NCBI GenBank assembly: GCA_964432595.1
Contig: CAYSOF010000011.1
Location: forward strand, 47,757-111,756
Direction of reading: 5' to 3'
Length of the DNA: 64,000 nucleotides
Origin: an uncultured Candidatus Binatia bacterium
GTDB lineage: Bacteria; Desulfobacterota; Binatia; DP-6
The notes beneath the pieces are model-generated. The model was given only the letters and a program-made list of their open reading frames with translations. It searched no databases and was not told where the DNA came from. How positions within the stretch are numbered: the first letter of the stretch is position 1; the number at the start of each line of letters is the position of its first letter. This document shows positions 1 through 64,000 of the stretch, piece by piece. Both the position numbers and the translations under genes were made by a program.

Positions 1-250
1 CCACGCCGGGCCGCCTCGTTCCACGCCCAACCGCGGCCGCCGGCATCGCGAGCCGCGTCATCCCCGCACCGATCTCGCGCCCGCTGGCGGCAGCACCGGC
101 GCGACCCGTCCATCGCCGCGCGCTGCTGCGCATCCCGGCGACGGACGACGACCCTCCGCAACCCGTGGTCTGACCCCCACTCCGGCCGGGCCGCCCCGGC
201 CACGATCCACGGTGTGATGAGCCGGCCCGCCGGCTCGGGAGGGCAGCACG

Positions 251-493
251 ATGATGCATGCGGTGATTCGTCACGGAGCGGACTCGCTCCACCTGATCGG
301 CCCCGTCGACGCCTACACGATGGAGGTTCTCCGCGACTACGCCAGCGCGTACGACCGCGGCCGGCTCCGCCGGCTCGAGATCGAAGTGACGCCCGACGAC
401 GAGCAGGCGCTCGCGCGACGCATGGGCGGCTGGCTCATGCGGCTCGCCCGCCACGGCGTCGCCGTCGAGGTCCGCGAGCACCCGTCGGTGTGA
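251..493 (+). CDS. hypothetical small protein (80 aa)
   Basis: ORF with balanced composition (MMHAVIRHGADSLHLIGPVDAYTMEVLRDYASAY...), unlike the overlapping Arg/Pro-rich shadow frames. No family recognised. Confidence 0.4.
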   Translation: MMHAVIRHGADSLHLIGPVDAYTMEVLRDYASAYDRGRLRRLEIEVTPDDEQALARRMGGWLMRLARHGVAVEVREHPSV

Positions 494-538
494 CGACGTG
501 CGGCTTGCCGTCGCGACGGGCATTCGCTACCCGCGCGC

Positions 539-1801
539 ATGGACGACTATCGCGCGCCGTTCGATCCGGGCTTCCGGCCGGCACAGCTCTCGCGGGCCGC
601 CCTCGCGATCCTCGCGCGCGAGTGGCAGATGGCGGCGCACCTCCAGGATCGCGCCGGCATCCCACAGGTCCTGGCGCGCCACGGCGCGACCGCCATGCGC
701 GAGGTCGCCATCGCCGAGTGGATGGCGGCGAGCCCCGTCTACACGCAGCGCATCCAGCGCGCGCTGCGCTTCGGCAGCGGCGACGTCGCCACCATCTTCA
801 AGGGCATGCAGTTCGACGTCGGCGCGCCGCACGGCTTCCTCGACTTCCGCTTCCGCCTCGACGACGACGGCAGCGGCGAGTTCTGGCTGCCGTACTGCGG
901 CGCGCTGATGGACGTCGAGCCGATGGGCGAGTCGCACGTCGTCGGGATGTGCCACACGATCGAGGACCCGACCTTCGACGCGACGGCGGGCGCGACGAAC
1001 CCGCGCGCGCAGGTACGCCCCGTCCATCGTCCCCCGCGCGTCCCGGCCGATCGCATCCCCCACTGCCAGTGGCGCGTGACGATCCCCTCCGACGCGCCGC
1101 CGTTCGCCGAGCACGCGCTGACCGGCGTCGTGCGCCGGTCCCGTCTGGCGCAGCTCGCACTGGACGACGTCCCCACCACGGCGACGGAGGGCCGCTGCGA
1201 CTACGCCGGCGCGTTCGATCCGGATCTCGAGCTCGAGGACCTCGCGCACGGCACGCTGCTCCGCGTCGCCGACGAGTTCTGCCTGCAGGGCCATCTCCTG
1301 GTCCGCGGGTTCATGCTGGCGATCGCCGAGCGGTGGGGCGACGCCGCCGCGCAGGAGATCGCTGCACACCAGTGGGTGGGCATCGCCGGCGTGGCCGCGG
1401 ACCGCATCGCCGCCGCCATGGGCCTCGCGAGCGACGACCTCGACGCCGCGGCGAAGCTCTTCCAGCTCCATCCCGCGTTCCATCCGCGGGCGTACATCGA
1501 CCTCCACGTCGAGCGCGACGCGGACGCGGTCCGCTGCTGGATCGGTCCCTGCCCCGCCCTCGAGGAAGGCGACGCCTATGGCTGGCTCGCCCTGCCCGCG
1601 GACGCCCGCCAGCGCGCGCTCGACGCCATCGCCCGCGTCGCGAGCCCGCACGCGCGCACCCGGCCGGCCGACGTCCCCGGCGCACCGATCGCGTGGACCG
1701 TCGCCATCGACCGGACGGCGGAACCGCTGCCCGAGCCGCCCGAGGTGGCGATCACGAAGCTCAGCCGGGGATCGACGTTTCGCTTCGCGTCGCGTCGCTG
1801 A
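539..1801 (+). CDS. hypothetical protein (420 aa), family not recognised
   Basis: Long ORF with ordinary composition (W/F/Y/K/E present) and an ATG start. The 3' end overlaps the convergent kinase gene by about 40 nt. Confidence 0.5.
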   Translation: MDDYRAPFDPGFRPAQLSRAALAILAREWQMAAHLQDRAGIPQVLARHGATAMREVAIAEWMAASPVYTQRIQRALRFGSGDVATIFKGMQFDVGAPHGFLDFRFRLDDDGSGEFWLPYCGALMDVEPMGESHVVGMCHTIEDPTFDATAGATNPRAQVRPVHRPPRVPADRIPHCQWRVTIPSDAPPFAEHALTGVVRRSRLAQLALDDVPTTATEGRCDYAGAFDPDLELEDLAHGTLLRVADEFCLQGHLLVRGFMLAIAERWGDAAAQEIAAHQWVGIAGVAADRIAAAMGLASDDLDAAAKLFQLHPAFHPRAYIDLHVERDADAVRCWIGPCPALEEGDAYGWLALPADARQRALDAIARVASPHARTRPADVPGAPIAWTVAIDRTAEPLPEPPEVAITKLSRGSTFRFASRR

Positions 1802-3782
1802 CCGCGAGCCAACGCGCGAGGACTTCGCCGAGCGTGCTCGATCGGACCGGCTTCGGCATGTAGTCGCTCATGCCCGCCGCGAGGCAGCGCTCGCGATCGC
1901 CGGCCATCGCGTTCGCCGTGAGCGCGATGACGGGGATCGCGTGGTTGCGCACCGCCGACGTCGGATCGCGGATGATGCGCGTCGCCTCGTAGCCGTCCAT
2001 CACCGGCATCTGGCAGTCCATCAGGACGACGTCGAACTCCTCGCGCTCGAGCGCGCACACCGCTTCCGCGCCGTTGCCGACGGCCACCGCCGCGTAGCCG
2101 AGCTTCCCGAGGAGCGCCATCGCCACCTGGGTGTTGACCGGGTTGTCCTCGACCAGCAGGACGCGGCGGCGCGCGGCCGCCTCGGACCGCTCGGCCGCGG
2201 CCGCGGCGCGCCGCGGCGCCGGCGCGTGCACGTCGAGCACGCCGTGGAGGCAGCTCAGCAGCTCGGCGCGACGCACGGGCTTCGCGACGCTCGCCGCGAA
2301 CGCCGACGTGTCGGCGCCGTCGCTCGCCGGCATGGCGACGCGTACGAGCCGCGTCGCGGCGAGCTCCGCCTCGGCGCGGATCGTGCGGGCCAGCGCGTCG
2401 CCGTCGGTGTCGGGCATCCAGCCGTCGATCAGCGCGACCGCGAAGGGATCGCCGTCGCGTACACCGGCCTGGAGCGCCGCCAGCGCCTCCGATGCGTTCG
2501 CCGCTTCCACGGCGCGTGCACCGAAGCGTGCCAGCAGCGTCGACAGCAGCGCGCGCGACGCGGCGTTGTCGTCGACGACCAGCACCCGCGATCCGCGCAC
2601 GACCGTCGAGGTCGCCGGCGGCACGAGGCTCTCCACGGTCGCGCGCTCGAAGCGCGCGGTGAACCAGAACGTCGAGCCCTGGCCCTCCGTGCTCTCGACC
2701 CCGATCGTGCCCTGCATGAGGTGGACGAGCTGCCGCGAGATCGCGAGGCCGAGGCCGGTGCCGCCGTACTGCCGGGTCGTCGAGCTGTCGACCTGGGTGA
2801 ACGACTCGAACACCCCGCTGAGCGCGTCCTTCGGGATGCCGATGCCGGTGTCGCGCACGCTGAAGCGGATGGTCGTGCCGTCGTCGCCGGCGACCGCGCA
2901 CGACACGTCGATCACGACCTCGCCCGTCGACGTGAACTTGAGCGCGTTGCCGACCAGGTTCAGCAGAACCTGGCGCAGGCGGCCGGGGTCGGCGCGGACC
3001 ACCTCCGGCACCTCCGGCCGCACGACGCCGATCAGCTCGATGCCCTTCTGCTCCGCGCGAAACGCCATCGCCGACGTCACGTCCTCGATCAGGAGGCGCA
3101 GGTCGACGTGCACCGTTTCGAGCTCGAGCTTGCCGGCCTCGATCTTCGACACGTCGAGGATGTCGTTGATCAGCTCGAGGAGGTGGTGGCTGCTGCGCTC
3201 GAGCGTGCGCGCGTACTCGCGCTGCTCGGACGACAGCTCGGTGTCGAGCAGGAGCTGCGTCATGCCGATCACCGCGTTCATCGGCGTGCGGATCTCGTGG
3301 CTCATGTTGGCGAGGAACGCGCTCTTGGCGCGGCTGGCCGCCTCCGCCCGCTCCTTCGCCGCCGACAGCTCCGCGGCCTGCTCCGCGATGCGATCGCGCG
3401 CCGCCGCCATCTCCCCGCGCGCCAGCACTTGCGCGGTCAGGTCGACGGAGAACATCACCAGGCCGCCGATGAGCCCGGCGTCGTCGCGCCAGGGGCGCAC
3501 CTCCCAGCGCAGCCACTGGAGGCTGCCGTCGGCACGGAGGAACGGATCCTCCTCGCGGGCGAGCACCTCGCCACGGAGGCAGCGCTGATGGATGGCACGC
3601 CACTCGCCGCTGATCTCGGGGAAGACGTCGTAGTGACTGCGCCCGATGACGTCCTGCTGCTCGATGCCGTAGTCGCGCAGCCACCGGCGGCTGACGGCGA
3701 TGTAGCGCACGTCGCGATCGAACATCGCGATGGCGCTGGGCGCCTGATCGACGAACAGGCGGAGCTGTGAAGTCTGGGCCAC
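1761..3782 (-). CDS. hybrid sensor histidine kinase (PAS - HisKA - HATPase_c - REC - REC)
   Basis: N-terminal PAS-like region. H-box SHEIRTPMNAVIGMTQLL. ATPase G-boxes DTGIGI / GGTGLGLAISRQLV. Two receiver domains (VLVVDDNAASRALL...IDGWMPDTDG and VLLVEDNPVNTQVA...VLMDCQMPVMDG). Confidence 0.9.
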   Translation of the reverse strand: MAQTSQLRLFVDQAPSAIAMFDRDVRYIAVSRRWLRDYGIEQQDVIGRSHYDVFPEISGEWRAIHQRCLRGEVLAREEDPFLRADGSLQWLRWEVRPWRDDAGLIGGLVMFSVDLTAQVLARGEMAAARDRIAEQAAELSAAKERAEAASRAKSAFLANMSHEIRTPMNAVIGMTQLLLDTELSSEQREYARTLERSSHHLLELINDILDVSKIEAGKLELETVHVDLRLLIEDVTSAMAFRAEQKGIELIGVVRPEVPEVVRADPGRLRQVLLNLVGNALKFTSTGEVVIDVSCAVAGDDGTTIRFSVRDTGIGIPKDALSGVFESFTQVDSSTTRQYGGTGLGLAISRQLVHLMQGTIGVESTEGQGSTFWFTARFERATVESLVPPATSTVVRGSRVLVVDDNAASRALLSTLLARFGARAVEAANASEALAALQAGVRDGDPFAVALIDGWMPDTDGDALARTIRAEAELAATRLVRVAMPASDGADTSAFAASVAKPVRRAELLSCLHGVLDVHAPAPRRAAAAAERSEAAARRRVLLVEDNPVNTQVAMALLGKLGYAAVAVGNGAEAVCALEREEFDVVLMDCQMPVMDGYEATRIIRDPTSAVRNHAIPVIALTANAMAGDRERCLAAGMSDYMPKPVRSSTLGEVLARWLAVSDATRSETSIPG

Positions 3783-3877
3783 GGAGGGTGCAGTCCTGCG
3801 ACGGATCTCTCGGCCATTCGGCCGCGGAGCTTGAGCGCCGACTTGTGCCGAATCGCCGTCTGACCGATACGACCGCC

Positions 3878-5257
3878 ATGCTCCGACTCGTCGCCGCTCT
3901 GGTCGTCCCGCCCCTCGTCATGATTCTGACACCCGCGCACGCCGCGTCCGGCAAAGGCGCCGGCTGCACCGCGGCCAAGCTCGTCGCCGCGGGCCAATAT
4001 CAGCTGTGCCGCGCCCAGGCCGACGCGAAGGCGGCGCGCAAGGGCATTCCCGCCGACCACACCCGGTGCGACGCGCAGCTGGCGAAGAAGTTCGCCCGCG
4101 CCGAGCAGCGCAGCGGCGGGACCTGCCCCACGACGGGCGACGAGGCGGAGGTCCGCCTGGCCGGGATGCGGCATGGCGACGCGATCGTCGACACGCTCAC
4201 CAGCGACGCCACGTGCTCCACGCAGGGCCTGCCGTTCGCGTACAGCTACATGATCACGAACCGTGCGACGCCGTTCGCCACCGAGATCCAGCAGGTCGTC
4301 CCGGCGGCGGCCGGTGCGCTGACGTACTTCACCGCGCCCGGGCCGTACGTCTCCCAGAACGTGTCGAACGCCTACACGGAGGTCTCGCAGGCGACGTTCG
4401 TCGAGCGGCTGCAGGCCGACCTCGCGCTCACCGCGTCGGGCGGCGCGCTCCATCTGGGCCTCTACGTCCATGGGCTCGGCAACGTCTTCACCGACGCCCT
4501 CTCCGAGGCGGCCGAGTTCGGGTGCAACCTGGCGACACCGGGGGCGTGGCCGGGCCTCCTGATCGGCTTCTCGTGGCCGAGCTACGACCTCGTCGGGTCG
4601 ACGCTCTTCTACGCGACCACCGGTCCGCCCCCGCCGCCCCTCGTTCCGCAGCGCAGCGGCTCGATCCGGGACAACATCCTCGGCAGCCGCGAGAGCTTCC
4701 AGAGCCTGCTGACGCTGCTCGCGGACGACGTCCTGCAAGGCGCGCCGTCGCCCGTCACGCTGACGCTGCTGACGCACTCGGAAGGCAACTACATGCTGAT
4801 GACGGGGCTGGGGGCCGCGACGTCGTCGCCGCCGATCGCCGAGTGCCTGATGCTGGCCGCCGACATCTCGTCGGTGTCGCTCCAGACCGGCGAGCAGGGC
4901 GACGGCATCACGAGCCGTTGCGACGACGTCACGGTGTACTACTCCGGCGCCGACCCCGACCTGGTCACGTCGGACTACGAGTTCTTCGCCTACCATCGCG
5001 CGGACTACCCGACGCGACTCGGTCTGATCGGCCCACACTACCTGCCCGATCCGACGCCGCTGGCGGCGAACGTCGAGGGCCTCGACTGCTCGCGTGTGAC
5101 CGTCTCCCCCGCCGTCGGCAGCATCATCGACGTGCACGGGTCGTATCGCAGCGTGCCGAAGATCCTTGCCGACATGACGGAGACGATGCTCGGGCAGCCG
5201 ACGACCGGCCGCACGCCGATCGACGGGACGACGCAAGGCTTCGTCCTCGTTCCGTAG
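3878..5257 (+). CDS. secreted hypothetical protein, possibly alpha/beta-hydrolase-like
   Basis: Signal peptide MLRLVAALVVPPLVMILTPAHAASG. Cys-rich N-terminus. A nucleophile-elbow-like LTHSEGN motif. The in-frame GTG at 3767 was rejected as the start in favour of the ATG at 3878, which gives a canonical signal peptide. Confidence 0.6.
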   Translation: MLRLVAALVVPPLVMILTPAHAASGKGAGCTAAKLVAAGQYQLCRAQADAKAARKGIPADHTRCDAQLAKKFARAEQRSGGTCPTTGDEAEVRLAGMRHGDAIVDTLTSDATCSTQGLPFAYSYMITNRATPFATEIQQVVPAAAGALTYFTAPGPYVSQNVSNAYTEVSQATFVERLQADLALTASGGALHLGLYVHGLGNVFTDALSEAAEFGCNLATPGAWPGLLIGFSWPSYDLVGSTLFYATTGPPPPPLVPQRSGSIRDNILGSRESFQSLLTLLADDVLQGAPSPVTLTLLTHSEGNYMLMTGLGAATSSPPIAECLMLAADISSVSLQTGEQGDGITSRCDDVTVYYSGADPDLVTSDYEFFAYHRADYPTRLGLIGPHYLPDPTPLAANVEGLDCSRVTVSPAVGSIIDVHGSYRSVPKILADMTETMLGQPTTGRTPIDGTTQGFVLVP

Positions 5258-5329
5258 TGGTTGCTCCAGCGGGAGCGGCGGCGCATCGTCGGCGCCGTCG
5301 TCAACCGCAGATTGGAGGGAGGATCCGCG

Positions 5330-5941
5330 ATGATCACGCTGTACCATTCCCCGCAGAGCCGTTCCGGACGTCCGCGCTGGCTGCTCGAAGAGATCGGCGT
5401 CCCGTACGAAGTGAAGCGCCTGGACCTGCAGGCGGGCGAGCAGAAGACGCCGGAGTACCTGAAGCTCAATCCGAACGGCGCCGTGCCGACGCTCGTCGAC
5501 GGCGACACCGTGCTGTGGGAGTCAGCCGCGATCTGCCAGTACCTGGCCGACAAGTTCCCCGAGAAGAACCTGGCCCCGAAGGTCGGCACGCCCGAGCGCG
5601 GCAAGTACTACCAGTGGATCCACTACGCGATGTCGGGCCTCGAGCCGCCCGCCGTCACGATCTTCCTGCACACGGTCTTCCTGCCGGAGGCGGAACGCCT
5701 GCCGCAGCTCGTCGACGGCGCACGCCAGCAGATCGCCGCGGCCGTGCAGGTCCTCGACGACGCGCTCGCCGGCCGCGAGTGGATCCTCGGCAGTCAGTTC
5801 AGCGCGGCCGACGTGATGATCGGCTCGACGCTGATGTGGTGTCAGATGATGGGCATGGTCGACCCGGCGAAGCAGAACGTCGCCGCGTATCTCGCCCGCT
5901 GCATGGCGCGACCGGCCGTGCAGCGCGCGAACGCCGACTGA
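5330..5941 (+). CDS. gst: glutathione S-transferase
   Basis: GST N-terminal thioredoxin-like fold (MITLYHSPQSRSGRPRWLLEEIGVPYE...NPNGAVPTLVDGDTVLWESAAICQYL) and alpha-helical C-domain. GGAGGGAGG RBS upstream of the ATG at 5330. Confidence 0.85.
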   Translation: MITLYHSPQSRSGRPRWLLEEIGVPYEVKRLDLQAGEQKTPEYLKLNPNGAVPTLVDGDTVLWESAAICQYLADKFPEKNLAPKVGTPERGKYYQWIHYAMSGLEPPAVTIFLHTVFLPEAERLPQLVDGARQQIAAAVQVLDDALAGREWILGSQFSAADVMIGSTLMWCQMMGMVDPAKQNVAAYLARCMARPAVQRANAD

Positions 5942-5997
5942 TCAGCACTCACGGAGACCGTGGGCGGCCGTCTCCGATGGGAGACGGCCGCCGCCGC

Positions 5998-8196
5998 TCA
6001 GCCCCCGTTCTGCGCCGGCACGTAGTCGCGGCACGGCTGGCCGCGGAGCCCCGGGCACGGCGGCAGCGCGTCGGGCGCGTCGCCGTTGGGCACCACCGAC
6101 AAGACGACCCGCGACGCGCGCTCGTAGGTGCGCGCCACGTCGTTCACCACCGTGCCGTCGGTGTCGTAGGTGGCGAACGCCCAGCTCGTGCGGTCGCCGC
6201 CCGGCGCCTCGACGCTCACCCGGATGCGCGAGCCGGCGCGGAACACGTGCGCCGACGCGAACAACGCGACGCGCAGGAGCTCGAAGTCGCCCGGCATGGG
6301 CTCCGCGTCCTTCTCGAGATGGGTCGGACGGGGATCCGTGCGCGTGGTGGCGCGACGATCGAGCTTGCGATGGCTGGCGCGGAGCCAGCCGCTCTGCACG
6401 TAGTACTCCTTGCCGTCGGGACGGATCTCCGAGAGCGTCACCTGGAGATCGGTGTCCGCAGCGCTCGAGCGCAGCCACAGGTCCACGCTGCCCGGGCCGA
6501 CGACGGTGACGTCGTTCGCGAGCGGCTCGGTGGCGTACGCGACCGCGGTATCCCCGAGGAGCGGCCGCCAATCGTACGACGGGATCACCGCCCACGGATC
6601 GGACTGGCCGCTGGTGCCGAGGGTCCGCATCGGACGCGCCTCCGGATCGGGACGGAACGTGTCGTAGTCGTCGCTGCCGCGCGGCGCGCGGCGACGGACG
6701 AGCGCGCCGTCGTCGCCGAAGTAGAGCTTGGTGGGCCGGGCCTTCGGCGGCGGCCACTTCGTGTAGCCGAGCTCGAAGCGCGGCGCCGGCAGACCGGCGA
6801 CGGCCGACCCGCCGCCGTTCTCCATCAGCACGCGCACGTGCGGATCGGACTCGAACAGCTTCCGGGCGGCCTCGAGGCTGGTGATGCCGTCGTAGCGGTC
6901 GGCGGGCACCGGCGGCGTCGGCGCGCCGCCACCGAGGATCTGCGAGTAGATGATGGGCGCGATCGGGGCCGCGCGGCTCGGGTCGGGAATGCGCTTCGCC
7001 ACGTAGATGTCGAGGAACGCGATCCAGTTCCACAGGATCGCCGGCTCCATCGGGCTCGTGTGCACCCCGTTGATGACGCTGATCTTGACGTCCTTCCGGC
7101 GCGGAAACTTGCGCAGCATGGACGCGAAGTCGCCGCCCGTCTGCTCGTCCTGGAAAGCGGCGGCGTAGAACATCGGCACCTGGATCTTCGACACCCAGTT
7201 GATCGGCGAGCGCGGGTCCATCAGCACGTCGTCGTAGTACGGACGCGTCTGCGTGAACTCGATCGGGTCGAGCGTCTGCAGGCGGAGGCGCTGGTTCGCG
7301 GCGCACGTCTGGTCGCCGTTGTTGACGCGACGGCGCGCCCATCCCTGGCCGCCCTGCGGCGCCGGGGCGGCGTCGTCCTTGCGCTCCTGGAGCCAGCTCT
7401 GCGCGAAGCCGTTGTTGAAGATGCCGCCGGGGAAGCCGGGCGAGCGGTAGATGTCGGCGATGGTCGAGAACGGCGCCACCGCGGCGAGATGCGGCGGGCG
7501 CGCGCCGGCGACGAAGAGCTGGCTGATGCCGGGGAACGAGATGCCGATCATGCCGACGACGCCGTCCTGCACCCACGACTGCGCGGCGACCGTCTCGACG
7601 ATGTCGTAGCCGTCTGCGGTGGTGGGCAGGTCGAAGAGGTCGATGACGCCGCCCGAGCAGCCCGAGCCGCGCATGTTGACGCCGACCGTGGCATAGCCGA
7701 GCGCGCTGGCGAGCAGCGACGACGGCTCGGAGCGATCCGGATCGGAGACCGCGTACCCCGAGTACTCGATGAGCGTCGGGAACGGACCGTCGGCGAGCGT
7801 CTTGCCGAGCGGCGGACGGACCATCGCCGAGAGCAGCGTACCGTCGCGCGCCTGGATGTACTGGAACCCGGCGACGAGTGTCTTCCCGGCGTAGAACCCT
7901 GCGTCGGGGTGATCCTCGAACACGAGCGTCGTGACCGCCGTCGGCGCGCCGCCGTTCGTCAGGTCGCGGAGCCAATAGGTGTTGCCCTCGCCGAGCTCGC
8001 GGAACACCAGGCTGCCGAAGGCGTCGGTGACCCCCTGCGACAGCTCGGCATGGTGCTCGTCGTCGAGCGCGATCTGGGTACCGGGGGCGGCGTCCTTCAC
8101 GGCGACGAAGCCGATACCGGACTGCACGGTAAGGGCCGCGGCCTGCGCGACGGATGCGAGCAGGGCGCAGAGGGACAGAAGCACGATTCGGCGCAT
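5998..8196 (-). CDS. CocE/NonD-family (S15, X-Pro dipeptidyl-peptidase-like) secreted hydrolase
   Basis: Signal peptide MRRIVLLSLCALLASVAQAAA with a GAGGAG RBS. Nucleophile elbow GMIGISFPG (GxS[YF]xG). Long C-terminal beta-sandwich typical of CocE/NonD. Confidence 0.8.
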   Translation of the reverse strand: MRRIVLLSLCALLASVAQAAALTVQSGIGFVAVKDAAPGTQIALDDEHHAELSQGVTDAFGSLVFRELGEGNTYWLRDLTNGGAPTAVTTLVFEDHPDAGFYAGKTLVAGFQYIQARDGTLLSAMVRPPLGKTLADGPFPTLIEYSGYAVSDPDRSEPSSLLASALGYATVGVNMRGSGCSGGVIDLFDLPTTADGYDIVETVAAQSWVQDGVVGMIGISFPGISQLFVAGARPPHLAAVAPFSTIADIYRSPGFPGGIFNNGFAQSWLQERKDDAAPAPQGGQGWARRRVNNGDQTCAANQRLRLQTLDPIEFTQTRPYYDDVLMDPRSPINWVSKIQVPMFYAAAFQDEQTGGDFASMLRKFPRRKDVKISVINGVHTSPMEPAILWNWIAFLDIYVAKRIPDPSRAAPIAPIIYSQILGGGAPTPPVPADRYDGITSLEAARKLFESDPHVRVLMENGGGSAVAGLPAPRFELGYTKWPPPKARPTKLYFGDDGALVRRRAPRGSDDYDTFRPDPEARPMRTLGTSGQSDPWAVIPSYDWRPLLGDTAVAYATEPLANDVTVVGPGSVDLWLRSSAADTDLQVTLSEIRPDGKEYYVQSGWLRASHRKLDRRATTRTDPRPTHLEKDAEPMPGDFELLRVALFASAHVFRAGSRIRVSVEAPGGDRTSWAFATYDTDGTVVNDVARTYERASRVVLSVVPNGDAPDALPPCPGLRGQPCRDYVPAQNGG

Positions 8197-8219
8197 GGAT
8201 CTCCTCGTGTGGGGTCGGT

Positions 8220-9842
8220 TCACGGATGGCCGGCGCCGGTCGGAGACGAGATCCCCCCCGGGCTCGATGGTGGCTCGACCCTACCCGGGGTTCCGGTCGT
8301 TCGTCCATGAAAATCATGGGGCCACGCCACGCTGACGACGACCAGGAGGAGCGCAAGCCAACCGGGCCAGTCGCCCAGCCATGCATAGATGGTCACCTCG
8401 TCGAGCGCATGGACGGTGCCACGCAGGTTCTCGCGGGTGAGCACGCCGGTGCGGGCCACGAGCCGGCCGGCGGGATCGACGATCGCGCTGATGCCGCTGT
8501 TGGTCGCACGTACGAGGAAGCGGCGCTGCTCGACGGCGCGCAGCCGCGCCAGCGAGAGGTGGATCCACGGCTCCTGCGAATCCCCGAACCACGCGTCGTT
8601 CGCGAGCGTCACGAGGAGGTTCGGCCGCCCAGCGCGCATCATCCGCCGCACGAACTCGGGCCGCACGACCTCGTAGCAGATGGGCACCGCGATCCGCCAC
8701 GCGCCGAGCCGCAACGCCGGCGTCTCGGTGGAGGCGCGAAAGTCCTGCACGTGCGGGAACCACCGGGCCAGCCCCGGCAACACCCCGGCCAGCGGCACGT
8801 ACTCCGCCAGGGGGATCAGCAGGTTCTTGTCGTAGGCCTCGCGAATCGTCCCGTCGGCGTCGATCAGAAACGCCGAGTTCCCCGTCCGCAGGCGGCCGTC
8901 CTCGTCCCACACCGAGCTACCGCCGAACAGCAGCGGTGATCGCAGCTCCTCGCGAATCAGCGCACCGGAAACGGGGAGCGGACGGCGCAGGCCGCGCACG
9001 TATGCGGTCTCGGGCCAGACGACCAGGTCGACGGGCCCGCCCGCGAGCAGCTCGCGCGTCTGCGCCAGGTGGCGCGCGTGCGTGACGAGGCTCTGCTCGC
9101 GCTTCTCGAGCAGCCCGAGGTTGGCCTGCACGAGCCCCACGCGCAGCGCGGGCGCCGCGGCGATCGCCCGCTCCGTCGCCGCGATCCGCCACGCGCCGTA
9201 GCCGGCGGCCGCGATCGCCACGGCGAGGCTCACCGCGCACGCGAGGCGCGGCCGGTCGCGCTCGCCGCGGAGCCATCTCCACGTCTCGTAGGCGGCGACG
9301 TTGGCGGTCGCGACGAGCGCGGTGAGCAGGAGCGGGCCGCCGAGGTCCGCCGTCTGGATCCAGAGCGGGACCGCGACGAGCGCCGCCCCGGCGTTCACCG
9401 GAAACAGGTGCGGCTGGAGCCATTCGAGCGCCAGCAGCGCCGGGAGCCCGGCGACGGCCATCGACCAGCCGCGCCGCCGCACCGCCTGCACGACGAGCGC
9501 GTACAGCCCGAAGCCGGCCGCGAACCACGCGCCGTAGGCGAGCCAGCACATCGCGCCGACCACGAGCCGCCCGGCGAGGAACACCTCGACGAGCGGCCAT
9601 AGCCAGACGAAGCCGCCGGCGTACGCCGCCGCCCCGAACGCGAGCCCGACGGCGACCGCCGCGCGCCGCGTCCGCACGGCCTCGATCGCACGCCAGAGCG
9701 GCACCAGGAACACGAGGAGGCACGGCCAGACGCCGACACCGAGGTAGCCGAGGAAGTAGAGGACGCCGCCGACGGCGGCCGACACTGCCGGGGTGCGCAC
9801 CCTGCTACGTGGCGAGATCGCGGCAGACCGTCGCGCTCGCAT
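8220..9842 (-). CDS. lnt: apolipoprotein N-acyltransferase
   Basis: N-terminal polytopic membrane region plus a C-terminal CN-hydrolase domain (LRVGLVQANLG, VVWPETA, ICYEVVRPEF, NDAWFG). The start is uncertain: ATG at 9842, or GTG at 9785 which avoids overlap with the upstream gene. Confidence 0.85.
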   Translation of the reverse strand: MRARRSAAISPRSRVRTPAVSAAVGGVLYFLGYLGVGVWPCLLVFLVPLWRAIEAVRTRRAAVAVGLAFGAAAYAGGFVWLWPLVEVFLAGRLVVGAMCWLAYGAWFAAGFGLYALVVQAVRRRGWSMAVAGLPALLALEWLQPHLFPVNAGAALVAVPLWIQTADLGGPLLLTALVATANVAAYETWRWLRGERDRPRLACAVSLAVAIAAAGYGAWRIAATERAIAAAPALRVGLVQANLGLLEKREQSLVTHARHLAQTRELLAGGPVDLVVWPETAYVRGLRRPLPVSGALIREELRSPLLFGGSSVWDEDGRLRTGNSAFLIDADGTIREAYDKNLLIPLAEYVPLAGVLPGLARWFPHVQDFRASTETPALRLGAWRIAVPICYEVVRPEFVRRMMRAGRPNLLVTLANDAWFGDSQEPWIHLSLARLRAVEQRRFLVRATNSGISAIVDPAGRLVARTGVLTRENLRGTVHALDEVTIYAWLGDWPGWLALLLVVVSVAWPHDFHGRTTGTPGRVEPPSSPGGISSPTGAGHP

Positions 9843-10526
9843 CGGCCCGCTCGCGCGCCGTGCGGCCTTCCTGATCCTTCAACGACGCGTCGGCGCCGAG
9901 CGCGAGGAGCTTCGACGCCGTCGCCACGTTGCCCTTGGCGCAGGCGACGATCAGCGGCGTGTCGCCGAAGCGGTCGCGCACGTTCACGTTCGCCTGGCGC
10001 CCGGCCAGGAACGCGACGACGTCGACGCGATCGTTGAGCGCCGCGTGGAACAGCGGCGTGCGTCCCTGCTCGTCCGGGCGATCCGCCACGGCGCCCGCAC
10101 CGGCGAGATACTCGACGACGTCGAGCCGCCCGTCCGCCGCCGCGTAGCTGAGCGCCGTCCGCCCGCCCACGTCGGTCTCGTCGACCGCGGCGCCTCGTCC
10201 CTGGAGCCAGCGCGCCAGCTCGAGGTCGCCCGCGTCCATGACCGCCAGCATCACGACGCCGCGGCCGAGCTCGTCGTGCGCGTCGAGCGGGGCGCCGAGC
10301 TCGAGCGCCCGCTCGACGGTCCGCCGGTCGCCGCGACGGACCCCGTCGAGGAGCCGCTGCGCCATGGTGAACGTCTCGGGCGCGCGCGGCTCGCCCGTAC
10401 CCATGGCGAGGTTCCCGCCGCCACCCGTCCCACCCGTCGGGGTGGGAGGGCGCGCGGCGGGCGGCGCCGGCTCGTCGCCGCACGCGACGACGAGCAGCAG
10501 CGCCGCCAGCCAGGCTCGACGCGGCG

Positions 10527-10530
<4 letters not shown>
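9805..10530 (-). CDS. ankyrin-repeat lipoprotein (start codon unresolved)
   Basis: Three or four ANK repeats (GRTALSYAAADGRLDVVEYLAGAGA, GRTPLFHAALNDRVDVVAFLAG, GDTPLIVACAKGNVATASKLLALGAD). Upstream lipoprotein-type signal RRAWLAALLLVVACGDE, but no in-frame ATG/GTG/TTG 5' of it. The end coordinate is approximate. Confidence 0.6.
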
Positions 10531-11861
<1,331 letters not shown>

Positions 11862-11883
11862 CCCCCCTCTTCCGACGGACTCG

Positions 11884-11902
11884 GTGGGGCCCGATGCCCC
11901 AC
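11884..11902 (-). terminator. possible hairpin downstream of the 11963-12646 gene
   Basis: gtggggc-ccgat-gccccac, a 7-bp stem with a 5-nt loop and no U-tract. Confidence 0.2.
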
Positions 11903-11962
11903 GGCTGATAGTCGCGCGCCGCCGCTACCACACGTGCAAAACGCTAAGCAAGAAACGCTGCG

Positions 11963-12646
11963 TCACTCCCCCGCTGCCGGCGCCTCCTCGAACGCGCGTT
12001 GCTCGGCCAGCCACACGCGGCGCGCCTCGTCGTGCTGCCGGCGGCGCTCCTGGGCCTCGGCCAACTGGCGAGGGATCTCCTCGAGCCGCACCATGTGCAT
12101 GTCCATCGCGAGATTGAGGAGCGCCTTGTCCTGCGCCGACAGCTTGTCGCCGTAGTGCGCGAGGACGTACCCCGCGAACTCCACGTAGTCGTTCGAGAGT
12201 TTCTGGCGGTAGGCGTAGTAGTCGTTCACTTCCTCTTCCGTTCCGGTGCCGGACAGGACCTTCCCGTACTCGACGTTCCAGCGCGTGCGCTCCTCGCGCC
12301 GCCACTCGATCAGCGCCTCGTCCTTCGTGGGCATGGCCATGGCCCAGAAGAGATTGTTCGGGATCGTTCGCTGCAACGCCTTCATGTCGACGTGCACCCA
12401 GGCGCCGCGCGGCGCCTCGCGCAGCTCGGGCAGCGCATCGTCGCCGATCGCTGCATCACCATCCTCCGCCGGTTCGATCGGCGCCGCCGCGACGTCCTCG
12501 GCCGGCGCGTCCGCCGCCGTCTCGGGCGGAGCCGGCGGCTCGCGCTCGGCGATCGGCCACATGAGCGCCCCCACCGCCACGAGCAGCACCGCCACCGCGA
12601 TTCCCCGAGCCCACGATGCCCGCATCGCGCGCCGTGTAGCGGACAT
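11963..12646 (-). CDS. hypothetical membrane-anchored protein
   Basis: N-terminal TM/signal anchor (GIAVAVLLVAVGALMW), Pro/Ala/Glu-rich linker, then a K/E/Y/N-containing globular part (NDYYAYRQKLSNDYVEFAGYVLAHYGDKLSAQDK). Start at M47 (12646) or M54 (12625). Confidence 0.5.
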   Translation of the reverse strand: MSATRRAMRASWARGIAVAVLLVAVGALMWPIAEREPPAPPETAADAPAEDVAAAPIEPAEDGDAAIGDDALPELREAPRGAWVHVDMKALQRTIPNNLFWAMAMPTKDEALIEWRREERTRWNVEYGKVLSGTGTEEEVNDYYAYRQKLSNDYVEFAGYVLAHYGDKLSAQDKALLNLAMDMHMVRLEEIPRQLAEAQERRRQHDEARRVWLAEQRAFEEAPAAGE

Positions 12647-12805
12647 CGTAACGGTTGTCGTCACGCACCGCGGCGTACTACACGCGCCGCATGCTCGACG
12701 TCGTCGTCGAAGACGTCCCGTACGCGACGCCGGACGGCGAGCCGCTACCGGCGCGCGTCCATGCGCCGCGCGATGGCGGGCCATGGCGCGCGCTGGTCGA
12801 CGCCT

Positions 12806-13618
12806 TCATCGCGCGTCGGACGGCGCCGGCTTCTTCCCGCTGAGCGCGGCGACGAGGCTCTTCTCCGGCGCGTCCCAGTCCTCGTCCATGAGGCGGGCGA
12901 TCTCCTTGCCGTCGCGCCGGACGATGCCCGTCGGGAGCGCCGTCACGCGCGCCGCGTCGGCCTCGGGATCGGCGGTCTGCCCTTGCGGCACGCCGTGGAA
13001 CGACACCGTGAGCTTCGCGGGCTTGGCGTCTTCCAGCACGCGCACGAGACGCGGGATCACCTGCTCGCAGTGTGAGCACCAGCTGCCGAAGAACACGGTG
13101 AGCTCGGCGGGCTCCGTCTCGTCGCGCAGCGCTTTCAGCGCGCCGGCGTCCGGCGTGTAGGTCGCGGCGTTGCGGCGATAGTCCGGAATCGCCACCACGA
13201 GCTCGTCGAGCGTCTTGTTGCCGAGCACCGGCGGGCTCGGCGTGAGCGCCACGACGACGCCGTCGCGATCGATGACGAGGTTCGGCCCCTCGAAGCGGAT
13301 CGTCAGCAGATCCTCGACCGGCCCCGCCGTGTCGAAGCGCACGATCTGCGGATCCGCCGGATCGGGCGTCACCCGCTTCGGGTCGACGAGCCGTGCGCCG
13401 GCGGGTCCCGTCGTCACCAGCACGGGCCGCGGCAGCGCGAAGGTCGTCACGATGAACTGCCAGGGCGGGAGCACCGATCGGTACACGCGCGCGTTCGGGT
13501 CGACGCTGCCGCGCGCCTTCACCTGGAACTGCCCGGTGCTCGCGAACTGCACGGTGGCCGCGCGCGCCGGCGCGGCGAGCGTCGCGAGCAGCAGGAGGAT
13601 CGGAACGATGCGCGTCAT
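12806..13618 (-). CDS. thioredoxin-like (TlpA/ResA-type) secreted thiol-disulfide oxidoreductase
   Basis: Signal peptide MTRIVPILLLLATLAAPARA. CxxC active site in FFGSWCSHCEQVIP. ATG overlaps the stop of the upstream gene (ATGA). Confidence 0.7.
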   Translation of the reverse strand: MTRIVPILLLLATLAAPARAATVQFASTGQFQVKARGSVDPNARVYRSVLPPWQFIVTTFALPRPVLVTTGPAGARLVDPKRVTPDPADPQIVRFDTAGPVEDLLTIRFEGPNLVIDRDGVVVALTPSPPVLGNKTLDELVVAIPDYRRNAATYTPDAGALKALRDETEPAELTVFFGSWCSHCEQVIPRLVRVLEDAKPAKLTVSFHGVPQGQTADPEADAARVTALPTGIVRRDGKEIARLMDEDWDAPEKSLVAALSGKKPAPSDAR

Positions 13619-14559
13619 GGGAGCTCTCCTCGGGCCATGCTGTCCAGCGCGGGGTCGGGGGGGAAGCCGGTCCAGGTCTCGACGATCCGGCCGTCGTCGA
13701 CGAGCGCGCTGCGCGGCAGTGTACGGTAGAGGGTGCGTAGCATTGCCGCGGGCGCACTGCGAACCTCGAAGGCCGGCCCGGCCGACCACATGAAAGCGGT
13801 CGCGAGCGCAGGGTCGTCGTCGGCGACGCCCCAGACGGTGGTGCCGCCGCCGGGGAGCTTCAGCCGCCCATTCAGCTCGGCGATGCGCACCGCCGCGTCC
13901 GGTGCCGCACGATCGAGGAGCAGCACGAGGTGCCGGCCGCTGCGCAGCTCGGGGACGACCTCGTCGAGCTTCGTCGTCGCGACCGTCGCGCCGGGCGCCA
14001 GCGCCGTCGCCTGGTCGTCGAGCGGCAAGGACGGGGCCGCGAGCGCGAGCGCTCCGCCGGCGACGGTGCCGAGCAGCGCCGGCAGCCAGCGCGTGCGGAC
14101 GGCCGCGGGACGGCCGAGCCAGGCGATGCCGGACAGGACGACGAAGACCGCGTCCTCGACGAGCGCCTGCTCGGGGGTCCGCTCGAGCAGCTGGCCGAAG
14201 CAGCCGCAGCTGCCCGCCGTCTCGGAGGGATGCGCCATCTGCCAGGCGACGATGCCGAGGAACGCGACGAACGTCGCGCTCGAAGCCGCGAGGACGACGG
14301 GATGGCGCCATCCGGCGAGCAGCGCCGCGCCGAGCCCGCCTTCGAACGCGATCGTCGCGACCGCCGCCGCATGCGCGAACGACGGCGACAGCGGCACGAG
14401 GTCGCCGATCTGCGTCGCGAACAGCGCCGGATCGAGCGCCTTCGCGTACGCGGCGACGAGCAGGACCAGGCCGAGGAGCCGCGCCGCGACGTCGCCCGCG
14501 ATCGCGGTCAGGCGGACACCGGCCGGCGGAGAGGTCGCACCGGCTCGTTGTGGCCGCAT
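13615..14559 (-). CDS. MauE/DoxX-like membrane protein with C-terminal thioredoxin-like domain
   Basis: Polytopic N-terminus with the MauE-type CGCFG motif (TAGSCGCFGQLLE). Soluble C-terminal domain lacks CxxC. Translationally coupled to the downstream Trx gene. Confidence 0.65.
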   Translation of the reverse strand: MRPQRAGATSPPAGVRLTAIAGDVAARLLGLVLLVAAYAKALDPALFATQIGDLVPLSPSFAHAAAVATIAFEGGLGAALLAGWRHPVVLAASSATFVAFLGIVAWQMAHPSETAGSCGCFGQLLERTPEQALVEDAVFVVLSGIAWLGRPAAVRTRWLPALLGTVAGGALALAAPSLPLDDQATALAPGATVATTKLDEVVPELRSGRHLVLLLDRAAPDAAVRIAELNGRLKLPGGGTTVWGVADDDPALATAFMWSAGPAFEVRSAPAAMLRTLYRTLPRSALVDDGRIVETWTGFPPDPALDSMARGELP

Positions 14560-14571
14560 CCCCCGACGCCG

Positions 14572-15201
14572 TCAACGCGACGCCGGATCCTCGAGCCCGA
14601 GCACGCCGACGGCGAACTGCGTGAGCACGTCCACGACCGTCTCGCGGTCGGTGTAACGCCCCTCGAGGTAGCCGCGGGCCAGGCATTCGGTCTGGGCGAT
14701 CATCGCGTCGGCGATCATCGCCAGGCGCTCGCGCGCCGCCGGCGTGTCCGTCGCGAGGCCGAGGCGCGCGAAGTCCTCGACCATGTCGGCGACCACGTCG
14801 GCGCGCAGCTGGAGCGCCATCGACCCGAAGGGCGAGTTCGGCTCGTACTGCTCGCGCAAGAACGCGTGCAGCAGCCCGGGGTGCTGCGTCCAGGTGTCGA
14901 CCGAGATGCGGAACGTCTCGCGGACGGCCTCGACGCCCTGCCCCTCGAGCACGCGCAGCCGCGCCTCGCGGAGCTTCACCCGCAGCGCGCCGATCTGCTC
15001 GGTGCCGAGCGTCCGCAGCAGCTCGTCCTTGTCGCGGAAGTGGACGTAGAAGGTGGGCTGCGCCACCCCCGCCGCGCGCGCCACGGCGCTCACCGACAGC
15101 CCGCCGTATCCGGATTCCGCCAGGATCCGCGCGCCTGCCTCGAGCAGACGGGTGCGGGTGATCGTCTTCGACTCCCCGCGGGTCAGGGTACGTTGCGGCA
15201 C
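14572..15201 (-). CDS. TetR-family transcriptional regulator
   Basis: HTH TRTRLLEAGARILAESGYGGLSVSAVARAAGVAQPTFYVHFRDKDEL. GTG start at 15201; the longer ATG-initiated ORF would overlap the divergent promoter. Divergent from the monooxygenase gene. Confidence 0.8.
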   Translation of the reverse strand: MPQRTLTRGESKTITRTRLLEAGARILAESGYGGLSVSAVARAAGVAQPTFYVHFRDKDELLRTLGTEQIGALRVKLREARLRVLEGQGVEAVRETFRISVDTWTQHPGLLHAFLREQYEPNSPFGSMALQLRADVVADMVEDFARLGLATDTPAARERLAMIADAMIAQTECLARGYLEGRYTDRETVVDVLTQFAVGVLGLEDPASR

Positions 15202-15207
15202 ACACGA

Positions 15208-15289
15208 CCGATAGCCGAATCGGCAACCGTTTCCAAGCTGCGTATCACGTAGCCGTTGACAGGGTTTTTCGCCGATAATAGTATCGGCG
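15208..15289. promoter_or_regulatory. divergent TetR/monooxygenase control region: two 6-4-6 inverted-repeat operators plus a sigma-70-like promoter
   Basis: CCGATA-gccg-AATCGG at 15208-15223 and CCGATA-atag-TATCGG at 15272-15287. TTGACA (15256-15261), 17 nt, TAGTAT (15279-15284). GGAGG RBS 4 nt before the ATG at 15305. Confidence 0.45.
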
Positions 15290-15304
15290 GCGACTGGAGG
15301 TCGC

Positions 15305-16813
15305 ATGGCTGAGTTTCCGATCGTGATCGTCGGCACCGGGTTCTCGGGCATCGCCATGGGCGTGTACCTGAAGCGCGCCGGCATCGACTCCTTCACCATC
15401 CTGGAAAAGGCCGACGACGTCGGCGGCACCTGGCGCGAGAACACGTATCCCGGCGCCGCCTGCGACGTGCCGTCCCACCTCTACTGCTTCTCCTTCGAGC
15501 CCAAGCCCGACTGGTCGCGCTCGTTCTCGCCGCAGCAGGAGATCCACGCCTACCTCCGGCACTGCGTCGACAAGTACGGCCTGCGTCCGCACCTCCGCTT
15601 CTCCAGCACGGTCGAAGGCGCCGAGTTCGACGAGCCGACCGGCACCTGGACGGTCCGCATCGCAGGCCGCGAGCCGATGCGGGCGCGGGCGCTGGTGCTC
15701 GGCAACGGCGCACTGCACGTCCCGTCGCTGCCCGACATCCCCGGGCTCGACGAGTTCCGCGGCACGCTGTTCCACTCCGCCGCCTGGAACCACGACGCCG
15801 ATCTCGCGGGGAAGCGCGTCGCCGTGGTCGGCACGGGCGCCAGCGCGATCCAGTTCGTCCCCGAGATCGCCCCGACGACCGGCCGCCTCCACGTCTTCCA
15901 GCGCACGCCGCCCTGGATCCTCCCGAAGCCCGATCGCCGCATGCGCCGCTGGGAGCAGGCGCTGTTCCGGCTCGCGCGCCCGCTGCACTGGCTGCACCGC
16001 GCGTGGATCTACTGGACGCTCGAGCTGCGGGCGATCGGCTTCGTCGTGAACCCGAAGCTGATGACGCTGCTGCAGCGGCTCGCGCGGAAGTTCATCGCCG
16101 ACAGCGTCGCCGATCCGGCGCTACGCACGAAGGTCACGCCCGACTACACGATGGGGTGCAAGCGCATCCTGCTCTCCAACGACTGGTACCCCGCGTTGCA
16201 GCGCGAGAACGTGGAGCTCGTCACCGACGGCATCGAGCGCATCACCGCGACGGGGGTACGCACGCGCGACGGCGTCGAGCGCCCGGTCGACGCGATCGTC
16301 TGCGGCACGGGCTTCATGGTCGGCGACTACCTGACCCGGCTCGCCATCGTGGGTCGCGGCGGGCGCACGCTGAGCCAGGCGATGGAGGCGCGCGAGGGCA
16401 ACTTCCTCGGCATCACGGTGCACGGCTTCCCGAACCTGTTCCTGCTGATGGGGCCCAACACCGGACTCGGCCACAACTCGATGATCTTCATGATCGAGGC
16501 GCAGGCGCGCTACGCGCTGCAGGGCATCGAGACGCTGCGCCGCCGGAGGCTCCGCTTCCTCGACGTCCGCGCGTCGGTTCAGAGCGGATTCACCGCACGG
16601 CTGCAGGAGAAGATGCAGCGCTCGGTCTGGAGCTCCGGCTGCCAGAGCTGGTACGCGGCCGACGGCTACAACGCGACGACGTGGCCGTACTTCACGTTCC
16701 AGTACTGGTGGCGGACCCGCCGGCTCGCCCTCGCGGACTACGAGGTCGCCCTGCCCGCGCCGGTGCGGGACGCGGCGCCGGTCGCCACGACCCGCCCCGT
16801 CATCGTCGGCTAG
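15305..16813 (+). CDS. flavin-containing / Baeyer-Villiger-type monooxygenase (FAD, NADPH)
   Basis: FAD GxGxxG (VIVGTGFSGIAMG). FMO motif FHSAAWNHD. NADPH GxGxxA (VAVVGTGASAIQ). 502 aa. Confidence 0.85.
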   Translation: MAEFPIVIVGTGFSGIAMGVYLKRAGIDSFTILEKADDVGGTWRENTYPGAACDVPSHLYCFSFEPKPDWSRSFSPQQEIHAYLRHCVDKYGLRPHLRFSSTVEGAEFDEPTGTWTVRIAGREPMRARALVLGNGALHVPSLPDIPGLDEFRGTLFHSAAWNHDADLAGKRVAVVGTGASAIQFVPEIAPTTGRLHVFQRTPPWILPKPDRRMRRWEQALFRLARPLHWLHRAWIYWTLELRAIGFVVNPKLMTLLQRLARKFIADSVADPALRTKVTPDYTMGCKRILLSNDWYPALQRENVELVTDGIERITATGVRTRDGVERPVDAIVCGTGFMVGDYLTRLAIVGRGGRTLSQAMEAREGNFLGITVHGFPNLFLLMGPNTGLGHNSMIFMIEAQARYALQGIETLRRRRLRFLDVRASVQSGFTARLQEKMQRSVWSSGCQSWYAADGYNATTWPYFTFQYWWRTRRLALADYEVALPAPVRDAAPVATTRPVIVG

Positions 16814-16816
16814 GAG

Positions 16817-16936
16817 ACCGACCCAAGACTTCGTCTCGGGTCGGGAGGGACGCGAGAGTGTAGCGTTCGCGGTCCGCGCGACCAGCATGCCGCGCCCTCG
16901 GTCCGTCTCCGACCCGAGACGAAGTCTTGGGTCGGT
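16817..16936. repeat. perfect 28-bp inverted repeat flanking a 64-nt spacer, between convergent stop codons
   Basis: Arm 1 accgacccaagacttcgtctcgggtcgg (16817-16844). Arm 2 is its exact reverse complement (16909-16936). Each arm and the spacer are themselves palindromic. Confidence 0.6.
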
Positions 16937-16938
16937 TC

Positions 16939-17865
16939 CTAGGGCAGCACCTTCCAGGCGCCGTCCGGCCCGCGCACGACGATCAGCCGCGGCTGGTAGA
17001 CCATCGCGAGCGCCATGCCGGCGCACATCTGCACGTCCTCGTCTTTCACCTTCTCGAACTGGCTCGGGTCGATGACGTAGAGGTGCTCGCCCTTGCCGCG
17101 CACCGAGACGGCCGCGGTGTCCGTCGTCGCGATCTCGACCGTGTCGGCCTTCGGCGCGCCGATGCGCACGCCGAGGTCGTACACCTTGTCGAGGCACTTC
17201 TCCTTCTTGAGGCGCGCGAGATCGAGGTTTTCCTGCGACCCGAGCGCCGCGTAGACGCCGGCGAAGTCGGGTTTGAACCAGCTCGCCCGCTCGGCGACGA
17301 GCGCGAGGATCTGCCGCTTGTCGTCGTCGGTGAGGGACGTCACCGGCGGGTCGTCGTGCCACGGCTGCTTCTTCGCGAAGTCGGCCTGGAAGTCCTTCGT
17401 CAGGACGATCCTGCCCTTCGCGTCCTTGTTCTCGACGCCCTCGTTCGCCTGATTCGTGGCGCGACCGCCGTCCGGACGATCCTCTTCCGTCACCGTGTCG
17501 GTGACCTCCGCCCAGCGCAGCTGCGCCTTGTAGGGCGTCGCGGCCTTCGGCTCGAACTCGATGCGGAACGTGTTCTTTCCCGGACGCAGGATCGCGCCGA
17601 GCGACTCGGTCGGCAGCCACACCGACGGCCCGACCTCGCGCTCGTCGAACATGACGGGCACCTCCTCCGATGCGATCGGCTGCGCCGCGACGAAGATGCC
17701 GTTCACGTAGACCGTCGCCGTGCCCGCGACCGTCTGCACGTGGTCGTTCTTCGTGTCCCCCGTGTACGGCGTGAACTTGAACTCGACGTTCAGCACCTTG
17801 CCCCAGCCGAGGCCCGGTACCGCCAGGGCCGCCACCACCAGAGCCGTCCGGATCGCCGTCCGCAT
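16939..17865 (-). CDS. secreted hypothetical protein
   Basis: Signal peptide MRTAIRTALVVAALAVPGLGWG. K/E/D-rich, ordinary composition. No family recognised. Confidence 0.6.
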   Translation of the reverse strand: MRTAIRTALVVAALAVPGLGWGKVLNVEFKFTPYTGDTKNDHVQTVAGTATVYVNGIFVAAQPIASEEVPVMFDEREVGPSVWLPTESLGAILRPGKNTFRIEFEPKAATPYKAQLRWAEVTDTVTEEDRPDGGRATNQANEGVENKDAKGRIVLTKDFQADFAKKQPWHDDPPVTSLTDDDKRQILALVAERASWFKPDFAGVYAALGSQENLDLARLKKEKCLDKVYDLGVRIGAPKADTVEIATTDTAAVSVRGKGEHLYVIDPSQFEKVKDEDVQMCAGMALAMVYQPRLIVVRGPDGAWKVLP

Positions 17866-18040
17866 CGCACGTCCTCCCCGCCCTGCCCCTCCGCGGCGCC
17901 GTCGCTCGACGCCGTCGGGGGACGTTGCCGGTTCTGTCCCCGCACCGGCTGGGTGTCAAACACGGCCGACCGGTCTTCCACTGGCGGCTCGCTGCGCTAC
18001 GCTGACCGTGACGGAGCCCCGACGGCCCGGAGGAGGAACG

Positions 18041-18427
18041 ATGCTCGTCACCCACCTCGTCAACCGGAACGTGCCCACCGTCGCGCCGCACGACGACCTG
18101 CTCGCGGCGGCTCGTGCGCTGGCGGCCAGCGTCGAGGGCGTGCTGCCCGTGGTCGACCGCGACGAACGCGGCGCCCGCGTCGTCGGCATGCTGCGGTGCC
18201 GCGACGCGTTCGCCGCGACCTTCGGACACGGCGACGGCGCCTCGACGATGCCGGTGGCGGCGGCCATGTCGCCCGCCGCCTGCACGTGCCGCGCGTCCGA
18301 CTCGCTCGGCCGCGCCGTCCGCCTGCTGCGGCGCACCGGCGCGGACGCGATGCCGGTCGTCGACGGCGACGGCTACCTCGTCGGCGTGCTCTCCTTCGCC
18401 GATCTGGTCCGCGAGGCGGCACGCTGA
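18041..18427 (+). CDS. CBS-domain pair protein
   Basis: Two CBS motifs (VPTVAPHDDLLAAARALAASVEGVLPVVD... and ...ADAMPVVDGDGYLVGVLSFADL). GGAGGAGG RBS. Confidence 0.75.
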   Translation: MLVTHLVNRNVPTVAPHDDLLAAARALAASVEGVLPVVDRDERGARVVGMLRCRDAFAATFGHGDGASTMPVAAAMSPAACTCRASDSLGRAVRLLRRTGADAMPVVDGDGYLVGVLSFADLVREAAR

Positions 18428-18672
18428 TGCAGCGCATCGAGGTCGGATTCCAGGCCTACGTCGCCGATGGCGACGACCCGTTCGGCGCCGTGCGCGATCT
18501 CGCCGCCGACGGCGTCGTCATCTACGTGGAGAACGCCGGCGACTTCTTCGTCCCGGCGGACGCGATCGCCGACGTCCACTCGCAGAAGGTGATCGTCCGC
18601 TGCGACAAGCTCGAAGCGGAGCTGCGCCGCGCGATCGGGCACGCGCACGACGCCGAGGTCCCCGGCCTGTAG
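18427..18672 (+). CDS. hypothetical small protein (81 aa)
   Basis: ATG overlaps the CBS gene stop (TGATG coupling). Ordinary composition. Confidence 0.5.
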   Translation: MQRIEVGFQAYVADGDDPFGAVRDLAADGVVIYVENAGDFFVPADAIADVHSQKVIVRCDKLEAELRRAIGHAHDAEVPGL

Positions 18673-18775
18673 CGCCTCGGAGACACGGTGTGGCGGCCGC
18701 GCCACGCCGGCCGCGCTCTCTCGCGCCGCCCCATCAGGCCACCGCGCTGGTACGGTTCGTGGAGATGCTCGGAGC

Positions 18776-19669
18776 ATGCACGACGACGCGCGCGCCTACC
18801 TCGACGCTCCGGTGGAGCTCCACGACGCGGGCGACGCCGGCGTCGCCGTCCGTCGCATGGGCCGCGGTCCGGCGCTGCTGCTGATCCACGGCTTTCCGCT
18901 GCACGGCTTCACGTGGCGCCACGTCCTGCCCGAGCTGTCACGGCGCTTCACCTGCCTCGTCGTCGACCTGCCCGGCTTCGGCGACTCGACCTGGACGGCG
19001 GACACCGACTTCACGTTCCCGGCGCAGGCGCGACGTCTCGGGCGCGTGCTCGAGCGGCTCGACGTCGCAACGTGCCACGTGATGGCGCAGGACACCGGGG
19101 CGACGATCGCGCGCTGCCTGGCGCTGCAGCAGCCGGCGCGGGTCGCGTCGCTCGCGCTCATCAACACCGAGATCCCCGGGCATCGCCCGCCGTGGATCGT
19201 CGAGTTCCAGTGGACCACGCGGCTGCCCGGCGCCGCCCGCGCCTTCCAGCTGCTGCTGCGGTCGGACCGCTACCTCCGCTCCGGCATGGGCTTCGGCGGC
19301 TGCTTCGCCGATCCGACCTTGATCCAGGGCGACTTTCACGAGCAGTTCATCGCGCCGCTCGTGCGGTCCGCCCGGCGCGTCGAGGGCATGAACCGCTACC
19401 TCCGCGGGATCGGCTGGGACGTCGTCGACGGCATGGCGCACCGACACGCCGACCTGCGGATGCCGGTGCTGCTCGTGTGGGGCGCGGACGATCCGACGTT
19501 CCCGCTGCCGCTCGCCCGCGAGATGGCGCCACAGTTCCCCGCCGGCGAGGGCATCGCGGTCGTACCGAACGCCCGGCTCCTGCCGCACGAGGAGCGTCCC
19601 GAGGCCGTCTGCGCCCACGTCGTCCCGTTCTTCGAGCGCAGCGCGCCGTCGCTCGTGGCCCGGGCGTAG
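18776..19669 (+). CDS. alpha/beta hydrolase (haloalkane-dehalogenase/epoxide-hydrolase-like)
   Basis: LLLIHGFP oxyanion motif. HVMAQDTGA nucleophile elbow with Asp. C-terminal His. Confidence 0.8.
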   Translation: MHDDARAYLDAPVELHDAGDAGVAVRRMGRGPALLLIHGFPLHGFTWRHVLPELSRRFTCLVVDLPGFGDSTWTADTDFTFPAQARRLGRVLERLDVATCHVMAQDTGATIARCLALQQPARVASLALINTEIPGHRPPWIVEFQWTTRLPGAARAFQLLLRSDRYLRSGMGFGGCFADPTLIQGDFHEQFIAPLVRSARRVEGMNRYLRGIGWDVVDGMAHRHADLRMPVLLVWGADDPTFPLPLAREMAPQFPAGEGIAVVPNARLLPHEERPEAVCAHVVPFFERSAPSLVARA

Positions 19670-19726
19670 GGCGCGCGATCGCCGCCTTGACCGGGCGGGG
19701 AGACGCGTCGTAGCGGTTGGCCCGCC

Positions 19727-22456
<2,730 letters not shown>

Positions 22457-22460
22457 CGCC

Positions 22461-25189
<2,729 letters not shown>

Positions 25190-25196
<7 letters not shown>

Positions 25197-25210
25197 CGTC
25201 GGGTTACCGG
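25190..25210 (+). terminator. hairpin spanning the stop codon of the second EBP
   Basis: ccggtaac-gtcgg-gttaccgg, a perfect 8-bp stem with no U-tract. Confidence 0.2.
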
Positions 25211-25469
25211 CGGGCGCCCGGCGCACGCGCGGCACGGCGCGACGTCCACGCCGTGCGGCGCCTGGCCCACGGCACGGGACTTGGAGCCACGACGGGCATG
25301 CCGTTGCCGCTCGATCCGCCCCCCCGCCGGCGTCCCGACGTCGCCGGATGGCTCCTCGTGCTCACCGGCGTGGTCGTGGTCGCGCTGCTCTTCGGGACGC
25401 TGCTGCTGGGAACGCTGCTCGCCACGTGGGGCTGACGGGCCATTTCCCTCCGGGCCGCCGATCGCATAC

Positions 25470-26651
25470 ATGGGCCGCCCCGTGACACGCCCGAACACGC
25501 CGGCCACCTTCGACATCGACGCCGTCGACCTCGACGCCTTCGCCCGCGACGTGCAGGCGCTCCGCAGCGAGCTGCGCGAGGCGCTCGGTCCCGACGACCT
25601 CCGCCATCTGCGCCGCATCGAGCGCTGGGGACGCATCGCCACCGCCGTCGGCCTGGCGACCGCATGGATCGCGCCGAACCCCGTCAGCGCGATCGGCCTC
25701 GGGCTCGGCCGCTCGAGCCGGTGGCTCCTGATGCACCACATCGGCCATCGCGGCTACGATCGCGTGCCCGGCGCACCGGCCCACCACACGTCGCGCGTGT
25801 TCGCGCGCGGCTGGCGCCGCCTGGTCCAGTGGGCCGATTGGATGGTGCCCGCCGCGTGGGTCTACGAGCACAACGTGCTGCACCACCAGCACACGGGCGA
25901 GCGCCGCGACCCGGACCTGATCGAGCAGAACGTCGCCGACATCCACGAGGCGCGCCTGCCGATGGCCGCACGCTGGGCGCTGCTCGGGCTGCTCGCCGCG
26001 ACGTGGCGCGCGTCGTACTACGCGCCCAAGACGCTGCGCGCGTGGTGGCACCGGCACGCCGCCGAGGACGCGCCGGCCGCCACGCCACGCGGCGTCTTCG
26101 TCCGCGCGTGCCTGGCGCCGTACGTGCTGCTGCAGCTCGTCGTCCTGCCGCTGCTGTTCGCGCCGCTCGGCGCATGGGCCGTCTTCTCGGCGTGGTGCAA
26201 CTCGCTGCTCGCCGACGTCGTCACCAACCTGCACACGTTCTTCGTCGTCGGTCCGAACCACAGCGGCGACGACGTGCTGCGCTTCGACGGCCCCGCCCGC
26301 TCGCGCGGCGAGTTCTACGTACGCCAGGTCGTCGGCTCGGTGAACTACCGGACGGGCGGCGACGTCGTCGACTTCGCGCACCTGTGGCTCAACTACCAGA
26401 TCGAGCACCACCTCTTCCCCGACCTGCCCATGCTCGCGTATCGCCGCGCGCAGCCGAAGGTCGCCGCGCTGTGCGCCCGCCACGGCGTCCCGTACCTGCA
26501 GGAGCCGGTCACGCGCCGCTTCGCGAAGATGGCGCGCATCTTCGTCGGCACCGCGCGCATGCCGTGGATGCGGGCGCCTGCCCCGCGACGCCGCGTCCGC
26601 CCCGTGCCGCTCGTCGCTGCGCGTACGGAGCCCGTCGCCGCCGAAGCCTGA
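25470..26651 (+). CDS. membrane fatty-acid desaturase
   Basis: Three His boxes (HHIGHRGY, HNVLHHQH, QIEHHLFP) and hydrophobic segments. 393 aa. Confidence 0.85.
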   Translation: MGRPVTRPNTPATFDIDAVDLDAFARDVQALRSELREALGPDDLRHLRRIERWGRIATAVGLATAWIAPNPVSAIGLGLGRSSRWLLMHHIGHRGYDRVPGAPAHHTSRVFARGWRRLVQWADWMVPAAWVYEHNVLHHQHTGERRDPDLIEQNVADIHEARLPMAARWALLGLLAATWRASYYAPKTLRAWWHRHAAEDAPAATPRGVFVRACLAPYVLLQLVVLPLLFAPLGAWAVFSAWCNSLLADVVTNLHTFFVVGPNHSGDDVLRFDGPARSRGEFYVRQVVGSVNYRTGGDVVDFAHLWLNYQIEHHLFPDLPMLAYRRAQPKVAALCARHGVPYLQEPVTRRFAKMARIFVGTARMPWMRAPAPRRRVRPVPLVAARTEPVAAEA

Positions 26652-26706
26652 GCGACGCGGCGCGGCGGCATTTTGGTCTTGCCGGGCGCCGGTCCCATGG
26701 GCTTGG

Positions 26707-28155
26707 ATGCGCGCCATGCGCATCCTCCTCCTGCTGGCGTCGCTCCTCCTCGTCCCGCGGCTCGCCGTATCGGCGGTCGCGGACCCGACCGTCGAAGGCC
26801 CCATCTCCGCCAGCACGGGCGGCGCCTTCATCGCCGGCACGACGTTCGACCTGGCCGACGTCGGCTACGTGCAGGAGGAGTTCTTCATCTCCGGCACCGC
26901 GACGGCGTTCACGTCGGCGAGCCCGCTCGCGTCGGACGGCGCGTGGTCGGTGACGCCGGCGAGCACGGCGGCGTACAAGACGCGCATCCTCGTGTATCGC
27001 CCGGCGCGCGCACGCTCGTTCGGCGGCACGGTCTTCGTCGAGTGGCTCAACGTCAGCGGCGGCCTCGACTCGGCGCCCGACTGGATCACCGCCCACATCG
27101 AGATGATCCGCGCCGGCATGGTGTGGGTCGGCGTCTCGGCGCAGTTCGTCGGCGTCGAGGGCGGCGGCGGCCTCGTCAGCCTGCCCCTCAAGAGCGTCAA
27201 CCCCCGGCGCTACGGCTCGCTCGTGCATCCGGGCGACAGCTACTCGTACGACATGTACTCGCAGGCCGGGCAGGCGCTGCGCGGGGCGTCGAGCGCGCGC
27301 ATCCTCGGCGGCCTCGTGCCCGAGGTCGTGATCGCCGCGGGCGAGTCGCAGTCGGCATCGCGCATGGTGACGTACGTGAACGGCATCCATCCGCTCGCCG
27401 GTGTCTTCGACGGCTTCCTGATCCACAGCCGCAGCGGCGGCGGCGCCCCCCTCGCGCAGAACCCCTTGCCGCCGATCAGCGTCGCGTCGCCGATGCGGAT
27501 CCGCACCGATCTCGACGTCCCCGTCTTCACCTTCCAGACGGAGACCGACGTCCCCAACTTCGTGGCGAGTCGCCAGCCGGACACGGACCGTCTCCGCCTC
27601 TGGGAAGTCGCGGGCACCGCACACGCCGACACCTACACGCTCGTCACCGGCATGACCGATCGCGGCGACGACCCGTCCGTCGCCGACGTCGTGATCATCT
27701 CCTCGCCGATCCCGGGCATCATCGACTGCGGCGCGCCGATCAACTCGGGGCCGCAGCATTTCGTGCTCGACGCCGCGCTCCACCATCTCGACCGCTGGAT
27801 ACGCCGCGGCACGCCGCCGCCGCACGGGCCGCTGCTCCAAACGCTGCCCGGCTCGACGACGTTCGCCACCGACGCGTTCGGGAACGTCCTCGGCGGCGTC
27901 CGGACGCCGTGGGTCGACGTGCCGGTGGCGACGCTGTCGGGCTTCGGCCAGCCGAGCGGCGGCAGCTTCTGCGGCCTCTTCGGCACGACCGTCGCCTTCG
28001 ACGACGCCACGCTCGACGCGCTCTACCCGTCGAACCGCATGTTCGTGCGCAAGTACCGCAAGGCGCTGACGCGGGCGGTGCGGTCCGGTTTCATGCGACG
28101 GCAGGACGCGACGCTGATCCGTCGGGGGCTCCGCGACGGCACCGTCGCCCCGTAG
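26707..28155 (+). CDS. secreted hypothetical protein (possible hydrolase)
   Basis: Signal peptide MRAMRILLLLASLLLVPRLAVSAVA. 482 aa, ordinary composition. Confidence 0.6.
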   Translation: MRAMRILLLLASLLLVPRLAVSAVADPTVEGPISASTGGAFIAGTTFDLADVGYVQEEFFISGTATAFTSASPLASDGAWSVTPASTAAYKTRILVYRPARARSFGGTVFVEWLNVSGGLDSAPDWITAHIEMIRAGMVWVGVSAQFVGVEGGGGLVSLPLKSVNPRRYGSLVHPGDSYSYDMYSQAGQALRGASSARILGGLVPEVVIAAGESQSASRMVTYVNGIHPLAGVFDGFLIHSRSGGGAPLAQNPLPPISVASPMRIRTDLDVPVFTFQTETDVPNFVASRQPDTDRLRLWEVAGTAHADTYTLVTGMTDRGDDPSVADVVIISSPIPGIIDCGAPINSGPQHFVLDAALHHLDRWIRRGTPPPHGPLLQTLPGSTTFATDAFGNVLGGVRTPWVDVPVATLSGFGQPSGGSFCGLFGTTVAFDDATLDALYPSNRMFVRKYRKALTRAVRSGFMRRQDATLIRRGLRDGTVAP

Positions 28156-28216
28156 GCTCGACGTCCCGGGGCGCGTCCCGGTAGCCCAGATTGGAGATTC
28201 CGCCCTCCCACCCATC

Positions 28217-28232
28217 TGGTAGGTTTTCCGCG
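28217..28232 (+). promoter_or_regulatory. candidate sigma-54 (-24/-12) promoter upstream of the 28258 cluster
   Basis: TGGtaggttttccGCg: GG and GC at canonical spacing, 26 nt before the ATG. Weak match (TGGTAG / CCGC vs TGGCAC / TTGC). Confidence 0.25.
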
Positions 28233-28257
28233 TGCGGGTCGAGGCAGCCGAGCGCCC

Positions 28258-30942
28258 ATGACGCGTTTTCTCGGCGTGCGTCCGGAGGACGGACGCACGG
28301 TCTGGACGGCGTTCGCGACGCTCATGACGATCGTCGCGGCGCATGCGGTCCTCGAGACCGCCCGCGACGCGCTCTTCCTGGCGGACCTGCCGGCGAGCCG
28401 CCTGCCCTGGGCGTATCTGGGCATCGCGACGCTCGCCTTCGTGACGGTGCGCCTCAGCGCACCGCTGGCGGCGCTCGGTCCGCCCCGCCGCATCCTCGCC
28501 ACCATGCTCGTGCTCGGTGCGGCCGGCACGGCGGCGTTCTGGCGGCTCCTCGGCACGCGCACCCCGACGGAGCTCATGGCGCTCTACGTCTGGACCGGGC
28601 TCCTCGCGTCGGTCGTCGTCACGCAGTTCTGGGTGCAGCTCGGCCATCGCATGGACGTCGGCCAGGCGCGCCGCGCCTACGCCGTCGTCGCCGCGGGCGG
28701 CATGCTCGGCGCGACCGTCGGCTCGCTCGTGGCGACCGCCGTGCTGGCGTTCCATGCGCCCCGGATGCTGCTGCCCGTCGCCGCGTCGATGTTCGCGCTC
28801 GCCGCCTGCCTGCCGCTCTTCGGCCGCGACGGGCCGGCGACGGCGGAGACGACCGCCACCGAGCCGGACGAGCCGCCCCCGACCGTGGCCGCGATCTGGG
28901 CCGACCCGTACCTGAAGCGCCTCCTCCCGCTCGCCGCCCTCGCGCCGATCGTCGCGATGGCGATCGACTTCGTCTTCAAGAGCGTCGTCACGTCCAGCGT
29001 GTCGCGCGACGCGCTCGGGCCGTTCTTCGCACGCTACAACGCGGTCGTGAACGGGCTGGCCCTCGCGTTCCAGCTGCTCGTCGCGCCCCGCCTCCTGCAG
29101 GGCATCGGCGTGGTCCGGAGCCTCTGCCTCTTCCCCGGCACGCTGGCCACCGTCGCCACCGGTGTCGCCCTGACGGGCGGCCTGCCCGCGGCGCTCCTCC
29201 TCCGCGGCACCGACGGCGTCCTCCGCCACTCCCTGCATCGCGCGGCCACCGAGATCCTCTTCGTTCCGCTCGCCGCGGCCACGCGCACCGCGCTGCGCGG
29301 TCTCGCGGAGTCGCTCGGCCAGCGCGGCGGGCAGGTCGTCGGCTCGCTCCTGATACTCGGCGCGATCGCGCTCGGCGCGACGCCGGAGACGCTCGCCGCG
29401 GCGGTGGCGGTGCTGTGCGGGCTGTGGCTGTACGGGTACGTCCGCCTCGAGCACCACTACGTCGACCGCTTCCGGACCCAGCTGCGAACGCTCGCCACCG
29501 CCGACGCGAGCGTCCCCCAGCTGGACGTGCGGTCGCTGGAGACGCTGGTCGTCACGCTGAGCGCGCCGAACGACGCCGAGGTGATCGCCGCGATGGACGT
29601 GCTCGCGAGCTTCGCGCGCACGCACCTCGTCCCGCCGCTCATCCTCTACCACCCGTCGCCCGCCGTCGTGGTGCGCGGGCTCGAGCTGTTCGAGGGCGTG
29701 ACGCGCGAGGACGTCCAGGCGATCCGCCGCCGCCTGCTCGAGCACGACGATCCGGCGGTCCGCGCCGCCGCGCTGCGCGCGCTCGCCGCCACCGGACTCG
29801 ACCAGGCCGCCGTGCGCCGCGTGCTGCGCGCCGATCGCTCGCCGCTCGTTCGATCGACCGCGCTCGTCCTCTGGACGGCGACGCGCGCCGACGGCGACAC
29901 CGATCTCGACGACGCCGTCGCGGACCTGCTCGCCGCGCCCGATCCGGCGTCGCGCCTCGCCGTGGCCGCGACGCTCGCCGAGCTGCCCGGCCGGCTCCTG
30001 CTGCCCGTGGCGCGCGCGTTGCTGCGCGACGGCACGCCGGCGATCCGCCGGCAGGTCGCCCGCGCGCTCGCGACCGATCCGGACCGCGCCCGCATCCCGG
30101 TGCTGACGGCGCTCGTCGCGTCGCCCGAGGCCCGCACCGCGGCGCGCGCGGGCCTCCTCGCCATCGGCACGCCCGCGCTCGAGCATCTCGCCACGGCCCT
30201 GGCGTCGGCCGACACGCCGCCGGCGCTGCGCCGCCACCTGCCGCGGTCGATCAGCCCCTTCGCGTCGCAGCGCGCCGCCGACGTCCTCGTCCACCAGCTC
30301 GACCGCGAGACCGACGGCCGCGTCCTCTACAAGATCTTGCGCGGGCTCGGCCGCATGCGCGCCGACGATCCCGCCCTGCAGGTCGACGGCACGATCCTGA
30401 TGCGTCATGCCCAGCGCACGCTCGAACGGACCATCGAGCTGCTCGCGTATCGCGTCGCCCACCTGCTGCTGCGCGGCACGCCCGCCACCGCCGTGGCGCC
30501 CGACGACCTGCTCGGCCGCCTGCTGGCCGAGAAGGAGCAACGCGCCCTCGAGCGCGCGTTCCGCGTCCTGCAGATCCTGCAGACGCAGGAGGACTTCGCC
30601 ACCATGTACGCCGCGCTGTCGTCCGACGCGCCGGCGACTCGCGCCGGCGCGCGCGAGCTGCTCGGCCACGTGCTCGACGGACCGCTGCGCGACGCGCTGC
30701 TGGCGCTCACCGACTCGCTGCCGCCCGCCGAGCGTCTCGTCGAGGCGCACCGCGCGCTCCCCGTCGCGGTCGCCGACCTGGCGCTCGCGGCGTGGCGCAC
30801 GCCCACGACCGCCGGGGCGGTCGCCGCCGCGCTCGACGGCATCGTCGCCGCGCTCCACGCGGACCGCAGCCAGACGCTCGCGGCCATCGCCCGCCACGAG
30901 CTGCACATCCCCATGACGGAGACGCCTCGTGCCGCCAGCTGA
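28258..30942 (+). CDS. TLC/MFS-like polytopic membrane domain fused to C-terminal HEAT-repeat domain
   Basis: N-terminal ~430 aa multi-TM region resembling the ATP/ADP-translocase (TLC) family. The C-terminal half carries repeated HEAT-like units (DPAVRAAALRALAATG, SPLVRSTALVLW, PASRLAVAATLAEL, TPAIRRQVARALATDP). Confidence 0.75.
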   Translation: MTRFLGVRPEDGRTVWTAFATLMTIVAAHAVLETARDALFLADLPASRLPWAYLGIATLAFVTVRLSAPLAALGPPRRILATMLVLGAAGTAAFWRLLGTRTPTELMALYVWTGLLASVVVTQFWVQLGHRMDVGQARRAYAVVAAGGMLGATVGSLVATAVLAFHAPRMLLPVAASMFALAACLPLFGRDGPATAETTATEPDEPPPTVAAIWADPYLKRLLPLAALAPIVAMAIDFVFKSVVTSSVSRDALGPFFARYNAVVNGLALAFQLLVAPRLLQGIGVVRSLCLFPGTLATVATGVALTGGLPAALLLRGTDGVLRHSLHRAATEILFVPLAAATRTALRGLAESLGQRGGQVVGSLLILGAIALGATPETLAAAVAVLCGLWLYGYVRLEHHYVDRFRTQLRTLATADASVPQLDVRSLETLVVTLSAPNDAEVIAAMDVLASFARTHLVPPLILYHPSPAVVVRGLELFEGVTREDVQAIRRRLLEHDDPAVRAAALRALAATGLDQAAVRRVLRADRSPLVRSTALVLWTATRADGDTDLDDAVADLLAAPDPASRLAVAATLAELPGRLLLPVARALLRDGTPAIRRQVARALATDPDRARIPVLTALVASPEARTAARAGLLAIGTPALEHLATALASADTPPALRRHLPRSISPFASQRAADVLVHQLDRETDGRVLYKILRGLGRMRADDPALQVDGTILMRHAQRTLERTIELLAYRVAHLLLRGTPATAVAPDDLLGRLLAEKEQRALERAFRVLQILQTQEDFATMYAALSSDAPATRAGARELLGHVLDGPLRDALLALTDSLPPAERLVEAHRALPVAVADLALAAWRTPTTAGAVAAALDGIVAALHADRSQTLAAIARHELHIPMTETPRAAS

Positions 30943-31855
30943 CGACGACGCGCCGATCGCACGGCTCCTCGTCATCAAGGCGCTGCCGCTGTTCGCGGAC
31001 GTCGGGGCCGACGAGCTCGCCGTCATCGCGGAGCACACGCACGCGCACAGCTTCGCCCGCGGCGAGACGGTCTTCGGCGGGCCCGACGTGCCCGTCGACA
31101 CGATCCACCTGATCCTCGACGGGCGCATCACCGAGCACCGGAACGGCCGGCCGTTCCGCACCTACGGGCCGCAACGCGTGCTCGGCGGCGTCGACGCGCT
31201 CGCACGCCGGGAGCGCACGGTGCACGCCGTCGCGGACGAGGACACGCGCACGATCGCCATCGATCGCACCGCGCTGCACGACATCCTCGAGGACAACTTC
31301 GGCATCCTCGCGGCCGCCCTGCAGGGCGTCGCCGGGGCCATCCTTCGCCTGCGCAACGTTCTGCCCTCCGCCGGCTTCGAGGGCGCGGCCGGGCACCACG
31401 GCGCGGCACCCGCGTTCGTCGACTCCCTCGCCGCGCGACTCACGCTGCTGCGCGACACGACGTGGCTCGGGCGCGCCGCCGTGCGCACGCTCGGCCAGCT
31501 GGCACGCGAGGCCCAGGTGGCCGCGATCACGGGCGACACGCGCCTCTGGTCCGCGGGCGACGTCGCCGAGCACGCGGTCGTGGTCCTGCGCGGCGCCGTC
31601 GCGTGCGCGCCGGCCGATCGCCGCGCCTTCCGGGTGGGGCCGGGCACGATCCTCGGGATGGAGGAATCCCTGGCGCTCGACCCGCGTTGGTGTGACGCCG
31701 CCGTCGCGGGCGACGCGACGCTCCTGACGCTCACGCGCACGGCGCTGCTCGACGCGCTCGAAGACGACACCGACAGCGCCGTCGCCGTGCTGGCGGGGAT
31801 GGCGAGCGTCGCGAGCGGGCTGCGCGACCTGGTGGCCGAGGAAGGTTCCGCATGA
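30929..31855 (+). CDS. tandem cyclic-nucleotide-binding-domain protein (no HTH)
   Basis: Two CNB-like modules (FARGETVFGGPDVPVDTIHLILDGRI and LWSAGDVAEHAVVVLRGAV...GPGTILGMEE). Overlaps the upstream gene by 14 nt and the downstream gene by 4 nt. Confidence 0.7.
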   Translation: MPPADDDAPIARLLVIKALPLFADVGADELAVIAEHTHAHSFARGETVFGGPDVPVDTIHLILDGRITEHRNGRPFRTYGPQRVLGGVDALARRERTVHAVADEDTRTIAIDRTALHDILEDNFGILAAALQGVAGAILRLRNVLPSAGFEGAAGHHGAAPAFVDSLAARLTLLRDTTWLGRAAVRTLGQLAREAQVAAITGDTRLWSAGDVAEHAVVVLRGAVACAPADRRAFRVGPGTILGMEESLALDPRWCDAAVAGDATLLTLTRTALLDALEDDTDSAVAVLAGMASVASGLRDLVAEEGSA

Positions 31856-32874
31856 CGTCCACGTTCGTCCGTGTCCTGGCGGCGCTGCTGCTGCCCGTCG
31901 CCGTCGGGTGTGCGCGCCCGCCGTCGCCCCCCGGGGCGCAGGCGCCGCGCTATCGCGACCGCTCCGCGTCCCCGCCCGGCAACAACTGGCCCATCTCCGC
32001 GCGCCGCGCCGAGCGGCTCTTCACGCGCGCGCCCATCGAGATGGCGTCCGTGACGCGCACCGAGACGGGCGTGGCCGGCGCGTTCAAGGCCGAGGTCGAG
32101 TTCCCGCCCGACCCGCGCCGCGTCACGATCAAGTGGAAGCCGGCGTCCGGCGACGACATGGACAACTGGAACAACAACCCGCGCAAAGAGGTGGCGGCGT
32201 ACGTGATCCAGCAGTGGTTCCTCGAGCCGCGCGACTACGTCGTGCCGACCACGGCCGTCCGCTGCGCCCCGCTCGACGCGTACCGCCGCCTCGAGCCCGA
32301 GGCCACGCCCACGATCGAGGGCACGCGCTGCGTCCTCGGCATGGTGTCGCTCTGGCTCGACCACGTGACGGTCCCCGAGCCGCTCTACGATCCCGACCGC
32401 TTCGCGCGCGACTACCGCTACGCGTACCACCTGGCCGACTTCAACGTGCTCGCCTACCTGATCCGCCACCGCGACGGCCGCGCGGGCAACATCCTCGTCG
32501 CCGACGACGACGCGAACCGCCGCGTCTTCGCCATCGACAATGGGATCAGCTTCGACGGGCTGGTCTACAACTTCCTCGTCTCGAACTGGGACGAGATCCG
32601 CGTGCCCGCGATCCGCCGCGAGGTGGTCGAGGAGCTGCGGGACGTCGACCGCGAGGACCTCGAGGAGCTCGGCACGCTCATCGAGATGCGCGCCGACAAG
32701 CACGGCGTGCTCCGCAACGTGCGCCCCACCGCGCCCATCGATCCGACGCAGGGGGTCCGCATCGCGCCGGGGCGGGTGCAGATGGGGCTCACCACCGCGG
32801 AGATCGACGGCCTCGCCACGCGCATCCGCGACCTGCTCCACCGCGTCGACCAGGGAACGCTCGCGGTCTTCTGA
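31852..32874 (+). CDS. lipoprotein with protein-kinase-like domain (atypical kinase)
   Basis: Lipobox LLLPVAVGCARPP. Gly-loop-like ETGVAGAF. Beta3-Lys-like RRVTIKWKP. Catalytic-loop-like HRDGRAGNILV (HRDxxxxN spacing). DNG (DFG-like) 17 residues later. Confidence 0.65.
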   Translation: MTSTFVRVLAALLLPVAVGCARPPSPPGAQAPRYRDRSASPPGNNWPISARRAERLFTRAPIEMASVTRTETGVAGAFKAEVEFPPDPRRVTIKWKPASGDDMDNWNNNPRKEVAAYVIQQWFLEPRDYVVPTTAVRCAPLDAYRRLEPEATPTIEGTRCVLGMVSLWLDHVTVPEPLYDPDRFARDYRYAYHLADFNVLAYLIRHRDGRAGNILVADDDANRRVFAIDNGISFDGLVYNFLVSNWDEIRVPAIRREVVEELRDVDREDLEELGTLIEMRADKHGVLRNVRPTAPIDPTQGVRIAPGRVQMGLTTAEIDGLATRIRDLLHRVDQGTLAVF

Positions 32875-34184
32875 TGCGAGAGCAGAAGCTCCTCGGAGCG
32901 GTCGGCGCCGTACGGCGCGAGGAGTGGCCGTTCGCGCTCTGCATGTTCACCTACGTCTTCCTCGTCATCGCCACGTTCTGGATCCTGAAGCCGCTCAAGA
33001 AGAGCCTCTTCCTCCAGCACTACGACGCGGCCGGGCTCACGCTGCTCGGCCATCGCTTCGCCGCCGCCGAGGCCGAGCTGTTCGCGAAGGTCCTCAACAT
33101 GGTCGTGGCCGCGGCGGCCGTCGCGGCGTTCACGTGGCTCGCGGGACGCCTCCGCCGCGAGCGGCTCACCGCGGCGTTGATGGCGTTCTTCGTGGCGGCC
33201 GACGTGGCGTTCGGCCTCGTGCTGGCCAGGCCCGGCGCCGCCACCGTCTGGACCTTCTACCTCTACGGCGACCTCTTCAGCACGCTGATGGTCGCGACGT
33301 TCTTCGCCTTCCTGAACGACAGCGTCACGCCGGAGGCGGCGAAGCGGCTCTACGGCTTCGTCGGGCTGGGCGCCGTCGTCGGCGGCGTCGTCGGCAGCAG
33401 CGTCCTCGGCGCGCTCGTGACCGCCCTCGGCGCGCCGACCTGGGCGTTCGTCTGCGCGGCCGTCGGGCTCGTGATCGTCGCCGTCGCCTGGCGGGCGGGC
33501 GCCCTGGTCCGCGACCACGCGTCGACGCCGCCGGCCGAGCCCGAGCCGCGCGGCGAGCGCAGCGCCGCGCTCGAGGGTGCCGCCCTGGTGTTCGCGTCCC
33601 GCTATCTGCTCGCCATCACCGCGATGGTCGCGGTCTACGAGGTCGTCTCGACGGTGATGGACTTCCAGTTCACCAGCACCGTCTCGCACTATCTCGACGG
33701 CGACGCGATCGGACGGCACCTGTCGCGCGTCTTCGCGGTGACGAACGTCGCGTCGATGCTGGTGCAGCTGTTCCTCACCAGCACGATCATGCAGCGCTGG
33801 GGCGTCGGCGCCGCGCTCCTCGTCCTGCCCTGCACGACCGGTCTCGGCGCCGCGGCGTTCCTCGCCTGGCCGAGCCTGTGGGTCGGGAGCGCCCTCAACA
33901 CGGCCGACAACGCGTTCAGCTACTCGGTCAACCAGTCGGCGAAGGAGGCGCTCTACGTGCCCACCACGCCGGACGAGAAGTACAAAGCCAAGGCGTTCAT
34001 CGACATGTTCGTGCAGCGCTTCGCGAAGACGCTGGGCGTCGGGCTGAGCCTCGCCATGGGCGCCTGGTTCGGCGACTTCGCGAGCGTCCGCTGGCTGTCG
34101 CTGGTCACGCTGGCGCTCGCCGGCGTGTGGGTGCTCGCCGCCCGGTACGCGGGACGCCGATTCGCCGAGGAGGAGGCGGCGTAG
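32874..34184 (+). CDS. TLC-family (ATP/ADP translocase-like) nucleotide transporter
   Basis: 433 aa, ~12 TM segments. N-terminal KPLKKSLFLQHYDAAG typical of the TLC family. TGATG overlap with the upstream gene. Confidence 0.75.
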   Translation: MREQKLLGAVGAVRREEWPFALCMFTYVFLVIATFWILKPLKKSLFLQHYDAAGLTLLGHRFAAAEAELFAKVLNMVVAAAAVAAFTWLAGRLRRERLTAALMAFFVAADVAFGLVLARPGAATVWTFYLYGDLFSTLMVATFFAFLNDSVTPEAAKRLYGFVGLGAVVGGVVGSSVLGALVTALGAPTWAFVCAAVGLVIVAVAWRAGALVRDHASTPPAEPEPRGERSAALEGAALVFASRYLLAITAMVAVYEVVSTVMDFQFTSTVSHYLDGDAIGRHLSRVFAVTNVASMLVQLFLTSTIMQRWGVGAALLVLPCTTGLGAAAFLAWPSLWVGSALNTADNAFSYSVNQSAKEALYVPTTPDEKYKAKAFIDMFVQRFAKTLGVGLSLAMGAWFGDFASVRWLSLVTLALAGVWVLAARYAGRRFAEEEAA

Positions 34185-34187
34185 CCC

Positions 34188-34790
34188 TCACCCGAGATGC
34201 TCGACGACGTCGAAGCGCAGCACGCGCGCGGCCGGGTCGAGCTCGAGCTCCGTGATGCTGGTGTTGCGCGTGTGGTAGCCGGTCCACTTGCGGGGGTCGT
34301 CGTGCAGGAGGCGGGCGATGCCGATCGCGATGGCCGCACCGTGGCTCACCGCGACCACCTCGCGGCCCGGGTGCGCCGCCGCGATGTCGCGCCACGCCGT
34401 CACGACGCGGTCGGCGACGCCGCCGAGCGACTCGCCGCCCGACGGGGCCCACGCGAGATCCTCGGCCTGCACGAAGAAGCGATGCCGGTCGAGCAGGTCG
34501 CTGAACTTTTCGTTCTCGTAAACGCCGATGCCGTACTCCGCGAGGCCCGGCGATTTCATGAGCGGCAGGTCGAGCGCCTCGGCGATGGCGGCCGCCGTCG
34601 CCGCCGCGCGCTGGAGCGGGCTCGTGTAGACGGCCGCCAGGTCCGGGCGCGTCCGCGCGAGGTACGCGGCCACCTGCTGCGCCTGCCAGCGGCCCTGGTC
34701 CGTGAGCGCGTGGTCGGTCGAGCCGTGCCAGCGCTGCTCGAGATTGGCGGGAATCTGGCCGTGACGGACGAGAAGCAACCGGGCGGACAT
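34188..34790 (-). CDS. histidine phosphatase (phosphoglycerate-mutase) family protein
   Basis: LLLVRHGQ (RHG catalytic motif) and a downstream SHGAAI histidine. Confidence 0.8.
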   Translation of the reverse strand: MSARLLLVRHGQIPANLEQRWHGSTDHALTDQGRWQAQQVAAYLARTRPDLAAVYTSPLQRAAATAAAIAEALDLPLMKSPGLAEYGIGVYENEKFSDLLDRHRFFVQAEDLAWAPSGGESLGGVADRVVTAWRDIAAAHPGREVVAVSHGAAIAIGIARLLHDDPRKWTGYHTRNTSITELELDPAARVLRFDVVEHLG

Positions 34791-34883
34791 CCGCTTCGTC
34801 TATCCTCCGCGACGAGCCGGCGCGAGCGATGCACGAGACGGCTTCCGGCGCACGCGGAGCCGGGCTAGCGTGGCCCGCGAGCA

Positions 34884-36182
34884 ATGCCTCGGGCCTCCCG
34901 ATCCTGCGCGACCTTCCTCGTCGCGGCCCTGCTCGCCGGTGGTTGCAGCCACACGCGCCCATACGTCCGTGGGCCGGCCACCACGCCCGCCCCCGCGCCA
35001 TCGGCGATCGACCATCGGCTGATCCTGATCGGCGACGCCGGTGACGCGAATCCGGACGGCGAGCCGGCGCTCGATCTGCTCGAGGAGCGCGTCCGGGTCG
35101 CGCCGGGCATGACCACCGTCGTCTTCCTCGGCGACAACGTCTACGAGACCGGCATGCCGGACCCGACCGATCTCGAGTGCACCGCGCTCGAGAGCATTCT
35201 CGACGAGGTGCTGCTGAACCTCTACGAGAGCCGATGCGAGGCCGAGCGCCTCCTGAAGGCCCAGGTGAAGGCCGTCCGCGTTCCGGGCGCGCGCGCCATC
35301 TTCATCCCGGGCAATCACGACTGGGATCAGTTCGGCGTCGGCGGGTTCAAGCGCGTGCTCAATCAGCAGGCGTTCATCTTCCAGCTGCGCACGGCCACCC
35401 AGGACATCGCCGAGGTCAGCATGCTGCCCGGCAACGGGTGTCCGGGCCCGACGACGGTCGACATCGGGCGCCGTGGCCGGCTGGTCATCCTCGACACGCA
35501 GTGGTGGGTCGACGTCGGCACGAAGCCGACGCCGGAGCACAATCCGACGTCGTGTCCGTACGTCACCGAGGCGGACGTCCTCGCGGCACTCCTGCGCGAG
35601 ATCGAGGCGGGTGTCGCCGCCGGACGCGAGGTCGTGGTCGTCGGCCATCATCCGCTCGCCAGCAAGGGCCCGCACGGGGGGCACGTCGACCCCGTCGTGC
35701 ACCTCTTTCCGCTCACGATGCTCAGCACGTACGTGCCGTTCGTCGTGCGCTGGCTGCCCCTCCCGGTCCTGGGCTCCGTGGCCGCGTGGCTGCGCGCGAA
35801 CCGTTCGCCGAGCGGCCAGGATTTCTCCGGGCCCGGCAACGCGGAGATGCGGAAGGCCCTCGAGACCACCATGGCGACGGCGGCGTCGCGCGGCGCCACG
35901 CCGCTGCTGTACGCCGCCGGCCACGACCACAGCCTGCAGGTCTTCGAGGCCCGCAGCGGCCCGCGCTATACGGTCGTCAGCGGGCTCGGCTCGAGCTCGA
36001 AGCAGTCGGAAGTGCGGCACGACCACTGGACGCGCTTCGCCCACGCCGACGCGACCCGCCCCGGCCTGATGGAGGTCGACTTCACCACCGACGGCCACGC
36101 GCGCCTCGCGGTGTACGAGTGGTCTCCGGAGCGCAAGGGCGGCGAGGAGGTCTACGCGCTCGAGCTCACCGCGGGCTGGTGA
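34884..36182 (+). CDS. metallophosphoesterase (calcineurin-like) lipoprotein
   Basis: Lipobox LVAALLAGGCSHT. Metal motifs LILIGDAGD, VFLGDNVYE, FIPGNHDWD, VVVGHHP. Confidence 0.75.
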   Translation: MPRASRSCATFLVAALLAGGCSHTRPYVRGPATTPAPAPSAIDHRLILIGDAGDANPDGEPALDLLEERVRVAPGMTTVVFLGDNVYETGMPDPTDLECTALESILDEVLLNLYESRCEAERLLKAQVKAVRVPGARAIFIPGNHDWDQFGVGGFKRVLNQQAFIFQLRTATQDIAEVSMLPGNGCPGPTTVDIGRRGRLVILDTQWWVDVGTKPTPEHNPTSCPYVTEADVLAALLREIEAGVAAGREVVVVGHHPLASKGPHGGHVDPVVHLFPLTMLSTYVPFVVRWLPLPVLGSVAAWLRANRSPSGQDFSGPGNAEMRKALETTMATAASRGATPLLYAAGHDHSLQVFEARSGPRYTVVSGLGSSSKQSEVRHDHWTRFAHADATRPGLMEVDFTTDGHARLAVYEWSPERKGGEEVYALELTAGW

Positions 36183-36636
36183 GGGGCCGGAACGGCGAGA
36201 GCAGGAAATCGACGCCGGCCGCGTGGCACCCCGTGCAGAGCGGGAGGCCGCGGCCGTAGAACGCGTCCGCATTCGTTCCGTCGAGCGTCTCGTAGAACAG
36301 CCACGCACGGCCGCCGCGTCCGCCGCGCAGCTTCCGCATGACGGCCCATCCGACGACCTGCTCCTGCCCGGCGAAGTACAGCTCCTTCACCATCGCGGCG
36401 CCGCGCCGGAACGTCGTCCGTCCCGCGGCGAGATCGTCGACGAGGACGGGGCTGTAGAACGTCCGCACGTGCATGCCGTGCGCGGTGGCCGACGTGTGCA
36501 CCGCGGGCTCGCCCGTGTAGCTGGCCTGATACGCCCCTGCCCGCAACCAGCGGAGCAGCGGGCCCTTGCGACGGGGCGGCGTGGCCTGGGCGCCGGTGAC
36601 GGTCACGAGCAGGATCAGCACGACGAGGACGCGCAT
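36166..36636 (-). CDS. small secreted protein with CxxCH motif (possible c-type cytochrome)
   Basis: Signal peptide MRVLVVLILLVTVTGAQA. Single CTGCH heme-binding-type motif near the C-terminus. Confidence 0.45.
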   Translation of the reverse strand: MRVLVVLILLVTVTGAQATPPRRKGPLLRWLRAGAYQASYTGEPAVHTSATAHGMHVRTFYSPVLVDDLAAGRTTFRRGAAMVKELYFAGQEQVVGWAVMRKLRGGRGGRAWLFYETLDGTNADAFYGRGLPLCTGCHAAGVDFLLSPFRPLTSPR

Positions 36637-36820
36637 CGAGCGCTCCGATGCCGGAGCCGGTCGGCACGTCACACCACGACGCGGGGCTGCCACGTCCCGG
36701 ACGTAGCCCATCCGCGCACGGAAAACATCTCGGGCCTGCCGCCCTTCCCCGGGTTCCGCCCGGCGTTCTCCCGTCATGTCAGGAGTACACGGATGCGGCG
36801 ATTCGCGGATAACGATCGTC

Positions 36821-39544
36821 ATGCGTGCTCTCGCCGTCCTGCTCGCCCTCGCGCTGCCCTCGCTCGCCCTGGCCCAGGCCGCACGGAACGTCGAGCCCGT
36901 CGTCCTGACCGGCGCCGAGGTGCCGGCGTGGTCGCGGCTTCCCGCCCTCACCGTGTGCGCCCCGTATCCCTCGGGCACGACCGGCGGCCGCGACGCGCAC
37001 AACGGCACGACCATCGTCCCGCCCGACGTTCGCACCGGCGTCGCCGTCGACGACGTCGTGGCGTTCCGCTGGACGGGGCTCGCCTGGGTCGAGATCCGGG
37101 TGCAGGTCGACGAACGCTTCGACTACTGCCTGTCGAACCCGCCGTCGGACTTCGCGCTGTACTCCGGCACGGACAAGGAGCTCACGTACGCGTGGGACGT
37201 CGAGAGCTGGAAGAAGACCGACGGCCAGTGCGTCGCCGCCTATCCGCCCGGCGCCGCGCCGACGCCGGATCCCGTCGCCACGCTCGACGACGACGACGAG
37301 ATCGTCTTCATGGCGAGCGACGCGGGCCAGCAGGCGCCGCTGGCGGTGCTGACGCCGCCCGGCACCAGCAACGGCCAGGCGGTCGCCGTGGTCGACCCGT
37401 TCGATCCCACGGCGCCGGCGTTCGTCTACCTCTTCCTGCGCGCCGGCGGCTCGTCGTTCGACGCGTCGAGCGGCTACGTCGACTATACGCGCGATGCGAA
37501 CGCCGACGAGTGGATCGATCGCCACTCGATCGCCGCCGACGACCCCGAGATCCTCGGCGTCAGCAACACCGGCTACGGCCCGAACCTGCCCGGCGACGTC
37601 TGCCGCACGGCCGTGTCGCCCGGCTATCCGGCGACGCCCGACGGTGCGCCGCGCCCGTCGACGGACCGCTTCGTGCGCGACGGCGTCACCGTCGCCACCG
37701 ACGCCTACGAATGGCGCGCGACCGGCCGTTGGATGGTGCGCGGCCTGCGCGTCGCGAAGCCCGGACAGCCGGGCGTCTACGGCCCCGACCTGATCGACCG
37801 CTGGAAGGGGCGCGCGTTCCAGCAGAGCCCCGACTCGACGATCTCGCTCGTCGGCTTCGAGGACGAGCAGGTGAACTGGGAGGCGAACAGCGCGCTCCTC
37901 GGCGAGCGCGTCGGGCCGGTGCGCGCGATCCGCGAGGTGTGGGGCGCCGACTCGGGCACCAACGTCACGAAGACCGAAACCTTCTATCGCGACGCGGTGG
38001 CGTACCGGTACCACGTGCGCGTCCATCCCATCCCGCCCGACGGCCTCTACACGTCGTGGGACTACAACGCCGGCGTCGCCACGCGGTACTACAACCTGCT
38101 GAAGCCGAACGGCGTCGCGATCGACGGCGTCAACGACGACGTCGGCAACGTCGACGGCCTCTTCGGCGTTCCCGCGTTCTTCGATGCGCCCGACCCGACG
38201 TTCAACGTGCCGAGCGCGATCCTCAACTGGGAGCAGATCTCGGGCGCCGGCGACGCCGGCGCGCTCGTCTACATCCTCGAGCTGAAGGGCGCGACGACGC
38301 TCGTGAACCCGGCCGTCGTGCCGTACTACCGCGACGACAAGTGCCTCGACGACGGCACGGGCGACGACCCGGTCGCGCGGCCCTGGCCCGGCGAGGCGTC
38401 GACCGACCCGCGCGTGCAGGCCGGCTATGCCGCCGCGGCGGGCGGCACGCCCTACCCGCAGCTCACGTGCGACCAGAAGCAGGGCGCCTGGGGCGCGCAC
38501 GGCGTCCACTACTTCGTCACCGGCGACAGCGACAACGCCGCGTCGCCCGAGGTGCTGACGGAGATCGACGCGCAGCAGTGGCAGTTCACCGTGCCGACGG
38601 CGGCGCCGGCGAACGTCGCGCAGCCCTACGCGAACACGGTGATCCTGCCGCTCCTGACGGTCGTCACGCCGATCGTCGGCCCGCCGCCGCTGCTCGCGCC
38701 GAGCGCGGCCGACGCGTCGGCCGTCACGCCGCAGGACACGCCGGTCGGCGTGACGCTCGCGGGCGGCGATCTCCTGACCTGCGAGCTCGGCTTCACGATC
38801 GTGACGCCGCCCGCGCACGGCACGCTCGGCGCGATCACGGGCGAGGCATGCACGCTCGGCCTGCCGTCGTCGGACACCGCGCGCGTCACCTACACGCCGG
38901 AGCCGGGCTACGCCGGCAGCGACGCGTTCACGTACCGCACGAACGACGGTCTGTTCGACTCGTCGCCGGCGTCCGTGTTCCTCACCGTCGAGCCGCTGCC
39001 GCCGCCGACCTGCGCGAACGGACCCGTCGTCGGCTGCCGGCGGCCGGTGCGGACGGACAAGGCGACGCTGTCGGTGACGGACCGCTCGCCCGACGTGAAC
39101 GACGAGCTGACGTGGAAGTGGACCGCCGGCGCGGCGACGACGCTCGCCGACTTCGGCACGCCGCTCACGACGACGAGCCATCAGCTGTGCGTCTACGACG
39201 GCGCAGGCGACACGGTCGCTCGCGCGAGCGTGCCGCCGGGCGGGACGTGCGACGGCCGGCCGTGCTGGTCGGCGAAGGGCAGCCGCTATCTGTACCGGAG
39301 CCGCGAACGCGTTCCCGGCGGCGGCAAGCGCAGCACGCTCCGGCTGACGCTCGCGGCCGGCATCGACGGCAAGGCGAAGATTCTCCTGAAGGGCCGCGGC
39401 GTCCACTTCGGGCTCGACGCCCTCCCCTGGGCGCAGCCCGTCGTCGTGCAGCTGAAGAACGGCGAGGGCGAGTGCTGGGAGGCACGGTACGACGCGCCGG
39501 CGCGGCGCAACCAGCCGGGACGGTTCCTCGACAAGGGTGACTGA
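36821..39544 (+). CDS. large secreted protein with Ig/cadherin-like domain and C-terminal recurrent beta-domain
   Basis: Signal peptide MRALAVLLALALPSLALAQA. Ig-like unit (VTYTPEPGYAGSDAFTYRTNDG). C-terminal ~180 aa domain shared with four other proteins in the window. Confidence 0.75.
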   Translation: MRALAVLLALALPSLALAQAARNVEPVVLTGAEVPAWSRLPALTVCAPYPSGTTGGRDAHNGTTIVPPDVRTGVAVDDVVAFRWTGLAWVEIRVQVDERFDYCLSNPPSDFALYSGTDKELTYAWDVESWKKTDGQCVAAYPPGAAPTPDPVATLDDDDEIVFMASDAGQQAPLAVLTPPGTSNGQAVAVVDPFDPTAPAFVYLFLRAGGSSFDASSGYVDYTRDANADEWIDRHSIAADDPEILGVSNTGYGPNLPGDVCRTAVSPGYPATPDGAPRPSTDRFVRDGVTVATDAYEWRATGRWMVRGLRVAKPGQPGVYGPDLIDRWKGRAFQQSPDSTISLVGFEDEQVNWEANSALLGERVGPVRAIREVWGADSGTNVTKTETFYRDAVAYRYHVRVHPIPPDGLYTSWDYNAGVATRYYNLLKPNGVAIDGVNDDVGNVDGLFGVPAFFDAPDPTFNVPSAILNWEQISGAGDAGALVYILELKGATTLVNPAVVPYYRDDKCLDDGTGDDPVARPWPGEASTDPRVQAGYAAAAGGTPYPQLTCDQKQGAWGAHGVHYFVTGDSDNAASPEVLTEIDAQQWQFTVPTAAPANVAQPYANTVILPLLTVVTPIVGPPPLLAPSAADASAVTPQDTPVGVTLAGGDLLTCELGFTIVTPPAHGTLGAITGEACTLGLPSSDTARVTYTPEPGYAGSDAFTYRTNDGLFDSSPASVFLTVEPLPPPTCANGPVVGCRRPVRTDKATLSVTDRSPDVNDELTWKWTAGAATTLADFGTPLTTTSHQLCVYDGAGDTVARASVPPGGTCDGRPCWSAKGSRYLYRSRERVPGGGKRSTLRLTLAAGIDGKAKILLKGRGVHFGLDALPWAQPVVVQLKNGEGECWEARYDAPARRNQPGRFLDKGD

Positions 39545-39612
39545 GCGCATGCCGGGTGCGCCGAGCTTTTGCCGTTGACCTCCGTGGGCGCCGATCCGTA
39601 CAGTCCGGACGC

Positions 39613-42441
39613 ATGTGGCTCGTCCCGCGTGTCCTGGCGGGGTGCGCGCTCCTGCTCCTGTGCGGGTCGCGCGCGACGGCCGCGCTCGTCCTCGACGCGG
39701 CGACGGTCACGGTCCGCCCGGCACGCACCGACTCGTTTCAGCTGAAGGGCCGGCTCGGACCCACGTCGCTCGACGGCGCCACCGCGATCACCGTCGCGCT
39801 GGGACCGTTCTCGATGCAGGTCCCGCTCGACCGGGTGAAGCGGAAGAAGCAGCTCGTCACCTTCCGCGACAAGGCGCCCGGCGCGCGCATCAGCCGGCTG
39901 CGCCTGGACCTGCGGCGCGGCACGTTTCTGGTCGTCGGCGACGAGTGGGTGCTCGCGAACCTGCCGAACCCGCTCGACGTCGCGGTAGGGACGACCGCCG
40001 GCGCGGACTGCCGGACGGTGCGCCTCGAGAACCCGAAGGCGCGACGGCCGCGGAAGCGCGCGCCGTCCGTCGTCCGTCTCGTGCTGGCCAAGAACGGCGA
40101 CGCCGGCGCCTGCGGCACGCTCGCGGCGCCGCGCCCGCGTCCGGTCGCCGTCGTCGCCGGCACACCGACGTCGGTGCTGTTCGAGGTCGACGCGACGACC
40201 GTCGACGCGGGCAGCGTCCAGCTCGTCCGCCTGGACGCGGCCGGCCGCCCGACCGGCGAGCCGGTGTGCACGATGACGTCGGACGGGGCGCGGCTCTCCT
40301 GTACGACGACGATCGCCGAGACGTCGCCGGGCGACGTCACCTTGTTCGTCCGCGGCACCGCGGGGGGCGCGCCGGTGGCGTCGACGGGCTTCGTCCTGCC
40401 GATCGTGCCGCCGCGCAGCGCGGCGGACGCCGCGATGCTCGCGCAGGCCGACGCCGGCGTCGTCCAGGCACGCGACGACGCGTTCGCCCGGCTCGGCGAC
40501 ACGCTCGCCGCGCGCATGGCGCTGCTGCGCGCGCTCGCCGCGGTGCCGGGCATCTCCGGCGCCGCGCTCAGCCCGAACGGCGTCGACGTCGTCTACCGCT
40601 ATGCGAACGGCTGGCTCGGCGGGCTGATCCTGAACCGCGGCCTCGGCACCATCCCCACGCCGTCGGTGGCGACGACCCGTCCGGCCGCCGTGCGCCCGCG
40701 CCCATCGCCCCGCGTCCTCTTCCGCACGTGCGGCGGCGCCGAAGGCGTCTGCTGTCAGCCGAAGGATCGGCGCCAGGCGCTGCTCCGACGCAACGTCCTC
40801 GTCTGGGACGCGGGCTACTTCGGGCCGGGCCGAGACGACGCGCCGGTCGTCGCCGCCAAGTTCGCCGAGTGGGCGTGCCTGGGCCACCAGGTGACGACCG
40901 TCTTCGGCGCCGCCGCGACCGTCGCGTCGGTGAAGCAGTTCACGAGCGCCGCGACGCTCGTGATCTCCACGCACGGCGTGGTGAACAAGTACGGCCGCGT
41001 GATGTTCGCCACCGGCGAGACGATCTCCGACAGCCGCGACGAGCTTCACCACGACGACCTGGTCTTCGGCCTGGTCGGACGGTACCCGATGACCGACACC
41101 GTCGGCATCTACACGGTCTCCGAGGACTTCGTCCGCGTGCTGCCCGGGAGCTTTCCCGAGCGCGCGATCGTCTACGCGAGCTATTGCTACAGCGGCTACG
41201 AGGACGCACTCGCGGCGTACGTGTCGAAGGGCGCGGGCGTCGCGTTCGGCTACGACTGGAAGGTGCACGACACCTACGCGATCGACGTCGCGACGCAGCT
41301 GTTCGACGGCCTGCTCGCCGGCTTCAAGACGGCCGGCGACGCGTACGACGCCGTCGAGCCGAAGCGCGACCCCACTCCGCTGACCGGCTCGCTGCCCGGG
41401 CGCGAGCCCGACACGTGGCTCGAGTTCACGCTGCCCGCCTCCTTCGTCTCGCAAGGCAACCAACGGATCGCCTACGTCGCCCAGCCCGACATCACGCCCG
41501 ACGCGTCGACCGTCGGCCCCGGCGAGTCGGCGACGCTGACCGCGTCCGCAGAGGGCGCGGGGACGTGCCCGCTCGAGTACCACTGGTACACGGAGGGCAC
41601 CGCCGGCGACCTCACGGGCGATACGGGGACGAACGACTTCGAGTCGACGGAGCCGACCGCCACCTACACCGCCCACGAGGAGCCCGACGCCGACGACGAC
41701 GCGGTCGCGGTCGAGCTGTCGTCGCCAGAGAGCGACGGCATCGGCACGAGCTGCGCCGAGGCGAGCGTCGTGACGACGTCGACCAGCAGCACGACGACGA
41801 CGTCGACGACGGTGCCGACCTGCGGTGCGGGCGTCGTGCTGTCGGCCGTCGTCACCGAGGAGATCCTCGCCGGCGCGTTCGCCACGTCGATGGGAACGAA
41901 CGATCAGCATCCGTTCACGTTCCCGCAGACGGCGATCCCCGTCACGCCGACGGCGAACGACGCGAAGCCGTGGAACGAGGTCGCGACGGCCGGCGGTGCC
42001 GCCGCGACCAGTATCGGCGACATCAGCTGGACCGTCGCCCCCTGCGCGATCACCGCGAGCGGCACGTTCGAGGAGTCGAGCATCGGCGGCTCGGCCACCG
42101 CGGCGGCGCAGACGGGACTCGACGCCACGCTGCAGATCGCCTTCGAGGTGTCGCGCGAGGCGCCGTATCACCTCGAGGGCTTCGTCCAGGCCTCCGGCAC
42201 GGCGAAGGACGGCGACAACACGGTCTTCTACGCGCGCTGCTCGGCCAACGGGATCGGCATCGTCGAGGCGAGCCTGCAGAACCCGACCGGCGTCCCCGTC
42301 CCGTTCGAGCGCGACAGCACCGCCTTCCCGGGCGAGGAGCTCATGATAATTTGCGGCGTCAAGCGCGGCGGCGCCAGCGCCGACGGCACCGGCGACGACA
42401 TGGGGACCGTGGACTGGAGCTTCACGTTCACGTTCCAGTGA
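39613..42441 (+). CDS. large secreted protein with N-terminal recurrent beta-domain and clan-CD (caspase/gingipain-like) peptidase-like domain
   Basis: Signal peptide MWLVPRVLAGCALLLLCGSRATA. His/Cys dyad context RNVLVWDAGY...ATLVISTHGVVN...AIVYASYCYSGY. Thr-rich linker. Confidence 0.7.
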   Translation: MWLVPRVLAGCALLLLCGSRATAALVLDAATVTVRPARTDSFQLKGRLGPTSLDGATAITVALGPFSMQVPLDRVKRKKQLVTFRDKAPGARISRLRLDLRRGTFLVVGDEWVLANLPNPLDVAVGTTAGADCRTVRLENPKARRPRKRAPSVVRLVLAKNGDAGACGTLAAPRPRPVAVVAGTPTSVLFEVDATTVDAGSVQLVRLDAAGRPTGEPVCTMTSDGARLSCTTTIAETSPGDVTLFVRGTAGGAPVASTGFVLPIVPPRSAADAAMLAQADAGVVQARDDAFARLGDTLAARMALLRALAAVPGISGAALSPNGVDVVYRYANGWLGGLILNRGLGTIPTPSVATTRPAAVRPRPSPRVLFRTCGGAEGVCCQPKDRRQALLRRNVLVWDAGYFGPGRDDAPVVAAKFAEWACLGHQVTTVFGAAATVASVKQFTSAATLVISTHGVVNKYGRVMFATGETISDSRDELHHDDLVFGLVGRYPMTDTVGIYTVSEDFVRVLPGSFPERAIVYASYCYSGYEDALAAYVSKGAGVAFGYDWKVHDTYAIDVATQLFDGLLAGFKTAGDAYDAVEPKRDPTPLTGSLPGREPDTWLEFTLPASFVSQGNQRIAYVAQPDITPDASTVGPGESATLTASAEGAGTCPLEYHWYTEGTAGDLTGDTGTNDFESTEPTATYTAHEEPDADDDAVAVELSSPESDGIGTSCAEASVVTTSTSSTTTTSTTVPTCGAGVVLSAVVTEEILAGAFATSMGTNDQHPFTFPQTAIPVTPTANDAKPWNEVATAGGAAATSIGDISWTVAPCAITASGTFEESSIGGSATAAAQTGLDATLQIAFEVSREAPYHLEGFVQASGTAKDGDNTVFYARCSANGIGIVEASLQNPTGVPVPFERDSTAFPGEELMIICGVKRGGASADGTGDDMGTVDWSFTFTFQ

Positions 42442-42790
42442 GCGCCCGATAGCGCGCGAGGAGCCGCCGGCCCTTGGCGGCGATGCGGCATGCTGCCGCC
42501 ACCGTCTTCGGCACGGGTTCGCCCCACGCCGCGGCGCTGAGCGCGAAGCGCGTCGGCCTACCCTTGGCGTCGACCAGCTTCGGGAGCGTCGCGCCGGCAG
42601 GCCGCCGTGCGGGTCTTTGGTCTTCTTCCGTGCAAGGTCTTCCGCTTGGCCGGCGCCTTGCGCTTCGCTGTCGATCGCGTCCGCTTGGGCTTCGGCCGGT
42701 CCCACGGCGCGTTTCGCTTCCGTGTGGCCATGCCCGGACGCTATCCCCGCCGCCCTCGACGTCAATCTCCCATCGCAGTATGGAGGCGCC

Positions 42791-43360
42791 ATGACCCTGA
42801 ACGAGCTGCTCAACACCCCGAACGTGACGCCCGAACGCGTCCAGTCCCATCTCGCCTCGCTCTCCGGCGACGAGCGCGTCCGCCAGGCCACGCAGCTCGA
42901 TCGCCGCCATCACAAGGCGCTCTGGGATCTGTCCGCCAACACCCCGCCCATCCAGCTCGAGGAGGTCGTCGGGACCGAGCGGGCGCCGCTCGATCCCGTG
43001 CCGTTCGAAGGCCAGAACAACCAGCCGATCTACCGCCCCTTCAAGAAGGTCTTCTACCGCACGACGAACGGCACGATCGGGGGCTACAACGACAGCCCGG
43101 CCGCGTGGTTCGCGGGCCCCGGCTACTACCTGCTGAAGCGCGACGACTCCGGCGTCTACGTCGACTATACGGAGGTCCCGAAGGACAAGCCGGCGTCGTG
43201 GCCGCCGATCAAGCCGAACGACACGGGCATCTCCCAGTTCGTGTACGGCCACATGAAGGACTACCTGCGGCGCGTGTACGGCCGCGTCTTCATCGGCCGC
43301 GCCTATCGCAAGGGCAAGGAGTCGCCGAACTTCTTCGTCCTCGCGCGCCCGGAGGTATGA
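42791..43360 (+). CDS. hypothetical protein (189 aa)
   Basis: ggagg RBS and an ATG start. K/N/Y-containing composition. First gene of a three-gene co-directional set. Confidence 0.55.
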   Translation: MTLNELLNTPNVTPERVQSHLASLSGDERVRQATQLDRRHHKALWDLSANTPPIQLEEVVGTERAPLDPVPFEGQNNQPIYRPFKKVFYRTTNGTIGGYNDSPAAWFAGPGYYLLKRDDSGVYVDYTEVPKDKPASWPPIKPNDTGISQFVYGHMKDYLRRVYGRVFIGRAYRKGKESPNFFVLARPEV

Positions 43361-43602
43361 CCAGGGCCGCCGTCGCCGTCGGGCTCGTCCTCGTCGTCGG
43401 CGCGCCGGCGCTCGGGCAGCTCGCGCCCGGCTGGCCCGCGGACGACCGTCCCGGCCAGGCTCTCGATCGACAGCGCGGCGAGTCGCTCGACGACTACCAC
43501 CGGCGCCTCGAGCAGTGGCGCGACAGCTCGCACGACGAGCGTCGCGAGATGCTCGATCGCCGCCCCGGCAGTGGGGGCGCCGGCGAGGAGCCCGAGGAGT
43601 AG
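43357..43602 (+). CDS. small secreted protein (81 aa)
   Basis: ATGA overlap with the upstream gene. Signal peptide MTRAAVAVGLVLVVGAPALG. Charged C-terminal half. Confidence 0.45.
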   Translation: MTRAAVAVGLVLVVGAPALGQLAPGWPADDRPGQALDRQRGESLDDYHRRLEQWRDSSHDERREMLDRRPGSGGAGEEPEE

Positions 43603-43607
43603 CGGCC

Positions 43608-44534
43608 ATGTCGCCCGCCACCGTGCCGCTCGCGACCGGGCTCGGCGTGTGGATCGGTGCCGCGCTGTACGTGCACTGGCGGGGCCGCGAGCGCTTGAGC
43701 TTCATGCGGCAGCTCGCCGATCACTCGACGCTGCTCGCGCCCTACAACGCGTTCGTCTACCTCTGCTCGGCCGTCCCCCGGCGTCCGCGGCTGGACGTCG
43801 ACGCGTTCCCCGAGCTGCGCGTGCTGCGGGAGAACTGGCAGACGATCCGCGACGAGGGCCTGGCGCTCCATGCCGCCGGCCACGTCCGCGTGGCGGAGCG
43901 GCACAACGACCTCGCGTTCAACTCGTTCTACAAGCGCGACTGGCGCCGCTTCTATCTGAAGTGGTACGGCCGCCCCCTGCCCTCCGCGACGTCGCTGTGT
44001 CCGCGCACGGTCGAGCTCCTCGCCCACACGCCGAGCGTGCACGCCGCGATGTTCACGATGCTCGCGCCGAAGAGCCACCTCGTGCGGCATCGCGACCCCT
44101 TCGCGGGCTCCGTACGCTTCCATCTCGGCCTGTCGACGCCGAACTCCGACGACTGCCGCATCTTGATCGACGGCGAGCCGTATCACTGGCGTGACGGCGA
44201 AGCGGTGGTCTTCGACGAGACCTACATCCACCGCGCCGAGAACCGTACCGACATGCCGCGGTTGATCCTGTTCTGCGACGTCGAGCGCCCGCTGCGCGGG
44301 CGTCTCGCCACCGCGATCAACCGGTTCGCGATCCATCGGGTGATGGGCATCACGGCGACGGCGAACGTCGACGGCGAGCCCGTGGGCATCGCCAACCGCG
44401 TGTTCGAGCGCGTGTACCACGTGCGCCTGCTCATGAAGCGCCTGCGCAAGCGCAGCCGCCCCCTCTACTACGCGCTGTCCTGGGGCACGAAGCTCGGCGT
44501 GGCGGCCCTGCTCGTCTGGCTCGCGCTCGGCTAG
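43608..44534 (+). CDS. aspartyl/asparaginyl beta-hydroxylase-family 2OG-Fe(II) oxygenase, membrane-anchored (LpxO/OlsC-like)
   Basis: N-terminal TM LATGLGVWIGAALYVHW. AspH-family core (LAPKSHLVRHRDPFAGSVRFHLGL...ETYIHRAEN). Confidence 0.8.
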   Translation: MSPATVPLATGLGVWIGAALYVHWRGRERLSFMRQLADHSTLLAPYNAFVYLCSAVPRRPRLDVDAFPELRVLRENWQTIRDEGLALHAAGHVRVAERHNDLAFNSFYKRDWRRFYLKWYGRPLPSATSLCPRTVELLAHTPSVHAAMFTMLAPKSHLVRHRDPFAGSVRFHLGLSTPNSDDCRILIDGEPYHWRDGEAVVFDETYIHRAENRTDMPRLILFCDVERPLRGRLATAINRFAIHRVMGITATANVDGEPVGIANRVFERVYHVRLLMKRLRKRSRPLYYALSWGTKLGVAALLVWLALG

Positions 44535-44612
44535 GGAGAGAGAGTCGCAGACCGCACAGCATGCCGTCTTTTTCGTTGACCGCCGAAAGCGGCCGACGGT
44601 ACGTATTCCGGG

Positions 44613-47600
44613 ATGCGCATCGCGGCTCTGCTCCTGGCCTGCGCCATCGCGACCCACGCGTTCGCCGCCTCCGGCGACCTCGACCCGACGCTGCTCGGCG
44701 GTCGCGTGCAGACCGACTTCGACGGCTGGTTCGACCAGGCGCAGGCGGTCGTGGTGCAGCCCGACGGCGCGATCGTCGCCGCCGGACTCGTGCGGCGGAA
44801 GATCGGCGAGACGGGCGGCGGCATCCCGCTCTTCCGGGCCGAGCTGGGCCTCGTGCGCTACACGGCGACGGGCGCGATCGACGAGACGTTCGGCGACGAG
44901 GGCATCGTCCGCACCGACTTCGGCGAGGACGTCGACGTGCGCGTGCTGTTGCGCGATCCCGCCGACGGCGACCTGATCGCCGTCGGCAACACGCCGTCGT
45001 TCCCGCGGAAGGTCGTCTTCGCGCGTTACGCGGCGAACGGAACAGCCGACACGAGCGTCGGCGGCGGCACCGGACGCGTCGTCACGGCGGTACCGGGCTT
45101 CGCCTACGCGGGCTACGTGCGTGCCGACGGCACGATCATGATCGGCGGCAGCGGCCTCAACTTGAGCGGCTTCGACGCCTTCCTGCTCGCACGCTTCCTG
45201 GCGAACGGCACGCCCGATCCGGCCTTCGACGGCGACGGGTTTCTGATCTCCAGCCAGGGCGCGGCCATCCGCGGCATGTTCGAGGAGCCGGACGGCGACG
45301 TCGTCGTCGGCGGCTGGGTGCAGAGCGGGAGCATGAACGGCTTCCGCAACGTCGTCGTCGCGCGCTTCACCGCTGCCGGCGCCGTCGACAACGGCTTCGG
45401 CCCGAGCGGCACCGGCCGCACGGTGATCGACTACTTCAACTCCGAGGACGAGGGCCGCGCGCTGACGCGGCTCGCCGACGGCCGGCTCGTCGTCGCGGGC
45501 TTCGCGATCCAGGGCTCGGGCGTGAGCGCGCAGAAGCACTTCGCCCTCGCGTGGCTCGACGCGAACGGCGTCCTCGACCCCGCCGTCGCCGGCGGCACCG
45601 GCAAGGTGACGACCGACGTCGTCGGCGACGGCATCGTGCGCAACCTGCTCGTCCAGTCGGCCGGCGTCGTCGCGGTCGGCGAAACCGGGTCGGGCCTCGA
45701 GGTCACGGCGCTCGCGAGCGACGCCCCGGAGCTGACGCTCGTCCGCTACGGCGCGACGGGCTCGATCGACGCGGCGTTCGGCGACGACGGCACGATCACG
45801 CACCGCCTGCGCGCGACGGAGGCGCCGCGCGCCGCCGTGCTCCAACCGGACGAGAAGCCCGTCGTCGTCGGGCGCGTGCGCGAGGACTGGCACGTGCTGC
45901 GGCTGACGCCCACCGGCCAGGCCGACACCACGTTCGGCAGCGGCGGCCGCGTCCTCATCCAGGGGGACGAGTTCCTCCAGGCCTCCGGGGGGGCGCTCCA
46001 GGACGACGGCAAGATCCTCGTCGCGGGCAGCGGCCTCTGCCGCGTCGACTGCGCCGTGTTCCAGTTCCAGCAGCGCATGGCGCTCACCCGGCACCTGCCC
46101 GACGGCCGGCTGGACGCCCAGTTCGGCGAGCTCGGCCTCGCGATGCCGACGTTCACCAGCGCCAGCTCGCAGGTCGCGATGGGCGCGGTCGTCCTGCCCG
46201 ACGACACGATCCTCGCCGGCGGGACGTCGCGCGCGGCGGTGTTCGGCGAGGACGACGACTTCGCGGTCGCGCACCTGGGCGCGGACGGCACGCCCGACGC
46301 CGCGTACGGTACCGGCGGCCTCGCCCTCGCCGACTTCGCGGGCGGCGACGACGTCGCCGTCGGGATGACCGTGCAGCCCGACGGCAAGGCGATCCTCGTC
46401 GGCGAGGTGCCGCAGGGCAACGGCATCGTGTTCGGCGTCGCGCGCTTCACCACCGCCGGCCAACCCGATCCGACCTTCGGCGGCGACGGCACGGTCACGA
46501 CCGACCTGCCGGGAGTCATCGACCGCGCCCAGAGCGTCATCGTCCAACCCGACGGCACGATCGTCGTCGTCGGCACGAGCTACGACGACCAGTCGGGCGT
46601 CGTCGCCCTGGTGCGTTACACGTCGACCGGCACGCCCGATCCCGCGTTCGGGACGAACGGCATCGTGCTGACGCCGGTGACCGCCAACTTCGACGGCGGC
46701 GCCGACGTCATCCGCCGCGGCGACGGGACGCTGGTCGTGTCCGGCTGGGTCGACTTCGGCGGCGACGAGGACTTCCTCCTGCTCCGCTACCTCGAGAACG
46801 GCACGCTCGATGGTTCGTTCGGCACCGGCGGCATCACCCGCACCGACCCGTTCGGCTTCCACCGCACCGACGAGGCGATCACGCTGACGGAGGCGCCCGA
46901 CGGCCGGCTGCTCGTCATCGGCGACACGGTCCACGCGACGGACGACTTCGTCGTCGCGCGCTTCAGCGCGGGCGGCGTCCTCGACACCGCCTTCGGCGCG
47001 GGCGGGCACATGCTCGTCGACCTCTTCTCCACGCCGGACTACGATCCGCGCGCGGCGCTCCTGCAGCCCGACGGCCGGCTCGTCGGCATCGGCACGACCG
47101 ACGGCATGGGCTTCTTCCGCATGGAAATGGCGGGCGGCCCGCAGGCCACGTTCCCGCCGACGCCACCGTCCACGACCACGAGCACGACCGTGCCCGGCGG
47201 CTCGACGACCACCACGACGACGACGGTTCCGGGCGGCACCACCACGACCACCACGACGACGGTCCCCGGCGGCACGACGACGACCACCACGACCCTGCCC
47301 GCCAGCGCCGAGATCTGCGGCAACTGCGTCGACGACGACGGGGACGGCGACGTCGACTACGACGACGCGCAGTGCTGCGCCGCCACCGGCGCGCTGTCGG
47401 TGCGAAAAGCGCAGCTCAAGCCCGGCACGGCGGGCACGAAGCTGAAGCTCACGGCACAGCTCGGCGGCGCGGGCTTCGCGACCGTCGACCCGACCGGCGC
47501 CGATCTCTACGTCCGGCTCGCCGCGGGCGACGGCACGACGCTCCTCTGCACGCGGATTCCCGCGGCGAGCGTGAAACGCAAGAAGAAGGGCTTCCAGTTC

Positions 47601-47831
47601 GCCGACAAGGGCGGCTCCGTGGCGTCGGGAATCTCCAGCGTCAAGGGCAAGCTCCTGAAGACGCAGCAGCTCCAGCTCGTCATCCAGGGGAAGCGCGCGC
47701 GGACGGGCACGCCGGCGGCGGGCGCCATCGGGCTCACGCTGGCGTACGACGCGGGCGCACGCGGACAGTGCGCAAGCGCGGTGCAGACGTTCCGCACGAT
47801 CGGCAAGAACAAGGGCGTCCGCTACCCCTGA
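44613..47831 (+). CDS. delta-60 repeat domain secreted protein
   Basis: Signal peptide MRIAALLLACAIATHAFA. About 14 repeats of ~60 aa with D[PT]xFGxxG cores (DETFGDEGIV, DPAFDGDGFL, DTTFGSGGRV, DPTFGGDGTV...). Poly-Thr linker and C-terminal recurrent domain. Confidence 0.85.
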   Translation: MRIAALLLACAIATHAFAASGDLDPTLLGGRVQTDFDGWFDQAQAVVVQPDGAIVAAGLVRRKIGETGGGIPLFRAELGLVRYTATGAIDETFGDEGIVRTDFGEDVDVRVLLRDPADGDLIAVGNTPSFPRKVVFARYAANGTADTSVGGGTGRVVTAVPGFAYAGYVRADGTIMIGGSGLNLSGFDAFLLARFLANGTPDPAFDGDGFLISSQGAAIRGMFEEPDGDVVVGGWVQSGSMNGFRNVVVARFTAAGAVDNGFGPSGTGRTVIDYFNSEDEGRALTRLADGRLVVAGFAIQGSGVSAQKHFALAWLDANGVLDPAVAGGTGKVTTDVVGDGIVRNLLVQSAGVVAVGETGSGLEVTALASDAPELTLVRYGATGSIDAAFGDDGTITHRLRATEAPRAAVLQPDEKPVVVGRVREDWHVLRLTPTGQADTTFGSGGRVLIQGDEFLQASGGALQDDGKILVAGSGLCRVDCAVFQFQQRMALTRHLPDGRLDAQFGELGLAMPTFTSASSQVAMGAVVLPDDTILAGGTSRAAVFGEDDDFAVAHLGADGTPDAAYGTGGLALADFAGGDDVAVGMTVQPDGKAILVGEVPQGNGIVFGVARFTTAGQPDPTFGGDGTVTTDLPGVIDRAQSVIVQPDGTIVVVGTSYDDQSGVVALVRYTSTGTPDPAFGTNGIVLTPVTANFDGGADVIRRGDGTLVVSGWVDFGGDEDFLLLRYLENGTLDGSFGTGGITRTDPFGFHRTDEAITLTEAPDGRLLVIGDTVHATDDFVVARFSAGGVLDTAFGAGGHMLVDLFSTPDYDPRAALLQPDGRLVGIGTTDGMGFFRMEMAGGPQATFPPTPPSTTTSTTVPGGSTTTTTTTVPGGTTTTTTTTVPGGTTTTTTTLPASAEICGNCVDDDGDGDVDYDDAQCCAATGALSVRKAQLKPGTAGTKLKLTAQLGGAGFATVDPTGADLYVRLAAGDGTTLLCTRIPAASVKRKKKGFQFADKGGSVASGISSVKGKLLKTQQLQLVIQGKRARTGTPAAGAIGLTLAYDAGARGQCASAVQTFRTIGKNKGVRYP
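47187..47294 (+). repeat. imperfect 36-39-bp tandem repeat x3 encoding the TVPGG(S)T7-8 linker
   Basis: Units accgtgcccggcggctcgacgaccaccacgacgacgacg / gttccgggcggcaccaccacgaccaccacgacgacg / gtccccggcggcacgacgacgaccaccacgacc. Confidence 0.6.
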
Positions 47832-47847
47832 GCGCCGCGCGCGCGGC

Positions 47848-48306
47848 TCACACGTAGGTCGGGCGCAGGTCCTTCCCCCATCGCGCGAGCCACGCCTCGA
47901 TCCGCGCGCCGACGAAGCGCGGGTAGACGTCGCTCAGCGCGGCGATCTTGCCGTCGCGGAACTCCGCCATGAGCTCGATCTCGAGCAGCAGCTCCTCGGA
48001 GTCGCCGCGGCGATACGCGGCCGTCCCGGTGACACGGAGGACGTCGCCCTCGATGCTCGGCGGCGTGCCGCCCGGCAGCACCCGCCGCTCGCAGTGCCGG
48101 TCGAACCCGTCGAGGAACCGCTTGATGGCGGCGTAGACCGCCTCGCGTCCCTCGACGACGCAGTCCCATCGCGGCGTGCCGAGGACCCGGTAGACGAGAT
48201 CGGGCGTCAAGAAGTCGTCGAGCCGCCGCCAGTCGTCGTCCGCATACGTCGCTTCGAACGCCTGCGCGTAGGCGACGAACGTTCCGATCATGTCCGCGTG
48301 CGTCAT
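47848..48306 (-). CDS. SnoaL/NTF2-like domain protein
   Basis: 152 aa. GGAGGAGG RBS before the ATG at 48306. NTF2-like pattern (FVAYAQAFEATYADDDWRRLDDFLTPDLVYRV). Confidence 0.65.
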   Translation of the reverse strand: MTHADMIGTFVAYAQAFEATYADDDWRRLDDFLTPDLVYRVLGTPRWDCVVEGREAVYAAIKRFLDGFDRHCERRVLPGGTPPSIEGDVLRVTGTAAYRRGDSEELLLEIELMAEFRDGKIAALSDVYPRFVGARIEAWLARWGKDLRPTYV

Positions 48307-48378
48307 GGACCGTCCTCCTCCGTAGGGCCTGGACGCCGCGGCGAGCCGTCGCAAGCGGTTTGACCGCCGCCGCACGCG

Positions 48379-49234
48379 ATGCGACACGCGCACATGCCCG
48401 CCCGGCTCGTGCAGCTGCATCGCTTCCCGGTGAAGGGCCTGCGACACGAGCCGATGCAGACCGCCGTCCTCGCGCCCGGGCAGGGCCTGCCGGGCGATCG
48501 ACGCTTCGCCGTCGCTCGCGGCGACACGCGCTGGACGGCGGACTCCCCGCGCTGGCTGCCGAAGCAGTGGTTCGTCATGCTCATGCGCGACACGGCGCTG
48601 ACCCGCGTTCAGGCGCGCGTCGACGGCACGAGCATCGCGCTCACCATGGACGGCCGCGACGAATGCCGCGCGTCGTGGGCGACGTCCGAGGGGCGCACCC
48701 GACTGGACGACTGGCTCAACGACGTCCTCGGCCCGCGTCGCGAGGGCCGCGCGCGCCTCGTCGAAGCCGGTGAGACGTCGCTCACCGACGTCCCGCAGAA
48801 CTGCCTGTCGTTGCTGAACCTGGAAAGCGCGTGACCTCGGCCGCCGGATGGGCTGCGAGATCGATCCGCTGCGATTCCGCGCGAACCTCCTCGTCGACGG
48901 CGTGCCGGCCTGGCGCGAGTTCGATTGGATCGGCCAGGACGTCAGGCTGGGCGACGTCACGCTGTCCATACCGGCCCGCATCCCACGCTGCACCGCGACC
49001 GCGGTGAACCCGGCGACCGGCGCGCGCGACGTGAACGTCGTGCGGGGGCTCCGCACGGCGTTCGGACACTACGACGTGGGCGTGTACGCCGAGGTCGTCC
49101 GCGGGGGAGCGCTCACCGTCGGCGACGAGCTGACGCCGCCCGACGCGCCCGAGTCGCGGTCGTGGGCGGGCCACTGGCTGCGCTTCCTCGGCTTCCTGGC
49201 GCGCGGCGCGCCCGACGTGTTCCGTCGCGGCTGA
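48379..49234 (+). pseudogene. MOSC-domain protein interrupted by a -1/+2 frameshift near 48825-48835
   Basis: ORF 48379-48834 (MOSC N-terminal beta-barrel) ends ...SLLNLESA*. The next frame continues RDLGRRMGCEIDPLRFRANLLVDG...RCTATAVNPATG (MOSC core with conserved Cys). Confidence 0.7.
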
Positions 49235-49240
49235 GCTTGC

Positions 49241-50332
49241 TCAGACCTTGAAGAGGAAGTTCATGACGTCGCCGTCCTTGACGACGTACTCCTTGCCCTC
49301 GGCCCGCAGCTTGCCCGCCTCCTTGGCGCCCTGCTCGCCGCGGCCGGCGATGTAGTCGTCGAAGGCGACCGTCTGCGCGCGGATGAAGCCGCGCTCGAAG
49401 TCGGAATGGATGACGCCGGCCGCCTGCGGCGCGGTGTCCCCCGCATGGATCGTCCACGCGCGCACTTCCTTCTCACCGGCCGTGAAGTACGTCTGCAGGC
49501 CGAGGAGGTGATAGGCGGCGCGGATCAGCCGGTCGAGCCCGGCTTCCTCGAGCCCCATGTCGGCGAGGAACAGGCCCTTCTCCTCGTCGTCGAGCCCCGC
49601 GATCTCGGCCTCCATCGCGGCGCAGATCGCCACCACCTCCGAGCCGTTCTGCTGCGCGTGGGTGCGCACGGCGTCGAGATGCGGGTTGCCCTCGAAGCCG
49701 CGCTCCGCGACGTTGGCGACGTAGAGGACCGGCTTCGCCGTGATGAAGCAGAACGGCTTCAGCAGCGCCCGCTCCTCCTTCGTCCACTCGAGCGCACGCA
49801 CCGGCTTGCCGCCGTCGAGCTGCGCCACGACGCGCTCGAGGATCGCGACGACGGCGCGCGCCTCCTTGTCGCCCGACTGCGCCTGCTTCTTGTGCCGCGC
49901 GAGGCCCTTCTCCGCGGTGGCGAGGTCGGCCAAGGCGAGCTCGGTGTCGATGGTGCCGATGTCGGCGACCGGATCGATGGTGCCCGCGACGTGGACGACG
50001 TTGTCGTCGGCGAAGCAGCGCACCACGTGGACGACCGCGTCGGTCTCGCGGATGTTGGCGAGGAACTGGTTCCCGAGCCCCTCGCCCTTCGACGCGCCCG
50101 CCACCAGCCCCGCGATGTCGACGAACTCGACCGTCGCCGGCACGACCCGCTGCGGGTGGACGATGTCCGCCAGCAGCGCGAGCCGCTTGTCGGGCACCTC
50201 GACGACGCCGACGTTCGGCTCGATCGTGCAGAACGGGTAGTTCTCGGCCGCGATGGCGGCCTTGGTGAGCGCGTTGAACAACGTCGACTTGCCGACGTTG
50301 GGGAGACCGACGATGCCGCACTGGAGACTCAC
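49241..50332 (-). CDS. ychF: redox-regulated ribosome-binding ATPase YchF
   Basis: GTG start giving 363 aa. G1 motif [19 protein letters not shown]-terminal TGS domain ([15 protein letters not shown]). The upstream extension of the 1082-aa ORF is shadow. Confidence 0.9.
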
Positions 50333-50400
50333 GGGGACCTCTTTCGCCTGAGGGTGATCGGCGACCATGCCCGAATACCCCGGGCATGGCCACCCCGCGG

Positions 50401-52380
50401 TCAGTCGCGCCAGCGGCGGCGGCGTCCGGCGGCGGCCAGGATGCGCGCGGGCACCTGCGAGGCGTCCTGGATGATGTGGGCCCCGGACTCCGACACGTTG
50501 ATCGGGTACGGCGACGTGCAGAGCGAGAACGAGGGCGCCGGCGCCGTCCAGTAGTTCGACACGTAGTCGATGTCCCCATAGGGCACGCAGCCGCCGCGAT
50601 CGCTGCCGTACGGCATCTTGAGCCAGCAGAGCGGCAGGGCCGACAGCGTGTCGCACGGCCCGAAGTCGGTGACGCCCGGCGGGTTGTCGAACGACACGTT
50701 CTCTTCGAGCTTCACGTACCGGCTGCCGCCGTCGGTGTAGAACGTGTTGCCGCCCGCTCCGGGACGCTTGCCCGACGCGACGTTGCCGGCGATGCGCTCG
50801 GCGTCGTGCCACCCGCGGCCCTGGCGCGCCTGCGTGTAGATCGCGCCGCCGTCCCACAGCTCCATCAGGAACCGGGTGATGCGGTTGTTGAGGACGCGGT
50901 TGCCGCGGCTGGTCGTCGGCGTCTCCCACATGCCCCACTCGCCGCTGTAGGCGTGCGGCAGCCCCGGAAAGCTGCCGGGATCGTAGAGGCCCCAGCCCCA
51001 GCCGAGCGCGATGCCCGACCACGGCACGTTCGTGATGTCGTTGTGCCGCACGAGCGTGCGCGTCGTGAACCCGACGTAGATGCCGGCGGCGTCGAAGTAC
51101 TCCACGCCGACGCCGTCGATCAGGTTGTTCGTGATGCGGTTGTCGCGGGTGACGTCGGCGCGATGGGTCGGATGATGATCCCGATCGGCGACGCCGCCCA
51201 TCTGGATGGCCGCCGACGAGACGTCGCGGAAGACGTTGCCGACGATGCGGTTGCGCTGCGCGCCCGTGTCGAAGTCGAGCGCGACGCCGCCGAGGTGCTC
51301 GAAGCGGTTGCCCTCGAACACGACCCGTCGCGCGTGGAGGAAGCGCAGGTTGCCCGGCGTCCGCGTGACGTGGCGGGCGTGGCCGATGACGTTCGGCGCA
51401 TGGTCCCAGCCCGTCAGATGGAAGCCGCTCTGGTCGGCGGCGTAGCCGTCGTCGGTGCTCGGTCCGATCCACGTGGCGTGCGCGAACGTGATGCCGCTGA
51501 AGTGGACGCCCGCGATCGGGCGCCGGCGTGTGCCCTGCCCGTCGATCAGCACCTCGAGGACCGGCAGCTCGACGTCGGCACCGGCCATGTCCTGGCCCGG
51601 CAGTGGGATGTAGTACAGCCAGCCCGTCGCGGACGACAGGTACCACTCGCCGGGCTCGTCGAGCAGCTCGTACGCGTTCTCGAAGCGCGTGAGCAGCCGG
51701 AAGGTCCACAGCGAGTCGTCGCCGGGCGGCGCCTGGAAGACGTTCGCGTTCTTCCAGCACGGCTGCTGCATGATCACGAACGGCCCGTCGACGCTCGCGA
51801 CCGGGCACCGCATCATCTTCCACTGCGTCAGCGTGACCGCTTCCACGTCGCGCGGCGTGTGCCACGTGGGCCAGGGATCGAGCACCGCCATGTAGCCCGA
51901 GTCGGTCGGCGCGAAGCCGGCGGGATATGGCGCCGTCTGCGCCCGCACCGCGCGCCGGCCGTCGACCCAGAGCTGCCGGCTGACGACGCCCTCGCCGACC
52001 CAGGCGCGCTGGATGCCCAGCGTGGCGTCGTGCACGGTCCAGCCGCCCACCGGCATGGCGCCGGACACGACGGGCGTCTCTCCCGACGCCGCACGGAAGC
52101 GCAGCGAACGCCCCGCGGACCGGGAGTCCCGGCCGTCGAGGACGAGCGGCTCCGTCAGCCGATGCGTGCCGCCGCGGAGGGTCACGACGACGTCGCGCCG
52201 GCCGTGCGGATCGACGGACCGGGCCTCGTCGCGGGCCCTGGCCAGCGTACGGAACGGGTGGGCACGGCTTCCCGACGCGGCGTCGTCGCCGTCGGGCGAC
52301 ACCCAGACGTGGAGCGGACCCTGCGCGGCGGCCGTCGCCCCCAGCACCATGAGGATCGCGAGCGCGAGCGGCGTCTTCAC
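50401..52380 (-). CDS. secreted right-handed parallel beta-helix (pectate-lyase-like) repeat protein
   Basis: PbH1-type repeats ([64 protein letters not shown]). Signal peptide [23 protein letters not shown] at 52380, or an upstream ATG at 52461 with a Tat-like SFRRRLPIF. Confidence 0.75.
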
Positions 52381-52421
52381 GCCGCGGAATATCGGCAGGC
52401 GACGACGGAAACTGGAGGCGG

Positions 52422-52796
52422 TCAGCCGCGGGGCAGGACCGGCACGCAGTCGGCGCTGCATGCCGCGGACGGGTCGGGGCTGACGGCATGGCGGTGGAGG
52501 ACCGCCCACGTCGGCGTGACGAGCAGCCGCTGGCCGTCCACGACGGCCGTGCCGTCGACGATCAGGCTGTAGTCGTCGGCGGTCCGCACGGGGAAGAGCA
52601 CCGACACGGCGGGACGCGCGCCGGCGTTGCGCGCGCTGCGCGTGCCGACGTCGATCGCCAGCGCGTCGCCGTCCCAGCGGACCGCGCTATGCACCGCGTG
52701 GGGACGCAGATCGTCCGAGACCGTCAGCACGTACGCCCGATCGCCGCGCTCGGCGATCGCGGCGCGCAGTCCGTCGAGCGCGACCGGAATCGACAT
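52422..52796 (-). CDS. pyridoxamine 5'-phosphate oxidase-like (FMN-binding split-barrel) family protein
   Basis: [68 protein letters not shown] matches the PPOX-family N-terminal pattern. Confidence 0.6.
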
Positions 52797-52842
52797 GGGT
52801 CACGGATAGCGCCGCCCACCGCGCGACGCCACCCGGACCGCG

Positions 52843-54396
52843 TCAGCCCACCTCGCCCGCCGCCAGCAGCTCCTGCAGCCGTTCGGCCGTCTTGCCCGTC
52901 AGGTTCGACGCCGCGAGGAGCTCGCGCGCCGCCGCCGGCTTCTGGATGACCAGCTCGGCGAAGGCGACCTTGAGCGCCCGGTACTGCATCGACGGATCCT
53001 GGATCGTGCGGGCGCGATCCCATGCCGCTTCCGGATCCGCGGCGCTCAGCGCGGTTGCGAGCGTGAGCCGGAGCGCGTCGGTCTGCTCCGCCCGCGGCAA
53101 GCCGTCGACCCATCGTGCGGCGCGGGCCGGCTCGTCGGTGGCCCATGCCTCCACGACGGCGCCGGTCGCCACGGCGCGGAGCCGGTCGTCGGCGAGCAAC
53201 CGCGTCGCGGCGGCCGCGTCGGCCGGCGCGCCGTCCGCCCACGTCTCGTACACCGCGGTCACCATCTCGCGGTACGTTCCGTAGTTGTCGGCGACGAACG
53301 CCGCGGCCGCCGCGGGATCGGCCTGGCTCCACCCGGCGAGCGCACCCTTCACGCCGCTCGCGCGCAGGAACTCGCTCGCGAGCGCCTCCGCCCACGCCGT
53401 TCCCGCGGCGCCGTCGCCGAGGGCGAGCTTGCCGGCGATGACACGCGCCGCCTCCGCGAGGAGCTCGACGTCCGCGCTCGTCGGCGGCGGCAGCGTTCCG
53501 GCGTTCGCCAGCTCCTCGTACACGTCGGGCGCGTTCGCCAGCTCGGCCTCCGTCACGTTCATCGCGGCGAGGTCGGCCAGGTACTGCGCGTAGTAGTCCT
53601 GCGCCATCGACAGCTCGGCCGTCGACAGATGTCCCGCCGCCGCGCCGGCGTCGGTCTGCGCCATCGCCATCAGAGCGGCGTTCAGCGTCATGGCGCGCTC
53701 GGTGGGTCCGCGCAGCGTGGACGCCCACGCGACGGCGGCTTCGCCGTCCGAGCGCGCCCAGACCGAACCGACCGTCGCATACGCCTGCATGCGACGGAGC
53801 GGCGACGTCATCGCCTTCGCGACCGCGATGCCGTCCGTCGGGCTCCGCTGCGCCAGCGCGCCCGCGATCTGCACGAGCGCGGTGTCGCGGTAGTCGTCGA
53901 CGAGCCAGGCGTCGGCCCACGCGAGCGCCTCGTCCGCATCCCGGCGCGTCAGGTGCAGCACGAAGCGACGCAGCGGCGCGAGCACCGCCTCGGACGTCGC
54001 CTCCGCCGGCTCGAGCGTCGCGAGCGCGTCGCGCAGCCCGTCGGCGAGTTGGGCGAGCTGGCGCTCTCGTCCGTCGACCTCGAGCAGCATCAGATACTTC
54101 TCGAAGCCGGCCGCGTCCGCCCGGAGCCAGTCCGTCAGGATGGCGGCCAGGACCGCCCGGCGCCGCGACGGGTCGTCGATGCGCAACGCCGCCTCGACGA
54201 GCGCCTGGAAGTCGCGCTCCGTGCCGCCCGTGCTCACCGGCTCGACGTCAGGAGCGTCCGGCGCCGCCGCCACCGATGCCGATGGCGGTGGCGCGACCTG
54301 TTCCGGCGGCGAGGGCGGGCTCGCCGTGAAGTAGACGAGCACGACGACCAACGTCGCTGCCGCGATCGCCACCCACGCGAGCCCGCCCCGCCGCAT
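52843..54396 (-). CDS. hypothetical membrane-anchored Ala-rich protein (517 aa)
   Basis: Start MRRGGLAWVAIAAATLVVVLVYF (TM anchor), ATG at 54396 overlapping the upstream stop (ATGA). The upstream 197 codons of the ORF are Arg/Gly shadow. Confidence 0.55.
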   Translation of the reverse strand: MRRGGLAWVAIAAATLVVVLVYFTASPPSPPEQVAPPPSASVAAAPDAPDVEPVSTGGTERDFQALVEAALRIDDPSRRRAVLAAILTDWLRADAAGFEKYLMLLEVDGRERQLAQLADGLRDALATLEPAEATSEAVLAPLRRFVLHLTRRDADEALAWADAWLVDDYRDTALVQIAGALAQRSPTDGIAVAKAMTSPLRRMQAYATVGSVWARSDGEAAVAWASTLRGPTERAMTLNAALMAMAQTDAGAAAGHLSTAELSMAQDYYAQYLADLAAMNVTEAELANAPDVYEELANAGTLPPPTSADVELLAEAARVIAGKLALGDGAAGTAWAEALASEFLRASGVKGALAGWSQADPAAAAAFVADNYGTYREMVTAVYETWADGAPADAAAATRLLADDRLRAVATGAVVEAWATDEPARAARWVDGLPRAEQTDALRLTLATALSAADPEAAWDRARTIQDPSMQYRALKVAFAELVIQKPAAARELLAASNLTGKTAERLQELLAAGEVG

Positions 54397-56582
54397 CAGA
54401 GCTTCACCGTTCCGGACAGCGACGACACGTTGCCCGCGAGGTCCGTCGCCATGACGAGCACCTCGATGCTCGTCACACCGCTCGCGCGCAGCGCCGCCGT
54501 GGCCTCGGGCGTGAAGACCGCCGTCCAGTCCTTGCCCTTCACCGCGGACGCCAGCAGCACGCCGCCGACGCTCACGTCGAGCTTGTCGATGCCGCTCTTG
54601 TCCTGCACGGCGCCCTGCAGCGAGTAGACCTCCTTCTTGCCGCCCTTGATCGTCTTGTTGATCGTCAGCACCGGTGGGACGTCGTCCTGCTTGGCCCAGC
54701 GCCGCATGCGGCGCACCTGCCAGTCGAAGACCTCGCCCTCGAGCGGCGGGGCGAGCGGCGGCGGGTAGCGGTGATGCGTCGCCGCCTCGTACGCGGCGGC
54801 GATCGCGAGGACGTTCTTGTCGTCGAACAGACGGCCGCCGAAGTTCATCGTCAACGGCTCGCGCCGCTCGGCGTCGTACTCGAGGACACCCATCGGCACC
54901 GTCACGTTCGGCGTGTACATGAAGTTCACGATGTCGCGGCCGATGATCGAGCCGCTCGTCGGTCCCTTGTTCGCCCAGACCGGCCACGCGATCGCGTCGA
55001 GGCCCTCCGCGTCCATCCAGTCCTCGAGCGCGTTCTTCTGCTCGCCGCGCGCGGTGTAGTGCTCGATGCCCTCGGGCGATCCGAACGGGATCAGCGTACC
55101 GTCGCTGTAGGCGCCGGTCACCGGGTCGACGTTGTACATCGCGGCGCGGACGTTCGCGCTGATCTGGTTCACGAGCGACGCCGTCGCGAGGACTTTCGCG
55201 GCGAGCGTCTGGTAGTCGTCGCCGGGCTGCTTCACGATCGATTCGATCAGGCTCCGGTACGAGTACGCCGCGACGCGGTTGTTGTTCGGGCTGACGAGGA
55301 GCTGCGTCACCGGCGCGTCGGGCCCGCGGTCGTAGGTCGTGCTCACCTGCGGCGGCAGGAAGACGTACTCGACGGTCGCGCCGGCCGCTTCCATGTCCAC
55401 CTTGGCCTGCTCGACGAGCGCGAAGGTGGCCGGCGTCGTCGTCGCCACGTTCGTCGTGTTGCCGGTGGCGCCCTCGCCTGGATTCGGATGCGTCAGGCCG
55501 ACGTAGGTGCCGATGATGCCGATCTTCTTCCCCTGCAGCGTCGCCGTCTGGAGCGTCTCGGCGAAGCCGCTCTCCGGCACCGGCCGCCGGTCTTCGAGGA
55601 TCGGGAGGATGGGCGCCCAGATGTCCTCCGGATCCTTCGTGCCCACCACGTCACGAATCAGCGCGTTGTCGACCGCGCTGCGGGTCATCGGCCCGATGAC
55701 GTCGCGCTCGGGGACCAGCGGGATGATCTTGCTCACCGCGATCGACCCGCCGCTCACCTTGTAGGCGACGAGCGCGCTGCGGTCGCCGGGGTTGCGGATC
55801 GAGCCGCCGGTCTCGCCGCCGAACGTGAAGTTCGTCAGATAGGCGCCGCTCGACACACCGGAGCCGCCGCTGCTGCCGCCCGGCAGCGCACCCGTCAGGT
55901 AGCAGCTGCGCACCGCCCCCTTCACCTGCGAGTTCGAGTTCGTCGCCGAGTTCGCCCACGTGTCCATGTTCGCGTGGCCCATCACGACGCCGCCCGCCTG
56001 GCGCAGCTTCGTGATGACGTAGGAGTCGTTCGGCGTGACGAGGTCCTTCCAGCCGTTGTGCCCGCCCGTGATGGGCATGTCGGCGATCGAGAACGAGCCT
56101 TTCACCAGAAACGGCACGCCGTGCAGCGGCCCGAGCACGACGCCCTTCTTCCGCAGGCGGTCGGCATCGGCCGCGTCCTCGAGCAGATCGGGGCTGATCG
56201 CCAGCACCGCGTTCAGCGGGTTCGTCGGCGACACCGGGCTCGTCTCGTTGTACGCCTGGATGCGCCGCAGATAGAGGTTCACGAGCTCGACCGACGTCAA
56301 GCCGTTCGAGTTCATCGCGGTCGTGATCTCGCCGATGGTCGCCTCGCCGAGGTCGAACGTCCTGTCGGGATCACGGGGCGGGCGCGGCGGACGCGGATCG
56401 CGCGGCGGCCGCGGCGGACGGCCTTCGTCGGTCGGTTGCACGCTCGGCGTGTCGGGAGGCGTGCCGGTCTCGCCCGCGTTCTCCTGCGCGACGGCGATAC
56501 CCGTCGCGAGCGTGATGCTGAGTAGCGATGCTGCGACGACGGCACGTGTCCCACGAACCACTCTCGAACGGTGCACCCTCAT
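54396..56582 (-). CDS. secreted amidase (amidase-signature family)
   Basis: Signal peptide MRVHRSRVVRGTRAVVAASLLSITLATGIAVA with a GAGGAG RBS. Pro-rich linker. Amidase signature GGSSGGSGVSSGA. Confidence 0.85.
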   Translation of the reverse strand: MRVHRSRVVRGTRAVVAASLLSITLATGIAVAQENAGETGTPPDTPSVQPTDEGRPPRPPRDPRPPRPPRDPDRTFDLGEATIGEITTAMNSNGLTSVELVNLYLRRIQAYNETSPVSPTNPLNAVLAISPDLLEDAADADRLRKKGVVLGPLHGVPFLVKGSFSIADMPITGGHNGWKDLVTPNDSYVITKLRQAGGVVMGHANMDTWANSATNSNSQVKGAVRSCYLTGALPGGSSGGSGVSSGAYLTNFTFGGETGGSIRNPGDRSALVAYKVSGGSIAVSKIIPLVPERDVIGPMTRSAVDNALIRDVVGTKDPEDIWAPILPILEDRRPVPESGFAETLQTATLQGKKIGIIGTYVGLTHPNPGEGATGNTTNVATTTPATFALVEQAKVDMEAAGATVEYVFLPPQVSTTYDRGPDAPVTQLLVSPNNNRVAAYSYRSLIESIVKQPGDDYQTLAAKVLATASLVNQISANVRAAMYNVDPVTGAYSDGTLIPFGSPEGIEHYTARGEQKNALEDWMDAEGLDAIAWPVWANKGPTSGSIIGRDIVNFMYTPNVTVPMGVLEYDAERREPLTMNFGGRLFDDKNVLAIAAAYEAATHHRYPPPLAPPLEGEVFDWQVRRMRRWAKQDDVPPVLTINKTIKGGKKEVYSLQGAVQDKSGIDKLDVSVGGVLLASAVKGKDWTAVFTPEATAALRASGVTSIEVLVMATDLAGNVSSLSGTVKL

Positions 56583-56962
56583 GTCGTTCTCCTCTCGGCA
56601 GCGGCGTCCCCGAGCGGACGCCGCGTTCGCCGCGACGCAGTGCAAGGCACGCGCCATGAGACGCGCCATGAACGGACGGGTGCCGCCCCGTGCGCATCGC
56701 CGCACCGCCGTGGCGACGGGCAGCGCGCTGCGTAGGACGCGGGCAACGCGCACGTGCGGCGGTCACGATGTGACCGGGTGCGATCCGCGCGCCGTCAGCA
56801 CGCGTCGCATGACGCGCGTCGATCGTGCCGCGCGCGCTGAAAGACGGCCGCTACGGGACCGTGTCGCCGACGGCCGTCCACGGGGTCGGCGACGACGCGG
56901 CGTCGCCGTCGAATCGGCGATCTCGATCCGACGTCAGCGGCGCGAGCGCGCGCCGCCCACCG

Positions 56963-58384
56963 TCACTGCGCCGCGTTCGTGAGATCCATCTCCCAGTAGA
57001 GGAAGTTGGTCGTCTGGTCGAAGATCTCCGTCTTGTGCGCGACGTAGGGCACGTGGCCCGCCCCCGCCCAGGTGGTCAGGAACGAGTCGAGACCGGCGGC
57101 CGTCGCCGCGTTGACCGTACCCACGGCCCACGAGTACGGCACGACGAAGTCCGACGTGCCGTGGAAGAGCAGGCTCGGCGCGTCGCCGGCGTTGACCGCC
57201 GGTCCGATCCGGGCGCCCGAGAGCGACACGGCCGCGGCCACCGACGCGGCCGCGTTCTCGGCCGAGGCGAACCCGACGTTCAGCGCCGTGATCGCCCCCG
57301 CGGACGTGCCGGAGATGGCGATCCGCGTCGTGTCGATGCCGTACGTCGCGGCGTTGGCGCGGAGGTACTGGACGGCGGTCTGCGCGTCCTGCTGCGCCTC
57401 GGTGATCGCCGTGATGCAGAGCGGGGTCACGCCGCCGGCCGAGCAGCCGGGCGGCTCCAGGCGATACGAGATCGAGACGTTCAGGTAGCCCTTGCGCGCG
57501 AACAGCATCGCCTGCTCGACCAGCTCGGGCGACGTCTTGCTGCCGGTCGCGAACGAGCCGCCGTGCACCCAGACGATCGCGGGCCGCTCGGTCTCGGGGT
57601 CGCCGATCGGCTGGTAGACGTCCATCAGCAGCGTGACCGTCTGCCCCGACGCATTCACCGCGCTGCCGTACACGACGTTGCTCGTCACGCTGGAGCCGCC
57701 GAAGACCAGATCGCGGTAGCGGAGCGGCGCCGGGCCCGGCGGTACGCGGAACGGAATCGGCGGCAGCGTGGTCGTCGTGGTGGACGTCGAGGTGGTCGTC
57801 GTGGTGGGCGCGATGCAGGAGCCCTGCAGCGTGGGCTTCGCGATCTTGAAGTAGGTGTCGCCGGTCGTCGTCACCCGGCCGTCCGCGAAGAGCACGCTGT
57901 ACGAATCGCCCCCGGCGATGGTGAGCAGCGCGCAGCCGGCGCCCGGTCCCGGCGGCACCAGCGAGACCGCGCCGAGCCGCCCGTCGATCGCGATCTTGAT
58001 CTGGAACGTCCCGCCCTTGCTCTTGAGCTCGGCGCTCTTGACCGGGCCGTTCTCGCCCTTCGCGTCGCGGTACTTGAAGCCCTTCACGGCGTCGCCCGTC
58101 CAGAACGGCTTGCCGCTCGTGGCGCTGTTGCCCGCCGGCAGCGCGTAGACGTCTTCGCTCGACGTCACGCCGTCGAGCGTGACCGTGAGCGATGCGCCGT
58201 TGGCGACCGGATCGCCGACGAGCGTGGCGTCGGTGGCGGTCTCCTTCGCCTTGATCGAGACGGCCCGACGGTCGGGCGGGCCCGGATTCTTCACCGTCAG
58301 GTCCTTGCCGAGCACCGTCTGGTCGGCCGCATGGACCGGCGACACGGCCAGCGAGAGCGCGAGGGCGAGCAGCAGGCGACGCAT
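56963..58384 (-). CDS. secreted alpha/beta-hydrolase esterase/lipase with N-terminal recurrent beta-domain
   Basis: Signal peptide MRRLLLALALSLAVSPVHA with a GGGAGG RBS. HGG oxyanion motif (IVWVHGGSFATGS). GxSxG (ISGTSAGA). N-terminal domain contains the KGFKYRD...GGTFQIKIAIDG motif. Confidence 0.75.
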   Translation of the reverse strand: MRRLLLALALSLAVSPVHAADQTVLGKDLTVKNPGPPDRRAVSIKAKETATDATLVGDPVANGASLTVTLDGVTSSEDVYALPAGNSATSGKPFWTGDAVKGFKYRDAKGENGPVKSAELKSKGGTFQIKIAIDGRLGAVSLVPPGPGAGCALLTIAGGDSYSVLFADGRVTTTGDTYFKIAKPTLQGSCIAPTTTTTSTSTTTTTLPPIPFRVPPGPAPLRYRDLVFGGSSVTSNVVYGSAVNASGQTVTLLMDVYQPIGDPETERPAIVWVHGGSFATGSKTSPELVEQAMLFARKGYLNVSISYRLEPPGCSAGGVTPLCITAITEAQQDAQTAVQYLRANAATYGIDTTRIAISGTSAGAITALNVGFASAENAAASVAAAVSLSGARIGPAVNAGDAPSLLFHGTSDFVVPYSWAVGTVNAATAAGLDSFLTTWAGAGHVPYVAHKTEIFDQTTNFLYWEMDLTNAAQ

Positions 58385-58523
58385 CAGGGAACCTCCCATG
58401 GGACCTCCGTCGGAACAGGGCTGGAACGCGGCGGGCGGCGAGACCCTACCATTGCGCCTGGTACCCGGGTCAATGGTGTTTCGCCGGTCTTCACCGCGCC
58501 CGGGTGCGCGCTATCGTCGTCGC

Positions 58524-58976
58524 ATGACCACCACCGCCGAACGCCTCGAGCGCTTCTTCGCCGACTACGAGGCCCGCACCAATCGCGCGCTCGCCGACCC
58601 CGACGACGTCGACCTCGACGCCACCGCCGCGGCGTTCGCCGAGTGGTTCGTGGCGGCCAGCCCCGCCGGCGTCGGTGGCGGGCGCAGCGGGGAGACGCTG
58701 CGCGACGCCATCCCGGTGGGCCTGGATCTCTATCGCCGGATCGGCACCACGGCGATGCAGGTCCGCTCGCTCGAGACGACCGAGATCGACGCGCTGCACG
58801 CGATGTGCCGCGTCGGCTGGGAGGCGCGCTACGAGCGCAAGGACGGCCGCCGCCTCACCACGGCGTTCGACGTCGTCTACCTGCTCCAGCTGCGCGACAC
58901 CGGCCCCGTCATCTTCGCGTGGATCGCCGGCGACGAGCAGGCCCGCCATCGCGAGCTCGGGCTCACGCCGGAGTGA
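58524..58976 (+). CDS. hypothetical protein (150 aa)
   Basis: ATG start, ordinary composition (MTTTAERLERFFADYEARTNRALAD...). The upstream part of the listed ORF is shadow. Confidence 0.45.
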   Translation: MTTTAERLERFFADYEARTNRALADPDDVDLDATAAAFAEWFVAASPAGVGGGRSGETLRDAIPVGLDLYRRIGTTAMQVRSLETTEIDALHAMCRVGWEARYERKDGRRLTTAFDVVYLLQLRDTGPVIFAWIAGDEQARHRELGLTPE

Positions 58977-60099
58977 GCGCGCGGGCGGCGAGCCGATCGC
59001 CCAGCTGTGCCAGATGCACCCCGGCGCCGCCGAGGGTGAGCTCGATCTGTCGCGTCCGCCGGAAGTAGCGGAAGAGCGGATATTCGGTGTCGACGCCGAT
59101 GCCGCCATGCAGATGTTGCGCCGCGTGGGCGACGCGGAACCCGCCCTCCGCCGCCCAGAACTTGGCGGTGTCGAGCGCCTCGTCCGCGTCGAGACCCGCG
59201 CCGAGCCGCCACGCCGCCTGCCGAGCCGTCAGCGTCACGGCCTCGGTGTCGATGTAGGCGTCGGCCGCGCGCTGGGCGACCGCCTGGAACGTGGCGATCT
59301 TCTGGCCGAACTGCTCGCGCTCGGAGACGTGCGCCGCGGTCAGACGGAGCGCCTCGGCACAGACGCCCGCCTGCATGGCGCAGAGCCCCGCCGTGAGCCG
59401 GCGGACCGTCCACGCGACGATCTCCGCCCCGGCGCGCGCGGCGCCGAGCACGTCGTCGCCGGCGACCCGCACGCCGTCGAGGCGCACCGTCGACAGCAGC
59501 TCGCCCGCGGTGCTCTCGGCGCGCGTCACCTGCACGCCGCCCGCGCGCGGATCGACCAGGAAGACGGCGCACGCGTCGTCGGCGATCCGCGCCGGCACGA
59601 GCAGCAGGTCCGCGGCGTGCGCCGCGGGCACGAGCCGCTTCTCGCCGTCGAGCCGCCAGCCGTCCCCGTCACGTCGCGCGGTCGTCGCGGGCAGGAGCGC
59701 GGCGAGCTCGTTCCCCTCCTCGACGAGCGCCGGCGCGAGCAGCAGCGAGCCGTCGCAGACCGCCGGCAGGATGCGCCGGCGCTGCGCCGGCGTGCCGAAC
59801 GCGTCGATCGGCATGGCCGCCCCGACCACCGTCGCCAGGTACGGGAGCGGCGCGACGGTGCGTCCGATCTGCTCGAGCACGAGGCAGGCCTCGACGATCC
59901 CGAGGCCGGTGCCGCCGACGTCCTCGGCGAGCGGGACGCCGAGCAGCCCGGCCTCGGCGAGCCGCGTCCATTCGTCGCGCGCGATGCGGTCGTCGGTGGC
60001 GTCGATGGCGCGCAGCCGCTCGCGCGTCAGCGACTCGCGCAGGATCTGGAGCGCCAGGTCGGCGATGGCGCGCTGGTTTTCGTCGAGCTCGAGGTCCAT
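58963..60099 (-). CDS. acyl-CoA dehydrogenase family protein
   Basis: ACAD-like N-terminus MDLELDENQRAIADLALQIL and a C-terminal helical domain. Paired with the adjacent ACAD. Confidence 0.8.
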   Translation of the reverse strand: MDLELDENQRAIADLALQILRESLTRERLRAIDATDDRIARDEWTRLAEAGLLGVPLAEDVGGTGLGIVEACLVLEQIGRTVAPLPYLATVVGAAMPIDAFGTPAQRRRILPAVCDGSLLLAPALVEEGNELAALLPATTARRDGDGWRLDGEKRLVPAAHAADLLLVPARIADDACAVFLVDPRAGGVQVTRAESTAGELLSTVRLDGVRVAGDDVLGAARAGAEIVAWTVRRLTAGLCAMQAGVCAEALRLTAAHVSEREQFGQKIATFQAVAQRAADAYIDTEAVTLTARQAAWRLGAGLDADEALDTAKFWAAEGGFRVAHAAQHLHGGIGVDTEYPLFRYFRRTRQIELTLGGAGVHLAQLGDRLAARALTPA

Positions 60100-60106
60100 C
60101 GCATCC

Positions 60107-61273
60107 TCAGTGGCGCGGGATGCGCGGCATCCCGAGGCCGAAGAGCGCGATCAGGTCGCGCTGCACTTCGTTCGTGCCGCCCCCGAAGGTGAGGAACAGC
60201 GTGCCCTGGTACGCGCGCTCGAGACGGCCGCGCAGCGGCGCGTCGTCCGTGCCGCGCAACGCACCGCGCGAGCCGAACACCTCGAGCAGGAGCCGGTAGG
60301 CCTCGCAGAAGAACTCGGTGCCGAACACCTTGGTGGCGCTCGAGTCGGCCGGATTCGCCGCCGTGCTCGTGACGGCCTTCCAGTTCATGAGCTTCAGGAA
60401 CTCGAGCCGCGCATGGACCCGCGCCAGGTTGAGCCGTACCCAGTCCTGGTCGATGACGCGGCGGCCGTCGGCGAGCCGCGTCTCGGCGGCCCAGCGCATG
60501 GTGTCCTCGTAGACCTTCTCGACCATGCCCGGCGGCGCGATCGCGACCCGCTCGTAGTTCAGCTGGTTCGTGATCAGCTTCCAGCCCTTGTTGAGCTCGC
60601 CGATCAGCGCCGAGCCGGGCACGCGCACGTTGTCGTAGAAGGTGTTCGTCGTGCCCGACTCCACGAGCGTATGGATGATCGAGTACGAGAAGCCCGGGGT
60701 GGACGTCGGCACCGCGAAGATCGAGATGCCCTTGTGCTTCGGCGCGTCGGGATCGGTCCGCGCCGCGAGCCAGATGTAGTCGGCATAGCCCGCCAGGCTC
60801 GTGTAGATCTTCTGGCCGGTGATGAGCCAGTCGTCGCCGTCGCGGACGGCGCGCGTCCGCAGCGACGCCAGGTCCGTTCCCGACTGCGGCTCGGTGTAGC
60901 CGACCGCGAAGTGCAGCTCGCCGCGCAGGATGCGGGGCAGGAAGAAGCGCTTCTGCTCCTCGCTGCCGAAGGCCATGATCGTCTGCGCGATCGCGTTGAT
61001 CGTCAGCGCCGGGATGGGCGCCATCGCGCGCCACGACTCGTCGTAGAAGACGAACTGCTCGGCGTGGCTGCGGCCCTGCCCGCCGTACTCCGTCGGCCAC
61101 CCGATCCCGAGCCATCCGTCGCGGCCCATCTGGCGGACCGCCTCGAGGCAATGCGGCCCGCCGGTGTCACCGCGGGCGACCTCGGCCTGGACCTCGGGGG
61201 TCATGATCTTCGCGAAGTAGGCGCGCAGCTCGGAGCGCAGCGCCTCCTGTTCCGGCGTGTAGGCGACGTACAT
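60107..61273 (-). CDS. acyl-CoA dehydrogenase
   Basis: 388 aa. ACAD middle and C-terminal domains (GTDLASLRTRAVRDGDDWLITGQKIYTS, QGTLFLTFGGGTNEVQRDLIA). Confidence 0.85.
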   Translation of the reverse strand: MYVAYTPEQEALRSELRAYFAKIMTPEVQAEVARGDTGGPHCLEAVRQMGRDGWLGIGWPTEYGGQGRSHAEQFVFYDESWRAMAPIPALTINAIAQTIMAFGSEEQKRFFLPRILRGELHFAVGYTEPQSGTDLASLRTRAVRDGDDWLITGQKIYTSLAGYADYIWLAARTDPDAPKHKGISIFAVPTSTPGFSYSIIHTLVESGTTNTFYDNVRVPGSALIGELNKGWKLITNQLNYERVAIAPPGMVEKVYEDTMRWAAETRLADGRRVIDQDWVRLNLARVHARLEFLKLMNWKAVTSTAANPADSSATKVFGTEFFCEAYRLLLEVFGSRGALRGTDDAPLRGRLERAYQGTLFLTFGGGTNEVQRDLIALFGLGMPRIPRH

Positions 61274-61377
61274 GGCGAACGGCGACGGACCTTGCCGCGC
61301 CGACACCCTCGCCGTCAAACGTCGGGCCTGGGGGACCCGCGCGGGCCGCCGTGCTGCGGCGGCCCGCGCCCGGGTGG

Positions 61378-62700
61378 TCACTCCTCGTAGTCGTGCAGCT
61401 GCACGGCGATCCGGCCGACGTCGGACGGGATGCGCCGGATGTTCAGCGTGCGGGTCTTCGCGTCGTCGCCGCGCGGGACCGTGACGATGGGCAGCGTCTC
61501 GGGGCCGACCGGAATGAACAGGTCGGCGCCCGTCAGGAAGGCGACGGGACCGAACGGCGGCGGGATCGTCTGCAGGTTCGTCACGAAGTCGAGCCCGACG
61601 TCGAGGAGGAACATCGCGACCGACGCCGTGCCCACCGTGCCCGACGGCGCCGTGACCGGATTGATGACGTCGATGCCGTCGACCGACAGCACGTCGTTCT
61701 CGGCGCCGCGGTCGCCCCAGTACTCCTTGTAACGGATGACGGACAGCCCGGTGTGCTGCGCGCTGCGCGAGAAGAAGGGCTCGAGCAGCGGCGCCGCGTT
61801 GATGCGCAGCAACTGGTCGCTGCGCGGGAAGCGCTCGAAGAAGTAGTGCAGCGGCAGCTGCCCCGGCAGCGTCAGCACGAACTCGTAGTGCCGCTTCTGC
61901 CGGCCCGTGAACGAGAACGCGCCGTCCGGCCCGAGGACGAACGACGCCCGCGGCTTGCGGCCGTATCGCTTCCCCGTCTTGGGCTGGACCCGCCAGATCT
62001 CCAGGGTGGCACCGTTCGCCCCCAGGTTGTCGGGGAAGATGACGGCGCGGCCCGAGAGCTCGATCGTCCCGCCGGTCGGCACGATCGTCGGCTCCTCCGG
62101 CTCCTCGCCGGTGAGGAAGCGGAACATCTCGCGGAACGCCTCCTTCGACGTCGCCACCTCGACGTGCTCCTGGTTCGGAATGGTGACGTTCGTGGCGCCG
62201 ACGATCTGCGGCGGCTGCGGCCGGTTCACCGCGCCCGCCCAGAGCGCCAGGGTCGGCACGCCGCCGGGCGGCGCGCCGGCGGTACGGCCGTCGATGTTGA
62301 CGTAGTGCGCGACCTTCGCGGCGCGGGCCGGATCCGCCAGGTACCCGTGGCTGAACGCGGTGCCGAGGGAATGACCCATCAGATCGACCTGCGCGTGGCC
62401 CGTCGCCGCCTGCAGCTCGGCGATGCGGGCGTCGATCTGCCCGTAGACGAACGCGGCGTCGGCCGAGTTGGCCGGGCTCAGCCCGGCCGAGTTGTACTCG
62501 ACGACCGTCAGGACGTCGGGATCGTAACCGTTGCTGGCGAAGCGCATCGCCTGCGTGGCGAACTGCGCGCCCGAGCCGGACCCGCCGTGCACGAAGATGA
62601 TGGGCGTGGCATCGCGGTACACCGGCTTCTTCTTCGCGTCCGCGCCGGCGACGAGTGCGACGATGGCGAGCGGGACGACCGTCCAGACGAGCCTCTGCAT
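61378..62700 (-). CDS. secreted lipase-like alpha/beta hydrolase
   Basis: Signal peptide MQRLVWTVVPLAIVALVAGADA. IIFVHGGSGSGAQF. Lipase pentapeptide LMGHSLGT. Confidence 0.75.
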   Translation of the reverse strand: MQRLVWTVVPLAIVALVAGADAKKKPVYRDATPIIFVHGGSGSGAQFATQAMRFASNGYDPDVLTVVEYNSAGLSPANSADAAFVYGQIDARIAELQAATGHAQVDLMGHSLGTAFSHGYLADPARAAKVAHYVNIDGRTAGAPPGGVPTLALWAGAVNRPQPPQIVGATNVTIPNQEHVEVATSKEAFREMFRFLTGEEPEEPTIVPTGGTIELSGRAVIFPDNLGANGATLEIWRVQPKTGKRYGRKPRASFVLGPDGAFSFTGRQKRHYEFVLTLPGQLPLHYFFERFPRSDQLLRINAAPLLEPFFSRSAQHTGLSVIRYKEYWGDRGAENDVLSVDGIDVINPVTAPSGTVGTASVAMFLLDVGLDFVTNLQTIPPPFGPVAFLTGADLFIPVGPETLPIVTVPRGDDAKTRTLNIRRIPSDVGRIAVQLHDYEE

Positions 62701-62796
62701 GTCGATCTCCTCCGCAGCCCATCAACAACGTGCCCTCGCGGCCGTCCAATACTTTCCCCTGGGCGGATTGAGACGTTCGGCGTATCAATCGCCCCG

Positions 62797-63702
62797 ATGG
62801 AGCTGCGTCATCTGCGCTACTTCGTGGCGGTCGCCGAAGAGCTGCACTTCAGCCGCGCCGCCGCCCGCCTGCACATCGCGCAGCCGCCGCTCAGCCAGCA
62901 GGTGCGTCACCTCGAGCACGAGCTCGGCGTCGCGCTGTTCACCCGCACGCGGCGCCGCGTAGAGCTCACCGCGGCCGGCCGCGCCTTCCTCGCCGAGGCG
63001 CGCGGGGTACTCGAGCAGGCCGAGCGCGCCACACGCATCGCGCGCCGGGCGGGCGGCGGCGAGATCGGGCACCTGTCCGTCGCCTTCGTGCCGTCGGCCG
63101 ACCTGGATCTGCTGCCGCGCGTCCTGCGCGTCTGGCGGCAGCGCTTTCCGGACGTCGAGCTGGAGCTTCAGGTGCTCTTCGCCGCCGCACAGATGGAGGC
63201 GCTGCTGGCCGGGCGCATCCAGGTGGGGCTCGTGCGCCTCCCCATAGCACCCCAGCGTGGCGTGATCGCCGAGCGCGTGCAGTCCGAGCCGCTCGTCGCC
63301 GCGCTGCCGCAACGCCACCGGCTCGCGCGGCGCCGGTCGGTCCGCCTGGCCGACCTCGGGGACGAGACGCTGCTCCTGTTCCCGCGCCACGTGGCGCCCG
63401 GCTACTACGACGTGCTGGTCGGGGCCTTTGAAGCCGCCGGCATCACGCCCCGGGTGTTCCACCCCGGCACCCTGCAGACGAACCTGGCGCTCGTCTCGGC
63501 CGGCCTCGGCGTCACGCTCCTGCCCGCCTCGATCCGGAACCTGCGCCGCACCGGGGTGGTCTACCGGCCGCTGGCGTCCGCGGCGCCCGAGGTCGAGCTG
63601 GCGGTCGTGTACCGCCACGACGAGCGATCACCGACCGTGCCCGCGTTCGTCGACCTCGTGCGCGCCGCGGCGCGCGGACGCATCAGGGTCCGACGGCCTT
63701 GA
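62797..63702 (+). CDS. LysR-family transcriptional regulator
   Basis: HTH MELRHLRYFVAVAEELHFSRAAARLHIAQPPLSQQVRHLEHELGVALF. Divergent from the lipase gene. Confidence 0.85.
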   Translation: MELRHLRYFVAVAEELHFSRAAARLHIAQPPLSQQVRHLEHELGVALFTRTRRRVELTAAGRAFLAEARGVLEQAERATRIARRAGGGEIGHLSVAFVPSADLDLLPRVLRVWRQRFPDVELELQVLFAAAQMEALLAGRIQVGLVRLPIAPQRGVIAERVQSEPLVAALPQRHRLARRRSVRLADLGDETLLLFPRHVAPGYYDVLVGAFEAAGITPRVFHPGTLQTNLALVSAGLGVTLLPASIRNLRRTGVVYRPLASAAPEVELAVVYRHDERSPTVPAFVDLVRAAARGRIRVRRP

Positions 63703-64000
63703 AGTCGTGCGGCGTGTTCGCGTCGAGATCGTCCTCGTCGAACTCGGTCTCCCAGCAGACGTCGTTGCCCGCGATCAGCTGTGCGCGGACGGGCATCTGC
63801 CCGAACGGCAGATCGGGACCACGCAGGTTCGCGCCCCGCCCCTTCACCGTGATCGCCGCCTTGCCGTCGACGCCGGCCGTCAGGTTGATGCTGCGGATGC
63901 CGTCGTGGGTCGCGGCGCCGTTCGTGTAGCTGAAGCCCTTGTTGCCTTTCGCCTTCCAGCACGGCTTCGCGCCGCAGGTGCCGCCCTCCGGGATGGCCGC
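63683..64000 (-). CDS. 3' end of a gene encoding the recurrent C-terminal beta-domain (5' part lies outside the window)
   Basis: Minus-strand frame read to the window edge gives ...GGTCGAKPCWKAKGNKGFSYTNGAATHDGIRSINLTAGVDGKAAITVKGRGANLRGPDLPFGQMPVRAQLIAGNDVCWETEFD...KAVGP*. This is clearly homologous to the C-terminus of the 36821-39544 protein. Confidence 0.5.
   Translation of the reverse strand, partial: AAIPEGGTCGAKPCWKAKGNKGFSYTNGAATHDGIRSINLTAGVDGKAAITVKGRGANLRGPDLPFGQMPVRAQLIAGNDVCWETEFDEDDLDANTPHDFKAVGP

Follow-up and report, generated by a model that had tools for sequence, protein, structure and literature searches.

The question raised by this locus is what kind of sequence separates two convergent genes in the DNA of an uncultured Candidatus Binatia bacterium, where a perfect inverted repeat lies between the two stop codons. 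The window, as used here, is the whole stretch of 64,000 nucleotides that was analysed, with a GC content of 72%. The preliminary description of this DNA, made from the sequence alone, had proposed three options for the repeat, namely a bidirectional terminator, a REP/MITE-like mobile palindrome, or a structured RNA. The features to which the analysis refers are the following:

13615-14571, - strand: MauE-family gene
14572-15480, - strand: TetR regulator
15305-16813, + strand: FMO-like flavin monooxygenase, 502 aa (Pfam FMO-like, Pyr_redox_3)
16811-16813, + strand: TAG stop codon of the monooxygenase, inside the CTAG at 16810-16813
16814-16938: full gap between the stop codons, 125 nt, of which 122 nt are missing in close relatives
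16814-16816: outer flank GAG, from the monooxygenase stop to the left arm, which fits the weak family consensus TAG-GAG(A/C)GC outside the hairpin (position table of 92 ends)
16817-16844, no strand: left arm, ACCGACCCAAGACTTCGTCTCGGGTCGG
16818-16844, core 16820-16842: family hairpin in the left arm, CCGACCCAAGAC-TTC-GTCTCGGGTCGG
16845-16908: spacer, 64 nt, analysed by MAFFT alignment, profile matches, and a scan for internal motifs
16909-16936: right arm, the exact reverse complement of the left, with the hairpin CCGACCCGAGAC-GAA-GTCTTGGGTCGG at 16909-16935
16937-16938: outer flank TC, from the right arm to the stop of the - strand gene
16941 to 16939, read on the - strand: TAG stop codon of the 308-aa gene, inside the CTAG at 16939-16942
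16939-17865, - strand: conserved 308-aa protein with no Pfam domain

The inverted repeat in the window

The repeat proved to be as perfect as first described, with two 28-nt arms that are 100% complementary and lie 64 nt apart. The tight fit between the genes reported for it also holds, with 3 nt between the TAG of the monooxygenase and the left arm and 2 nt between the right arm and the opposite stop codon. When the window was scanned with the 27-mer of the arms, allowing up to 3 mismatches, only these two sites were found, the number expected from 100 shuffles being 0.

Folding of both strands, proposed as a check in the preliminary description, was carried out over positions 16800-16950 and gave one long hairpin on either strand (-106.8 and -102.3 kcal/mol; z of about -9.5), equalled by 0 of 200 shuffles. 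Its pairing extends outward, with an offset of 1 nt, into both of the CTAG tetranucleotides that carry the stop codons. Each arm alone forms a 12-bp stem with a 3-nt loop, the left one with an A.C mismatch and the right one with a G.T pair, with DNA folding energies of -9.8 and -12.0 kcal/mol, respectively. The nested self-complementarity pointed out earlier corresponds, in the arms, to these hairpins; in the spacer, it is real in the sequence but not remarkable taken alone, as the isolated 64 nt fold no better than chance (z -0.41; 69 of 200 shuffles as good).

A chance palindrome is excluded, both by the shuffles and by the existence of the repeat family described below. A structured small RNA is, like chance, scarcely credible here: the strong fold is the only point in its favour, whereas no Rfam 15 family was matched at threshold (the best model was MIR9657, a plant miRNA, with 21.6 bits against a gathering score of 53 and E = 0.59), no promoter-like site was found at the element, and the copy is a deletion derivative of a longer repeat. 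An integron attC site was rejected too, as the GTTRRRY core is missing and the neighbouring genes converge. Finally, the statement that no transposase lies nearby was borne out by the genes checked, which encode MauE, TetR, the FMO-like monooxygenase, the 308-aa protein, an alpha/beta hydrolase, and a sigma-54 activator.

A dispersed hairpin family and its anatomy

The check that settled the interpretation was the search for further copies of the arms that had also been suggested in the preliminary description. It was carried out as a GTDB scan, with one genome per species and the degenerate hairpin pattern GACCCRAGACNNNGTCTYGGGTC, and it detected the arm hairpin (C-GACCCRAGAC-NNN-GTCTYGGGTC-G) in at least 112 stretches of other genomes, corresponding to ~20 soil MAGs among the matches listed. 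Three MAGs contained at least 20 stretches each, these copy numbers being lower bounds. Nearly all of the listed matches came from GC-rich soil or sediment MAGs with Candidatus Binatia, Deltaproteobacteria, Thermodesulfobacteriota, or Myxococcota labels, and several of the hairpin-bearing MAGs showed 70-75% nucleotide identity to the window in coding regions. Two AT-rich matches, from one Saccharibacteria MAG and one Oligoflexia MAG, were chance matches. The window copy itself matched copies in 79 loci, at 71-97% identity across 35-145 nt. In its own genome, one doublet was seen within 64 kb, and the hairpin pattern gave 0 matches in IMG/VR viral contigs. Among the papers covered by a full-text literature search, there was no description of this hairpin family and none tied Binatia to REP-type repeats.

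With a relaxed pattern, 167 hairpins were identified in the at least 112 listed loci, plus 2 in the window. Inverted pairs of hairpins made up 46 elements (45 in the loci and the one in the window), with the hairpins 60-262 nt apart from start to start, most often 249-262. The remaining hairpins were solo or had a degenerate partner (e.g., L018), and truncated and solo copies were common. A MAFFT alignment of 17 elements of subfamily A showed a full length of ~295 nt with no ORF, in which an outer flank is followed by the hairpin, a CGAGCGTGTGGCG box, a second hairpin (CCGGC-GAA-GCCGG), and a variable centre, and then by the mirror image of these parts; likeness between the two ends of this subfamily reaches well past the hairpin. 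The internal hairpin, CCGGC-GAA/AAA-GCCGG, is found on each side of the centre in full-length members, e.g., L016:5717-5988 and L011:4264-4537, with 85 occurrences in 61 loci and none in the 64-kb window. Other subfamilies showed different interiors around the same hairpin. The outer flank follows only a weak consensus, TAGGAG(A/C)GC (92 element ends), and the only strictly conserved module of the family is the hairpin with its closing C-G pair (137 of 141 hairpins), with loops that vary freely.

The window copy aligned to ~90 nt at the left and ~40 nt at the right end of the full-length consensus, with the middle missing. In its spacer, the inner left segment of a full-length member (GGGAGGGACGCGAGAGTGTAGCG...GACCAGCATGCCGCG) is fused to the final ~14 nt ahead of the right hairpin. 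A search with the family profile (nhmmer) matched each half of the copy with E of about 2e-12 and gave no other match in the window. Because alignment and profile both match the two ends while the middle is absent, the window copy is a short, internally deleted member of the family. Other short members are L062, L099, L026, and L023.

A different short form was found in CAMYLJ01, a MAG labelled Myxococcota, at L042:5150-5230, L089:5635-5715, and L093:7444-7524. In this composite, a CTAG is followed by the family hairpin, a different hairpin (GGAGCCC-TTCG-GGGCTCC), and another CTAG, so the hairpin module is found joined to other modules in a different lineage.

The stems of the family also carry a record of paired changes. 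At the variable stem position, left free in the search pattern, 51 hairpins had an A-T pair, 82 a G-C pair, and 8 were mixed, a split that is partly an effect of the subfamilies. Among the hairpins that deviate from the pattern, variants with two substitutions (18) outnumber those with one (8), and 12 of the 18 keep all 10 Watson-Crick pairs, with compensatory changes at several stem positions (GCCCC...GGGGC, GGCCC...GGGCC, GAGCC...GGCTC, GAACC...GGTTC, and CGTGAC...GTCACG). At the level of sequence comparison, the stem is shown to have been kept paired through compensatory changes. Such covariation fits recognition of a folded single strand, of DNA or RNA, and is just as compatible with a dimer binding a symmetric double-stranded site.

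Position at gene ends and presence/absence in relatives

The neighbours of the hairpins were called with a simple GC3-based gene caller, and 87 of the 167 hairpins (52%) were found 12 nt or less from a called stop codon, most often at 6 nt, compared with 0.9% of random positions. The elements (46) with both neighbours called were located between convergent genes in 29 cases and tandem genes in 17, and none was between divergent genes; among the background gene pairs of the same loci, 25% were convergent and 15% divergent. The adjacent stop codons were TAG in 60%, TAA in 18%, and TGA in 22% of the cases, the values for other called genes being 27%, 3%, and 70%, respectively. This position at gene 3′ ends, in convergent or tandem arrangement, is exactly the pattern published for REPs, where most of those between convergent genes have fewer than 20 bp separating them from each ORF (Di Nocera et al. 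2013, PMC3733652).

In the case of L081 (3480-3700), the upstream ORF no longer has a stop codon of its own, and its frame continues for ~50 codons inside the element; the orthologue of this ORF in L061 (4880-4970) has no element and ends with a TGA a few codons later. This is an example of a repeat changing the C-terminus of a protein.

The comparison with close relatives was carried out at the protein level and by gene coordinates. The two proteins flanking the repeat in the window are identical to database entries P0122 and P0247, although a separate look-up of the exact monooxygenase sequence gave no entry. In relatives, the identities are 90% and 93% for the 308-aa protein and 95% for the representative of the monooxygenase cluster. 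Three contigs of JGI metagenome 3300078620 contained the same convergent pair with the genes only 3 nt apart (1491/1495, 1608/1612, and 1889/1893). The C-terminus of the monooxygenase has the same length in the window and in the element-free relatives P0126 and P0246 (...TRPV(T/I)VG), and the 308-aa protein ends at the same final proline in the window (...WKVLP) and in the relatives. Because the gap measures 125 nt in the window and 3 nt in the relatives while the protein ends are the same, the window carries an insertion of 122 nt, close to the 120 nt of the repeat unit; the comparison is one of gene coordinates and protein ends. An insertion in the lineage of the window is a simpler reading than a precise loss in the ancestor of the relatives. 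Gain or loss, mobile or unstable repeat DNA behaves in this way.

As the relatives do without it, the element is not needed by the two flanking genes. Other orthologous comparisons among the fetched loci, at 75-82% identity, were too diverged to place the ends of elements, and L116, L117, L120, and L121 were rejected as empty sites, as they show a different gene order, with MauE downstream. Elements were also detected at orthologous sites of different species (L045/L083 and L009/L072), so some copies must be old.

The position at gene ends could also be expected of a host regulatory element, that is, a bidirectional terminator or an mRNA 3′-end stabiliser selected at convergent ends, the copies of which would resemble each other by function and not by mobility. 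As in intrinsic bidirectional terminators, a GC-rich hairpin lies between convergent genes and is the same on both strands; it is very stable, it stands a few nucleotides from both stop codons, the family is absent from divergent (promoter) regions, compensatory changes conserve its stem, and copies have been retained at orthologous sites across species, as in the two pairs above. In contrast to such terminators, no T/U tract follows the stem: a terminator scan found no site at the element, where TCCTAGGG comes after the stem on the + strand and CTCCTAGCC on the - strand. In addition, the hairpin in the window has ~60 pairs, far beyond what termination needs, and the element is repeated across the genome with an identity between copies that spans the loop-flanking and inner segments beyond the stem, which argues for common descent. 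Truncated and solo copies are common, and in close relatives this gene pair persists without the element, its two genes 3 nt apart. We regard a regulatory origin as quite unlikely, since the existence of relatives without the element and the shared descent of the copies mean that a terminator or stabiliser role cannot be where the element came from. As a consequence of a ~60-bp GC stem placed at two 3′ ends, such a role is plausible.

Some further sites were of interest. At L053:5655-5700 (reverse strand), a gene has its convergent neighbour 3 nt away (TGA-ggc-TCA) with no element between them, the same tight arrangement as in the relatives of the window, and L013 (100-180), which shares this gene, has an element beside its stop codon. 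In addition, the gene beside a full element in MAG CAWFFN01 (L018:3990-4300) has an orthologue in the window with 75% nucleotide identity. The equivalent site of the window (44531-44560, - strand) shows no hairpin, although gactctctctccCTAg abuts the stop codon there and resembles the outer end of the family, GCTCTCCTAG; it may be a remnant of an element or a coincidence. Finally, the Logan contig L119 (run ERR2586217) does not differ from the window over the junction and breaks off within the element (L119:1428-1502), which is consistent with assemblers stopping at a palindromic repeat.

Probable mobility and the search for an enzyme

The presence of many copies in many genomes, the presence/absence difference between close relatives, and the REP-like position at gene 3′ ends together support the mobile palindrome among the options first proposed; the structured RNA fell away with the missing Rfam match and the nature of the copy as a truncated repeat. 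The description of the feature with the most support is that of a nonautonomous palindromic repeat, of REP/REPIN or MITE type. More specifically, we consider, with a probability of about 0.7, that it is a copy of a dispersed, non-coding, REPIN-like palindromic family of Binatia-type soil bacteria, in an internally deleted form of a ~295-nt element.

In a REPIN-like element, the two inverted REP-type hairpins (C-GACCCRAGAC-NNN-GTCTYGGGTC-G) and their spacer could fold in either of two ways, into a single long hairpin or into a clover of small ones. The element would spread, or would once have spread, as selfish DNA by means of a hairpin-recognising enzyme encoded elsewhere in the genome, and copies would survive only where genes and promoters are left undisturbed, i.e., immediately downstream of stop codons. 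After insertion, the strong GC hairpin probably has the additional effect of stopping 3′ exonucleases or read-through from one of the two convergent genes into the other, which would be a by-product and not the reason for the element. A single-strand hairpin-recognising enzyme (HUH/RAYT-like) is somewhat more likely than a classical DDE transposase.

The likeness to REPs and REPINs is broad, as the properties of the family are those of a well-known class. Both have a short GC-rich palindromic unit (here a hairpin of 25-27 nt) in many extragenic copies, with units arranged in inverted pairs around a less conserved spacer, pairs that fold as a long hairpin or clover, compensatory changes in the stem, and common singlets and truncated forms; both place their copies within ~20 nt of convergent or tandem 3′ ends and avoid divergent regions. 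Long-hairpin or clover folds, compensatory changes, and singlets as remnants have all been described for REPINs (PMC3116915). The differences concern the foot of the stem, the palindrome, the spacing, the enzyme, and the host. Instead of a GTAG or CGTC at the foot of the stem, the Binatia family has a CTAG ~6-7 nt off in part of the copies only, and C and G directly flank its stem in 137 of 141 hairpins. Its stem is usually a perfect palindrome of 11-12 bp, whereas the E. coli RAYT needs an imperfect one (PMC3733652). Its paired hairpins are most often 249-262 nt apart, far more than the 71 nt of the Pseudomonas GI REPINs, to which the 91 nt of the window copy come close. No RAYT gene was found in the sampled loci, and the host is an uncultured phylum-level lineage. 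A GTAG or CGTC tag defines the known REP superfamilies, and the lack of such a tag, the perfect palindrome, and the absence of a RAYT from the loci sampled count against placing the family in any of them.

Bacterial MITEs, such as Correia/NEMIS, RUP, and ERIC, provide the other comparison. They are, like this family, non-coding and under 300 nt, with terminal inverted repeats, no transposase ORF, and a long hairpin fold; they are intergenic, their presence differs between relatives, and TA-containing flanks are enriched. The Binatia family differs from them in that it has no consistent target duplication, its outer ends are fuzzy, no parent IS was found in the loci sampled, and its sole strictly conserved part is the hairpin and not a linear terminal repeat. 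Bacterial MITEs with TA target duplication have been reviewed in Delihas 2011 (PMC3184786).

A classical MITE would here be an internally deleted IS derivative with terminal inverted repeats of ~45-90 nt, moved in trans by a TA- or CTAG-targeting DDE transposase (IS630/Tc1-mariner-like or IS5-like), for which TAG and TAA stop codons would be the main tolerated targets in a genome of 72% GC. We find this reading doubtful, although several observations agree with it: the ends of subfamily A are alike well beyond the hairpin, the full length is ~295 nt without an ORF, a CTAG stands at both ends of many copies, including the window copy, and close relatives differ by an insertion. Moreover, the adjacent stops are TAG or TAA in 78% of the cases, against 30% in other genes, an excess that could point to a TA-targeting DDE transposase. 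A CTAG or TA was found ~6-7 nt from the stem in about a third of the ends, and in 28 of 92 the distance between TA and hairpin was exactly 7 nt; however, this distance varies from 2 to 9 nt, and 26 of the 92 ends have no TA within 20 nt. Neither was a direct repeat found around the 120-nt perfect-repeat unit in the window. A simple TA duplication at a shared CTAG in the window locus was rejected, as it predicts overlapping stops and the relatives show a 3-nt gap; an imprecise-excision footprint in the relatives (TA-GGNCC-TA), which would leave exactly a 3-nt gap, is speculative. Finally, neither a transposase-bearing parent with these ends in the listed loci nor a copy in viral contigs was detected.

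The REPIN-like reading is preferred over the MITE because the hairpin is the sole module conserved across subfamilies, with free loops and covarying stems, because the outer boundaries are ill-defined, hairpins often occur singly or with spacers of variable length, and the context matches that of REPs, and because the one polymorphic site shows no evident target duplication. Another possibility, which we rate as unlikely, is an untagged, perfect-palindrome repeat outside the known REP superfamilies, with a Binatia enzyme that inserts it beside TAG/TAA stops or supplies them, so that the element would be a CTAG-bounded cassette flush with gene ends. An enzyme that targets or supplies stops would explain why 78% of the adjacent stops contain TA where TGA otherwise dominates.

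A search for the mobilising enzyme of the family was carried out in the same material. No RAYT or other transposase was found among the 626 ORFs of the at least 112 listed loci (~0.9 Mb), nor was an IS with matching terminal repeats and a transposase detected in these loci or in the viral contigs. Searches by tblastn and blastp with an approximate E. coli RayT query gave a best E of 0.2, a weak negative. Where hairpins lie 0.6-2.7 kb apart (L086, L002, and L092), ordinary genes (e.g., aldehyde dehydrogenase-like) or non-coding noise occupy the interval, and none of the small ORFs near multi-hairpin loci is a transposase. The protein clusters that recur across loci are metabolic paralogues (SDR, acyl-CoA dehydrogenase, enoyl-CoA hydratase, and similar) and include no transposase. 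A genome usually holds just one or a few copies of a RAYT or a parent IS, so a sample of ~0.9 Mb cannot exclude either.

Taken as a family, these repeats are probably selfish DNA of an ordinary kind in an unstudied group. Their definition for an uncultured and environmentally abundant lineage comprises a hairpin consensus, a full form of ~295 nt, and short and solo forms, and it can be used for masking repeats, for explaining contig breaks such as that of L119, and for avoiding miscalled C-terminal extensions such as that of L081. Presence/absence differences can serve as strain markers in soil metagenomes. As a REP-like family without the GTAG/CGTC tag, it also offers a case in which the enzyme would show whether untagged palindromes use RAYT-type enzymes or others. 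At the locus itself, the element may separate the 3′ ends of the two flanking genes.

The neighbourhood of the repeat showed a difference of its own. In the window (13615-17865) and its closest relatives, the TetR and FMO-like monooxygenase genes lie between the 308-aa gene and MauE, and in relatives at 77-79% identity (L116:3001-4913 and L120:3001-4968) MauE follows directly after the 308-aa gene, for which reason the TetR-FMO pair looks like a lineage-specific insertion, with the repeat at its edge. The 308-aa protein has more than 230 homologues with E of 1e-20 or below in soil metagenomes and a 70% homologue in the Binatia MAG CAYOIZ01; a metagenome scan with this protein gave only relatives of 47-51% from other taxa, which were uninformative. 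In some of the relatives, the 308-aa gene adjoins MauE and a gene for a very large Pro-kumamolisin/Big_1 protein.

Follow-up and report, generated by a model that had tools for sequence, protein, structure and literature searches.

Transporters related to ATP/ADP translocases are paired with a predicted exported kinase and phosphatase in a conserved bacterial gene neighborhood

The periplasm is usually regarded as ATP-free. In eukaryotes, the Fam20-type kinases of the ER/Golgi lumen receive their ATP through an ATP/ADP exchanger. NTT-HEAT genes are common across cyanobacteria and Chlamydiae, and an NTT-HEAT gene with a cNBD gene next in line is a known, uncharacterized operon arrangement for which a role in regulated ATP uptake has been proposed (Major, Embley & Williams 2017, PMC5381601). 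The same paper reports duplicated cNBDs for oomycete and Bacilli fusions, cites NTT family substrates beyond ATP (e.g., NAD and SAM), and makes no mention of kinases, phosphatases, periplasm or export.

The cluster described here occupies positions 28258-34184 of the window, the whole 64,000-nt stretch of DNA analyzed, which derives from an uncultured Candidatus Binatia bacterium. The GC3 frame plot and the ORF list give four co-directional genes on the + strand: g1 (28258..30942, 894 aa), with a TLC/NTT-type membrane domain and HEAT repeats; g2 (30929-31855, 308 aa, GTG start), with two cNMP-binding domains; g3 (31852-32874, 340 aa), a predicted lipoprotein with an atypical, Fam20/PI4KII-like kinase fold; and g4 (32874-34184, 436 aa), a stand-alone TLC/NTT-family transporter. 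Adjacent genes overlap by 14 nt (g1/g2), 4 nt (g2/g3, ATGA) and 1 nt (g3/g4, TGATG), confirming the co-directional, overlapping arrangement of the original prediction, whose domain calls for the four genes also proved essentially correct (Pfam; lipobox and kinase motifs for g3). All relatives compared are MAG or metagenome sequences.

Pfam places both membrane domains in the TLC family, as the original prediction had proposed. g4 scores 75.6 bits against TLC, with an additional match to MFS_1, and phmmer aligns it with solved NTT structures (9j3n, E 1.6e-12; 9j3j, E 2.2e-11) over FY..(A/G)(E/D)L(W/F).....F(W/F)(G/A)F(A/L)N(E/D) and KE..Y(I/V)P....(Q/E)K.K.KA.ID. On these alignments g4 is a genuine NTT relative that keeps the signature motifs of the family. 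g1 consists of a membrane domain (residues ~1-400) and a C-terminal HEAT-repeat domain of ~470 aa (HEAT_2, 2.3e-13); its TLC match is above the cut-off (24.8 vs. 21 bits) and is confined to the C-terminal portion of the membrane domain. This domain has 25-28% identity to g4 orthologs (tblastn, E about 1e-16). Against TIGR00769 (cut-off 387 bits) g4 scores 71.8 and g1 16.1 bits, and both are distant in sequence from characterized NTTs. Orthologs of g4 (53-77% identity) lie directly 3' of g3 at 14 genome loci and 30 metagenome loci.

Orthologs of g1 in L001, L002 and L006 share 63-71% identity and align from residue 1. g2 is a soluble protein with two stretches matching Pfam cNMP_binding (57.9 bits, 1e-15), in which neither a signal peptide nor a DNA-binding domain was detected; at 11 of 80 g3 loci, and also in L164, its gene is kept as the one that follows TLC-HEAT. 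Together, g1 and g2 are a previously described but uncharacterized module, and only their association with the kinase, the phosphatase and the second TLC gene is new. The view that the gene combination was undescribed therefore fails for NTT-HEAT plus cNBD (2017, PMC5381601) and stands for that association. NTT-HEAT genes also occur widely among cyanobacteria and Chlamydiae (PMC5381601). A function independent of g3 is probable for the NTT-HEAT transporter.

g3 founds a small family without a Pfam domain or annotation. It carries the lipobox LLLPVAVG/C and the motifs K94/K96, E113, H206-R-D208-x4-N213 and D229-N-G, and its match to PI3_PI4_kinase is sub-threshold only (20.6 bits vs. a cut-off of 27.1). 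The predicted structure is a confident model, with Fam20B, Fam20C and PI4KII-alpha as the best structural matches, followed by CtkA, actin-fragmin kinase, CotH and HipA. No Pfam Fam20C match was found, and the structural alignments with Fam20 have 13-16% identity, with no detectable sequence relationship. Thus the lipoprotein call and catalytic signature of the original prediction hold, while its 'ePK-like' label was rejected, as the fold is Fam20/PI4KII-like and the only Pfam similarity falls short of the cut-off. Across 34 homologs, down to 42% identity, the Lys, Glu, D-x4-N and DNG positions show no or almost no variation. At least 80 of 109 full-length homologs have a lipobox, as does the window protein, and others have ordinary signal peptides. 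By these signals g3 is a predicted exported lipoprotein, and in motifs and model it looks like an active kinase.

Downstream, a Metallophos (calcineurin-like phosphoesterase) lipoprotein with weak similarity to purple acid phosphatases is encoded at 34884..36182 on the + strand (Pfam Metallophos; lipobox FLVAALLAGG/C). Its homologs (46-72% identity) adjoin the g3/TLC cluster in L001, L002, L006, L024, L044, L052, L053 and L060, with varying position and orientation, and two fusions (P0195 and P0212) combine a signal peptide, a g3 kinase and Metallophos. The four genes originally predicted stand, but not the four-gene extent, since the Metallophos gene co-occurs with the cluster in relatives; its predicted lipoprotein is, on such comparisons, part of the module and a candidate opposing phosphatase or nucleotide-processing enzyme. 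Y_phosphatase3 proteins of g3-g4-phosphatase loci carry lipoboxes, and Myxococcota loci with two TLC genes encode a Y_phosphatase3 protein without a signal peptide. A histidine phosphatase (34188..34790, - strand; Pfam His_Phos_1, 6e-48; no signal peptide) is convergent with g4. Its gene is kept at the same position in L001, L002, L006 and L065, and in L081 His_Phos_1 adjoins a signal-less g3 homolog with no TLC gene nearby; its membership of the module is uncertain.

Two genes lie immediately upstream. One encodes a fatty-acid desaturase (25281-26651) and is kept directly before the cluster in the window, L001 and L002; the other encodes an Abhydrolase_10 protein (26707-28155). Two sigma-54 activators (19727-22456 and 22461-25196), said to sit just before the cluster, are two genes (3 kb) upstream of it, and their proximity to it is not conserved. 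The -24/-12 element proposed at 28217-28232 (TGGTAGGTTTTCCGCG) has more than two mismatches from TGGCAC-N5-TTGC, and its GG is not conserved in the two closest relatives; shuffled sequence yields more of the looser matches to this consensus (45.6 expected) than the window does (30 observed). With non-adjacent, non-conserved activators and no credible -24/-12 site, a sigma-54 link of the cluster was rejected. Aligning the upstream regions from the window, L001 and L002 revealed a conserved intergenic block, GGTAGCCCAGATTGGAGATTCC (28180..28201, + strand), which precedes the g1 start by about 57 nt and is a possible promoter or operator.

The retained desaturase (window, L001, L002), together with PAP2 and Lip_A_acyltrans genes in related loci, would suit TLC proteins that carry something other than a nucleotide (phospholipid/lysolipid, sugar phosphate or another anion), with g3 phosphorylating this cargo as a lipid or glycan kinase of PI4KII-like type and the donor arriving by another route. 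g1 and g4 are indeed very divergent from characterized NTTs, lipid transport is generally known for other MFS proteins, and g3 shares DxxxxN, IDNG and its best Foldseek match with PI4KII-alpha, a lipid-anchored lipid kinase. We consider such cargo improbable: the donor problem of an exported kinase remains, g4 keeps the NTT signature motifs, and an exported PEP-synthase-like enzyme, also ATP-requiring, shares the association.

Our genome survey of g3 covered 40 species-level loci flanked on each side by 5 kb or more of sequence. A TLC gene is in the flank at 25 of these (within 500 nt at 14; two or more TLC genes at 14). The gene orders seen are g1-g2-g3-g4, g4-g1-g2-g3, g3-g4, g3-g4-phosphatase and convergent TLC pairs, and among the taxa with the linkage are Binatia, Myxococcota, Syntrophobacterales and a Methyloprofundus MAG; g3 homologs came only from the taxa of this survey. 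In the reverse test, g3 was directly upstream in 30 of 69 g4-type TLC metagenome loci having upstream sequence; many g4-type TLC genes are without a kinase neighbor. The g3-TLC neighborhood, whose conservation was to be a check on the original prediction, is therefore found in several gene orders, across phyla and from both directions. The flanks of the signal-less g3 homologs (L004, L005, L020, L025, L043 and L081) are free of TLC genes, and a comparison of export with TLC neighbor in g3 loci gave Fisher p = 0.024 (automated table, which ignores phylogeny); in L053, a g3 homolog without an evident signal peptide nonetheless has an adjacent TLC gene. The fusion P0205 (TLC, one extra hydrophobic helix and g3 kinase), on a single short contig, could be read-through from the TLC gene into the kinase gene's signal peptide.

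Neighborhood by descent only, with kinase and transporters functionally uncoupled, would accommodate the 15 of 40 full-flank g3 loci (37%, e.g., L082) with no TLC gene within 10 kb, as well as the wide spread of NTT-HEAT genes beyond the taxa covered for g3, e.g., in cyanobacteria and Chlamydiae (PMC5381601). We regard it as very improbable, given that the linkage survives rearrangement, strand change and phylum change, is seen from both directions, and is strengthened by domain fusions and by the window's overlapping, translationally coupled genes.

Besides g3, two more families of exported kinase-like proteins, K264 and K584, are encoded next to g4-type TLC genes. K264, beside the same TLC subfamily, bears a signal peptide and is remotely related to g3 (hhalign probability 85%, E 6e-6), and independently called NCBI loci have the orders Omp85-K584-Metallophos-TLC and Omp85-K584-Metallophos-TLC-HEAT-cNMP. 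A PEP-synthase-like dikinase with a signal peptide also adjoins this TLC subfamily.

The explanation we favor, which we give an even chance of being right, is that the TLC exchangers would provide ATP for a kinase/phosphatase pair outside the cytoplasm, with cNMP control from the cytoplasmic side, each function being inferred. Its transporter, kinase and cNMP parts were the central idea of the original prediction, which has support of a comparative kind only: the catalytic signature of g3 is intact, the lipoprotein signal is conserved, TLC linkage occurs in multiple orders in many phyla, and other exported ATP-using enzymes lie beside the same TLC subfamily. g4 and the g1 membrane domain would be inner-membrane nucleotide exchangers running outward, so that ATP reaches the periplasmic face and ADP is brought back, a direction suggested by the millimolar cytoplasmic ATP of a free-living cell. 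Lipid-anchored g3 would spend this ATP phosphorylating an envelope substrate (protein, glycan or lipid), and the exported Metallophos lipoprotein would undo the modification or recycle nucleotide, a role that an exported Y_phosphatase3 lipoprotein may fill in other lineages. The g1 HEAT domain and g2 would remain cytoplasmic and gate transport on a cyclic nucleotide signal, such control having been proposed for ATP uptake (Major et al. 2017, PMC5381601). It is quite unlikely that the g3 fold serves AMPylation, glutamylation or non-catalytic binding, with the cluster signaling envelope state and no substrate phosphorylated; non-kinase chemistry is documented for atypical kinase folds (e.g., a pseudokinase glutamylase among the references of PMC7948968), but the full invariant Lys/Glu/D-x4-N/DNG set argues against a non-catalytic protein. 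Such chemistry would still require ATP outside the cytoplasm and is therefore a variant of the ATP-supply explanation. ATP in the periplasm should leak out through porins, which should count against a module with its own ATP supply.

Import, exemplified by Chlamydiae and Rickettsiales, is the direction of all characterized NTTs (PMC5381601), and g4 aligns with ATP-importing carriers. The TLC proteins might then scavenge external nucleotides from prey or lysed cells, several host lineages including predators (e.g., Myxococcota), with Metallophos trimming nucleotides, as well-known periplasmic enzymes of this type do, and g3 serving as a binding or regulatory accessory that uses no ATP. Scavenging seems unlikely to us: it leaves unexplained the three exported kinase-fold families and the exported ATP-grasp dikinase beside the same TLC subfamily, the invariance of the kinase catalytic residues, and the loss of the TLC neighbor by signal-less g3 homologs, and an ATP-rich free-living cell gives an exchanger no gradient for net ATP import.

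The conserved pairing of ATP/ADP-translocase-type transporters with an exported kinase and phosphatase suggests that ATP is carried over the inner membrane for periplasmic phosphorylation. The closest functional analogue of the proposed module is the ER/Golgi exchanger with its Fam20 kinases. Fam20C and Fam20B are among the nearest folds to g3, which differs in being a predicted bacterial lipoprotein and in its partner transporter, from an unrelated family (TLC/MFS). Type II phosphatidylinositol 4-kinases (PI4KII-alpha/-beta) have the DxxxxN and IDNG motifs in common with g3; g3, however, is under the Pfam cut-off and on the opposite membrane side, and a phosphoinositide substrate is without evidence. 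CtkA (H. pylori), CotH (Bacillus spore coat) and HipA, unlike g3, work where ATP is available, in the host cell or mother-cell cytoplasm, and to our knowledge none is tied to a nucleotide transporter. g4 is homologous to the canonical NTT/Tlc ATP/ADP translocases (Chlamydiae, Rickettsiales, plastids; TC 2.A.12; 9j3n, 9j3j) and keeps their signature motifs, but it is shorter (436 aa), far under the NCBIfam cut-off and found in free-living lineages, and its proposed direction (ATP out/ADP in) is the reverse of the parasite case. As in the NTT-HEAT/cNBD arrangement of PMC5381601, g1 has an NTT-like membrane domain followed by HEAT repeats and is overlapped by a cNMP-binding gene, g2; here, in contrast, the pair has as neighbors the genes of a predicted exported kinase and phosphoesterase, together with another TLC gene that lacks HEAT repeats.

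The G+C content of the window is 72%, which crowds its raw ORF lists with shadow frames. A third-position GC plot resolves four successive genes on the + strand: g1 (28258-30942), encoding a TLC/NTT-HEAT fusion; g2 (30929-31855, GTG start), a protein with tandem cNMP-binding domains; g3 (31852-32874), a lipoprotein with a kinase-like fold; and g4 (32874-34184), a stand-alone TLC transporter. Successive genes overlap by 14, 4 and 1 nt, confirming the co-directional, overlapping arrangement of the original prediction, an arrangement that fits an operon with translational coupling. Beyond g4, the gene at 34188-34790 (His_Phos_1) is convergent to it.

The sigma-54 link of the original prediction did not survive closer analysis. 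The two activators, thought to sit just before the cluster, are tandem paralogs of ~910 aa each (19727-22456 and 22461-25196, both +, 4 nt between them) with a GAF-like N-terminus, a Sigma54_activat AAA+ domain and HTH_8. They lie 3 kb upstream of the cluster, with desaturase and Abhydrolase_10 genes directly upstream of g1, and are absent from the flanks of relatives, including the closest loci, L001 and L002. The weak -24/-12 element proposed near 28217-28232 has more than two mismatches from TGGCAC-N5-TTGC and is not kept in L001 or L002; no sequence within two mismatches of this consensus occurs in 28156-28257, and matches over the whole window are fewer than expected by chance. With the activators two genes away and not kept in L001/L002, and with no credible site, sigma-54 control of the cluster was rejected.

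A promoter and terminator scan of 28000-36400 yielded nothing useful. A block of 22 nt upstream of g1 (28180-28201, GGTAGCCCAGATTGGAGATTCC) is near-identical in L001 and L002, while the remaining intergenic sequence upstream of g1 diverges between the three loci; the block could be a promoter or operator. In these two closest relatives, a fatty-acid desaturase gene (25281-26651, +; L001:3796-4872; L002:5110-6186; ~79% identity) is kept as the immediate upstream neighbour of TLC-HEAT; in the window, the Abhydrolase_10 gene (26707-28155) separates the two. This conservation may hint at a lipid connection. Farther downstream, beyond a Metallophos lipoprotein gene (34884-36182), are two large + strand genes encoding 922 and 961 aa (36776-39544 and 39556-42441), only one of which has a Pfam match, a weak Big_9 Ig-like domain.

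Both membrane proteins score above the Pfam gathering cut-off (21) for TLC (PF03219; TC 2.A.12), with 75.6 bits for g4 and 24.8 bits for g1, in agreement with the prediction of two TLC-family proteins, one fused to HEAT repeats. The g1 match is limited to residues 274-401, the C-terminal part of the membrane domain, and g4 also matches Pfam MFS_1. For NCBIfam TIGR00769 (‘NTP/NDP exchange transporter’, cut-off 387) the scores are only 71.8 (g4) and 16.1 bits (g1), and by profile comparison both are distant relatives, outside the characterised core. Against the solved ATP/ADP carrier 9j3n, g4 aligns over residues 124-433 (E 1.6e-12) and retains the motifs KE..Y.P....K.K.KA.ID and FY...(E/D)L; g1 gave no transporter match among PDB sequences. 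By a simple hydropathy scan, g4 has 9 segments and g1 about 10-13 that overlap, for a family of twelve transmembrane helices. From these relationships, we infer that g4 and g1 exchange nucleotides.

HEAT_2 is matched in three stretches of g1 (2.3e-13), on the same polypeptide as TLC, and the product of g2, directly downstream, carries two stretches of cNMP_binding (PF00027), as anticipated for a tandem cNMP-binding protein. No HTH was matched in g2 with Pfam or NCBIfam; with two cNMP_binding domains and no HTH match, a CRP/FNR-type transcription regulator was ruled out. The pairing of TLC-HEAT and cNBD genes recurs in nine of the loci compared (L001, L002, L006, L011, L015, L024, L060, L065, L164). 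NTT-HEAT fusions were described by Major, Embley and Williams in 2017 as a monophyletic, widespread bacterial group, often with a cNBD gene within a few nucleotides downstream, or fused (PMC5381601). The arrangement of g1 and g2 fits this description, and the pair is a member of a module already described but uncharacterised, for which cAMP-tuned ATP uptake was a speculation of that study; kinases, periplasm and export are not mentioned there (PMC5381601). The idea that the four-gene combination is undescribed thus fails for g1 and g2; within the literature searched, the link of TLC genes to exported kinases and phosphatases is new. We found no later functional work on NTT-HEAT proteins, and no report of a link between TLC genes and exported kinases and phosphatases in the literature on NTT-HEAT or on bacterial Fam20-like and periplasmic kinases, nor in that on periplasmic ATP export or TLC proteins in free-living bacteria.

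The g3 family is small and unnamed. A word-indexed search gave 193 homologues, all ‘hypothetical’ and none with a Pfam domain, and a profile search over 1.84 billion cluster representatives returned only 648 matches; no exact record of the window g3 product (P0001) was found. The 80 genome loci, all from MAGs, belong to Binatia, Myxococcota, other ‘Deltaproteobacteria’, Syntrophobacterales, a Methyloprofundus (L061), Gemmatimonadota, KSB1, Calditrichota and others. Prediction with AlphaFold2 from 34 sequences gave a confident model (pLDDT 86.5, pTM 0.82), for which an independent Foldseek comparison ranks PI4KII-alpha top (E 2.8e-7) and Fam20C next; the nearest structural neighbours of the predicted fold lie in the Fam20/PI4KII families. 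The catalytic set in the family alignment is K94/K96, E113, H-R-D208-x4-N213 and D229-N-G, in which K94, E113, D208, N213, D229, N230 and G231 are invariant in the 34 sequences and K96 is nearly so; this conservation argues for an active enzyme.

At the sequence level, the g3 product falls short of membership in known families despite the similarity in fold and motifs to Fam20 and PI4KII. It scores 20.6 bits against PI3_PI4_kinase (cut-off 27.1), 19 of the 34 family members have only sub-threshold matches, and Fam20C is matched by none (0/34). The g3 profile gave only chance matches to PDB sequences, and the sole NCBIfam match (0.05) was to the SCO1664 family. Because membership in Pfam PI3_PI4_kinase and Fam20C fails, g3 is a separate, new family of putatively exported kinase-fold proteins.

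TLC genes are recurrent neighbours of g3. In 40 g3 loci flanked by 5 kb or more on either side, a TLC-family gene occurs in the flank of 25, within 500 nt in 14, and two or more TLC genes are present in 14; clustering of ORFs likewise identifies TLC proteins as the commonest conserved neighbour. The order g1-g2-g3-g4 is found in the window and in L001, L002, L006, L024 and L065; g4-g1-g2-g3 in L015, L044 and L060; and g3-g4, alone or followed by a phosphatase gene, in L048-L058, L061 and L064. Two opposite-strand TLC genes lie a few kb from g3 in another ten loci (L010, L013, L016, L018, L029, L031, L032, L036, L066, L080). For the reverse test, metagenome contigs were scanned with an alignment of g4 orthologs, giving 80 g4-type loci, and g3 is immediately upstream of the TLC gene in 30 of the 69 that have upstream sequence, with a typical gap of ~20 nt. 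In the neighbourhood comparison suggested for Myxococcota and other taxa, the g3-TLC linkage is kept, in rearranged form, and is found from both directions, with all relatives being MAG or metagenome sequences. The association is incomplete: 15 of these 40 g3 loci lack a TLC gene in the vicinity, and many TLC genes have no kinase neighbour. Several loci have two or three g3 paralogs, in tandem or flanking, beside a single TLC gene (L109:753-4185, L107:2-2039, L016:3660-7929, L024:9920-14690).

Based on its lipobox (MTSTFVRVLAALLLPVAVG before the Cys), the window g3 product is a predicted lipoprotein. A strict lipobox is present in at least 80 of the 109 full-length homologues, and several others carry ordinary signal peptides. 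Members of one subclade (L004, L005 and L081; P0058, P0065 and relatives) have an Arg-rich N-terminus without a hydrophobic core, e.g., MLSARQHRAIRQRLHQLGYHR, and a second subclade has a very short N-terminus (L012, L020, L025, L034, L041, L043); the available flanks of both subclades contain no TLC gene. L081 also has an adjacent, divergent His_Phos_1 gene and a Lip_A_acyltrans gene downstream. Across the well-flanked g3 loci, export status tracks the TLC neighbour: by automated calls, exported forms number 22 with and 8 without TLC, and forms with no signal 3 and 7, respectively (Fisher p = 0.024, loci counted without phylogenetic correction). By eye, a Beta-lactamase2 fusion, a signal peptide just below threshold and a gene with a frameshift account for the three signal-less cases with TLC; L053 genuinely departs from the trend.

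Phosphatases appear, from gene context and domain fusions, to belong to the module. The Metallophos protein of the window (34884-36182) has the lipobox FLVAALLAGG before Cys and is a lipoprotein by sequence, and homologues sharing 46-72% identity are neighbours of the g3/TLC cluster in eight loci (L001, L002, L006, L024, L044, L052, L053, L060), with position and orientation that vary (direct tblastn). In the cluster representatives P0195 and P0212, a signal peptide and the g3 kinase domain are joined to a Metallophos domain in one polypeptide. In loci of the g3-g4-phosphatase type, the TLC gene is followed by a Y_phosphatase3 gene (HCxGGKDRTG) with a lipobox; in Myxococcota loci with two TLC genes, the Y_phosphatase3 protein has no signal peptide. 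His_Phos_1, which lacks a signal peptide and is also found with signal-less g3 homologues without TLC neighbours, has an uncertain place as a core component.

Another fusion, P0130, combines a signal peptide, a Beta-lactamase2 domain and the kinase. Fusions of this type, with a class A beta-lactamase-like domain, occur in Myxococcota-type loci (L010, L013, L018, L029, L032, L036) whose opposite strand carries a pair of adjacent TLC genes and a signal-less Y_phosphatase3 gene. Beta-lactamase2 proteins also accompany a PEP-synthase-like enzyme, and these associations may hint at a cell-wall substrate. P0205 joins a TLC domain to the kinase through one extra hydrophobic helix, an order that would place the kinase outside; as a proof of topology this protein was downgraded, since it comes from a single 8.9-kb contig with possible read-through.

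The g4-type loci without g3 contain other exported ATP-using candidates: two kinase-like families, K264 and K584, and the PEP-synthase-like protein. K264 proteins (~264-300 aa) have a signal peptide and are often encoded in several tandem copies; hhalign with g3 (probability 85%, E 6e-6) lines up the Lys, Glu, catalytic loop and DxS/DNG motifs, and K264 is a remote g3 homologue. K584 proteins (~580 aa) have an invariant lipobox Cys and NHxDxKxxN and DFG motifs, with more than 6,500 homologues at E ≤ 1e-10; none of the 120 matches listed has a Pfam domain or an informative name. In Zixibacteria and Latescibacteria, the conserved order runs from Omp85 through the K584 kinase and a Metallophos lipoprotein to TLC or TLC-HEAT, sometimes with cNMP last. 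Independent NCBI annotation gives PAP2-Omp85-K584-Metallophos-TLC for a complete Zixibacteria chromosome (CP070813.1; L163:6668-12250) and Omp85-K584-Metallophos-TLC-HEAT-cNMP for a Latescibacteria MAG (L164:6674-14307), one of these exported-enzyme contexts thus including the HEAT and cNMP parts; the Metallophos proteins in both are unrelated to that of the window and are lipoproteins too. The presence of Omp85 as a partner points to display at the surface or to secretion.

The PEP-synthase-like protein (~966 aa) has a signal peptide and PEP-utilizers and PPDK_N ATP-binding domains, and six loci place its gene next to a TLC gene, with both orientations represented. Examples with signal peptides (L088:7405-10362; L095:3020-5920 and L098:3026-5926, both on the - strand) lie beside g4-type TLC and Beta-lactamase2-family genes. 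An ATP-grasp dikinase would not be expected among exported proteins. Four kinds of predicted exported protein therefore recur beside TLC genes: three families with a kinase fold and an ATP-grasp enzyme.

We propose that the exchangers g4 and g1 would run outward, and that g3 would spend the exported ATP on a substrate in the envelope. The Metallophos or PTP enzyme would undo the modification, and the HEAT domain and g2 would gate transport from the cytoplasmic side. To our knowledge, every known reaction of the fold of g3 uses a nucleotide, so the proposed ATP supply survives doubt over the precise chemistry. Nucleotides in the periplasm are expected to leak through porins, which counts against this mechanism. 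A broader reading, which we regard as possible and lean slightly against, is that many Gram-negatives have a dedicated periplasmic ATP route, in which outward TLC/NTT exchangers feed exported atypical kinases from several unrelated families (g3, K264, K584) and further exported enzymes that depend on ATP, every one alongside exported phosphatases.

The periplasm is generally regarded as ATP-free, and for this reason known periplasmic chemistry of the phosphorylation type is taken to use other donors. A general periplasmic system for ATP supply and envelope phosphorylation, if true, would be categorically new. NTT-type transporters of free-living bacteria were catalogued in 2017; if they export ATP to lipid-anchored kinases, this would explain the ‘orphan’ NTT-HEAT and TLC genes of these bacteria, define three uncharacterised families of exported kinases, and make regulated phosphorylation of envelope components a testable process, one that would be reversible and gated by cyclic nucleotides. 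Such a system would be a bacterial counterpart of the ER/Golgi ATP exchanger and Fam20 system, and thus a prokaryotic parallel, possibly a precursor, to phosphorylation in the eukaryotic secretory pathway.

Follow-up and report, generated by a model that had tools for sequence, protein, structure and literature searches.

The periplasm is commonly described as devoid of ATP, and the processes of the bacterial envelope are explained by energy transduction at the inner membrane or by donors other than ATP, such as undecaprenyl pyrophosphate. The accepted way round the missing periplasmic ATP is that of LpxT, a PAP2-type phosphotransferase whose donor is undecaprenyl pyrophosphate and not ATP. 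Its reaction, the phosphorylation of lipid A on the periplasmic face of the Gram-negative inner membrane, is documented in PMC2229476; the module described below would solve the same shortage differently. The eukaryotic ER and Golgi lumen follows the logic that we propose here, an exchanger feeding ATP-dependent enzymes in an ATP-free compartment. The ATP carriers of the ER and Golgi belong to other transporter families (SLC35-type) and not to TLC/NTT, and in that system carrier and enzymes are genetically unlinked, unlike those of the present operon. Import of ATP into the ER is documented in PMC9286291. Two exported bacterial atypical kinases, CtkA of Helicobacter pylori and CotH of the Bacillus spore coat, share only 8-9% identity with the present kinase. 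The place of action is the host cell for CtkA and, during spore assembly, the mother cell for CotH, and ATP is available in both; we know of no dedicated nucleotide carrier described for either of them.

The transporters of the TLC/NTT family make up the other half of the comparison. All the characterised members carry nucleotides or NAD, and the NTTs exchange ATP against ADP plus Pi with a 1:1 stoichiometry (PMC2606016), while the kinetics of PamNTT1 are biased towards the import of ATP and not its export (PMC1951785). The NTT-HEAT and NTT-HEAT-cNBD proteins of free-living bacteria were catalogued by Major, Embley and Williams in 2017 (PMC5381601); the NTT-HEAT(-cNBD) architecture was reported there as functionally uncharacterised, and the word "kinase" has 0 occurrences in the text of that paper. 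The first two genes of the operon which we analysed match this architecture exactly, in which an NTT domain ends in HEAT repeats and a cyclic-nucleotide-binding domain is either fused to it or encoded a few bases further on. What is new relative to the catalogue is the link of the NTT-HEAT architecture to exported kinases and phosphatases, and we found no published account of such a module in the literature searched, which dealt with periplasmic ATP and kinases, bacterial relatives of Fam20 and PI4KII, and the function of NTT-HEAT proteins.

The window, that is the whole stretch of DNA analysed, holds 64,000 nucleotides from an uncultured Candidatus Binatia bacterium. The gene at the centre of this work occupies 31852..32874 on the forward strand and encodes 340 aa, exactly as the preliminary description had given it; its product is predicted to be a lipoprotein that is exported and adopts an atypical protein-kinase-like fold of the Fam20/PI4KII kind, and we call its family K1. 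With a GC3 of 0.98 the frame reads as a real gene, and a Shine-Dalgarno sequence, GAGGAAGG, sits 6 nt 5' of the start codon. The ATG at 31852 is the earliest start codon of the frame; the next in-frame methionine is M64, and a start at that position is disfavoured because conserved residues would be lost.

Upstream, the first gene of the operon (28258..30942, forward strand, 894 aa) encodes an NTT/TLC-type transporter domain to which cytoplasmic HEAT repeats are fused (Pfam TLC and HEAT_2). It overlaps by 14 nt the second gene (30929..31855, forward strand, 308 aa), which encodes two cyclic-nucleotide-binding domains (Pfam cNMP_binding twice, E 1e-15) and no other output domain, and which completes the NTT-HEAT(+cNBD) architecture. 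The product of this second gene is presumably a cytoplasmic regulator, and the gene is kept 5' of the kinase at many homologous loci. The start of the kinase gene overlaps the stop of 30929..31855 (ATGA) and its stop overlaps the start of the following gene (TGATG), which encodes TLC437, an NTT/TLC-family transporter of 436 aa (32874..34184, forward strand). The kinase gene is thus translationally coupled to both of its neighbours, and these overlaps tie four genes together. Further on come a histidine-phosphatase superfamily protein of 200 aa without signal peptide, convergent with the operon (34188..34790, reverse strand; Pfam His_Phos_1, E 6e-48), and a metallophosphoesterase lipoprotein of 432 aa (34884..36182, forward strand; Pfam Metallophos), whose signal ends in LLAGG before the cysteine and satisfies the lipobox rule. 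Kinase, carrier and phosphoesterase all lack a match in PADLOC, and a plasmid match was likewise not found; on these negatives we reject a context of anti-phage defence or of a mobile element for the module.

[quoted passage not shown] A Gly-rich loop, ETGVAGAF (residues 71-78, with G73 and G76; 32062..32085, forward strand, as for all the features of this gene), would join beta1 and beta2, lying between the strands 63-69 and 78-84 of the predicted structure. The beta3 lysine is K94 (32131..32133) of RRVTIKWKP (89-97), within the predicted strand 87-97, and would contact the phosphates of ATP; the alphaC glutamate is E113 (32188..32190) of PRKEVAAYV (110-118), within the predicted helix 111-123. 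The catalytic loop HRDGRAGNILV (206-216; 32467..32499) brings the predicted catalytic Asp, D208, and the predicted metal-binding Asn, N213. The equivalent of DFG is DNG (229-231; 32536..32544), directly after the predicted strand 225-227, with D229 as predicted metal-binding Asp. All the motifs quoted in the preliminary description are present and in canonical order; it was right in placing N213 five residues after D208 and miscounted the distance from this Asn to the Asp of DNG, which is 16 residues and not 17. Across 41 homologs of 44-75% identity G73, G76, K94, E113, D208, R210, N213, D229, N230 and G231 are invariant, and so are P110 and R111 of the PRKE motif; hardly any of 88 related loci departs from the K/E/D/N/D set. 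For these reasons the motif matches are, as judged from the alignments, far beyond chance. The order of the motifs, the predicted secondary structure and the fold matches would place K94, D208, N213 and D229 in one nucleotide pocket.

The preliminary description had called this a eukaryotic-like kinase core and had asked for structure prediction followed by fold comparison. The comparison recognised the predicted structure as a bilobal kinase fold, so that fold and catalytic set stand, and what has to be given up is membership of the Hanks type (Pkinase or PK_Tyr_Ser-Thr), because no Pkinase profile of Pfam matches the protein and its single Pfam match is PI3_PI4_kinase (PF00454; residues 185-253), with 20.6 bits and an E value of 4.7e-4, below the gathering threshold of 27.1 bits. 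The relatives of the K1 kinase that occur as fusions match the same model with 16-20 bits, also below threshold. The closest structural relatives include kinases of small molecules and glycans, PI4KII and the Fam20-type xylosylkinase, and the substrate of the present kinase need not be a protein. The alignments to known kinases cover only some 230-240 residues, and the C-terminal region, residues 255-340 or thereabouts, is without counterpart in them. Judged by its predicted structure, the kinase belongs to an atypical branch of the protein-kinase-like superfamily and has its nearest relatives in Fam20 and PI4KII.

The distance from both of these groups is considerable. Identity to the Fam20 proteins (Fam20C, the Golgi casein kinase, and Fam20B, the xylosylkinase) is 13-17%, and the Pfam profile Fam20C (PF06702) gave no match at E<=1; unlike them, the present kinase is bacterial, predicted to be lipid-anchored and about 320 aa long when mature, with HRDGRxGN as catalytic loop and DNG as metal motif. 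The type II PI4Ks (PI4KIIalpha/beta) are eukaryotic and face the cytosol, whereas the present kinase is predicted to be extracytoplasmic. The faint match to the NCBIfam family SCO1664 (12.8 bits against 172) does not amount to membership; sequence searches of the PDB returned chemoreceptor ligand domains for the kinase itself (E 0.15-0.37, the level of chance) and a tyrosyl-tRNA synthetase for the K1 family profile (E 0.3-0.6), which we regard as noise. K1 is an unnamed family of about 650 clusters without Pfam model. All the homologs that were found come from metagenome-assembled genomes (MAGs) or metagenomes, the closest being from MAGs of Binatia.

The segment 31852..31911 of the kinase gene encodes a predicted lipoprotein signal peptide, MTSTFVRVLAALLLPVAVG, and after it the predicted lipidation site Cys20, with residues 2-17 helical in the model. 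The rule that we applied is of the PROSITE type: a basic residue, next a hydrophobic run free of charged residues, and then the lipobox [LIVMFWSTAG](2)-[LIVMFYSTAGCQ]-[AGS]-C, with the cysteine within the first 35 residues. The N-terminus MTSTFVRVLAALLLPVAVGC fits it, with R7, six uncharged residues and then VA-V-G-C, and the lipobox pointed out in the preliminary description, LLLPVAVGC, is residues 12-20. Among 210 N-complete homologs 123 have a lipobox and another 61 a hydrophobic signal of a different kind; with 184 of 210 carrying a signal, the family is far from consistently lacking one, which the description had named as the outcome that would speak against export. The signals are kept across phyla, and one subgroup of K1 is clearly without them. 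A pair of cysteines follows the same division: Cys138 in beta4 (32263..32265) and Cys160 at the start of beta5 (32329..32331), the latter conserved at 90% or more and co-varying with the signal peptide, occur together at 59 of the 71 loci with a signal and at none of the 11 without one. This pattern leads us to infer a disulfide between Cys138 and Cys160. Moreover, the domains fused to K1 kinases behind signal peptides are periplasmic-type beta-lactamase-like and Metallophos domains. Export and lipid anchoring of the kinase are supported by these comparisons of sequences, lipidation itself being a prediction.

That the genes flanking the kinase belong to the TLC family, as had been noticed from the letters, is borne out by Pfam (TLC437: TLC, 75.6 bits for a cutoff of 21; 28258..30942: TLC and HEAT). 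The TLC437 family profile matches the solved ATP/ADP carriers 9j3n and 9j3j with E values of 1e-30 to 1e-29, and both sides have in common the motif Y..S.KE..Y.P.D.D/E.K.K.KA.ID, in which K-x-K-x-K-A-x-I-D is retained. The lysines which bind the gamma-phosphate or Pi in NTTs are K527 in AtNTT1 and K446 in PamNTT1; the candidate residues of the K-rich motif of TLC437 are all invariant. TLC437 forms a distant subfamily: it scores 71.9 bits with TIGR00769, the NCBIfam model of NTP/NDP exchange transporters, for a trusted cutoff of 387.2, and 31.9 bits with Pfam MFS_1 for a cutoff of 33.4. Residues 40-426 of the product of 28258..30942 align to the whole TLC437 profile (E 1e-33). We propose, from these similarities, that TLC437 is a nucleotide exchanger which serves the kinase.

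The link of kinase and TLC gene, which the preliminary description had found worth noting, is not a local accident: it appears as conserved synteny, as a gene fusion and again when one starts from the transporter. Among the 37 exported kinase loci with good flanks, a TLC/NTT gene is found no further than 10 kb away in 27 and is missing from that range in 10; 15 of the 37 have a TLC gene as immediate neighbour in the same orientation. The signal-less paralogs have a TLC gene within 10 kb in 0 of 11 cases and retain the catalytic set; the difference has a Fisher p of about 3-5e-4 when loci are counted as independent and shared ancestry is ignored. The adjacency holds down to 38% identity of the kinase, in Binatia, Myxococcota, Syntrophobacterales and one gammaproteobacterial MAG. 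Starting from the transporter, a K1 kinase lies directly upstream in 19 of 40 loci of TLC437 type and other exported kinase-like genes occur in 8 more, while about one third to one half of such loci have no kinase nearby. Two further exported kinase-like families were found beside genes of TLC437 type, which makes three structurally different families with the same type of carrier; the kinase nature of one of them, K2, is assigned by structure prediction, its comparison with K1 by hhalign (E of about 0.06-0.1) not being significant. Neighbour clusters were drawn from stop-to-stop ORFs in DNA of 72% GC, many of them artefacts in antisense or alternative frames, and only those with clean sequence and Pfam or fold support were kept. 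In one cluster, P0203, a TLC domain, a K/R-rich loop, an extra hydrophobic helix and a kinase form a single protein, whose predicted topology places the kinase outside. This topology rests on knowledge of the family and on the K/R-rich loop, because simple hydropathy counting recovers no more than 8-11 helices in TLC proteins, where 12 are expected; and the fusion, being a single cluster, could be an error of assembly or of gene calling.

Exported phosphatases of three types adjoin the genes of the module or are fused with them. The product of 34884..36182 has weak matches to purple acid phosphatases (PAP) in the PDB, and PAP-like Metallophos lipoproteins homologous to it adjoin the kinase in six loci (L023, L035, L051, L060, L061 and L069). 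A different Metallophos type, with PPP signature, is fused to the kinase in two clusters (P0195 and P0212), and in one clade the TLC gene is followed by genes for Y_phosphatase3 lipoproteins. The His_Phos_1 gene has the same position in L003, L009, L014 and L075; next to the signal-less paralogs of L005 and L006 it stands in divergent orientation. We propose that the metallophosphoesterase lipoprotein is the phosphatase which opposes the kinase.

Taken as a whole, the module can be read as follows. The NTT-type carriers, TLC437 and its HEAT-tailed paralog, would export ATP or another NTP from the cytoplasm to the periplasm by counter-exchange, the paralog being gated by the cyclic-nucleotide-binding protein. 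The membrane-anchored kinase, next to the carrier, would phosphorylate a substrate in the envelope (a lipid head group, a glycan or a protein) and leave ADP; the exported phosphatase, here the metallophosphoesterase lipoprotein, would strip the phosphate as Pi; and ADP and Pi, which are known return substrates of NTTs, would re-enter through the carrier. The net result would be a closed and regulated phosphorylation cycle outside the cytoplasm. To this reading, in which a catalytically competent, lipid-anchored and extracytoplasmic kinase of Fam20/PI4KII type works in a conserved operon module, we assign a probability of about 0.55. It counts against it that ATP in the periplasm could leak through porins. 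The same holds for the score of TLC437 far under the TIGR00769 cutoff, for the preference of PamNTT1 for ATP import, for the 10 exported loci that lack a TLC gene in their surroundings and for the loci of TLC437 type that lack a kinase.

Other readings have to be weighed against it. The signal peptide might be non-functional or the synteny coincidental, and the protein an ordinary cytoplasmic atypical kinase without relation to its neighbours, as one might hold on the ground that export and lipidation are predictions and that a whole subgroup clearly does without signals. This is largely refuted and hardly credible: the earliest start has its Shine-Dalgarno sequence while M64 would remove conserved residues, the signals are kept across phyla and the cysteine pair tracks them, and the translational coupling, the TLC-kinase fusion and the enrichment of TLC genes seen in both directions all tie the kinase to its surroundings. 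If the protein is exported, it might still be a periplasmic receptor for nucleotides or a scavenging enzyme, handing external ATP or nucleotides to an importing NTT, with the gain of nucleotide or phosphate as its purpose and not signalling or modification. Characterised NTTs do import nucleotides, PamNTT1 favouring the import of ATP; exported phosphoesterases in the neighbourhood are typical of phosphate scavenging, and the pairing of a lipoprotein with a secondary transporter recalls uptake systems that depend on a binding protein. We nevertheless hold scavenging to be very unlikely, as a pure binding protein would not need its catalytic Asp, its Asn and its metal-binding Asp to be invariant over 38-100% identity, as signal-less cytoplasmic paralogs retain the catalytic set in the absence of any transporter, and as the HEAT and cyclic-nucleotide domains point to control from the interior of the cell.

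Two readings accept the exported enzyme and change its chemistry or its partner. Atypical proteins of kinase fold can perform reactions other than that of a kinase, SidJ being reportedly a glutamylase (Black et al. 2019, Science 364:787, cited in PMC7948968); AMPylation (as in SelO), glutamylation (as in SidJ) or the role of a regulatory pseudokinase would still call for an external nucleotide. Sequence by itself cannot tell such reactions apart, and known kinases have nothing that corresponds to the C-terminal region (residues 255-340 or so); against this, the phosphotransfer set (beta3 Lys, alphaC Glu, catalytic Asp, Asn and the Asp of DxG) is invariant and in standard order, whereas AMPylators of SelO type bind ATP in flipped orientation with altered motifs, and the phosphatases of three families fit a phosphate ester as product. 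This makes a different chemistry distinctly unlikely. Lastly, kinase and carrier may truly be linked, with the carrier moving the substrate or product of the kinase, for instance bringing in a small molecule that is phosphorylated outside the cell or exporting a precursor, and with a phosphoryl donor from elsewhere. Such a carrier would agree with the distance of TLC437 from the NTTs (72 against 387 bits for TIGR00769), with its near-cutoff score for MFS_1 (31.9 against 33.4 bits) and with the presence of PI4KII and the Fam20-type xylosylkinase among the structural relatives of the kinase. It remains unlikely in view of the facts that the characterised carriers of the family all move nucleotides or NAD (PMC2606016), that the Lys-rich motif which TLC437 has in common with ATP/ADP carriers does not vary and that the module encodes no alternative external phosphoryl donor; and the use of one type of carrier by three structurally different families of exported kinases is more readily explained by a co-substrate that they share than by a shared product.

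Beyond this locus we advance, tentatively and at a little less than even odds, a wider statement in favour of the ATP-exporting module: many uncultured diderms (Binatia, Myxococcota, Syntrophobacterales, Gemmatimonadota, Latescibacterota and others) would energise their periplasm with ATP through NTT-type exchangers gated by second messengers, so that exported kinases of Fam20/PI4KII/CtkA-like type could phosphorylate envelope components and exported phosphatases could undo this. Prokaryotes would then have an equivalent of the kinase system of the eukaryotic secretory pathway, perhaps related to it by descent, and the NTT-HEAT-cNBD proteins would be explained. If this is true, the view of an ATP-free periplasm would be challenged, as some bacteria would purposely supply nucleotide there for regulated phosphorylation; at least two unnamed families of secreted bacterial kinases would be defined, and bacteria would have their own analogue of the phosphorylation that Fam20-type kinases perform in the secretory pathway. 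For the NTT and NTT-HEAT-cNBD genes that free-living bacteria carry, a testable function would be at hand for the first time since their cataloguing in 2017, and the genes are compact, which makes the idea directly accessible to expression, transport assays and periplasmic ATP sensors.

The gene of the exported kinase-like lipoprotein (window 31852-32874, plus strand, as in the preliminary description) encodes 340 residues, and the ATG at 31852 is the earliest possible start. Its third-position GC of 0.98, in a window with a GC content of 70-76%, means that it is a real coding sequence. GAGGAAGG stands before the ATG, which shares bases with the stop codon of the upstream gene (ATGA). The TGA of the kinase gene in turn shares bases with the next gene's ATG (TGATG). 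As the upstream pair also overlaps (30929-30942), we concluded that four genes on the plus strand form one translationally coupled unit: a TLC-HEAT fusion with TLC and HEAT domains (28258-30942), a protein with two cNMP-binding domains (30929-31855), the kinase, and the 436 aa TLC-family carrier which we call TLC437 (32874-34184). The kinase does therefore lie between two TLC-type genes, as had been claimed, and its N-terminus, MTSTFVRVLAALLLPVAVGC, agrees with the PROSITE-style lipoprotein rule, so that the proposed lipobox is also confirmed. A metallophosphoesterase (34884-36182, plus strand), weakly similar to purple acid phosphatase, obeys the lipobox rule too. A defence-system or plasmid context of the module was looked for and none was found.

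The protein with two cNMP-binding domains weakly matches the cNMP-binding part of the family 2B encapsulin shell (NCBIfam) and Pycsar models (PADLOC), which most likely reflects merely the common cyclic-nucleotide-binding domain. Upstream of the operon, on the plus strand, two paralogous sigma-54 enhancer-binding proteins stand in tandem (19727-22456 and 22461-25196). Each has about 910 aa and combines a GAF-like region with AAA+ and HTH_8 domains. Between this pair and the operon lie the genes of a fatty-acid desaturase (25281-26651) and of an Abhydrolase_10 protein (26707-28155). In the close Binatia relative this place is taken by a GerE regulator and the desaturase. Three very large genes follow downstream, also on the plus strand: the product of 36776-39544 has 922 aa and one Big_9 domain, that of 39556-42441 has 961 aa and no Pfam match, and that of 44613-47831 has 1072 aa and six DUF5122 beta-propeller repeats; an Asp/Asn beta-hydroxylase-family gene is found at 43515-44534.

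A word-indexed search gave 193 homologs of the kinase, each of about 340 aa, all annotated as hypothetical or unnamed, none with a precomputed Pfam domain. When 1.84 billion representatives were scanned exhaustively with a profile, 649 clusters passed E<=1e-3 and 501 passed E<=1e-10. No cultured organism was seen among the homologs found. In an alignment of 41 members (44-75% identity), G73, G76, K94, P110, R111, E113, D208, R210, N213, D229, N230 and G231 are invariant. The kinase motifs quoted in the preliminary description are all present, in the order and spacing given, except that D229 lies 16 and not 17 residues past N213. Across 88 related genomic loci, K-E-D-N-D is found at the five catalytic positions almost throughout; one Syntrophobacterales clade has Gln in place of N213, the Asn in the catalytic loop that binds metal. 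This clade (L055, L058, L059, L062, L063, L066, L067 and L074 in our numbering of loci) keeps the remaining catalytic residues; its MAGs are labelled Syntrophobacterales, Syntrophobacteria or Deltaproteobacteria.

Profile libraries say little about the protein: its sole Pfam match is PI3_PI4_kinase (residues 185-253, 20.6 bits for a threshold of 27.1), NCBIfam offers nothing beyond a faint SCO1664-family match, and matches from a sequence search of the PDB were dismissed as noise. It belongs to none of the Pfam families PI3_PI4_kinase, Fam20C and Pkinase; by its conserved residues and fold it does belong to the kinase-like superfamily, and by its N-terminal sequence to the lipoprotein class. 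We built an AlphaFold2 model with the family alignment, and this model is confident (pLDDT 87.5, pTM 0.83). Its predicted secondary structure matches the kinase plan: beta1 (63-69), the Gly loop, beta2 (78-84), beta3 (87-97, including K94), alphaC (111-123, including E113), beta4, beta5, a long helix (188-203), the catalytic loop, beta6, beta7 and DNG. Foldseek against the PDB returned kinases only, led by PI4KIIalpha (E 8e-7), then PI4KIIbeta and the Fam20 Golgi casein kinase. In the fold comparison the scores were 15.8, 15.4 and 15.4 for the Fam20 family, 15.1 for PI4KIIalpha (20-21% identity), 11.2 for CtkA, 11.1 for actin-fragmin kinase, 10.7 for CotH, about 8.5-11 for HipA and PI3K-like kinases and about 6.5-7.5 for Hanks-type kinases. 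Judging by the order of the motifs, the secondary structure and the matching folds, the catalytic residues appear to share one pocket. The catalytic core that had been described as eukaryotic-like is thus upheld, but it is not of the Hanks type: with Fam20 and PI4KII as the nearest structures, the protein is probably a secreted atypical kinase of that neighbourhood.

Homologs do not consistently lack a signal peptide, an outcome that would have spoken against export. The N-terminus is complete in 210 homologs: 123 of these show a strict lipobox, 61 a hydrophobic N-terminal signal of another kind (in many cases a lipobox variant or a signal of signal-peptidase-I type) and 26 no signal. The DNA that precedes the conserved core, read on 88 loci, agrees with this distribution and rules out that the signal-less forms are start-codon artefacts. 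Both C138 (beta4) and C160 (beta5) are present in 59 of 71 signal-bearing loci against 0 of 11 signal-less ones; the pair may form a disulfide required only outside the cytoplasm. Multidomain relatives agree with export: in P0195 and P0212 a signal peptide is followed by the kinase and then by a Metallophos domain with the PPP signature GDVHG...GDVMDRG...GNHE, and in P0132 by a beta-lactamase-like domain and then the kinase.

In the P0132-type clade (L018, L021, L026, L036, L038, L039, L043) the domain before the kinase has a class-A-like beta-lactamase/transpeptidase fold (Pfam Beta-lactamase2), and the other strand carries TLC genes at a distance of 2-8 kb; L018, L021, L026, L036 and L039 have in addition a Y_phosphatase3 gene without signal nearby. 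The signal-less paralogs (L001, L005, L006, L013, L020, L028, L033, L041, L048, L050, L061) have lost the signal peptide, in one example by a change from LGC to LGY within a charged N-terminus, and with it one or both conserved cysteines. They retain every catalytic residue, none has a TLC neighbour, and those of L005 and L006 stand divergent beside a His_Phos_1 gene. They look like a cytoplasmic offshoot of the exported family.

The neighbour genes of the window served as queries against 80 plus 8 homolog-encoding genomic loci, every one from a MAG or metagenome contig, and duplicates were removed before counting; taxa named in the records include Binatia, Myxococcota, 'Deltaproteobacteria', Syntrophobacterales, Gemmatimonadota, Acidobacteriota and a few others. 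A TLC gene lies within 10 kb of the kinase in 39/71 signal-bearing loci, in 27/37 of those flanked by 5 kb or more on each side, and in 0/11 signal-less loci, a class in which two borderline loci were placed by eye (Fisher's test, signal-bearing versus signal-less, p 3-5e-4, kinship among loci being ignored). In the 37 well-flanked loci it is within 3 kb in 25 and directly adjacent in 15. Direct adjacency is kept at 38-46% kinase identity, in MAGs labelled as different phyla. The protein P0203 even fuses a TLC domain, a 40-residue loop with six Lys/Arg, one extra hydrophobic helix and a kinase domain. Both termini of NTT carriers are cytoplasmic. Since these carriers have 12 predicted helices (PMC2606016), the extra helix would place the kinase part outside; P0203 is a single cluster, and we take it as no more than supporting evidence. 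The TLC-HEAT and cNMP-binding pair of the window is the NTT-HEAT plus cNBD arrangement which Major et al. catalogued as widespread and uncharacterised in free-living bacteria, without mention of kinases (PMC5381601).

The reverse test started from a TLC437-type alignment, which gave 80 metagenome loci at 53-73% identity, 40 of them with at least 1.1 kb upstream. The target kinase family is upstream on the same strand in 19 of the 40 (within about 160 bp in 17, at about 1.2 kb in 2), and 8 more have genes of two other exported kinase-like families, K2 and K3. K3 proteins (about 280-300 aa, signal peptide) are remote relatives of the target family (hhalign probability 80%, E 1e-5, 180 columns) with weak Pfam matches to HipA_2 and Fam20C. 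Their genes (L133:1649-2557, plus strand; also L135, L127, L144, L148) often stand in tandem, flanking TLC437-type genes, with three copies in L129 (4058-4849, 6551-7432, 7448-8290). K2 proteins (about 555 aa) have a signal peptide and the motifs NDADRRAANTL and YLIDMGSAFG. Of three loci sampled from the K2 side, two contain the module, in the orders Omp85, K2, TLC, TLC-HEAT, cNMP_binding and Omp85, Metallophos, K2, insertion sequences with MFS fragments, TLC-HEAT; no TLC gene was found at the third.

K2 proteins also have a C-terminal FN3-like domain. The family counts at least 2001 homologs, lacks a Pfam model, and has a predicted fold that resembles CtkA, Fam20 and PI4KII. Its genes (L165:3-1754, plus strand; also L092, L124, L130, L162, L168, L169:5001-6761, L170:5001-6668) adjoin the TLC, TLC-HEAT and cNMP module as the target family does. 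The Omp85-family outer-membrane protein gene directly upstream of K2 in both of these modules (L169:3598-5001, L170:2576-4027) may mean that the system has an outer-membrane component or that the kinase is exported to the surface. In L170 two transposase genes (Y1_Tnp plus DDE type; 6925-9852) break the module, and short MFS/TLC-like fragments are left where the small TLC gene would stand; this copy is apparently disrupted.

Phosphatases are the other recurrent neighbours. Homologs of the metallophosphoesterase lipoprotein adjoin the kinase in several loci, and in P0195 and P0212 the Metallophos domain is fused to it. The Syntrophobacterales clade has the order kinase lipoprotein, TLC, Y_phosphatase3 in the loci with enough downstream sequence (L058, L059, L062, L063, L066, L067), the last protein having a CX5R motif, a Pfam E of 1e-68 and a lipobox. 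A histidine phosphatase without signal peptide adjoins the operon, both in the window and among its closest relatives, and is a divergent neighbour of signal-less kinase paralogs too.

What we have, then, is an exported lipoprotein that has a kinase fold and an intact active site and is genomically coupled to NTT-type carriers, a cyclic-nucleotide-binding protein and exported phosphatases. The TLC437 profile hits ATP/ADP carriers of known structure, 9j3n and 9j3j (Arabidopsis plastid NTT1; E 1e-30 and 2e-29), and their most conserved common motif includes a Lys-x-Lys-x-Lys-Ala-x-Ile-Asp run whose basic residues are invariant across the TLC437 family. In NTT carriers ATP is exchanged 1:1 against ADP plus Pi, and the gamma-phosphate or Pi is bound by a conserved lysine (PMC2606016). 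We propose that the NTT-type carriers would export ATP through counter-exchange, that the anchored kinase would phosphorylate an envelope substrate and free ADP, that the phosphatase would free Pi, and that ADP plus Pi, the return substrates of NTT carriers, would re-enter; the HEAT tail and the cNMP-binding protein may let the cell gate this costly export. To the whole model, which is entirely computational, we give a probability of roughly 0.55. The idea of ATP supply is best supported by an internal control: the signal-less paralogs keep the catalytic set and have neither the cysteine pair nor a TLC neighbour.

Two facts argue against a simple ATP-export reading: TLC437 scores far under the NCBIfam exchanger cutoff, and the one NTT carrier studied in depth is biased to ATP import (PMC1951785). 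The carrier might instead transport the substrate or product of the kinase. We find this unlikely, since three related yet distinct exported kinase families with one transporter type fit a common co-substrate better than a common product. Chemistry that depends on ATP and is other than phosphotransfer appears somewhat less plausible still, the catalytic set being K-E-D-N-D almost throughout, and we give yet less credit to a module for nucleotide scavenging. That the protein stays unexported or that the linkage is coincidental is very improbable, given the N-terminal signals and the adjacency counted from both sides.

The known exported bacterial kinases CtkA and CotH act where ATP is available, and we know of no dedicated nucleotide carrier described for them. 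The donor of LpxT is a lipid pyrophosphate. Periplasmic phosphorylation by this enzyme is documented (PMC2229476). The nearest functional analogue is the eukaryotic secretory pathway, with Fam20 kinases in a lumen that must import ATP, and PMC9286291 describes such import into the ER. No description of a kinase-TLC module was found in the literature searched; if the proposed mechanism is true, the system would be new for bacteria.

Follow-up and report, generated by a model that had tools for sequence, protein, structure and literature searches.

The stretch of DNA analysed here, a window of 64,000 nucleotides that most probably derives from an uncultured member of the Binatia, raises the question of whether five different secreted proteins encoded within it carry copies of a single domain and, if they do, what that domain does for proteins that are otherwise built from unrelated parts. 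A preliminary description of the window had proposed one recurrent module, recognisable by a shared sequence signature, attached to unrelated catalytic or repeat domains and suggestive of a role in targeting, anchoring or binding. We address in turn where the modules lie, whether they are homologous, what they are predicted to look like and what they may be for.

Five modules and their carrier proteins

Each of the five locations named in the preliminary description proved correct by coordinates, and motif and profile searches of the window recovered no sixth copy of the module. Genes in the window, which has a G+C content of about 72%, were chosen by third-position GC, and each of the four full-length carriers (proteins A, B, C and D) begins with what reads in translation as a typical Sec signal peptide. 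Module A, an A-type copy with six cysteines, forms the C-terminal 180 residues (aa 743-922; nt 39002-39541, forward strand) of the product of ORF 36776/36821..39544, where it follows a Big_9/cadherin-like domain and matches the superfamily HMM with an E of 1e-38. Residues 1 to about 640 of the same protein (36821-38740, forward strand) are without a match in Pfam, NCBIfam or PDB sequences.

Module B, a divergent C-type copy on the forward strand (~39679-40116, with an HMM-aligned core at ~39712-40050), lies directly after the signal peptide of the protein encoded at 39613..42441, an N-terminal position that is unusual for a C-type copy. The frame at 39615 gives Arg-rich nonsense for this protein and was rejected, the correct frame being 39556. 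Beyond the module, protein B matches nothing in Pfam, NCBIfam or PDB; it contains a weak FN3-like stretch (aa 174-257) and, in its central region, His-Gly and Cys motifs (LVISTHG..., ASYCYSG) reminiscent of clan-CD cysteine peptidases.

Module C, the C-type copy proper (47373-47828, forward strand), comprises the last 152 residues of a delta-60/DUF5122 repeat protein (44613..47831), and an acidic Cys-rich motif, CGNCVDDDGDGDVDYDDAQCC (47311..47372, forward strand), lies directly upstream of it. This motif is kept in the consensus of C-type homologues (alignment A4). The family NF033662, an acidic double-disulfide repeat, matches it as a single repeat at 16 bits (E 0.0075) and matches a homologue (P0137), again as a single repeat, at 25.5 bits (E 8e-6), both scores being below the curated cut-off (41 bits). 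Gene C, whose acidic motif is rich in Asp as well as Cys, closely follows a gene of the Asp/Asn beta-hydroxylase family (PF05118, E 4e-48; 43515-44534, forward strand); the PF05118 product apparently has hydrophobic segments at both ends, an arrangement reminiscent of LpxO.

Modules D and E are encoded on the reverse strand. Module D, a D-type copy, occupies aa 24-198 (nt 57806-58330) of a BD-FAE-type esterase (56963..58399) and lies between the signal peptide and a Thr-rich linker, TTTTTSTSTTTTT, read from the translation at estimated coordinates 57746..57805, which joins it to the esterase domain. Module E, of which the window holds the second half only, is an A-type copy at 63686-64000 that forms the C-terminal 105 residues encoded by a gene (63683..64000) that the window end truncates. 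Esterase D belongs to a hydrolase-rich region (50401-62700), interspersed with metabolic genes, that also encodes a GH141/beta-helix protein (50401-52509), a 785-aa amidase (54396-56753) and a lipase with a Lipase_C domain (61378-62700). Elsewhere in the window, at 28258-31855 on the forward strand, HEAT repeats and a partial TLC ATP/ADP-transporter match occur together in a protein of 894 aa, which is followed by a protein with two cNMP-binding domains.

Homology, signature and predicted fold

Among the five modules, A and E form the only significant blastp pair (E of 1e-18, 43% identity over 91 residues), all others having an E above 0.05, and the wider relationship emerges from family profiles. 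Searches recovered 14 homologues with module A and 131 with module D, the latter set consisting of clusters at 90% identity; a word-indexed search with module C gave no matches, and an exhaustive search with it gave 193 representatives (50% identity) at an E of 1e-3 or better, one entry of the representative library (P0135) being 100% identical to the window C protein. In a local profile-search database of six-frame translations and all retrieved proteins, a profile from A alone reached D at an E of 2.2e-6 with D not yet included, a profile from D reached E at 2.4e-6 and A at 4.1e-5, and a bridging ORF in another locus (L011:6525-8873) matched A (3.6e-9), E (1.7e-9) and D (2.9e-3). Comparison of profiles by hhalign joined the A-family to the D-family (98%, E 2.4e-13, 151 columns) and to module E (E 1e-31), and the C-family both to the A-family (88%, E 2.8e-6, 114 columns; 81%, E 1.2e-5 in a second run) and to the D-family (52%, E 1.5e-4). 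An iterated search seeded with C only converged on 14 A-type, 120 D-type and 149 C-type proteins.

Module B matched the C-family HMM at an E of 0.0025 in a database of 4556 sequences and aligned with the C-family in hhalign at an E of 1.7e-4, with 97 columns, nearly the whole module, in register. Its score of 19.0 bits compares with at most 10.1 bits among 2000 shuffles and 0.5 bits for the reversed sequence, and in metagenome scans neither the N-terminal 242 aa nor the central region of protein B brought up any relatives. The idea that B and C, at least, owe their resemblance to chance or composition, with only A, D and E truly related, is barely credible: every blastp pair involving B or C is non-significant, the A/D/E profile alone never recovers either of them and the match of B fades once other families enter the profile, but the C-family and A-family profiles align at 81-88% with 114-122 columns in register, and the shuffle and reversal controls for B oppose a compositional match.

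Family profiles thus bear out the proposal that one homologous module is present in all five proteins, a relationship visible at profile level only apart from the A/E pair. On this evidence from sequence comparison, A, D and E are firmly related, C is well supported as their relative and B is probably one. Reciprocal profile similarity and the same predicted topology unite the members of the superfamily, with B, the weakest member, admitted marginally and on sequence alone, from one profile comparison and the shuffle test.

The motif written in the preliminary description captures a shared consensus but is idealised, and no copy matches it in full: module A has SRYLYRS at the KGFxYxD position, and modules B and C are without GKAxIxVKGxG. 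Columns common to at least three of the five copies read P.G.WK.K.KGF.YRD ... ISS..L.L...G...I...GR ... P ... V ... C. The cysteine framework reported as common to A and E is genuine, comprising six cysteines conserved in their family, and the conserved cysteine pairs fit an extracytoplasmic location. The superfamily-wide residues (P.G.W..KGF.Y.D and G..I..G) look structural, as parts of a hairpin and the core and not of a shared binding site.

Structure prediction, one of the checks that the preliminary description had proposed, gave confident models for two of the three subfamilies. AlphaFold2 models built with family alignments for module D (pLDDT 95.8, pTM 0.90) and module C (pLDDT 94.3, pTM 0.88) are all-beta and follow one common plan: two long strands lead into a short helix, after which come 9-11 strands. 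Foldseek searches with the module models found no neighbour at an E of 1e-3 or better, and a profile search of PDB sequences with the module gave no match. The lists of structural neighbours of C and D overlap, with the Ig-like sandwiches of archaellins, FlaF/FlaG, EBV gp350 and Fms2, the sandwich domain of GH2 beta-mannosidase, OmcA and PmoB among them. The models suggest that the module, ~150-175 residues long with 11-13 strands, is an Ig-like beta-sandwich stabilised by disulfides, without a specific solved relative.

Neither in the five window proteins nor in 10 sampled homologues do Pfam and NCBIfam assign a family to the module, and none of the 234 members (137 + 97) of alignments A3 and A4 carries a named family over it. 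A permissive NCBIfam scan, with E up to 10, returned nothing over the module, and a literature search found no description of the domain. By the preliminary description, a match to a well-known named domain would have counted against its proposal; no such match was seen in Pfam, NCBIfam or PDB sequences. The module represents a domain superfamily that is new and has no name, but its type is familiar and it does not amount to a novel sort of system.

Subfamilies, placement and charge

The copies are homologous, but the single recurrent module first described is not uniform: it is a superfamily of three subfamilies with positions of their own. A-type modules are C-terminal, after Big_9/cadherin-like, DUF4215, TSP3 or Calx-beta domains. 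Among the 149 C-type proteins, 113 carry the module at the C-terminus, 3 at the N-terminus and 3 internally, and in 30 it stands alone, some of these standalone entries probably being gene fragments; the partners upstream include delta-60/DUF5122 propellers, DUF6923 and LVIVD/transglutaminase domains, among others. D-type modules (85 N-terminal, 35 alone) come directly after the signal peptide, with a nearly invariant mature start (ADQT.LG), and are followed by BD-FAE esterase, PF04185 phosphoesterase, amidohydrolase or YHYH domains. The claim that the module is attached to unrelated domains therefore holds, with hydrolases, propellers and Ig/cadherin repeats among its partners, and Thr-rich linkers lie between module and cargo in the window C and D proteins.

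Sixty D-type homologues (P0023-P0041 and others, including L018:9001-9771 and L019:9827-10675, both on the forward strand) are small standalone proteins, laid out as a signal peptide, the module, a poly-Thr linker and a near-invariant tail, LYGSPSRAF.DRV.GLLD, that always ends exactly 16 residues past the G of GSPS. The tail is without a transmembrane segment or an NCBIfam sorting-signal match, and its motif is absent from the window; the tail may serve in docking or recognition. Tandem pairs of D-type genes are present in both L018 and L019, and in L011 an A-type carrier (6525-8873, forward strand) adjoins a D-type amidohydrolase (9599-12214, forward strand), a clustering of module genes in related genomes that mirrors the five copies within 27 kb of the window.

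Most of the loci that the D-type module recovered belong to metagenome-assembled genomes (MAGs) labelled Candidatus Binatia or 'uncultured delta proteobacterium', with single matches in MAGs labelled Polyangiaceae, Thermodesulfobacteriota and Deltaproteobacteria; this Binatia enrichment describes D-type loci only, recovered with one peptide pattern.

Module and cargo differ in charge. The pI of the module is 9.4 in A, 11.4 in B, 10.5 in C and 8.5 in D, the family medians are 9.4, 9.7 and 11.1, and 99-100% of family members have a net positive charge. Outside the module, proteins A, B and C have a pI of 4.3-4.5 and a net charge of -39 to -59, and protein D a pI of 5.5 and a net charge of -5. 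For 93 C-type proteins the charge per 100 aa is +11.2 in the module and -5.6 in the remaining sequence, and in D-type loci 17 of 18 downstream parts are net negative. Within the window itself, module D is weakly basic (net +2) and the partial copy E is acidic.

Together, these properties incline us, modestly, towards the reading that the module is a non-catalytic, cationic binding or anchoring domain that would act on a polyanionic target and hold acidic secreted proteins there. The five segments are copies of one ancient extracytoplasmic domain superfamily, whose highly basic surface would bind the target and so retain there secreted enzymes and repeat proteins that are otherwise acidic. The target would most likely be polymers of the cell's own envelope or matrix, such as LPS or an acidic exopolysaccharide, and might alternatively be an anionic surface in the environment. 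Two features, the charge split between module and cargo and the Thr-rich linkers, lead us to prefer binding or anchoring to a role as secretion signal, and a cationic anchor appears the best explanation of a charge pattern that recurs across three diverged subfamilies together with terminal placement and linkers.

Competing readings and known systems

The alternative that fares best, although we think it unlikely, is that the module resembles a carbohydrate-binding module (CBM), a specific binder of a carbohydrate or polymer that aims enzymes at an environmental substrate and not at the cell. The classic CBM layout joins a catalytic domain to a beta-sandwich through a Thr-rich linker; CBMs and 'X' accessory modules are likewise single terminal beta-sandwiches shuffled among unrelated secreted catalytic carriers, and their Pro/Thr-rich linkers are comparable to the Thr-rich linkers of the window C and D proteins. 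The aromatics W77, F85, Y87, Y144 and F148, conserved in the D and A types, could be read in the same way. However, the module is without a match to any CBM model, including the Pfam CBM models across alignments A3 and A4, its strong positive charge separates it from CBMs, and its partners are mainly not glycoside hydrolases but esterase, phosphoesterase and amidohydrolase domains, propellers and cadherin-like repeats.

We consider it decidedly improbable that the module serves secretion or sorting, being read by a dedicated export or attachment system in the manner of type IX secretion and perhaps removed or modified later. The strict placement of A- and C-type modules, almost always at the extreme C-terminus, and of D-type modules at the mature N-terminus would suit processing or sorting, as would the joining of the module to many unrelated cargoes and the concentration of recovered D-type loci in Binatia; the C-terminal domains of type IX substrates (Por_Secre_tail, TIGR04183/PF18962) are C-terminal Ig-like sandwiches, a fold predicted for the module too, and likewise occur on unrelated secreted proteins of one lineage. 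Unlike them, the module is about twice as long, is N-terminal in the D-type and occurs in Binatia, not Bacteroidota, and it has no HMM match to type IX CTDs, PEP-CTERM or other sorting models. Members of the superfamily function at one terminus or the other, a Sec signal peptide is already present on every carrier, and sixty D-type proteins consist of module, linker and short tail only, so that in these standalone proteins the module itself is the payload. Neither the window nor L018 showed any T9SS-like genes, and no secretion or sorting genes adjoin the copies in the window or surround the standalone D-type genes of L018, whose neighbours are housekeeping and transport genes unrelated to the module. 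Activity at either terminus, the existence of standalone proteins and the lack of machinery nearby make a sorting role less likely than the cationic anchor.

Still less do we expect the module to be an inert Ig-like spacer or stabiliser that binds nothing and whose basic charge merely offsets acidic cargo. Its predicted fold is a generic Ig-like sandwich and its conserved residues look structural, both in keeping with such a spacer, but the usual spacers are internal and tandem whereas the module is single and terminal, standalone module proteins exist, and the surface seems to be under selection, since its strong positive charge is kept in three subfamilies that have diverged widely. The cationic anchor, in which that surface would do the binding, remains the reading that we prefer.

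The superfamily is without a Pfam, NCBIfam or PDB counterpart, several hundred clusters of it were recovered, and a new family entry could draw on the confident models of two subfamilies out of three. It probably marks much of the secretome of Binatia, an uncultured and globally distributed group, and the pairing of a basic module with acidic cargo offers a concrete idea of how these cells may keep extracellular hydrolases close. It introduces no new biological principle.

A larger scheme, which we judge decidedly improbable too, would make the three subfamilies a surface-display system specific to the Binatia lineage, in which the cationic sandwich docks dozens of acidic enzymes and propellers on the cell's outer surface and the abundant standalone D-type proteins serve as adaptors or scaffold anchors through a partner of their tail; such a system would be an analogue of cohesin-dockerin or T9SS-CTD attachment. 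For the cationic anchor itself, the comparison is with the GW modules of the Listeria proteins InlB and Ami, which have an SH3-like fold, occur as tandem repeats in Gram-positive bacteria and have lipoteichoic acid as their ligand. Highly basic, these modules hold secreted proteins on an anionic polymer of the cell surface through non-covalent, largely electrostatic contacts, and their likeness to the anchor that we propose is one of functional analogy only.

Follow-up and report, generated by a model that had tools for sequence, protein, structure and literature searches.

Peptidases of clan CD are defined by a central β-sheet with the strand order 2-1-3-4-5-6, five helices and a small β section between β3 and α3, with the catalytic His and Cys located at the C-terminal ends of β3 and β4, respectively, and the His first in the sequence (PMC4357240). 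The two residues are separated by 42 residues in caspase-7, 46 in PmC11 and 23 in RgpB as numbered there (PMC4357240), and by 45 in the CHAT domain of DdvA (PMC11506125). Most families of the clan cleave after Arg or Lys, and in the gingipain RgpB, which consists of a prodomain of 229 residues at the N-terminus, the catalytic domain and, immediately following β6, an IgSF domain, the S1 residue Asp163 sits on helix α1 (PMC4357240). Some members of the clan are held inactive even though their dyad is intact, as is the CHAT domain of DdvA, in which His and Cys are 11.3 Å apart (PMC11506125).

We analysed a window of 64,000 nucleotides from an uncultured Candidatus Binatia bacterium (GenBank assembly GCA_964432595.1, contig CAYSOF010000011.1), in which an earlier note had pointed to a clan CD-type His-Cys dyad region inside a large secreted protein. 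The host gene of the flagged stretch is as follows:

39556–42441, + strand: whole gene, 961 aa counted from GTG (basis: ORF list, GC3 and full-length homologs)

The window has a GC content of about 72% and therefore contains long ORFs in many frames. The GC contents at the three codon positions of the 961-aa ORF are 0.67, 0.56 and 0.95 (GC3 0.95), a pattern shared by other genes in the window. Full-length homologs were found by phmmer with the full-length query (E values of 1e-247 to 2e-266), and orthologs in Binatia MAGs share 56–57% identity across about 960 aa. Because of this GC pattern and these homologs, the 961-aa frame is a real gene. An antisense ORF of 1201 aa (39286–42891, − strand) was rejected as a high-GC artefact, since it is the + frame that carries the GC3 pattern of the window's real genes. 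The ATG at 39613 (M20) is probably the true start, giving a precursor of 942 aa.

The three motifs on which the earlier note was based are all in frame in this ORF, the His preceding the Cys:

40789–40824, + strand: RNVLVWDAGYFG, aa 412–423
40957–40986, + strand: LVISTHGVVN, aa 468–477, containing His473 (40972–40974)
40972–40977, + strand: putative catalytic His473 and Gly474 ('THG'), in the loop after the β3-equivalent strand (from conservation and model)
41164–41199, + strand: AIVYASYCYSGY, aa 537–548, containing Cys544 (41185–41187)
41185–41193, + strand: putative nucleophile Cys544, motif C-x-S546, in the loop after the β4-equivalent strand (from conservation and model)

His473 and Cys544 are 71 residues apart, close to the 70 or so estimated earlier. 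In an alignment of the query with 94 matched domains covering most of it (95 domains in total, mean column identity about 32%), these two residues occupy the only invariant columns (95/95 each). Gly474 is kept in 93, Gly559 in 92, Gly565 in 90, Thr486 in 87 and Ser546 in 83 of the 95 domains. In alignment A1, with 51 sequences and a mean column identity of 32%, likewise two columns and no more are invariant, namely H79 and C150 (domain numbering). Position 428 of the 95-domain alignment, Asp in the query, is acidic in 80 domains (Glu in 63, Asp in 17). Glu488 and Asp605 are also conserved; Asp418 on L1 and Asp567 on L5 vary across the family.

The structure of the domain was predicted with AF2. 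On the single sequence without an alignment the model was unusable (pLDDT 35), and with alignment A1 five concordant models were obtained (pLDDT 95.5, pTM 0.92). According to these models, the flagged stretch has a caspase-hemoglobinase fold, as the earlier note had proposed, and the outcome named there as refuting, a prediction of some other fold, did not occur:

40783–41475, + strand: catalytic domain with the predicted clan CD (caspase-hemoglobinase) fold, aa 410–640

In domain numbering, the first half of the model comprises β 19–24, α 34–44, β 51–56, α 63–70 and β 73–77, followed by His79. After it come short strands at 80–82 and 88–95, α 98–109, an additional hairpin (113–117/123–128) and a short helix (129–133). 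The Cys region consists of β 143–148 and Cys150, after which there are α 159–163, β 166–172, α 178–194, α 199–205 and three more strands. The predicted strands place His and Cys each after a β-strand, as had been read from the sequence. The model forms an α/β/α sandwich around a mostly parallel central β-sheet, which superposes on solved clan CD members, and would bring His473 and Cys544 close to each other. The order of its elements is that of the published clan CD topology, with the hairpin as the sole addition, this match being one of element order along the sequence. The earlier note had considered both order and spacing typical of the clan; the order stands, but the spacing of 71 residues exceeds the 23–46 of solved members, an excess that the inserted hairpin would explain.

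In structural comparisons of the model, the highest score was obtained with SAVED-CHAT 8tl0 (16.5), followed by RgpB (14.9), yeast separase (14.5), DdvA CHAT (14.0), Kgp (13.7), metacaspase-9 (13.1), legumain/AEP (11.8–11.9), caspases and MALT1 (about 11–12) and GPI transamidase (10.7). The nearest structural neighbours of the domain thus appear to be CHAT (PF12770) or separase domains, for which the comparators were SAVED-CHAT (8tl0), the periplasmic TPR-CHAT protein DdvA (8rot/8rw5), Craspase TPR-CHAT/Csx29 and separase (MEROPS C50). Several differences from these proteins are worth noting: 1) Separase, craspase and DdvA have a TPR/helical-repeat arm, whereas aa 1–400 of the query matched no repeat family in Pfam even at E≤10. 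2) In place of the N-terminal arms of CHAT systems, the query has family-specific modules, one of which is probably FN3/Ig-like. 3) The His-Cys spacing is 45 residues in DdvA and 71 in the query. 4) The links of CHAT systems to CRISPR, CBASS or anti-sigma functions have no counterpart in the query, which is probably a Sec-secreted stand-alone protein (PADLOC gave zero matches and the neighbours are unrelated).

The gingipains RgpB and Kgp (MEROPS C25, PF01364) share only 10–11% identity with the query, which has no Peptidase_C25 match. They are proteins of Bacteroidota with a type IX secretion C-terminal domain, of which there is no sign in the query. The layout of the query may resemble that of RgpB, with a conserved N-terminal region of 370 aa as candidate prodomain, the catalytic domain and then a putative Ig-like domain (sub-threshold Ig matches). 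Compared with C14 (caspases, metacaspases, paracaspases and orthocaspases) and legumain (C13), neither of which gave a Pfam match in the query (C14, PF00656), the predicted structure has an additional β-hairpin and short helix between α3 and β4 as well as further C-terminal strands.

Sequence models place the protein outside these families. Pfam, NCBIfam and PADLOC gave no match at threshold for the full protein, with zero matches in the latter two, and Pfam Peptidase_C25, C14, C13 and C11 did not match even at E≤10. With CHAT (PF12770), the query scored 13.3–13.5 bits (E about 0.05) against a gathering cut-off of 24; the match covers only profile positions 114–166, and its query segment ends just after the His. 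CHAT was also the sole Pfam family recurring across A1 (5 of 51 members, best E 5e-5), and one family member tested against it scored 17.3 bits. Ten full-length homologs contained no Pfam domains except for a PEP-CTERM motif in one. Searches of PDB by sequence with the full protein, the A1 profile and a CHAT-leaning member detected no clan CD relative. By its predicted fold and dyad the domain belongs to clan CD, and by the sequence models of CHAT, C25 and C14 it lies outside these three families. As side observations, the PDB search with the CHAT-leaning member gave only spurious beta-galactosidase matches, and hhalign of A1 with caspase-3 paired LVISTHG with CVLLSHG (His121) over the His strand only, with a probability of 2%, which we do not count as evidence.

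An exhaustive HMMER scan of aa 395–645 against 1.84 billion representatives detected 181 cluster representatives at E≤1e-3 and 55 at E≤1e-10, the family thus comprising 181 clusters when grouped at 50% identity. All names that were looked up for these homologs read 'hypothetical protein'. A word-indexed protein search with the single domain or with A1 detected no homologs, and a locus search with patterns from the full protein gave no relatives.

Outside the catalytic domain, the following regions were assigned:

39613–39681, + strand: putative Sec (SPase I) signal peptide MWLVPRVLAGCALLLLCGSRATA, predicted cleavage after A-T-A, read by eye
39682–40125, + strand: family-specific N-terminal domain, aa 43–190
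40132–40395, + strand: probable FN3/Ig-like β-sandwich, aa 193–280 (weak PDB matches)
40396–40740, + strand: Ala-rich module, probably helical and then β-containing, aa 281–395, nearly always beside the catalytic domain
41482–41775, + strand: putative Ig-like domain after the catalytic domain, aa 643–740 (sub-threshold Pfam ig, Ig_7 and Ig_3)
41773–41811, + strand: Thr/Ser-rich linker TTSTSSTTTTSTT, aa 740–752, read from sequence
41851–42438, + strand: C-terminal domain, aa 766–961, common to the 4–5 closest relatives only

Directly after the predicted cleavage site, the mature protein begins with ALVLDAATV. Nearly all complete homologs have a hydrophobic leader ending in AxA, followed by the conserved mature start 'LTLDAATV...DSFQLKGR'. 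Signal peptides are thus a property of the family, and by inspection Sec export with cleavage by signal peptidase I is well supported, in line with the secreted protein postulated in the earlier note. The LAGC string in the leader might suggest a lipoprotein, a reading that was rejected since the homologs show AxA SPase I sites and no lipobox.

The distribution of these regions was profiled by phmmer with the full-length query against 150 listed homologs. Among the matches listed for these 150 representatives, the catalytic domain was found in about 140, aa 281–395 in about 80–87, aa 193–280 in about 60–70, the N-terminal domain (aa 43–190) in about 46 and aa 643–740 in about 37. The N-terminal domain has no match in Pfam, NCBIfam or by sequence in PDB and is a candidate pro-region or substrate-binding module. 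For residues 193–280, the PDB search by sequence gave only weak matches, to fibronectin type III domains and monobodies (E 0.02–0.2). Residues 281–395 may act as a pro-segment or may correspond to an N-terminal subdomain of the gingipain type. Sub-threshold matches to Pfam ig, Ig_7 and Ig_3 (E 0.006–0.03) cover aa 643–705. The C-terminal domain has no Pfam or NCBIfam match, and its regional HMM matched only its own gene within the window. The earlier note had placed the dyad region between a recurrent N-terminal domain and a Thr-rich linker. The linker is present, but the recurrence was not recovered, as BLAST found no paralog in the window and an HMM of aa 25–192 gave only marginal matches (E 0.038 and 0.17).

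Using alignment A2 (10 sequences), four loci were located in species-representative genomes, three of them in Candidatus Binatia MAGs (48–59% identity) and the fourth in a MAG designated 'uncultured delta proteobacterium' (44% identity). In the window, the gene lies downstream of a gene for a 922-aa Big_9 protein and upstream of those for a 247-aa unknown protein, an Asp/Asn β-hydroxylase and a 1072-aa DUF5122 propeller protein. These neighbours recur at none of the other loci examined, which carry GST, SDR, sulfatase and phospholipase C genes, or DUF4394, or ManC, or a reprolysin-like protease. Synteny was detected only between L001 and L003, which are orthologous loci of related MAGs, and a conserved partner gene or neighbourhood was therefore rejected. 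Since the neighbours are not conserved, the gene is a stand-alone unit, for which no substrate can be proposed from context.

We consider it probable, with a likelihood of roughly two in three, that we are dealing with a clan CD endopeptidase that is secreted in an initially latent state, Cys544 being the nucleophile and His473 the general base, with the two residues on loops after the adjacent central strands equivalent to β3 and β4. The signal peptide would be removed and the protein probably exported as a latent precursor. The approximately 370 residues of conserved N-terminal modules and the downstream Ig-like domain may serve, as in gingipains, as a pro-region and/or in substrate recognition. 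Other extracytoplasmic proteins would be the substrates of the active enzyme. A preference for basic P1 residues (Arg/Lys) may be weakly inferred by analogy, because a conserved acidic residue (Asp428) starts α1, the helix bearing the S1 residue Asp163 in RgpB, because Glu488 and Asp605 are conserved, and because Arg or Lys precedes the cleavage site in most families of the clan.

Other readings of the domain are less probable. It may be a self-processing module only, which cleaves the chain of which it is part, in cis or from one copy to another, freeing N- or C-terminal parts, and has no other substrates. The C80 cysteine protease domains of MARTX and the large clostridial toxins (TcdA/TcdB) self-cleave in this manner, although the predicted fold of the query is not closest to the CPD, with its β-flap replacing α4/α5. 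The domain lies inside a large secreted protein of several domains, in which a flexible Thr-rich stretch leads to a C-terminal domain that varies, an arrangement that would suit such a role. In addition, the periplasmic CHAT protein DdvA, which is among the best structural matches, has been proposed to self-cleave (PMC11506125), and autoprocessing is common in clan CD enzymes (PMC4357240). On balance, we regard exclusive self-processing as unlikely. The domain might also be a transpeptidase or sortase-like enzyme in which an amine, and not water, resolves the acyl-enzyme formed by the dyad, so that secreted proteins are fixed to a surface acceptor. Precedents in clan CD are GPI transamidase, the legumain-type ligases and PorU of type IX secretion. 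This seems quite improbable, as clustering with large Thr-linker genes is absent from all five other loci examined, no common C-terminal sorting signal was found (HMM matches were marginal at best), and the closest structural neighbours are hydrolytic proteases. The more specific version, in which the family is no degradative protease but a secreted PorU/GPI-transamidase-like transpeptidase that recognises the distinctive C-terminal modules of the large Thr-linker proteins encoded next to it and attaches them to the cell surface, with its own N-terminal modules for cargo recognition, is very improbable; we know of no such sorting enzyme in Binatia and their relatives.

Proteins such as Raptor and c-FLIP are catalytically dead, protease-like scaffolds for binding, and the query domain might be another. 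Pseudo-enzymes normally lose the dyad, however, whereas here His and Cys are the sole residues kept in all 95 domains at about 32% mean identity, with the flanking Gly and Ser also conserved, which makes a dead scaffold highly improbable. The same conservation takes the His/Cys pattern, as judged from the alignment, well beyond chance motifs. A generic Rossmann-like or flavodoxin-like α/β domain without peptidase function, in which the two motifs occur by accident, is already disfavoured and can practically be set aside.

The reading as a latent secreted endopeptidase provides a family outside the models of Pfam, NCBIfam and PADLOC with a fold, a putative active site and an activity that can be tested. 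It is an unannotated sequence family in a well-known protease clan, with a standard dyad and predicted fold; what sets it apart is the hairpin insertion and a set of N-terminal modules of its own. If the activity is true, the family would probably constitute its own peptidase family in clan CD, between CHAT/separase and the gingipains, and the extracellular biology of Binatia, of which little is known, would gain a secreted protease. The current view of how clan CD enzymes work is unchanged. The finding is of use for annotation and peptidase classification, holds no surprise for the specialist and opens no long-standing question.

The family also has more distant members, one from a Bdellovibrionales MAG and one (WP_169727508.1) from Granulosicoccus antarcticus IMCC3135, a gammaproteobacterium that is in culture. 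One of the Binatia MAGs has two paralogs.

The clan CD protein (961 aa, with the putative dyad His473 and Cys544) is encoded within a run of genes for large secreted proteins, which all lie on a single strand of the window:

36776-47831, + strand, the run of secreted-protein genes, whose members include a 922-aa Big_9 protein, the clan CD protein and a 1072-aa DUF5122 β-propeller protein
39286-42891, - strand, an antisense ORF of 1201 aa spanning the whole clan CD gene
39634-39645, + strand, a lipobox-like LAGC string (aa 27–30) within the signal peptide of the clan CD protein

The DUF5122 protein has long Thr-rich linkers and the motif CGNCVDDDGDGDVDYDDAQCC, and an Asp/Asn β-hydroxylase gene sits among the secreted-protein genes of the run. 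This gene arrangement was not kept at the homologous loci compared. The antisense ORF was not supported as a gene by the codon-position GC test and is spurious, like many other long ORFs of this 72% GC window.

Lipidation at LAGC is unlikely, judging from sequence, because the homologs lack the string and carry AxA signal-peptidase I sites. Shortly upstream of the catalytic domain, a vicinal pair of cysteines (Cys399-Cys400, positions 40750–40755) is invariant in the alignment of the protein with its nine closest homologs, and Cys441 is kept in 66 of the 95 sequences of the wider family; these cysteines may form disulfides in the exported protein.

The HMM built from the N-terminal module of the family (39682–40125, + strand) had two marginal matches elsewhere in the window: the C-terminal region (aa 935–1022) of the DUF5122 protein (44613–47831), at E = 0.038, and a secreted protein of 478 aa (56963–58399, - strand), at E = 0.17. 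A strand pattern, K..L.V....D....K.K, was seen by eye to be repeated among several secreted proteins of the window, and it may be the recurrent domain mentioned in an earlier note, but statistical support for it is lacking.

Two family paralogs, sharing 59% and 48% identity with the query domain, are present in a single Candidatus Binatia MAG, SMAG_U4345 (loci L001 and L002, respectively), which indicates expansion of the family within Binatia. A homolog, P0014, is also encoded in a cultured organism, Granulosicoccus antarcticus, next to a protease gene:

locus L005 (CP018632.1), 5154-7781, reprolysin-like secreted metalloprotease of 875 aa

P0014 follows immediately downstream of this metalloprotease and is no more than about 7 kb from a gene for ManC (mannose-1-phosphate guanylyltransferase). 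A ManC gene is close to the homolog at locus L004 too, probably by coincidence.

Elsewhere in the window, two neighbouring genes encode sigma-54 activators, each with Sigma54_activat, AAA lid and HTH_8 domains:

19727-22456, + strand, sigma-54 activator gene 1
22461-25196, + strand, sigma-54 activator gene 2

Since the two proteins are paralogs (56% identity across about 905 aa) with similar N-terminal hydrophobic leaders, the pair apparently arose when a sensor-regulator gene was duplicated in tandem.
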